Source of the DNA: Chiloscyllium plagiosum
Lineage: Eukaryota
Reading direction: 5' to 3'
Assembly: GCF_004010195.1 (NCBI RefSeq)
Contig: NC_057718.1
Span: 10,190,988 to 10,210,987, forward strand
Length of the DNA: 20,000 nt
Part shown: one piece after another, positions 1 through 20,000 of the stretch
How the letters are laid out: the number at the start of each line of letters is the position of its first letter
How positions within the stretch are numbered: position 1 is the first letter of the stretch
Notes under the pieces: generated by a model
Told to the model about the DNA's origin: nothing
Databases searched by the model: none
Seen by the model: the letters and a program-made list of their open reading frames with translations, nothing else
Translations under genes and position numbers: made by a program

Positions 1-180
1 GAATCTTCTATTGTTTTTAAAACCAAGGTAGGTAGATTCCCTATTACTGAGGGGATGAAAGATTATCAGGGGTACATAGGAATGTAGAATTAAGGTTAAA
101 ATCAGAGCAGCCGTGACCTTATTGAAAGGCGAGACAGGACCGAAGGGCCATGGGGACTATTCTTGTTTCTTTGTTCATAT
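1..180 (+). mobile_element. CR1-type LINE 3' end fragment
   Basis: tttttaaaaccaaggtaggtagattc...cagccgtgaccttattgaaaggcg...gaagggcc resembles the CR1 3' ends at 4140-4300 and 9280-9440. Confidence 0.7.
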
Positions 181-189
181 GCAGGCCAA

Positions 190-360
190 ATTAAGGACAG
201 CTGAGTTCCTTTGCTGAAGGACACTAATGAACCAGAAGGGTTTTTACACCAATCACCTTTACATTCCAGGATTATAACTGAATTTTAGGTAGAGCAAGGG
301 CAAGGTGGTATTTGAATCCTTGTTTCTGGAGCATTAACAGGAGTTTCCGGCCTGCAGATT
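190..360 (-). mobile_element. Degenerate tRNA-derived SINE fragment (same family as 1810-2125)
   Basis: Shares ttaaggacagctgagttcctt...aaggacactaatgaaccagaagggttttt with 1921-1975. Confidence 0.55.
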
Positions 361-381
361 ATTTGACAAGTGACTTTCCCA

Positions 382-520
382 GATGGAAATGTGTTGCTGG
401 AAAAGCGCAGCAGGTCAGGCAGCATCTAGGGAACAGGAGAATCTGCCTGACCTGCTGCGCTTTTCCAGCAACACATTTCCATCTCTGATCTCCAGCATCT
501 GCAGACCTCACTTTCTCCTC
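382..520. mobile_element. Short fold-back, probably Penelope-derived, element with 42-bp perfect inverted repeat and 15-bp TSD
   Basis: 381-422 is the exact reverse complement of 443-484; caagtgactttccca flanks it at 367-381 and 520-534. Confidence 0.85.
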
Positions 521-631
521 AAGTGACTTTCCCATCATACCAAAAGCACCCCTAACACACGGAAGGGGAAAATGGTGATGAAATAAACCAGTGGCGAAAC
601 ACAAGTCAGATCCATCGAGTGCGTGGCTTAC

Positions 632-744
632 ATTTTGTGAAGATCCAGGTGAGACTTTCTCTTCTGACTGGACCTTCTCTTGGTTTCCCCTTCATATACA
701 GTCGGGCCAGCGAGATCGTACAGGCGCTGGGGGTTGCCTAGGAC
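632..744 (-). CDS. ARFGEF3: ARFGEF3 coding exon (113 bp; VLGNPQRLYDLAGPTVYEGETKRRSSQKRKSHLDLHK/..)
   Basis: Resembles recalled human ILGSPKRLCDLAGPSSTESESRKRSISKRKSHLDLLKL; gacag acceptor, AT|gtaagc donor; phase 0-2. Confidence 0.92.
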
Positions 745-804
745 CTGTCCCGATAGATGTGGATAAGTGTTAATGCAGTTAAAACAAAAGGCACAGTCCT
801 AACT

Positions 805-1395
805 ACTCACCACTGGATGCCATCTTGACTTGGAGTCGCTTGGTCATGAGTTCAAATCCTCACTTGGGAACTTTGGGCACAAAATTGGAGCAAAGGCTCT
901 CAGTGCCCACACTGAGGGAGTGCTGCATTGCCAGAGATGCCAGATTTCAGAAGTTGCGTGACCCTCTCAGGCAGTTGTAAAAATTCCAAGTCTACTGTTT
1001 AAATCAAGATCAGAGGTGTTCTCCCTGGCACCTTGGTGAATAGGGGTCAAAACGTGTGGTGTTGGAAAAGCACAGCCAGTCAGACAGCACCCGAGGAGCA
1101 GGAGAGTTATATTCCACATCCACTGCCTTTTGAGGAAGAGAATTCCCAAGATTCACAAACTTCTGAGAGAAAGAATAATGTTTCTTCATCTCTGTTTTAA
1201 ATGGGTGATGCTCATTCCTGATGAAGAGCTTATGCTCAAAATGTTGACTCTCCTGCTCCTCGGATGCTGCCTGACTGGCTGTGCTTTTCCAGCACCACAC
1301 CTTTTGACTCCAATTTCCAGCATCTGCAGTCATCACTTTCTCTGCCTTGGTCAATAGTCATCCCTCAACCTAAAGCAGGCCTTCATGAGGTTTTC
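805..1395 (+). mobile_element. DeuSINE (SacSINE1/AmnSINE1-like) interrupted by an insertion at 1044-1344
   Basis: B-box-like gagttcaaatcc, then Deu-domain-like motifs actgagggagtgctgcattg...ccctctcaggc...gttctccctggcacc, resuming after the insertion as tcatccctcaacc. Confidence 0.65.
1044..1344. mobile_element. Fold-back element with degenerate hammerhead core and CR1-derived spacer
   Basis: Inverted arms ~1044-1113 and ~1240-1311; TSD ccttggt(g/c)aatag at 1031-1043 and 1345-1357; CTGATGA-A-GAGC-TTAT-GCTC-AAAA at 1218-1241. Confidence 0.8.
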
Positions 1396-1400
1396 ATTTG

Positions 1401-1721
1401 GGGGCGGCATGGTGGTTCAGTAGTTAGCACTGCTGCCTCACAACACTAGGGTCCCAGGTTCGATTCCAGCCTCGGGTGACAGTCTGTGTGGAGTTTGCAC
1501 ATTCTCCCTGTGTCTGCGTGGGTTTCCCCCGGGTGCTCCGGTTTCCTCCACAGTACAAAGATGTGCAGGTCAGGTGGATTGGCCATGCTAAATTACCCAT
1601 AGTGTTAGGTGCATTAGTCGGAGGGAAATGGTTCTGGGTGGGTTACTCTTCAGAGGGTCAGTGTGGACTGGTTGGGCCGAAGGGCCTGTTTCAACACTGT
1701 AGGGAATCTAATCTAAAAAAA
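1401..1721 (+). mobile_element. V-SINE (HE1-like tRNA-derived SINE), near full length
   Basis: A box tggttcagtag, B box ggttcgattcc, V-domain gtgtggagtttgcacattctcc...gtgtctgcgtgggtttcc, CR1-like tail gggccgaagggcctgtttc...aatcta. Confidence 0.88.
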
Positions 1722-1809
1722 CTTGGGATGGGGGTGTAGTTCAGAGTGAACCATGTTGGTGGGGGCCAGGAGTCACATATACAGCCCCAGGCAAAAGGTT
1801 GTAGGATTC

Positions 1810-2125
1810 ATTTATTCATTCATGGGATGTGGGTGTCGCTGATGAGGCCAGTATTTATTGCCCATCCCTTAGAGTCAACCACATTGCTGTGGGTCTGGAG
1901 TCACATGTAGGCCAAACCAGGTAAGGATGGCAGTTCCCTTCCCTAAAAGACATCAGTGAACCAGATGGGTTTTTCCCCACAATTGACAATGGTTTCATGG
2001 TCATCATCAGACTCTTGGTTCCAGATGTTTATTTAAGTCAAATTCCACCGTCCGCCAATGGTAGGACTCAAACCTGGGTCCCCTGATGAACAATCCAGTG
2101 GTCACACCACTAGGCCATCACCTCC
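1810..2125 (-). mobile_element. tRNA-derived SINE with LINE-derived 3' tail
   Basis: Minus strand begins ggaggtgatggcctagtgg (A box)...ggtttgagtcc (B box) and ends ...ggatgggcaataaatactggcc...cacatcccatgaatgaataaa, the tail also seen at 6120-6175. Confidence 0.7.
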
Positions 2126-2152
2126 AATGTGGAATGAAAGACACCAACACAC

Positions 2153-2477
2153 CTCCTTCATGATCTTGATAGCCTCTACCCGATGTTGTGGTGGTGGATA
2201 CAGCAGAAGGCGATGGTAAAGGGACTGCAGGACTGGCCTCAGTGACTCCAGGCAGCCGACAAGCCGCACCAGCTCCGCTGCTATGTAGTAGATGGTGCGT
2301 GCCACAGGTCCAATGAGTGCAGGCGCTGTGGACGAACAGCCTGATCCGCGGCCATGATCGGAGACGCCGGTCAAAGAAGCCTCAGTCTCCGTCAGCGAGG
2401 CGACATGACCTGACGAGATGGTCTTATCATGGATAGGGTTACCCAGGATGACAATCAGGGCTGGACAGAGCTGCTTC
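2153..2477 (-). CDS. ARFGEF3: ARFGEF3 coding exon (325 bp; W/KQLCPALIVILGNPIHDKT...LLYPPPQHRVEAIKIMKE)
   Basis: Core of ORF 2102..2503; strong resemblance to BIG3 (LCPALIVILGNPIHDKT, GVSDHGRGSGCS, GPVARTIYYIAAELVRLVG, YPPPQHRVEAIKIMKE); ttgcag acceptor, GAG|gtgtgt donor; phase 2-0. Confidence 0.96.
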
Positions 2478-2679
2478 CTGCAACAACATGGAAAGGGGTT
2501 CAAGGAAGAAGCTTGGACAACAATAACTCACATTTAAATAGCACTGTTAACAGAGTAATGTTACCAGGATACTTCACACAAGGGCATTATCAGGTGACTG
2601 AGCCACTTGGTCAACAGCTTGAAGGAGGAGAGAGAGAGTTTGAGAGATTTAGGGAAACCTTATCTTCAGCTTGGGGCCT

Positions 2680-2870
2680 AGCTAGCAATAATTTGTACTT
2701 TTATAGCATCTCTTACATAATAATACACTGCCCCAAGGCAGTTCACAGAGGCACCTACAAACAAAATATAACATCGAACCACTGAAGGAGAAATTACAAC
2801 AGATGACTAAAGCATGGACAAAGAGATAGGTTTTGAGGAAGTCTTAAAAGGAGGAGGATGTGGAGAGATT
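2680..2870 (-). mobile_element. L2-type LINE 3' end fragment
   Basis: cccaaggcagttcacagagg...agatgactaaagcatggacaaagagataggttttgaggaagtcttaaaaggagg is the reverse complement of a typical L2 3' region. Confidence 0.55.
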
Positions 2871-3129
2871 TTATTGAAGTAAGTTCACACCGAGAGTTGG
2901 GCACTAATTGTGTCAAAGTTAGCTGTTAGTTCTTTGTCGCAGAAATAATTGGACCAATCAGACACAATAACCTTTACTTAGCAACAGAATTAGTTATGGA
3001 TCGTGTCAGTGAGGTACAGAGTACATCTGCTCTCCAGTACTGCTGCTTCAGATTGCTTTCCAGTCTTAGGGACTAATGTTTTGTTGTGGATAATAATTTA
3101 CACCAGCTTAAGATATGCCTCATTATTGT

Positions 3130-3250
3130 ATAATTAGATTTAGAATTAAATTTAGGTTTTCATCATGGTGGGATCTGAACTCATGTTCCTAGATAATTAG
3201 CCTGGGCCTCCGGATTACTAACCCAGTGGCATCGCTACAACACCCTATCT
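3130..3250 (-). mobile_element. tRNA-SINE head fragment (family of 1810-2125)
   Basis: catggtgggatctgaactcatg...ctgggcctccggattactaacccagtggcatcgctac parallels 2057-2120. Confidence 0.5.
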
Positions 3251-3567
3251 CCCCCCCCCCCCATCTGATTGGTCGAATGGTCTTCTGGTCACCTGTCCTT
3301 GGGGGAATGTACTATGAAGTACAAAGACAAGTAATCAGGATAGATTAGAATGGACAGTGAGGCTCTTAAAAGCCAAACAGTCTAACACAATCGAAGTTTT
3401 TATGTTAGTTTTTATGCCCTCTTTGATGAACAACCTCCACACTTTCCCCGCACCATTTTAGTTGGTGTTTTCTGCAGCACATAACAGAGACACCAAGTTG
3501 GCAACAGAAACTGCTGCCAACAGACAGTTGGCAGAGACCTGGCATCAGTGAACATTTGACCCAGGTT

Positions 3568-3912
3568 ACAGAATGTTACAGCACAGAAGGCCATTTAACC
3601 CACTGTGTCTGTACCAGCTCCTGAAAGAGCTACCCAGCCAGTACCACTCTCCAGTTCTATCGCTGTACCCATCTAAATTCATCCTTTTCAAATATACATC
3701 CAGCTGTCCTTTGAAACCTCTTTTGGTATTTGCCACCGCCTGTCTCCCAGGAAGTATATCCCAAACCCTAATGAATCTGAGTAAAGACGTTTCTCTTCAT
3801 CTCATTCTAGCTCCCTTGCTGACATTCTTGAAATTGTGACTCCTGGTGAGCAAATAAGGTGCCCAGAACTCAACACAACACTCCAAACGTGGTCTGACCA
3901 ATGACTTGTACA
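3568..3912 (-). mobile_element. Degraded CR1 LINE 3' fragment
   Basis: Reverse strand of 3850-3912 reads LYKSLVRPRLECCVEFWAPY (CR1 ORF2 C-terminal motif); CR1 tail at 3570-3620. Confidence 0.7.
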
Positions 3913-4300
3913 GGTTGAATAGATTGAGCCTGCATTCACTGAAAAGATTCAGAGGCAACTTTATTGAAACATAGGAACTTGACAGGGTAAAAGTTGCTTT
4001 CTCTTGTGGGGAAGTCTCGGTTCAGAGGGGTCACCCATTTAAGACAGAGATGTGGAGGAATTCCTTCTCTCAGAGGGGAGTGAACCTGTAGAATTCTTTG
4101 CCCTCGAGGGCTACAGAGGCTGAGTCATAAAGATATTCAAGGCTGAGACAGACAAATTTTTAATCCGTAAGGGAATGACGGGTTATGGGGAAAAGTCAGG
4201 AAAGTGGAGCTGAGAGTTATCAGATCAGCCATGATCGCATTGAATGGTGGAGCAGACTCGTTGGGCTGAATGGCCTTACCTCTTCCCCTATGTTTTATGG
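3913..4300 (+). mobile_element. CR1 LINE 3' fragment
   Basis: tttaagacagagatgtggaggaattccttctctcagagg and 3' UTR agatcagccatgatcgcattgaatggtggagcagactcg...gggctgaatggcc. Confidence 0.8.
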
Positions 4301-4365
4301 TCAGCACTTCAAACAATACAGACTGAAATGAGAGACACTGCAAATACATCAATAATACAGCTCAC

Positions 4366-4470
4366 CACAAGAGGTCTGTGAAACCTTTATGACGATGCAT
4401 GACAGGAGAGGAACTGTTCAGCATGGAGAGGATACACTCCAGGTACAGGAGCTGCAACTGTTGGTTATTA
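4366..4470 (-). CDS. ARFGEF3: ARFGEF3 coding exon (105 bp; NNQQLQLLYLECILSMLNSSSPVMHRHKGFTDLL/W)
   Basis: Resembles recalled human DSQQLQLLYLECILSVLSSSSSSMHLHRRFTDLIW; ctcttcctttcag acceptor, TG|gtgagc donor; phase 2-2. Confidence 0.93.
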
Positions 4471-4929
4471 CTGAAAGGAAGAGGGCAGGAGTTAAAACGC
4501 AGTTCAGACAAATTCAACTAGAAATTCTAACAGACAGGTCCTTAATACCACAGGAAAAGTAGAAATGGGTCCATGCAAGAAGCTAGTCAATAAATTCAAA
4601 CCTATATGATCTACGGGCAGCAGATAGTCCCCAGAATTCATGGCTAATGTTTGTATGCTCACAGTATGCCCACTGGTTGTGATACTCTGGTGGCAGTATT
4701 GCATACATTGAGAAAACGTCACCACATATCACCAATTCAACTGAACGAGACAGTGTGAAATGCAAAATTTCTGCATAGGTGCTTAATCCAGACTCTAACG
4801 CCCTCCTCATTCAGGGGATTACAAGAAAATCAATAAACAAAAAGGGAATCGAACAATTTATGAAGACTGGGATGCTTCTGTATATGTTTGCATTCACAGC
4901 ACCTTACATCATCCAACCAAATACAGCCA

Positions 4930-5730
4930 GTAATGGAAGGTGACAGCAACAGAGCTATCAAGCAGCAAAACAATAACCTGCTCAATGATGCTCAGATTGG
5001 GTTCCTCCAGGGCCACTCAGCTCCTGATTTCATTACAGCCTGGCCCAAACATGGACAAAAAGAGGTGAACTCCATTGTTTGCCATCAACGAGATGTATAC
5101 TTGCCAACACTCCTTCAACAGCACCTTCAAAACCCATGACCACTACCATCTACAAAGACAAGGGCAGCAAATACATGGGAACACCTTCACCTGCAAGCTC
5201 ACTAACTTGGAAATATACCATTGTTCCTGCAGTGTGCCTGGGTCAAAATCCTGAAACTGCCTCCAAAACAGCACTGTGAAGTTACCTGTGTCACATGTGT
5301 GACACCACTTACAACACTCTCTTAGCCACTGATGCATAATGGCAGTAGTCAAGAGGATGGTGATGGAAAAGCACAGCAGGTCAGGCAGCATCCGAGGAGC
5401 AGGAGCATAAACGTTTCAGGCAGTTGTGTATATTATCCACAAGATGCATTGCAGTAACTCAATAAAGGTTCACCAAGACTTGCACCCTCTGGGGCATCTA
5501 GTTCAAGGGCAGGAGATACATGGGAGCACTACCATTTACAAACCAATAAATCATCCTGACTTAGAGATACATTATCATTCCTTCAGTGTTATTGGGTCAA
5601 AATCTTGGAACTCCCTCCCTAACAACATTGTGCTGGGTACCTATGTCATCTGGACTACAGTGATTCATGGACATTTAGGGATGGACAGTAAATGCTGGTC
5701 TTTCCACTGAGGCTCATATCCTACAAACTA
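4930..5730 (+). mobile_element. Fragments of a CR1/L2-group LINE (RT remnant plus two 3' segments)
   Basis: NNLLNDAQIGFLQGHSAPDFITAW is an RT QxGFR-like motif; 3' segments ggtcaaaatc(c/t)tg(a/g)aact...aacagca at 5240-5275 and 5595-5630. Confidence 0.65.
5348..5422 (-). mobile_element. Single arm of the fold-back/hammerhead family
   Basis: ggaaaagcacagcaggtcaggcagcatccgaggagcaggagcataaacgtttcaggca matches arms at 1053-1110 and 13224-13260; minus strand retains GCCT-GAAA-CGTT. Confidence 0.75.
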
Positions 5731-5994
5731 AATTTCAGAGTACTTTAAAGAGTATAACATATAGGCAGTTTGGAAACTGATGTTAATGAAAATGGCTAAT
5801 GGACACGGCTTTGTGGTAGCTGCCCATTCTATATCTCGTGGGACCTATACATTAGTACAAATGAACTCTCCATGGGACTGAGAAAGGACTAAATCCCATA
5901 CCAAGTTGAAAAGCTGAGGCAACCGCGTGATTCCTGATATTGGGACTGTTGGAAAATATTTGCGAAACAAAAAAAAAATGAAACTGGATGGACC

Positions 5995-6180
5995 AACCAG
6001 CGTCCACTATCACTGAGGCAAAATGCTGGAACCCCGTCCTATCAGCTCTGTGGGCATCCCTATTCCATGGATTGCCACAGTTCAAGAAAGCAGCTCACCA
6101 CCACCTTCTCAAGTGCAAATAGGGATGGGCAACAAATATTGCCCCAAGCCTGTGATGCCTACATCCCATGAATACATCAA
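5995..6180 (+). mobile_element. LINE 3' end (CR1/L2 group)
   Basis: agttcaagaaagcagctcaccaccaccttctcaagtgcaaatagggatgggcaacaaat...catcccatgaat tail. Confidence 0.7.
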
Positions 6181-6536
6181 TCAGTGAACCACATAATGGT
6201 TACTGGACAGAGGGAGGCCAATCAGCCCATCGTACAGTGCTGGTTCTCTACAAGAGCAAACTTAGCCAGCCCCACCACCAGCTTCCCTCTCTTCTCTCTT
6301 CCTCCTCAGTCCTTCTGTAGTTAGAACTGCAGTTACATTCCTTTCCCCACTATCATCCCTGGGGCCAGCTGTTAGGATGGAGAGGGGAGTCACGCTGCCT
6401 CAGACAGACTTGGCAGAGAATTCTAGTCATTGCTGTGATTTCTGAGTGTGTGTGGTAGTTAGGCCTGAGCTGGACAGGTTTGTGGATAATCTTTAGGGAA
6501 ATGTCTTAAAGCCTGAACCATGGAGAGTCCACTTAC

Positions 6537-6621
6537 GTCACCACTCTTTGCAGCTTCTCGCAAAGGACAGCAAGCACGGAGACCACGTCCTCACACAGCG
6601 ACTCGACCGGGACTGAGGAGC
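6537..6621 (-). CDS. ARFGEF3: ARFGEF3 coding exon (85 bp; G/SSVPVESLCEDVVSVLAVLCEKLQRVV/T)
   Basis: Resembles recalled human GSTVESLCDDVVSVLTVLCEKLQ; ccttttgtcag acceptor, AC|gtaagt donor; phase 1-2. Confidence 0.92.
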
Positions 6622-7504
6622 CTGACAAAAGGAGCATAGGACGATCAGCACGACGCAAACATCTCTGAGAGCTCAATAAAGCCTGACACTGGCTTCAGGA
6701 ATAACAGGGGGAGGGGAGGGGTACAACATGGGACGAGGAAAGGCAGACTTCAACATGGTGTAGTGTAATGGAAACCAAGTCACATGGTGAGACATTGGGA
6801 TGGACAGCCGACAGCCTGATCAAAGGGGAGTTAAGACCTACCCACTCAGTCCAAGGTTGTCATGGTGACATCTGTAAGACACAATGGTGGTCTTTTGAGA
6901 GACCACCCGAGAGGGTAGTCACAAACTCCATAGGGTGGATGATAAAGGGGGAGGGCAGGGAGGGTTTGTCCACAATTCACTCCTTGCAAGCCCACACTGA
7001 AACCATAACATGCCAAGGCTGGGGCTAAACCAACCAATGGTGGGGCTTCTGGTCCTCACTTGGAAGATAATCCCTCCCTTCGGAGCTGCTACTTGATCTG
7101 ATTCACCATGAGTTCCAATATTCCTGACACCCGGAATTGCAGAAAAAGGCCCAGGGGAGGTTCATGGTTTTCTTGTGAGGAGTTGGGTGGTAAAGGGACA
7201 CCATGGGGTCTTAGGGCAGGGGGATGGAAGTATGGCGGGGAGCAGGATGGTCTGGGTCCAGTCGGGCTGATAGCACAGAAGTGTGGACTCATTGGCATTA
7301 AGGGGAGGGGGGTATACAGTTGACATGTGCGGGACATCCTGAAGAATGAAATGCCTCGTTTTCCTCTCCCTTCCCTGTATCACGTCAAACAAACTGCCTA
7401 CTCTTGCCCGACTGCCTACATCAGGCACATGTACCACATTATTCCAATCAATAGGCTTGTTAACAAATCCAAATGATCTTTAATGGTTTATGTATGTATG
7501 TACA

Positions 7505-7742
7505 GCCACCCGACTTTACACTCGCCCCACTCTGGGCGCTCCATTTTCCTCCCACAGTCCAAAGAGGTGCAGGTTAGGTGGATCGGCAATGGGAAATTAC
7601 ACCACAGTGTCCAGGTTTGTACAGGATTAGCCAATGGTAAATGGGCTAAGATGGGGCATAGGTCTGGGCAGGATGCTCTCCAGAGGGTCGGTGCAGATTC
7701 ATTGGACTGAATGGCCTCTTTATGCACAGTAGGGGATTCTAT
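7505..7742 (+). mobile_element. 5'-truncated V-SINE (HE1-like)
   Basis: ttcctcccacagtccaaagaggtgcaggttaggtggatcggcaatgggaaattac and tail cagagggtcggtgcagattcattggactgaatggcct. Confidence 0.75.
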
Positions 7743-7774
7743 AAAGTTTGCAGGGCTACAAGAGTGACAGAGCT

Positions 7775-8160
7775 ATAGAAACATTATGCCAGAGGAGGCC
7801 ATTCAGCCCACTGAATCCATGCTGACCCTTCACAGAGCGATCAAATCCATCCTGTTCCTCCACTCCATAAATGTGGCTTTGCAAGTTTATTTCCCTTAAG
7901 TGTCCACACAATTTCTTTTAAAAATCATGGATCGTCTTTGCTTCCACCATATTGCCTTGAAGGCAAAGAATACCAATTATTATCACTCACTGACATTCCT
8001 ATCCCCACCCCACATCTCTTGCCCAAAACCTTAAAATGTGTTCCTCTCGTCCTTGTAATTCATGGGATGGGCTAATGGATGAGAGCAATTTTTCCTTGTC
8101 AACTTTACATAAACCTGTTGTGATCTTGTATACGTTGATCAAGTCTCCTGTTAATCTCCA
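7775..8160 (-). mobile_element. Degraded CR1 LINE 3' fragment
   Basis: gaggaggccattcagcccact... tail and gatcttgtatacgttgatcaagtctcct (reverse of GDLINVYKI). Confidence 0.6.
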
Positions 8161-8312
8161 ATGGGTTAGTTAGGTAAATTGTTCCTAAAGTTGATACAGG
8201 TATAATGGGCTGAATGCCTTCCTCTTTAAGTGACTTTATAAGCAAGCTTAAATTACATGTCTAACCTTCCGCACAAGAACAGGCCATTTGGCCCAACGCG
8301 TATACGATGGTA

Positions 8313-8496
8313 CACACAAAAACAGAAATTGCTGGAGAAACTCAACAGATCTGACTCCTCTTCAGATAGCCGGACTCAAAACATTAACTCTGTTTTCTCT
8401 TCACAGATGCTGCCAATCCTGCTGAATTTCTCCAGCAATTTCCATTTCCATTTCCATTTTAGATCTCCAACATCCACAGTTCTGCGATTTATTTAA
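8313..8496. mobile_element. Second-type fold-back element with degenerate hammerhead remnants
   Basis: gaaattgctggagaaactcaacag (8325-8348) vs ctgctgaatttctccagcaatttc (8419-8442); possible diverged TSD gtatacgatggta/gtacatgttggta (8300-8312, 8497-8509). Confidence 0.6.
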
Positions 8497-8546
8497 GTAC
8501 ATGTTGGTATTTGTGCTCCCCCTAAGTTGGGCGAAGGATTTTTTAC

Positions 8547-8589
8547 CTTTGCTGTAATGTTCCTCCTGCAATGTACAACCATCCTCATT
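8547..8589 (-). CDS. ARFGEF3: ARFGEF3 short divergent coding exon (43 bp; NEDGCTLQEEHYSK/G)
   Basis: Strong acceptor tttcccttctctcgtcag and donor AAG|gtaaaa. Phase 0-to-1 is exactly what joins the flanking exons. Length fits the recalled human segment IIENPDVPQDFGNQ/G, but there is no clear amino-acid similarity. Confidence 0.72.
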
Positions 8590-9081
8590 CTGACGAGAGA
8601 AGGGAAATTGATTCATTTAGTCAGGTCAACTGTCAACAACAACTGGAGCCACACATATGATGAGCAGACATACTTACCGGTGACTGGAATGCAAAGGAAC
8701 TTTAAATGGTTCAAACACTATGTGATAGAAGTTCAACTGTGCATCAAGGAGGATACAACACGCTTAATATTACTCTCATTTTCAACTTGCAGAGAAGATT
8801 GCAGAAATAAACAGGGAAAACCCATGTCCAAGGTTAACTTAAGTAAGTGCAATTCTGCTAAGTATCTCAATCCATGAGTTCAAAGAGGTTCTGTTTGGGA
8901 ACATGGACATCAGAGATACAGGGGTCTCCATTATATGTGAATAGCAAATAGAGCATTTGAGTTATCTCCAACTTACAGATGTGGAACCTTTCATTACTCT
9001 ACCCTTAGTGAAGCCTCACCTGATACTGAAATTGTTTTGTCATCTTCTCCAGGGTTTTCTGCTATGATAGTCAATGTTATT

Positions 9082-9440
9082 GGGGATCTTATAGAAACAT
9101 ATAAAATTATGAAGGGAATAGATAAGGTAGAGGCAGGGAGGTTGTTTACACCGACGGGCGAAACTAGAAATAGGGGACGTAGCCTCAAAAAAAAAGTGAG
9201 CAGATTTAGGACTGAGTTGAGGAGGAACTTGTTCTCCCCAAAGGTTGTGAATCTGTGGAATTCCCTGCCCAGTGAGGCATGTTTTTAAGGCAAAGATGTT
9301 CGAATAGTAAAGGAATTAAGGGTTATGGTGAAAGGGCAGATAAGCAGACCTGAGGCCATGAAAAGATCAGCCATGATCTTATTGAATGGTGGAGCAGGCT
9401 CGAGGGGCCAAATGGCCTACTCCTGCTCCTAGTTCTTATG
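9082..9440 (+). mobile_element. CR1 LINE 3' fragment
   Basis: GDLIETYKIMKGIDKVEAGRLF...FRTELRRNLFSPKVVNLWNSLP plus CR1 3' UTR ending tcttatg. Confidence 0.9.
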
Positions 9441-10746
9441 TTACCTCAAAACACCCATCAGGGAACATTTCAGCTACAACCCTCCAAACAAATTTGGAAG
9501 AAAAGCCAGATTATACAGTAGGGGTAAAATCAATTGTTTTCAAGTGCCTCTTAAGGGCTACCCTTTGAATTCCGAGGGGCTACGTTTTGTTTCTCGAGGG
9601 ACTACATTTTCACTTGCACTAATCCGTTCATTAGGTGATAGGGTCATATCGTAACAATACCTGCATTGTTGCGTGGAGTATTAGGACTCAGACAGAAACA
9701 AAATTAGAAGAATTCATCAGTATCGTGAATAATTACAACCCTCCATTTAACATAATTACAACACACAAGGAACACATTAATATCATGCGCACTACAGTAT
9801 TTAAACTGGCAGAAGACAACAGGCATAACTTTGCACCATTTTTTAGAAAGAAATAACTGATACACACTTCTGTAGACAAAAAACTATCGCCTTGGATGTT
9901 TTTGCCATGGACTGGTGAGTACACAGCGAAACAAGCTGCATTATTGTCTCCAAAGCAATCATTTCAAGTAATTCAACATTTTTGAGATGCTTTGAGACAT
10001 GATATCACAAATGTAAATATTTATGAAACAGAGCTGTTCAGTATTAAATTATCTAATCATGACAATAACATTTTGCCCTGAGTTTCCACTACCTTAAGCT
10101 CAAGATTCCATATTATTTGCACGGAATTCATTAGCGTGTTGACTTCAAGATTTCTTGGTTCCCAGTAAGTTTAGTGACCCATAGTTGAAAGGTTTTCCCT
10201 CTCTAGGCCATTTTCCCATTTTTGATATCTCTCTCCTTCCTTATTTAGCATGATTTCCCTCACAGGACCTCTAGCTCCCAGTCTTGTTCGCCCCCAATAT
10301 GGCAGAATCATTCCCCAGCCCACCCCGCCAACATTGCCCACAGCCTACAGTAACCCCACTTCCCCAGTCTCTCTTTCACTGGTCCCAGTGGCTCTGCTTC
10401 CCCAGCTTCAGAGTATTCTTGCTAAAATTCATCTTTCACACCTCTGTCTTTGCTCAATGAACATTAAACAGTGTATCTATGAAAGAAATCATCCCCATCC
10501 TGTCCCGACAAGTGAGGCATACATTCCAGTGAACCATACAGTGCAGATGAAGGCCATTCAGCACGTAATGCTATTCAAATCTGCTGGATTATTCCTCCGC
10601 TTTACGCTGTACCAGGAGAGTATTTATCACTTCATATTATTAACATTACTCCGAACTTAGCTCCTCACAACTTTCCTTTGTTCAGAGTCAATATATCTGT
10701 CTCACAAGCTAAGATCCCAGTAAACCCCCCACAACTTGCCCATTTT

Positions 10747-11070
10747 GGGGCACGGTGGCTCAGTGGTTAGCACTGCTGCCTCACAGCGCCAGGGACACGG
10801 ATTCAACTCCCACCTCGGGCAACTGTCTGTGTGGAGTTTGCACATTCTTCCCATGTCAGCGTGGGTTTCCTCTGGGTGCTTTGGTGTCCTCCCACAATCC
10901 AAAAATGTGCAGGTCAGGGGAATTGGCCATGCTAAATTGCCCATAGTGTTAAGTGCATTAGTCAGGGTAGGGAATGGGTCTGGGTGGGTTACTCTTTGGA
11001 GGGTCAGTGTGGACTTGTTGGGCTGAAGGGTCTGTTCCCATACTGTAGGGAATCTAATCGAATCTAATCT
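10747..11070 (+). mobile_element. V-SINE (HE1-like), full length
   Basis: ggggcacggtggctcagtggttagcactgctgcctcacagcgcc head, V-domain, (aatct)n tail; collinear with 1401-1721. Confidence 0.9.
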
Positions 11071-11204
11071 ACCCCAGCATTTTACAGAATTCCGTGACCA
11101 ACATCCAGTTGGGGAAAATCCAGTCCAGAAAGAGGCCATGCGCAAAACAATGAGTGACAGGCAGTAGAGATGCCTCTGATTGGTATATGAACAGATGAGC
11201 ATAT

Positions 11205-11350
11205 AAATCATGGGTAGGAGTAGGCCATTCAGCCCCTCGAGCTTGCCCTGCTATTCAATAAGATCATGACTGAACTGACGGTCACCTCAACTCCACTTGC
11301 CTACCTATGCACAATACTCAAGACTCCCTCGTTGGTCACAAAATCTATAT
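11205..11350 (-). mobile_element. CR1 3' UTR fragment
   Basis: gtaggagtaggccattcagcccctcgagcttgccctgctattcaataagatcatg is the reverse complement of the CR1 tail. Confidence 0.7.
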
Positions 11351-11490
11351 TTCTTTACTCGTTCACTGGGTAAAAGCTGGGCCACTTTTTATCACCCAAA
11401 TCTAATTATGCTTGAGAAAGTGGTGGTGAGCTGCCTATTTGAACCGCCACAGTCCATGTGCTGTAGATAGACTCATGGCACCATTAGGAC
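11350..11490 (-). mobile_element. LINE 3' end fragment (family of 5995-6180)
   Basis: cttgagaaagtggtggtgagctgcc...tgaaccgccacagtccatgtg is reverse complementary to the 6065-6115 segment. Confidence 0.6.
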
Positions 11491-11640
11491 TTGCTTCTAC
11501 CTGAACTATAGTCATTGACCCTGCCTCTGGGGAAGGGTGCTCCAAAGACACAAAACCTTCTGAGAGAGAAAGATCCCCCTGGAATGAGGGACCCTCTCTT
11601 TTTACGTGGTGCTCCCCTCATTCTGCACAGTTCTTCTCAC

Positions 11641-11763
11641 CTCACTCTCCTGCCTCAGACGGAGTTGCTGGGTCAAGTCACTCAACATCTGGCTGAGGGT
11701 GGCTCGCACCGCCGTGTTGATACTGCGCTGGTGACTGCTGGCTACGTACGTCTCGATGCAAAC
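11641..11763 (-). CDS. ARFGEF3: ARFGEF3 coding exon (123 bp; VCIETYVASSHQRSINTAVRATLSQMLSDLTQQLRLRQESE)
   Basis: Near identity to recalled human VCIETYISSCHQRSINTAVRATLSQMLSDLTLQLRQRQE; pyrimidine-rich ...gaaccag acceptor, GAG|gtgaga donor; phase 0-0. Confidence 0.93.
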
Positions 11764-11849
11764 CTGGTTCACGATGACAAGGAGAGAGGATATGAGACAA
11801 GCAGCAAAGTATATGGCAAATACAAAATCCCTGTGGAAAATTAACGTAC

Positions 11850-12535
11850 AGAGACACCCGGGAAGTTGGCAACGCAGTTCGATAGAGTGGTCAAGAAGGC
11901 ATACTGCATGCTTTCCTTCATCGGACGGGGCACTGAGTACAAAAGAGTTGGCAGGTCATGTTATAGTTGTATAGGACTTTGGTTTGGCCACATTTGGAAC
12001 ACTGCATACAGTTCTGGTTGCCACATTATCAAAATGATGCCAATGCTTTGGAGAGGGTGCAGAGGAGGTTCACCAGGATGTCGCTTGATATGGAGAGCGC
12101 TAGCTATGAGGAGAGGTTGAGTAGATTAGGATTATTTTCATTACAAAGGCGGAGGTTGAGGGGGAGGCCTGATTGAGGTCGACAAAATCATGAGAGATAT
12201 AGACAGGGTGGATAGCAAGAAGCTTTTTCCCCAGAGTGGGGGACTCAGTTACTAGGGGTTACGAGTTCAAGGCGAGAGGAGAAAAGTTTAAGGGAGATAT
12301 GCGTGGAAAGTGTTTTACGCAGAGAGTAGTAGGTGTCTGGAACTCATTGCCAGCAGCGGTGGTAGAGGCAAACACGATAGCATCATTTAAGATGTATCTG
12401 ATCAGATACATGAATGGGCAGGGAGCTGAGGGATACAGATCCTTAGAAAATAGGCGACTGGTTTAGATAGAGGACCTGGATCAGAGCAGACTTGGAGTGC
12501 CGAAGGACCTGTTCCCGTGCTGTAATTTTCTTTGT
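11850..12535 (+). mobile_element. CR1 (HER1-like) LINE 3' portion, frameshifted
   Basis: KKAYCMLSFIGRG, YRTLVWPHLEHCIQFWLPHY, ALERVQRRFTRM, FTQRVVGVWNSLP split across frames; CR1 tail. Confidence 0.92.
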
Positions 12536-12884
12536 AAATGTCCCATCGCAGTTACAGGGGTTGGGGGGGTTGAGGAAGGCTGAATCCCATGTCGGTCCCC
12601 ATCTGGCCTCCTGAAGGTTTCTGGAACCCTTCTCTCAGGGTGAGTAGGAAGGTCCCAGACATTCAACATCCTATGCTTACTTATTTATTCCTCACTTGGG
12701 CATTTCCCTTTGTTTAGGGAATGTGGGCAAACATGGCAGACACTGCCCAGCACAGTAAGATCCCACAAATAGACGCAAGGGGGTAATAGCCGTGTTCAGG
12801 GGAGGGCTTGAATCCTGCCACTAGTCATGCGAACAGGACTAAAGTACACTGCTTTCCCTCATTGACACTCAAAAAACAAGAAAT

Positions 12885-13005
12885 GTGAAAACACAGAAAA
12901 TAGGAACAGGAGCAGGCCTTTCAGCCCATCGAGCCCGCCCATTCAATATGACCATGGCTGATCATCCAACACAATAGCCAGTTCCCGCTTTTCCCTCATA
13001 ACCGA
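12885..13005 (-). mobile_element. CR1 3' UTR fragment
   Basis: aaataggaacaggagcaggcctttcagcccatcgagcccgccc-attcaatatgaccatggctgatc. Confidence 0.65.
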
Positions 13006-13221
13006 TCGAAACATGGGAAAAGAAACCAAAAAGACTCGTGTCTGGACAGTACCGTTTCCCAACCACCGGACCTCCGAAGGAGCTTTACTGACCACTTTGA
13101 AACTGCAGTGCCTGTGTAGTTCAGGAAAAACAGCAGTTATTACCTGCACAGGAAGCAGTGCAACTAAGGATCAGTAGAGGGTGAGAGGATTGTCCTAGGG
13201 TGGTAGGCTGAGAAAAAGTGG

Positions 13222-13414
13222 TGAGCGCAGCAGGTCAGGCAGTATCCAAGGAGCAGGAGAACCGACAGACATAAGCCCTTCTTCAGGAATCCTGAAGAAG
13301 GGCTTATGCCTGAAACGTTGATTCTCCTGCTCCTTGGATGCTGCCTGACCTGCTGCGCTTTTCCAGCAACACATTTTTCAGCTCTGGATCTCCAGCATCC
13401 TCACTTTCTCCTCC
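13222..13414. mobile_element. Palindromic fold-back element with hammerhead core and 14-bp TSD
   Basis: Arms 13224-13288 and 13290-13359 around a single central base; TSD ctgagaaaaagtgg at 13208-13221 and 13415-13428. Confidence 0.88.
13286..13325 (+). ncRNA. Minimal type I hammerhead ribozyme-like motif
   Basis: GGAAUC / CUGAAGA-A / GGGC-UUAU-GCCU / GAAA-CG-UU / GAUUCU: helix I 6 bp, helix II 4 bp, palindromic ACGU in place of helix III; predicted cleavage after 13319. Confidence 0.65.
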
Positions 13415-13459
13415 CTGAGAAAAAGTGGGTCGCCATTCTCCACAGCTGAGAAAAAATGA

Positions 13460-13800
13460 GCAGTGATCTTACTGAAATGTACAAGCAAAGAGCTATTCCC
13501 TAAGAGGGCAGGGGTTCAAAACTAGGGAGGCTATTTTTAAGGTGAGAAGAGGAAGATTTGAAAAAGACATGAGAGGCAACTTTTCCAGACAGAGTAATTT
13601 GTGTGTGGAATGAACTGCCAGAGGAAATGGTGGATGCAGCTACAGTTACAACGTTTAAAAGACATTTGGATAAGTACGTGAATAGGAAAGCTTTGGAGGG
13701 ATATGGGCCAAGCACTGGCAGCTGCAACTATTTAATTTGGGAACATGGTCGGCATGGACTGGTTGGACCGAAGGGTCTGTTTCCATGCTGTATGACTCTA
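13460..13800 (+). mobile_element. CR1 LINE 3' fragment
   Basis: WNELPEEMVDAATVTTFKRHLDKY and tail ggaccgaagggtctgtttccatgctgtatgactcta. Confidence 0.85.
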
Positions 13801-15600
13801 GAGGTTCACTAGATTGATTCCAGAGATGAGGGGTGTGTCATATGAAGACAGATTGAACAGATTAGGCCTAATACTGTCTGGAAATAATACTATTTGAGGA
13901 TAGCAAATGTGGTTCCCTTGTTCAAGAAGGGGAGTAGGGATAACCCTAGTAACTATAGGCCGGTGAGTCTCACTTCTGTTGTGGGCAAAGACTTAGAGAG
14001 AATTGTAAGGGATAGGATTTATGAACATTTGGATAGAAATAATGTGATCAAGGATAGTCAGCATGGTTTTGTGAAGGGCAGGTCGTGCCTCACAAACCTT
14101 ACTGAATTCTTTGAGAAGGTGACTAAGGAGGTGGACAAGGGTAAAGCGGTAGATATGGTGTATATGGATTTTAGTAAGATGTTTGATAAGGTTCCCCATG
14201 GTAGACTACTGCAAAAAAATACGGAGGTATGGCATTGAGGGTGAGTTGGAGGTCTGGATTAGGAGTTGGCTGGCTGGAAGAAGACAGAGGGTAGTAATTG
14301 ATGGCAAAGGTTCATCTTGGAGTGCAGTCACTAGTGGTGTTCCGCAAGGATCTGTTTTGGGACCATTGCTGTTTGTCATTTTTATAAATGACCTGGAAGA
14401 GGGGTTAGAAGGTTAGGTGAGCAAGTTTGCGGATGATACGAAAGTCGGAGGAGTGGTAGACAGTGAGGAAGGATGTGGCAGGTTACAGCAGGATATAGAG
14501 AAGCTGCAGAGCTGGGCAGAAAGGTGGCAAATGGAATTCAATGTAGCTAAGTGTGAGGTGATTCATCTTTGAAATTTGCCACCCAGGTAAATAGTGCGGT
14601 GAGGAAGGCATATGGCGTACTGGCTTTTATTGGTAGAGGAATTGAGTTCCGGAGTCCTGAGGTCATGTTGCAGTTGTATAAGACTCTGGTGCGGCCACAT
14701 CTGGAGTATTGTGTGCAGTTTCGGTCGCCATACTATAGGAAGGATGTGGAGGGACTGGAACGGGTGCAGAGGAGTTTTACCAGGATGTTGCCTGGTATGG
14801 TAAGAAGATCGTATCAGGAAAGGCTGAGGCACTTGAGGCTGTTTTCATTGGAGAAAATAAGGTTGAGGGGTGACTTGATAGAGGTGTACAAGATGATTAG
14901 GGGTTTAGATAGAGTTCACCATGAGAACCTTTTTCCACGTATGGAGTCAGCTATTACAAGGGGGCATAGCTTTAAATTAAGGGGTGGTAGGTATAGGACA
15001 GATGGTAGGGGTAGATTCTTTACTCAGCGAGTCGTGAGTTCATGGAATGCCTTGCCAGTAGCAGTGGTGGACTCTCCCTCTTTATAGGCATTTAAACGGG
15101 CATTGGATAGGCATATGGAGGATAGTGGGCTAGTGTAGGTTAGGTGGGCTTGGATCGGCGCAACATCGAGGGCCAAAGGGCCTGTACTGCGCTGTATTGT
15201 TCTATGTTCTGTGAAATTAGAAGAATGAGGGGAGATCAAATTGAGGTATTCAAGATGATAAAAGGTGTGGATAAAATAGACGTGGTTCCACTTGTGGGGC
15301 ATTCTGGGACGAGAGGACCTTGTTTTAAGATAAAGGGTGGCAAATTTAAAACAGAGTTGAGGAGAAACTACCTCTCCCAAAGGGTTGTGAATCTGTGGGA
15401 ATTCACTACCCCAAAATGAGGTAGATGCTGGGACAGAGAGTAAATTTAAGGAGGAGTTAGACAGATTTTTAATTGGTAATGGGTTGAAGGATAATGAAGA
15501 GGAGGCAGGAAAATGGGGGTGAGGAACTTAACAGCCATGATCAAATGGCAGATCAGACTCGATGGGCTGAATGGTCTACTCCTGCTCCTATTGTTTGTGG
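13801..15600 (+). mobile_element. Older CR1 3' fragment split by a younger CR1 (pieces 13801-13885 and ~15213-15600)
   Basis: RFTRLIPEMRGVSYEDRLNRLGL... stops at 13885 and resumes as EIRRMRGDQIEVFKMIKG...RRNYLSQRVVNLW plus tail. Confidence 0.75.
13894..15210 (+). pseudogene. CR1 LINE ORF2 (reverse transcriptase) remnant, 5'-truncated
   Basis: [67 protein letters not shown] (14426-14437); frameshift ~14215, TAG at 14414-14416, internal deletion near 14567; tail ttctatgttct. Confidence 0.95.
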
Positions 15601-15604
15601 TCAT

Positions 15605-16035
15605 TGTATGCACAGAAAGATCCCACAAACAGCAACGCGATCATAATCAGATAATCTGTTTTTTTTGTAATGTCGATTGGAAAATAAAAATCAATCAGAA
15701 CAGCAGAGAAAGGCCCATCTCCACAATAGCCCAAAGGGACCTGTTACAATCCCCCATCGCCACAATAGTCCAAAGGGACCTGTTACAATCCCCCATCGCC
15801 ACAATAGCCCAAAGGGACCTGTTACAATCCCCCATCGCCACAATAGTCCAAAGGGACCTGTTACAATCCCCCATTTCCAAGCAAGCAACAGGAGCCTCAG
15901 TTGAACATCTCAGTATTTCCTCAGTTCCGTATTGAAGTGTCAGCCTGGGTCTTGGGGCTAAAAGACCCTGGAGATGGAGTTAAATTCTGGGCCTTATGAC
16001 TCAGAGGTCAGAGTCATAAATGAACCACAACAACA
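15605..16035 (-). mobile_element. DeuSINE (SacSINE1-like) in reverse orientation containing a tandem repeat
   Basis: cacagaaagatcccacaaacagcaa...cagataatctgttt, gcctcagttgaacatctca...cctcagt...tgaagtgtcagcct and tgactcagagg are reverse-complement DeuSINE-like segments. Confidence 0.6.
15714..15874. repeat. 39-bp minisatellite, 4 copies plus partial
   Basis: Unit cccatcgccacaatag(c/t)ccaaagggacctgttacaatcc starts at 15714, 15753, 15792 and 15831. Confidence 0.97.
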
Positions 16036-16114
16036 CCTGGTAATGTGGACTGAATTGCTCAGTCCGTATTAAGTTGATCCCTTGATTTTAAAATATCCCA
16101 AAAGGCTTTACAGA

Positions 16115-16530
16115 CAACACACACCATGCACACACATAAAACATGCATGCAAACAGATATACAAATACATAAGCAAACATATGTACAAATGCATATGAAA
16201 ACATATATATAAACATGTATGCAAAAACATATGCAAACAGTATACAAACATAAGCAAACATATGCAAACACAGAAGCAAACATACAAACAAATGCAAACA
16301 CATACAAACATGTATGCAACACAAACACATATGCAAACACGCACAAATATGTATACAGCACAAACACATATGAAAACACATATACAAACATGCATACAAC
16401 ACAAACACATGAAAACATATACAAAGATGTATTTAACACATACAAATATTTACATAAACACAGACACAAGCAGATATACAAACATGTACACAAACACATA
16501 TGTAAACATAAATGTACGCAAACATTGATA
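16115..16530. repeat. Degenerate CA/TA-rich low-complexity tract
   Basis: Recurrent aaacatatgc/aaacacatac/atacaaac motifs. Confidence 0.9.
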
Positions 16531-16607
16531 ATCACATATGTGGAGAATCACTTTGTCAAGCAGGCAGTAAAACAATCAGGGTGTAAGAGATACACAGGAA
16601 GCGTTAC

Positions 16608-16676
16608 CTCAGCAATCTTCAGCACTGCACTGCCATTTATTTCAAACGACGATGAGTATGTGATACACAGCAGCAC
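16608..16676 (-). CDS. ARFGEF3: ARFGEF3 coding exon (69 bp; VLLCITYSSSFEINGSAVLKIAE)
   Basis: Resembles recalled human VLLCITYTPTFDLNGSAVLKIAE; tttgaaag acceptor, GAG|gtaacg donor; phase 0-0. Confidence 0.93.
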
Positions 16677-17641
16677 CTTTCAAAGAAGCAGAGAATGAAT
16701 AAAAATACCAGGGATAAATATAAACTCAAACCAGGCCACAATCTCCACAGAACCACCTGTTTCTTGGAAATTCTAGTGCACTCTCCAATGATGCCAAATG
16801 GGGAAAGGGTTAGGGTCAAGGTAGTGAGGTTAAGAGGCACTGTGTTTACCCTGTACCTTGATGATCATATATCATGCCCTGCCTTCCCTCATGTCATCTC
16901 ATAACAGCTCGGAGTGTGTTTCTGGGCAAATTTCCTGGGTATTTGGCCCATGCTCTCTACCTAGGTCCAGTGGGGCTTTCCCACGAATGATAATTGACAT
17001 ATATCCCATCCTGGGCCTTTGAAAGGCCATGGAAGAAAAGTCTTACATTTAAATATCACCTGTAACATCCTGAAACATGGTGCAGCTAGGCTGTAATGTA
17101 GCAAAGATAGTGGCCAATTAGTGCCCAGTAAGATCAGTGAAATAGCATTGTCACAATGATCAGGTGCTCAGCTGTAGACAAGCTGGTTGGATGATAACTA
17201 GTGTGTGAGCACCATGAAAAACTCCTGTAATGTTCTCGCAGTGCTGGGCCAGACTGTCGGTCTGCGGTGGGACCTGGGTCCACAAGAGGCAGGTGTACTA
17301 CCCCAGGAGTCACCTAAAGGGAACTGATGACATTGAAGGTACTGCCACTTTTGCTTTCCCTGGTTGAGGGTTGGATTGGCATTCAGGAGACGATGCTTCA
17401 GAATGGACTTCCCATTCCACTTGACAACAGCCCTGCCCCTGGGATTTCAGGTGACATCCTGGAACACCAGAGGTCTGCGATCAGGAATCCTGCTCAAAGT
17501 CTATATGGTCTCCCTGGAATTCCAAGGCCCATTCCCTCAACCACAACATGCCGAGGCTTGGGGCACCCCATCGTAAACAGGACCCCCTCCTCAGGAACAA
17601 TCACCCTCATGTAAGTTTGCATGTTATCAATGAGTGAGTAC

Positions 17642-17773
17642 CTTCATGACTTCCACTTGCAGGTCCTCGTTCAGAAAAGGTGTAACCTTCATGGAGTCCA
17701 GCATCTGGTTCAGCAACTGTCTGTCCTCCAGCTCTTTCTCCGCTGACACCAGCCTCTCATCAGCCAGCAGTTT
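17642..17773 (-). CDS. ARFGEF3: ARFGEF3/BIG3 internal coding exon (132 bp; KLLADERLVSAEKELEDRQLLNQMLDSMKVTPFLNEDLQVEVMK)
   Basis: Hand translation resembles recalled human BIG3 KLLSEERFVS...QLLNQILNAVKVTPSLNEDLQVEVMK; ccgttag acceptor, AAG|gtactc donor; phase 0-0. Confidence 0.93.
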
Positions 17774-18092
17774 CTAACGGAACACAGCAAAAGGTTACCT
17801 TTTACACCACTGATACTAAACGCCCTTCCACCTCCATCACATCCCCTCCCTCTCTGTTCTGCTCTGCCATATCTTTGCTTCCTCCCTGGTTACTCCAATG
17901 CTCTCCTTACTGGCCTCCCAAGCTCAAAGCTCTGCTGCTCCTAATCCCAACTCACACCAAATTCCATTTCACTAGCATTCCCCACTTCCATCTCCCACCA
18001 CCCCACGGAGTTTACTGACTCACCGTAACTATTGGCCTCCAAAGTGCCCCCCGCCATGATTTTAAAATCTTTGTCTTTGTTTTCATATCAAG

Positions 18093-18694
18093 AATCTTAC
18101 CAATTTTTATAGTTGCACCACAGAGATTATTCTACTTGATGCATCACAGCCAGATATGGCAACTGCTCCGCCCAGGACTGTAAGAAGCTACAGAGAGTTG
18201 TGAACACAGCCCAGTCTGTCACACAAGCCAGCCTTCCATCCATTGACTCCATCTACTCCAGTGCCTCAGAAAGCCAGCCATCATCAGAGACCCCTCCCAC
18301 CCCAGTTATAATCTCTTCCAACCTCTTCCGTTGGACAGATTCAAGAACAGCTTCTTCCCCGCTGTCATTAGGTTTGTGAATGGACCTTTCAAATAGAACA
18401 TAGAACATAGAACAATACAGCACAGAACAGGCCCTTCGGCCCACGATGTTGTGCCGAACATTTGTCCTAGCTTAAGCACCCATCCATGTACCTATCCAAT
18501 TGCCGCTTAAAGGTCACCAAAGAAATTTAACGTTGATCTCGGTCTTTGTGCAACTTCTCCGCAGCCATAACATTGTATTCCTCGCTCTGTTCTATTACCC
18601 TAATGCATTTTATATGGTATGATCTGCCTGTACTGCAGGCAAAACAAAACGTTTCACTGTACCTAGGTACATGTGACAATGCTAAATCAAATCA
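18093..18694 (+). mobile_element. Rex1/Babar-type LINE 3' fragment
   Basis: LTNFYSCT...CITARYGNCSAQDCKKLQRVVNTAQS resembles the Rex1/Babar C-terminal motif; later RFKNSFFPAVIR; ends ...acatgtgacaatgctaaatcaaatca. Confidence 0.75.
18394..18518 (-). mobile_element. Short CR1 3' end inserted in the Rex-Babar copy
   Basis: (tagaaca)3 tail followed by atacagcacagaacaggcccttcggcccacgatgttgtgccg. Confidence 0.8.
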
Positions 18695-18784
18695 GCCTCT
18701 CTCCCCATCTCTGTAACCTCCTCCTGCCCTCTAGGATGTCTGCACTCCTCCAATTCTTCACTCATTTCATTACTACAGCATTGG

Positions 18785-19122
18785 CAACACAATGGCTCAG
18801 TGTTTAGCACTGCTGCTTCACAGCACTAGGGTCCTGGGTTCGATTCCAGCCTCGAGCGACTGTCTGTGTGGAATTTGCACATTCTCCCCGTGTCTGCGTG
18901 GGTTTCCTCTGGGTGCTCTGGTTTCCTCCCACAGTCCAAAGATGTGTAGGTCAGGTGAATTGGCCAGAGTGTTCAGGGATGTGTAGATTAGGTGCATTAG
19001 TCGGGGTAAATGTACAGTAATATGGTCGAGAATGGGCCTGGGTGGGTCACTCTTTAGAGATCTGGTGTGGACTTGTTGGGCCAAATGGCCTGTTTCCAGA
19101 ATGTAGGGACTCTATGATTCTA
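18785..19122 (+). mobile_element. V-SINE (HE1-like), near full length
   Basis: tggctcagtgtttagcactgctgc...gggttcgattcc, V-domain, tail gggccaaatggcctgtttcc...ctctatgattctat. Confidence 0.88.
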
Positions 19123-19247
19123 TGCCTTCAGCTCTCTGGGCTGTAAGCTTTGGGATTCCTTGTATAAAGCTCTCCACCTCATTATCTCTGCTCTCTCCTT
19201 TAAGGGGGAGGTGATGGTGAAGCAACAATATCACCAGACTAATAATA

Positions 19248-19345
19248 GGCGGCACAGTAGCACAGTGGTTAGCATGGCTGCCTCATAGTGCCAGAGACCC
19301 GGGTTCAATTCCTACCTCAGGTGATTGACTGTGTGGATTTTTGCA
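19248..19345 (+). mobile_element. V-SINE 5' head truncated at the Penelope junction
   Basis: ggcggcacagtagcacagtggttagcatggctgcctca...ccgggttcaattcc...gactgtgtgga, then Penelope sequence. Confidence 0.75.
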
Positions 19346-20000
19346 AGGTTTGTAGCTCAGGTTGAGGTTTAGGGTGTAGGTTTGCTCGCTGAGCTGTAGG
19401 TTTGATATCCAGACATTTCATTACCTGGCTCGGTAACATCATCAGTGACGACCTCCAAGTGAAGTGAAGCTGTTGTCTCCTGCTTTCTACTCATATGTTT
19501 GTCCTGGATAGAGTTCCTGGGGTTTGTGGTAATGTAATTTCCTGTTCGTTTTCTGAGAGGTTGATAGATGGTATCGAGATCTATGTGTTTGTTTATGGCA
19601 TTGTGGTTGGAGTGCCAGGCCTCGGAGTGCCAGGCCTCTAGGAATTCTCTGGCATGTCTTTGCTTACCCTGTCCCAGGATAGATGTGTAGTCCCAGTCGA
19701 ACTGGTGGTTTTTTTCATCCGTGTGTAGGGCTACGAGGGAGAGAGGGTCGTGTCTTTTTGTGGCTAGCTGGTGTTCGTGTATCCTGGTGGCTAACTTTCT
19801 TCCTGTTTGTCCTACGTAGTGTTTGTGGCAGTCCTTGCATGGAATTTTGTAGATGACGTTGGTTTTGTCCATGGGATATACTGGGTCTTTAAGTTTGTTA
19901 GTTTTTGTTTGAGACGGTTGGTGGGTTTGTGTGCTACTAGGATTCCGAGGGGGCTTAGTAGTCTGGCTGTCATTTCTGAAACTTCTTTGATATATGGTAA
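19345..20000 (-). mobile_element. Penelope-like retroelement 3' part: linker, GIY-YIG endonuclease and 3' terminal region
   Basis: LPYIKEVSEMTARLLSPLGILVAHKP linker; NVIYKIPCKDCHKHYVGQTGRKLATRIHEH...REFLEAWH...AIN endonuclease; frameshift near 19890. Confidence 0.92.
19408..19449 (-). ncRNA. Minimal hammerhead ribozyme-like motif in the Penelope 3' region
   Basis: Minus strand UCA / CUGAUGA-U / GUUACC-GAGCCA-GGUAAU / GAAA-UG-UC / UGG. Confidence 0.62.

What the first reader, a model, noticed from the sequence alone, without database searches (positions are those of the whole stretch)
367..13428. A dispersed family of fold-back insertions sharing one architecture (at least 4 copies in 13 kb)
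Seen: copies at 382-520, 1044-1344 and 13222-13414 share a layout of shorter inverted arm, variable centre, direct arm and unpaired tail ending ...tcactttctc. Each has its own 13-15 bp TSD; a solo arm lies at 5348-5422. The inverted repeat is not terminal, so these are not classic MITEs. Known: Penelope elements often insert with an inverted 5' pseudo-LTR. Inference: these are pLTR-only insertions, a SINE-like class built around a ribozyme rather than a Pol III promoter, and probably very abundant in this genome.
Basis: partly seen in the sequence, partly recalled or inferred. Interest (0 to 1): 0.7.

Follow-up and report, generated by a model that had tools for sequence, protein, structure and literature searches.

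The report
Fold-back stubs of Penelope-like retroelements
These short hairpin-shaped insertions are real retrotransposition products, made of two head-to-head copies of the ribozyme-bearing end of a Penelope-like jumping gene; one is cleanly absent from a related species, and the layout is already published for this class, so the finding is mostly ordinary.

Summary
Three fold-back insertions (382-519, 1044-1344, 13222-13414) have 15, 13 (one mismatch) and 14 bp target duplications; a tail-less solo arm (5347-5422) and an older fifth relative (~8320-8490) are also present. Copy 1 has an exact empty site in two DNA runs (two studies) of a relative about 4% diverged. The arm is a very abundant repeat whose majority letters form a minimal type I hammerhead. 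Inverted truncated copy, direct copy, one-sided 30-40 bp tail and TSD is the published insertion layout of endonuclease-bearing Penelope-like elements; lone and opposite-strand minimal hammerheads are published too. A separate SINE-like class is not supported: the three junctions all differ, copy 1 lacks the ribozyme core, and each of its arms holds sequence the other lacks, so the hairpin is built at insertion. I could not link this arm to an RT/GIY-YIG ORF (no genome held; searches blank). One lead: two of three inverted arms stop at the hammerhead cut site, but slippage or stalling explains that equally. The scan reported this family many times on other DNA of this genome.

The parts
367..381 (+). 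Copy 1 left target-site duplication (15 bp)
   Evidence: Exact repeat at 520-534; present once in organism B, runs X12 and X9 (table 8)
382..443 (-). Copy 1 inverted arm, tail-less; its 5' end is the first or second base after the predicted hammerhead cut site
   Evidence: 54/57 identical to copy 3 direct arm; loose ends behind 443 continue into the hammerhead core, agreement 0.65-0.76 in 4 of 4 runs
443..519 (+). Copy 1 direct arm, 5'-truncated about 21 nt downstream of the cut site, with 36-nt unpaired tail (484-519)
   Evidence: (loose end before 443 in X21)
520..534 (+). Copy 1 right target-site duplication
1031..1043 (+). Copy 2 left target-site duplication (13 bp, one mismatch to 1345-1357)
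   Evidence: Sequence
1044..1108 (-). Copy 2 inverted arm, tail-less; 5' end within about 2 nt of the predicted cut site
   Evidence: 59/64 identical to its own direct arm, 30/37 to 50/58 to arms of other copies
1109..1210 (-). Copy 2 centre: inverted fragment of a CR1-type LINE 3' end (filler)
   Evidence: 69/84 to 15344-15431 and 70/96 to 4031-4129; arm-to-filler junction at single-copy depth in X12 and X9
1211..1344 (+). Copy 2 direct arm: decayed minimal hammerhead (core starts 1218, GAAA lost) and 34-nt tail (1311-1344)
   Evidence: majority letters at 1227, 1236, 1238, 1242, 1245 restore the core and stem II (table 3)
1345..1357 (+). Copy 2 right target-site duplication
5347..5422 (-). 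Solo tail-less arm, starts inside hammerhead stem II, no TSD
8320..8490 (+). Older, diverged fold-back relative (inverted arm about 8320-8366, direct arm about 8372-8490), no TSD found; edges approximate
   Evidence: 70% identical over 76 nt to the arm; inverted repeat I18
13208..13221 (+). Copy 3 left target-site duplication (14 bp)
13222..13290 (-). Copy 3 inverted arm, reaches the upstream edge of the hammerhead, 5-nt deletion removes the GAAA box, 3' end 55 nt short of the direct arm
   Evidence: 61/65 to own direct arm
13290..13414 (+). Copy 3 direct arm with the best preserved minimal hammerhead (core 13292-13319; G-U in place of G10.1-C11.1; U at position 17) and tail with a 7-nt deletion
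13415..13428 (+). Copy 3 right target-site duplication

Best explanation
These are miniature insertions made by the RT/GIY-YIG protein of an endonuclease-bearing Penelope-like element (PLE), consisting only of the last ~130 nt of its terminal repeat (minimal hammerhead to tail). Shown: new DNA lands between staggered 13-15 bp duplications (empty site for copy 1); the arm is a hammerhead-bearing high-copy repeat; the two arms of one insertion are more alike than arms of different subfamilies; junctions differ in every copy. Inferred: the endonuclease nicks both strands; each nick primes a cDNA on PLE RNA, one at the tail end and one at a second start site about 35 nt inside; both run to the 5' end of a short template or stall at the hammerhead; the two cDNA ends are joined head to head through 0-2 nt of microhomology, sometimes with filler DNA (the CR1 piece in copy 2). 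The hairpin is a by-product of each insertion, not a self-copying unit, and ribozyme activity is not needed.
For: Empty site: X12 record 9 and X9 record 16 join window 366 directly to 520, removing the element plus one TSD. Tails of 36 and 34 nt in 2 of 3 copies, and the solo arm ends near the same inner point; a 30-40 bp one-sided tail beside an inverted 5'-truncated copy is the typical PLE layout (Craig et al.; Arkhipova et al., with 8-10 bp TSDs). The anole PLE protein cuts and extends both strands, starts RT at two adjacent internal sites that bound the tail, and does not need hammerhead cleavage in vitro (Frangieh et al.). Copy 1: the inverted arm has about 21 nt at its 5' side that the direct arm lacks and the direct arm has the tail that the inverted arm lacks, so neither can be a simple snap-back copy of the other. 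Majority letters give an intact minimal hammerhead, as defined for PLE repeats. Copy 2's arms share three minority variants (1248, 1276, 1277 and their mirror positions).
Against: No RT/GIY-YIG ORF was linked to this arm: no genome held; pattern scans found 0 in viral, metagenome and prokaryote collections; none of 120 loci from a looser pattern matched over 40 nt; one reading frame of the arm gave no protein hit. The PLE ORF in the window (19369-19998) carries a different end sequence. Copy 3's tail is 55 nt, not 30-40. The three arms that keep the start of the core begin just upstream of it, which random truncation does not predict. Shared variants in copy 2 could come from later gene conversion.
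Confidence: 0.78

Rival explanations
1. A dedicated non-autonomous family: short solo repeats are transcribed from their own promoter just upstream of the hammerhead and are re-mobilised in trans by a PLE protein, so most copies descend from short masters, not from full-length elements.
For: Direct arms of copies 2 and 3 and the inverted arm of copy 3 start within about 8 nt upstream of the core. Loose ends before 1213 have low agreement (0.39, 541 contigs in X12), so there is no single shared upstream sequence. pLTRs alone suffice for mobilisation in trans in Adineta. Non-autonomous PLE derivatives and solo retrozyme monomers, including in one chondrichthyan, are reported.
Against: Copy 1 and the solo arm lack the core or its start. 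No tandem arrangement, which defines non-LTR retrozymes. A defined 5' end is also expected if a full-length transcript starts in the 5' repeat and RT initiates at the nearest tail (inference). No place where many RNA molecules begin or end (table 6; weak, fragmented single-cell library). Even if true it is a described kind.
Confidence: 0.15
2. The inverted arm arises by self-priming (snap-back) of one cDNA or of an antisense template, followed by endonuclease resolution that leaves the tail on one side.
For: Proposed for head-to-head palindromes in Adineta and for the tail. Copy 3 abuts with no centre. A recurrent opposite-strand joint 1212/1251 (7, 3 and 4 contigs) is in register with hammerhead stem I. 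Inverted arms of copies 3 and 5 carry deletions across the hammerhead, as if a polymerase skipped a hairpin.
Against: Copy 1 cannot be made by one simple snap-back, since each arm has sequence the other lacks; copy 2 has 100 nt of foreign filler at the turn.
Confidence: 0.2
3. Fold-back DNA transposon or MITE-like element.
For: Long inverted repeats and TSDs.
Against: Repeats are not terminal, TSD length varies (13, 14, 15), arms are 5'-truncated at variable points with a fixed 3' end, hammerhead motif present, solo arm present.
Confidence: 0.02

Closest known systems
Insertion units of endonuclease-positive Penelope-like elements: pLTR, adjacent inverted 5'-truncated copy, 30-40 bp tail, TSD (Arkhipova et al. 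2013, PMC3846280; Craig et al. 2021, 10.1101/2021.04.23.441226)
   Same: Head-to-head inverted copy, one-sided tail of 34-36 nt in 2 of 3 copies, variable-length TSD, empty orthologous site, solo arms without TSD, unrelated DNA caught between repeats.
   Different: No ORF remnant at all; whole insert 138-301 bp; TSDs 13-15 bp against 8-10 bp in Adineta; far higher abundance; the autonomous partner was not identified here.
Minimal hammerheads of metazoan PLEs (Cervera and de la Pena 2014, PMC4209133)
   Same: Type I core without helix III, unpaired base between positions 9 and 10.1, G10.1-C11.1 pair and palindromic 15.2-16.2 in the majority letters; lone motifs and pairs on opposite strands 100-700 bp apart are reported there.
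   Different: Helix II is 4 bp (plus a possible loop pair) against 7-8 bp in Schistosoma; no shark is named in the text parts I read or in the 2 supplementary files searched (file 1 not searchable, figures not visible).
Poseidon_Ac of Anolis carolinensis (Frangieh et al. 2024, PMC11167929)
   Same: Two RT start sites bounding the tail and cleavage plus extension of both strands account for a tailed and a tail-less arm; hammerhead not needed for insertion in vitro.
   Different: In the main-text parts I read, the work does not reconstitute head-to-head joining; clade of the present family not determined.
Non-LTR retrozymes of animals (Cervera and de la Pena 2020, PMC7229834; Li et al. 2026 preprint, 10.64898/2026.07.22.740005)
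   Same: Short, non-coding, type I hammerhead, related to PLE pLTRs, long TSDs, dispersed monomers.
   Different: Retrozymes are head-to-tail tandems with two or more intact hammerheads that release circular RNA; here copies are single or head to head, with minimal and decayed motifs.

Membership tests
Endonuclease-positive Penelope-like element insertion | Repeat is the terminus of an element with an RT and GIY-YIG ORF | tested here: inconclusive
   No genome; collection scans and one-frame protein searches blank; none of these collections is expected to hold shark DNA
Endonuclease-positive Penelope-like element insertion | Minimal type I hammerhead in the terminal repeat | tested here: met
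   Motif at 13292-13319; majority letters and loose-end consensus give the intact core. Rfam has no match at gathering score, as expected for the minimal form
Endonuclease-positive Penelope-like element insertion | Inverted 5'-truncated copy next to the direct copy | tested here: met
   3 of 3 TSD-bounded copies
Endonuclease-positive Penelope-like element insertion | One-sided tail of 30-40 bp | tested here: met
   36 and 34 nt in copies 1 and 2; copy 3 is 55 nt (1 of 3 outside the range)
Endonuclease-positive Penelope-like element insertion | Variable-length TSD that is single at the empty site | tested here: met
   Copy 1 empty site in X12 and X9; copy 2 is shared with that relative; copy 3 not tested
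Non-LTR retrozyme | Head-to-tail tandem units, each with an intact type I hammerhead | tested here: not met
   All copies in the window are single or head to head; at most 1 of 7 arms of the main family fits the minimal descriptor
Non-LTR retrozyme | Expressed as small linear or circular RNA with ends at the cut site | tested here: inconclusive
   3621 of 12,955,460 RNA records laid, both strands, no pile of ends; a polyA single-cell library cannot show such ends
SINE-like non-autonomous family | Copies descend from a fixed short master with common boundaries | tested here: inconclusive
   The hairpin has no common junction (3 of 3 differ), but 3 arms start near one point upstream of the core; no genome-wide sample available
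MITE / fold-back DNA transposon | Terminal inverted repeats and fixed-length TSD | tested here: not met
   34-55 nt unpaired at one end; TSDs 13, 14, 15 bp

The most novel reading that the evidence does not exclude
The junctions record real RNA ends in the germ line: one class of arm runs off at a transcription start just upstream of the hammerhead and another at the hammerhead cut site, each primed from one of the two nicks. The many thousands of junctions in this genome would then be a natural read-out that minimal PLE hammerheads cleave in vivo and that head-to-head PLE insertions come from double priming on two templates. Basis: inverted arms of copies 1 and 2 stop at the cut site within 1-2 nt, and the opposite-strand joint 1213/1247 is the better supported of the 3 opposite-strand joints listed, by contig count (9, 5 and 9 contigs; only 15 of 739 joints were shown). 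Caveat: the same four letters lie at 1214-1217 and, by majority, at 1247-1250, so slippage across the hairpin or stalling at it gives the same joint.
Probability: 0.18. Interest if true: 0.55.

Novelty: new member of a known kind. Interest (0 to 1): 0.22.

Why it matters
As a kind of element it is known, so it matters mainly for annotation: a very abundant repeat that forms long hairpins inside host introns (here a Sec7/BIG-family gene on the minus strand) and gives clean presence/absence markers between close shark-like species. The one wider use is mechanistic: how PLEs make head-to-head insertions and whether their minimal hammerheads ever cleave in vivo are open questions, and a genome-wide count of where each arm ends would test both.

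Tried and rejected
Whole-genome count: no genome held. Rfam: 11 matches at E up to 1, all below gathering score, the hairpin ones being generic miRNA-like matches; no hammerhead model hit. Pattern scans: 0 in viral contigs, 0 in metagenomes, 0 in prokaryote genomes; a looser pattern gave 120 loci, longest alignment to the arm 25 nt, taken as chance. Protein searches with one frame of copy 3's arm: 0 hits, 6 candidates and none significant; other frames not tried, so this is weak. No RNA holder listed for 12700-13500. RNA run X21: no pile of ends. Look-ups by sequence in earlier findings: nothing. Summed contig depth (3.5-12.8 million on the arm against about 6-19 in unique flanks) shows high copy number but is not a count. 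Copy 2's CR1 centre as a multi-copy transduced subfamily: disfavoured, the junction sits at single-copy depth in two runs. A local source for that centre: the homologous part of a CR1 end lies just left of window position 1, about 1.1 kb away, and could not be read. Paper searches found no paper describing this shark family; Repbase and Dfam were not available, so it may well be catalogued there. The in-window PLE ORF as partner: rejected, its end sequence differs.
Full report
Observation. The sequence, repeat search and my scripts confirm three TSD-bounded fold-backs: 382-519 (15-bp exact TSD), 1044-1344 (13 bp, one mismatch) and 13222-13414 (14 bp exact), plus a tail-less solo arm at 5347-5422 without TSD. 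At 3000 random site pairs, 1 reached 13 exact matches and 3 reached 13 with one mismatch. The unpaired tails are 36, 34 and 55 nt.

Empty site. I laid four runs on 200-1420. In organism B, X12 record 9 aligns to 200-366 and 520-645 with adjacent record positions, and X9 record 16 to 200-366 and 520-1069 likewise: 153 bases (element plus one TSD) are missing and the TSD is single, in two studies. Flank differences are 13 of 293 and 28 of 717, about 4%. X1 (organism A) record 1 also stops at 366 with 119 letters left, and the same depth (11.7) is listed at 561-586, which suggests an empty allele there too, but the second piece is not listed, so this is inference. Copy 2 is present in organism B (X9 record 16 runs into the arm to 1069; records 11 and 17 span 1076-1206 at single-copy depth), so it is older and gave no empty site.

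The arm. About 90,000-95,000 contigs were laid per DNA run, nearly all depth on the arms; the tool warns this is no copy number, but the family is plainly very abundant. Majority letters at 1227, 1236, 1238, 1242 and 1245 restore a minimal type I hammerhead (CUGANGA, unpaired A, 4-bp stem II closed by G-C, GAAA, CG, UC), and the loose ends behind 443 read the same core with agreement 0.65-0.76. This fits the minimal motif of PLE repeats (Cervera and de la Pena 2014; text parts 1-2 of 4 read). In the window only copy 3's direct arm keeps a near-complete motif; copy 2's has lost GAAA, copy 3's inverted arm has a 5-nt deletion, and copy 1 has no core at all. Copies 1 and 3 form one subfamily (68/70 between direct arms), copy 2 and the solo arm are more distant.

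How the hairpin is made. The junctions differ in all three copies. Copy 3 abuts at the upstream edge of the hammerhead. Copy 2 holds about 100 bases of an inverted CR1-type LINE 3' end (69/84 to 15344-15431), at single-copy depth. In copy 1 the inverted arm reaches about 21 nt further 5' than the direct arm, while the direct arm alone has the tail; one simple snap-back cannot give both, two cDNAs joined at a 1-nt microhomology can. Copy 2's arms share three minority variants and are 59/64 alike, against 30/37 to 50/58 for its inverted arm with arms of other copies, so both came from one source or were later homogenised. The anole PLE protein cuts and extends both strands, starts RT at two sites that bound the tail, and inserts without hammerhead cleavage (Frangieh et al. 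2024; parts 1-2 of 4 read). I infer double priming, one arm from each nick and start site, joined head to head. Self-priming, proposed by Arkhipova et al. (passages and Discussion read), remains a rival: copy 3 fits it, and a joint at 1212/1251 lies in register with stem I.

Comparison with what is known. Craig et al. [quoted passage not shown] Non-LTR retrozymes (PMC7229834, passages; Li et al. 2026 preprint, parts 1-3 of 5; review PMC6155905, passages) are head-to-tail tandems, which is not met here. MITE features are not met. The defining link to an RT plus GIY-YIG ORF is untested in effect: no genome, blank scans and blank one-frame protein searches. A PLE-type GIY-YIG ORF at 19369-19998 (Pfam E 0.0023, below cut-off; Atlas GIY-YIG clusters at 0.94-0.96) runs into its own, different hammerhead, so it belongs to another family. 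Seven paper searches found no description of this family; Repbase and Dfam were not available. That the organism is a shark is my recall of the repeat types and the wording of earlier notes, not a tool result.

Against my reading. Three arms begin within about 8 nt upstream of the core, and upstream loose ends are heterogeneous (agreement 0.39), so a short template with a fixed 5' end is plausible. Copy 3's tail is longer than the published range.

Residual lead. The inverted arms of copies 1 and 2 stop within 1-2 nt of the predicted cut site, and the joint 1213/1247 recurs in three DNA runs (9, 5, 9 contigs; 15 of 739 joints shown). This would be in vivo evidence of cleavage, but a 4-nt direct repeat flanking the core makes slippage or stalling equally good explanations, and the RNA run showed no pile of ends.

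Earlier findings. The scan has noted this family in many other windows of the same genome with the same verdict; these are unchecked notes, not support. Two of them suggested looking for a nearby source of the filler; the homologous CR1 stretch does lie just outside the window's left edge, but I could not read it.

Verdict. Real, retrotransposed, very abundant, and a miniature form of a published PLE insertion pattern. New member of a known kind; interest 0.22.

Noticed in passing
window ~620-740, 2160-2420, 11630-11770, 16610-16680, 17640-17775 (minus strand): Five apparent coding exons of a Sec7/BIG/Mon2-family gene (Atlas 0.91-0.94, low recognition score; translations); I recall the peptides as ARFGEF3/BIG3. 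Copies 1 and 2 flank one exon, about 100 and 300 bases away. Every arm of the main family that lies in gene sense lacks an intact hammerhead core.
   Followed up: partly
window 19341-20000 (minus strand): 3' end of a second Penelope-like family: GIY-YIG frame of 209 codons open to the window edge, running into its own minimal hammerhead at about 19445-19405, with an in-frame 15-nt duplication; it interrupts a SINE that starts at about 19251.
   Followed up: partly
window 1-170 and 1109-1210: The window opens inside a plus-strand CR1 3' end whose missing upstream part is homologous to copy 2's filler; the filler's end and window 1-4 share four letters in about the right register. Possible capture from a template 1.1 kb away; not testable here.
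   Followed up: partly
window 1406-1716, 10749-11062, 18786-19120, 19251-19340, part at 7530-7746: Several copies of a SINE-like repeat with a tRNA-like head and a LINE-like tail (families D2, D4, D5); HE1-type by recall.
   Followed up: no
window 13860-15210, 11860-12530, 3960-4300, 9080-9440, 15210-15600: Decayed CR1-type LINE fragments; RVT_1 match E 8e-16 at 13888-14235.
   Followed up: no
window 15714-15870 and 16130-16530: A 39-bp tandem repeat of about 4 near-identical units, and a CA/TA-rich low-complexity tract.
   Followed up: no
window 200-645 (run X1, record 1): A DNA run with the best word share also seems to lack copy 1, so the insertion may be polymorphic or restricted to the window's lineage (second aligned piece not listed).
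   Followed up: partly

Follow-up and report, generated by a model that had tools for sequence, protein, structure and literature searches.

The window, a 20,000-nucleotide stretch of the Chiloscyllium plagiosum genome, contains an insert of 193 bp between two perfect copies of CTGAGAAAAAGTGG (Table 1). A degenerate third copy of this 14-mer (12/14) lies at 13446–13459, and from 13484 on the right flank is taken up by a different repeat that is itself abundant (8,906 candidates). The insert folds back on itself around a single central base; its outer inverted repeats (13224–13266 and 13317–13359) are 93% complementary and its inner ones (13266–13288 and 13290–13312) 96%. Folded as RNA, the whole 193 nt form a single long hairpin of −124.7 kcal/mol (z = −14.7); shuffled inserts average −55.7 kcal/mol and none of 200 reached the native value.

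Table 1. Features of the insert and its flanks, in window coordinates
Feature	Position	Strand	Basis or remark
Left target-site duplication, CTGAGAAAAAGTGG	13208–13221	.	14/14 match to 13415–13428; abuts family boundaries
Left arm, putative inverted (antisense) copy of a Penelope-like element (PLE) 3′ end	13222–13288	+	Outer end ~24 nt short, minus 5 nt
Palindrome centre, head-to-head junction of the CAGGA-A-TCCTG type	13289	.	
Right arm, putative sense copy of a PLE 3′ end, hammerhead edge to ‘short’ terminus (...cacattttcagc)	13290–13384	+	
Candidate helix I, 5′ strand GGAAUC	13286–13291	+	Left-arm end, centre base and right-arm start
CUGAAGA box (C3–A9)	13292–13298	+	Read off sequence
Extra unpaired A before helix II	13299	+	Read off sequence
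Helix II, GGGC-UUAU-GCCU	13300–13311	+	GGGC 13300–13303, loop UUAU, GCCU 13308–13311
GAAA box	13312–13315	+	
Palindromic ACGU in the place of helix III	13315–13318	+	
U17	13319	+	Predicted cut between 13319 and 13320
Helix I, 3′ strand GAUUCU	13320–13325	+	Read off sequence, and fold
PLE ‘tail’, optional extension of ~33 nt	13385–13414	+	Here with a 7-nt deletion
Right target-site duplication	13415–13428	.	

A search of the assembly with the insert returned 2,756 first-look candidates, and among the best 40, which were scored, the full-length copies were 84–92% identical to it. We aligned 27 of 30 loci, since three (L018, L025, L030) were duplicates of others (L006, L022, L017); the divergence of the window copy from its relatives is about 11%. 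All 27 aligned copies share the right end (...ctcactttctcct). On the left, 23 of the 27 extend about 24 nt beyond the window copy and end in the reverse complement of ...cacattttcagc. In the window copy and in three others (L002, L007, L011) the outer left arm is cut at four different points, each of the four copies having its own flanking duplication. The five nucleotides missing from the left arm of the window copy are the complement of GAAAC, so that the minus strand of the insert has no hammerhead. The initial annotation had placed the insert, its duplication and its centre of symmetry accurately to the base; its treatment of the insert as a complete unit has to be given up in view of the shortened left arm, its five missing nucleotides and the seven absent from the tail relative to the aligned relatives.

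The genome search found no paralogue across the insertion point that could serve as an empty site, and the target-site duplication therefore rests on family-wide evidence: an exact flanking repeat of at least 8 bp is present in 41 of 46 unmasked relatives, and 37 of the 46 have one of 11–18 bp. The tail is confined to one arm in all 27 window-like copies and in 19 of 20 further foldbacks, which we sampled by the junction word alone by taking the first 20 loci of the junction listing; both samples are small, one having been picked by likeness to the window and the other by junction. A constant 3′ end, truncation on one side and duplications of variable length point to target-primed reverse transcription, not to a cut-and-paste transposon.

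Hammerhead motif of the right arm

As far as can be read from the sequence, none of the core boxes of a minimal type I hammerhead is missing from the right arm (Table 1). The initial annotation had described these boxes together with a GGAAUC/GAUUCU helix I; the letters are as it gave them, and the minimum-energy fold of the isolated 40-mer 13286–13325 consists of exactly this helix (6 bp) and helix II (4 bp), at −11.0 kcal/mol. Helix I includes one G–U pair, lies within the length of about 4–6 bp that characterizes minimal PLE hammerheads, and is possible only through the palindrome junction. The parental PLE context is without such a 6-bp helix, and there the hammerhead pairing has a predicted energy of −13.3 kcal/mol, compared with a minimum of −24.1 kcal/mol.

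Rfam hammerhead families gave no match in 13100–13500, either at the gathering score or with E-values up to 10. The Rfam hammerhead models include helix III, which is absent from the minimal motif of PLE type. The published traits of that motif are the core boxes, a G10.1–C11.1 pair, the lack of helix III and a palindrome at 15.2–16.2 (PMC4209133), and the proposed assignment of the insert to this type agrees with them feature by feature, all of them being present in the family consensus. The window copy deviates at two letters. Its 10.1–11.1 pair is a G–U wobble (13300/13311), G–C being the family majority, and its cleavage triplet is GUU (13317–13319, conforming to NUH), the family having GUC. 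RNA reads have C as the majority letter both at 13311 (365/630 and 677/818) and at 13319 (517/717 and 790/969). The GCCU and GUU of the window copy are CpG-to-TpG decay of GCCC and GUC, and the consensus GCCC-GAAA-CGUC that had been predicted was found both in the family alignment and in the RNA reads. As the extra base before helix II, the main families have A, and a type with a longer helix II (GUUACC, below) has U.

With ACGU in the place of helix III, the motif would have to pair with a second RNA. In our fold models a double-hammerhead dimer of the window copy has −18.9 kcal/mol against a dimer minimum of −24.6 kcal/mol, and one of a consensus-like arm −24.7 kcal/mol against −28.4 kcal/mol; an intermolecular helix III formed via ACGU is thus predicted to be feasible, but not to be the optimum. 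For the insert as it stands, the right-arm core is predicted to be buried in the long hairpin in any transcript that contains both arms. The suggestion that folding could switch the activity of the ribozyme accordingly finds no support, the full hairpin having −124.7 kcal/mol and the local hammerhead fold about −11 kcal/mol. Little function is to be expected of an insert whose left-arm hammerhead is lost and whose right-arm one needs a partner RNA for helix III, and the window copy is most likely without function today. No accumulation of read ends was seen at 13319/13320 in RNA data from a poly(A) single-cell library, which is poorly suited to the question of cleavage.

The motif itself is extremely abundant. 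The pattern CTGANGA-N10-24-CGAAACGTC has 115,634 matches (57,933 and 57,701 on the two strands) in the 3.56-Gb genome, and a reversed control pattern has 95 (51 and 44), making the hammerhead pattern about 1,200-fold commoner; these numbers, like the genome-wide junction numbers given below, are exact-word counts. The motif is not due to chance. Moreover, helix II covaries between lineages, with GGGC/GCCC in the main families, GAGC/GCUC in another and a 6-bp GUUACC/GGUGAC in a third. The double change to GAGC/GCUC occurs at 3,121 sites and the single change at 3,869, where both figures count sequences and not independent events. One example of this double change lies inside the window, at 1211–1342.

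A Penelope-like partner in the same genome

The initial annotation had attributed the movement of the insert to a Penelope protein with reverse transcriptase (RT) and GIY-YIG domains. A genome search with the Pfam GIY-YIG model, in which the 150 best of 14,403 candidates were scored, yielded a single decayed match (L031, 32 bits). As this search was nearly blind, we then located PLEs by their DNA similarity to L031, which led to a young family with 3,385 candidates, the best 40 of which were scored and are 94–96% alike. Translation of one of its loci (L059) gave an RVT_1 match of 36.2 bits (cut-off 29.6) at 361–1143, upstream of the EN query (1501–1797), and another locus (L034) reached 22.5 bits for GIY-YIG (cut-off 22.6).

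The sequence of the right arm is present in 24 of 29 PLE loci, where it is 88–95% identical, has the orientation of the ORF and lies 50–680 bp downstream of the EN-domain query. Among these 24 loci, 17 have the short terminus and 6 the tail, the remaining one being partial. Of 17 loci that were aligned, 12 stop at ...cacattttcagc(tc) and 5 extend about 33 nt further, the family being read from partial loci of which several hold masked stretches. By this comparison, the right arm and the tail together are the 3′ end of this young PLE family, which has both RT and GIY-YIG domains; the right arm reaches the long terminus of the family and the left arm, in complete relatives, the short one. Since a PLE family of the same genome ends in the same ~95–129 nt, we attribute the insert to PLE machinery and consider its derivation from a PLE almost certain. 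The proposed RT/GIY-YIG partner has thus been located. The idea of a non-autonomous, palindromic mobile unit survives in part: PLE machinery made the insert, but its palindrome is no special design of a mini-element, being the inverted pLTR arrangement already known for these elements.

Junctions, arm comparison and the origin of the foldback

Head-to-head junctions at the 5′ edge of the hammerhead occur at 5,330 loci. One word further upstream there are 19, at the predicted cut site 122 and at an inner control word 313; in a further 19,194 copies, ordinary PLE sequence continues upstream of the hammerhead edge. Whereas the position of the junction does not vary, its sequence does so widely, with dozens of variants; the CAGGA-A-TCCTG type of the window copy accounts for 13 of the first 50 listed loci. 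We also considered cleaved RNA as the template of some foldbacks and dropped it, as the 122 junctions at the cut site do not exceed the 313 at the inner control word.

In the 20 foldbacks sampled by junction, 17 second arms stop at the short terminus, one is truncated and one is masked; one of the 20 foldbacks has a tail on each arm. In 18 complete copies, divergence between the arms is 2.9% within a copy, whereas arms of different copies diverge by 7.8–8.8%, and in 12 of the 18 the nearest arm is the copy's own partner. The 23 window-like copies show a smaller contrast (5.0% within, 6.0–7.0% between). A second PLE subfamily, with a CTGT loop, GAAUCU as helix I strand and other downstream changes, has the same foldback structure, and every one of its diagnostic changes is mirrored in the other arm. 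The much closer resemblance of arms within copies suggests that most foldbacks were made at insertion, and the recurrence of this architecture across all PLE subfamilies, together with the large number of junction variants, that most units were made anew.

We therefore read the insert as a dead PLE insertion product, consisting of two inverted 3′ ends joined head to head, with arms that were formed at insertion, and assign this reading a probability of roughly 0.6. In this reading, the two inverted copies each derive from the last ~70–125 nt of a PLE RNA and meet at the 5′ edge of the hammerhead; the copied stretch includes the minimal hammerhead, the starting region of PLE reverse transcription and, in the right arm only, the optional tail. 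We envisage that a staggered cut was introduced by the GIY-YIG endonuclease and that a short RNA was reverse-transcribed up to its 5′ end, or to a hard stop, just upstream of CUGAAGA; an RNA 5′ end would in that case coincide with the hammerhead edge. For the second arm, synthesis may have been primed from the opposite DNA end, or the enzyme may have switched templates to the cDNA just made, and in either event both arms would be born alike. The self-priming and the inverted-pLTR structures of rotifer Penelope, as presented in excerpts of PMC3846280, fit the formation of the arms at insertion.

The main competitor is a self-propagating, non-autonomous foldback: a master would be transcribed whole, a PLE RT would copy the hairpin RNA from its tail, and the window copy would be a 5′-truncated daughter. 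It draws on markers that are confined to left arms and shared by loci with different target-site duplications. Among the 27 window-like copies, GTCTG replaces GCCCG in 9 left arms and no right arm, and GGTTC replaces GATTC in 11 left arms and one right arm; the window copy has both. The recurrence of one junction across many copies would also follow from a master, as would outer truncation of the left arm with an intact junction, which is seen in 4 of the 27 window-like copies and in 1 of 19 sampled by junction. Such truncation is the outcome expected of a 5′-truncated whole-foldback RNA and runs counter to formation at insertion. Against a master stand the arms, which are 2.9% apart within a copy and about 8% between copies, the mirroring of private and subfamily variants in both arms (L014, L015, L016, L022, L023, L027, L028 and the CTGT subfamily) and the dozens of junction variants. 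Furthermore, neither left-arm marker is present in any of the 20 copies sampled by junction, so that the markers delimit at most one sub-lineage. We regard general propagation from a master as doubtful, and formation of the arms at insertion as the probable course. The left-arm markers in 9 and 11 of the 27 copies indicate that one sub-lineage may nevertheless copy as a unit, and if this sub-lineage was copied as whole foldbacks, the outer truncation of the window copy would also be accounted for.

The stability of the hairpin raises the question whether the insert is a hairpin-RNA locus, whose stem of ~65 bp, transcribed by read-through, would feed small-RNA silencing of PLEs or act in the manner of a microRNA, the hammerhead being irrelevant. 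Besides the folding energy (−124.7 kcal/mol, z = −14.7), there are weak matches to Rfam microRNA hairpins (best 44.1 bits), and small-RNA profiles over inverted Penelope structures of a rotifer are included in excerpts of PMC3846280. Yet the Rfam matches (mir-3158 and others) are far below the gathering threshold (44.1 vs 97) and would be expected of any long hairpin, and the CpG sites of the window copy decay like neutral DNA. Family sequence does occur in RNA reads, on both strands: 2,614 poly(A) single-cell reads under the same species label matched with a likeness of at least 85%, and 98% of these reads continue into unlike sequence. Read depth is 700–1,380 on the right arm (13295–13369) and 2–9 on the left, which speaks against a transcribed stem, although mapping to a palindrome biases this contrast. 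Taken together, we find such a locus very improbable.

Least plausible of all, and rejected, is a MITE, with inverted repeats and duplication made by the transposase of a DNA transposon and an incidental hammerhead-like string: it would explain the long inverted repeats and the flanking duplication, but not the variable length of the latter (8–18 bp), the asymmetric ends with a tail on one side only, the one-sided truncations, or an arm that is the 3′ end of an RT/GIY-YIG element. We also rejected a retrozyme, as the two copies at the locus are inverted and form no tandem array there.

Known systems and the start of the template RNA

Dimeric PLE hammerheads were reportedly studied by Lunse, Weinberg and Breaker. 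Compared with the minimal PLE hammerheads of PMC4209133, the motif described here is alike in being of type I, with CUGANGA and GAAA boxes, a family G10.1–C11.1 pair, no helix III and a palindromic ACGU that implies action as a dimer; it is also alike in its location in PLE terminal repeats and in a massive copy number made up mostly of single truncated motifs. It differs in helix II, which has 4 bp here and typically 7–8 bp in Schistosoma, and in helix I, which is poor in the parental PLE of the shark (2 bp, a mismatch, 1 bp). The copy number in this genome is more than ten times the largest quoted (~4,000 and ~9,000), for motifs that are here known from sequence. The same study noted pairs of hammerheads on opposite strands in Schistosoma and found that minimal PLE hammerheads cleave poorly in vitro (PMC4209133). 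For an anole PLE, excerpts of PMC11167929 describe hammerhead activity as assisted by protein and dispensable for insertion in vitro, trace the tail to two adjacent start sites of reverse transcription, and report a protein that cuts and extends both DNA strands.

Canonical PLE insertions, as described in PMC8557442 and PMC3846280, comprise an inverted 5′-truncated copy adjoining the element, with a tail at one end; the tail is an optional extension of 30–40 bp, often at one end only (excerpt of PMC8557442). The insert shares with them the head-to-head inverted terminal repeats, the tail of ~33 nt on one arm, the variable duplications and the heavy 5′ truncation, and its two alternative termini match the two start sites of reverse transcription (PMC11167929, in part). 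Unlike the insertions described there, it has neither ORF nor body between the arms, both copies being reduced to the last ~95–129 nt, and its family favours a single junction spot, the hammerhead's 5′ edge, with 5,330 loci as against 19–313 at the controls.

Animal non-LTR retrozymes resemble the insert as short, non-coding, hammerhead-bearing derivatives of PLE terminal repeats that depend on PLE proteins, but they are tandem direct repeats thought to have a circular-RNA cycle, whereas the insert is a dispersed inverted pair with a target-site duplication (PMC7229834; bioRxiv 10.64898/2026.07.22.740005). The SINE-like Sm-alpha and Sj-alpha of schistosomes are likewise short dispersed retroposons with a type I hammerhead; they differ in their promoter head and in having a canonical hammerhead, complete with loop contacts and helix III, and the excerpts of PMC6765202 describe no foldback.

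The ribozyme motif, its location in PLE terminal repeats, the inverted copies, the one-sided tail and non-autonomous sequences derived from PLEs are thus all in print already, the link between ribozyme and PLE since 2014. The window copy is ordinary junk DNA and overturns no view. In the literature outside subscription journals and Repbase, we found neither ORF-less twin PLE ends that meet at the hammerhead edge nor counts of this size. What the genome offers is an unusually large natural library: its minimal hammerheads with an intact pattern exceed 115,000, and its precise head-to-head junctions number ~5,300. Covariation and the rules of PLE insertion could be studied in it. The likeness of the arms from birth and the sharply preferred junction provide testable hints on the poorly understood integration cycle of PLEs, concerning two-sided priming, template jumps and the start of the template RNA. 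For repeat annotation, listing such units as MITEs, microRNA hairpins or unknown SINEs would be mislabelling.

A bolder and more tentative extension of formation at insertion is that the short twin inserts are abortive ‘strong-stop’ products that expose how PLEs are copied; we would not give it better than one chance in a few. A short RNA would start at the initiator-like TCATTCC just upstream of the hammerhead, with a TATA-like TTTTATC in the terminal repeat about 30 nt before this start, and would already include the entry site of the RT 95–130 nt downstream. Copying would proceed from both cut DNA ends, or with a jump onto the newly made cDNA, to the 5′ end of the RNA, and the cDNAs would be joined head to head, the hammerhead having occupied the extreme 5′ end of the template. 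Starts at +1 to +3 would agree with the junction types CAGGAAT-[G/C]-ATTCCTG, CAGGAATTCCTG and CAGGA-N-TCCTG. If this extension is true, the junctions map the transcription starts of PLEs at single-base resolution.

Finally, the sequence of the right arm is also present in contigs under other organism labels, whose status as RNA is a guess; we conclude from this only that the module occurs under more than a single species label.

Sequence upstream of the hammerhead in PLE loci

Internal deletions are present in 10 of the 17 aligned loci of Penelope-like elements (PLEs) from the same genome (L032-L058). They lie ~300 nt upstream of the hammerhead, between the end of the endonuclease domain and a point 30-125 nt before the hammerhead, and their end points differ between loci; the deletions may stem from template jumps during copying. 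In the 1-35 nt that precede CCTGAAGAAG, PLE loci (L038:1965-2003 is an example) carry a TATA-like TTTTATCTTA, followed after ~23-32 nt by an initiator-like TCATTCC. The common types of foldback junction start at the A of TCATTCC or at either of the next two bases.

Within the hammerhead motif itself, the family consensus has an ATG in the loop of helix II (window 13306-13308), which opens a frame of ~26 codons with its stop in the tail, the optional 3' extension. In a PLE of the anole, the ORF is reported to start at stem II (PMC11167929).

Foldback copies and PLE remnants

Some changes are confined to the left arm of the window-like foldback copies (L001-L029, 27 aligned): in the sense view, GTCTG replaces GCCCG in 9 of the 27 and GGTTC replaces GATTC in 11. 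These changes yield A-C mismatches in the plus-strand hairpin and G-U wobbles in the minus-strand hairpin.

The window holds further sequences related to the insert or to PLEs, listed in the table below together with an unrelated repeat. The second foldback member has its own 12-bp duplication. Its left arm is complete at the outer end and stops on the inside at ...caggagaatc, which is complementary to the 5' end predicted for the cleavage product, and its right arm resumes at tgcctgacc, so that this copy lacks both hammerheads. A short piece of the insert's arm sequence also occurs separately.

An older, diverged PLE 3' end belongs to another lineage. Its longer segment reads CUGAUGA-A-GAGC-UUAU-GCUC, where helix II contains an A-U pair that is compensatory, and has AAAATG where GAAACG decayed; an inverted arm fragment lies ~105 bp upstream in the same remnant. 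Near the end of the window, a stretch whose DNA resembles coding sequence of PLE locus L038 and which an open frame overlaps is probably a fragment of yet another PLE family.

Features of the window besides the insert
Position	Feature	Details	Similarity
370-533	Second foldback family member	Duplications 370-381 / 522-533, GTGACTTTCCCA	
1055-1105 and 1211-1342	Older, diverged PLE 3' end of another lineage		~80% identity
5357-5422	Arm-sequence fragment	Both orientations	~85% identity over 65 nt
13484-13800	Unrelated repeat of very high abundance	8,906 first-look candidates	Scored copies 81-85% identical
19372-19744	PLE-like coding fragment	209-aa open frame, minus strand	69% over 379 nt to L038

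Occurrence under other organism labels

The right-arm module is also present in contigs of two other organisms, from sequencing runs X1 and X5, which bear other organism labels. Positions 13311 and 13319 have the same majority letters there, so the PLE lineage is not confined to one species label.

Insertion site and right flank

The abundant repeat begins ~55 nt downstream of the insert. Closer by, 31 nt downstream, a third copy of the duplicated flanking word, CTGAGAAAAAATGA, occurs at 13446-13459 with 12 of 14 positions matching; the A-rich target carried an imperfect direct repeat before the insertion.
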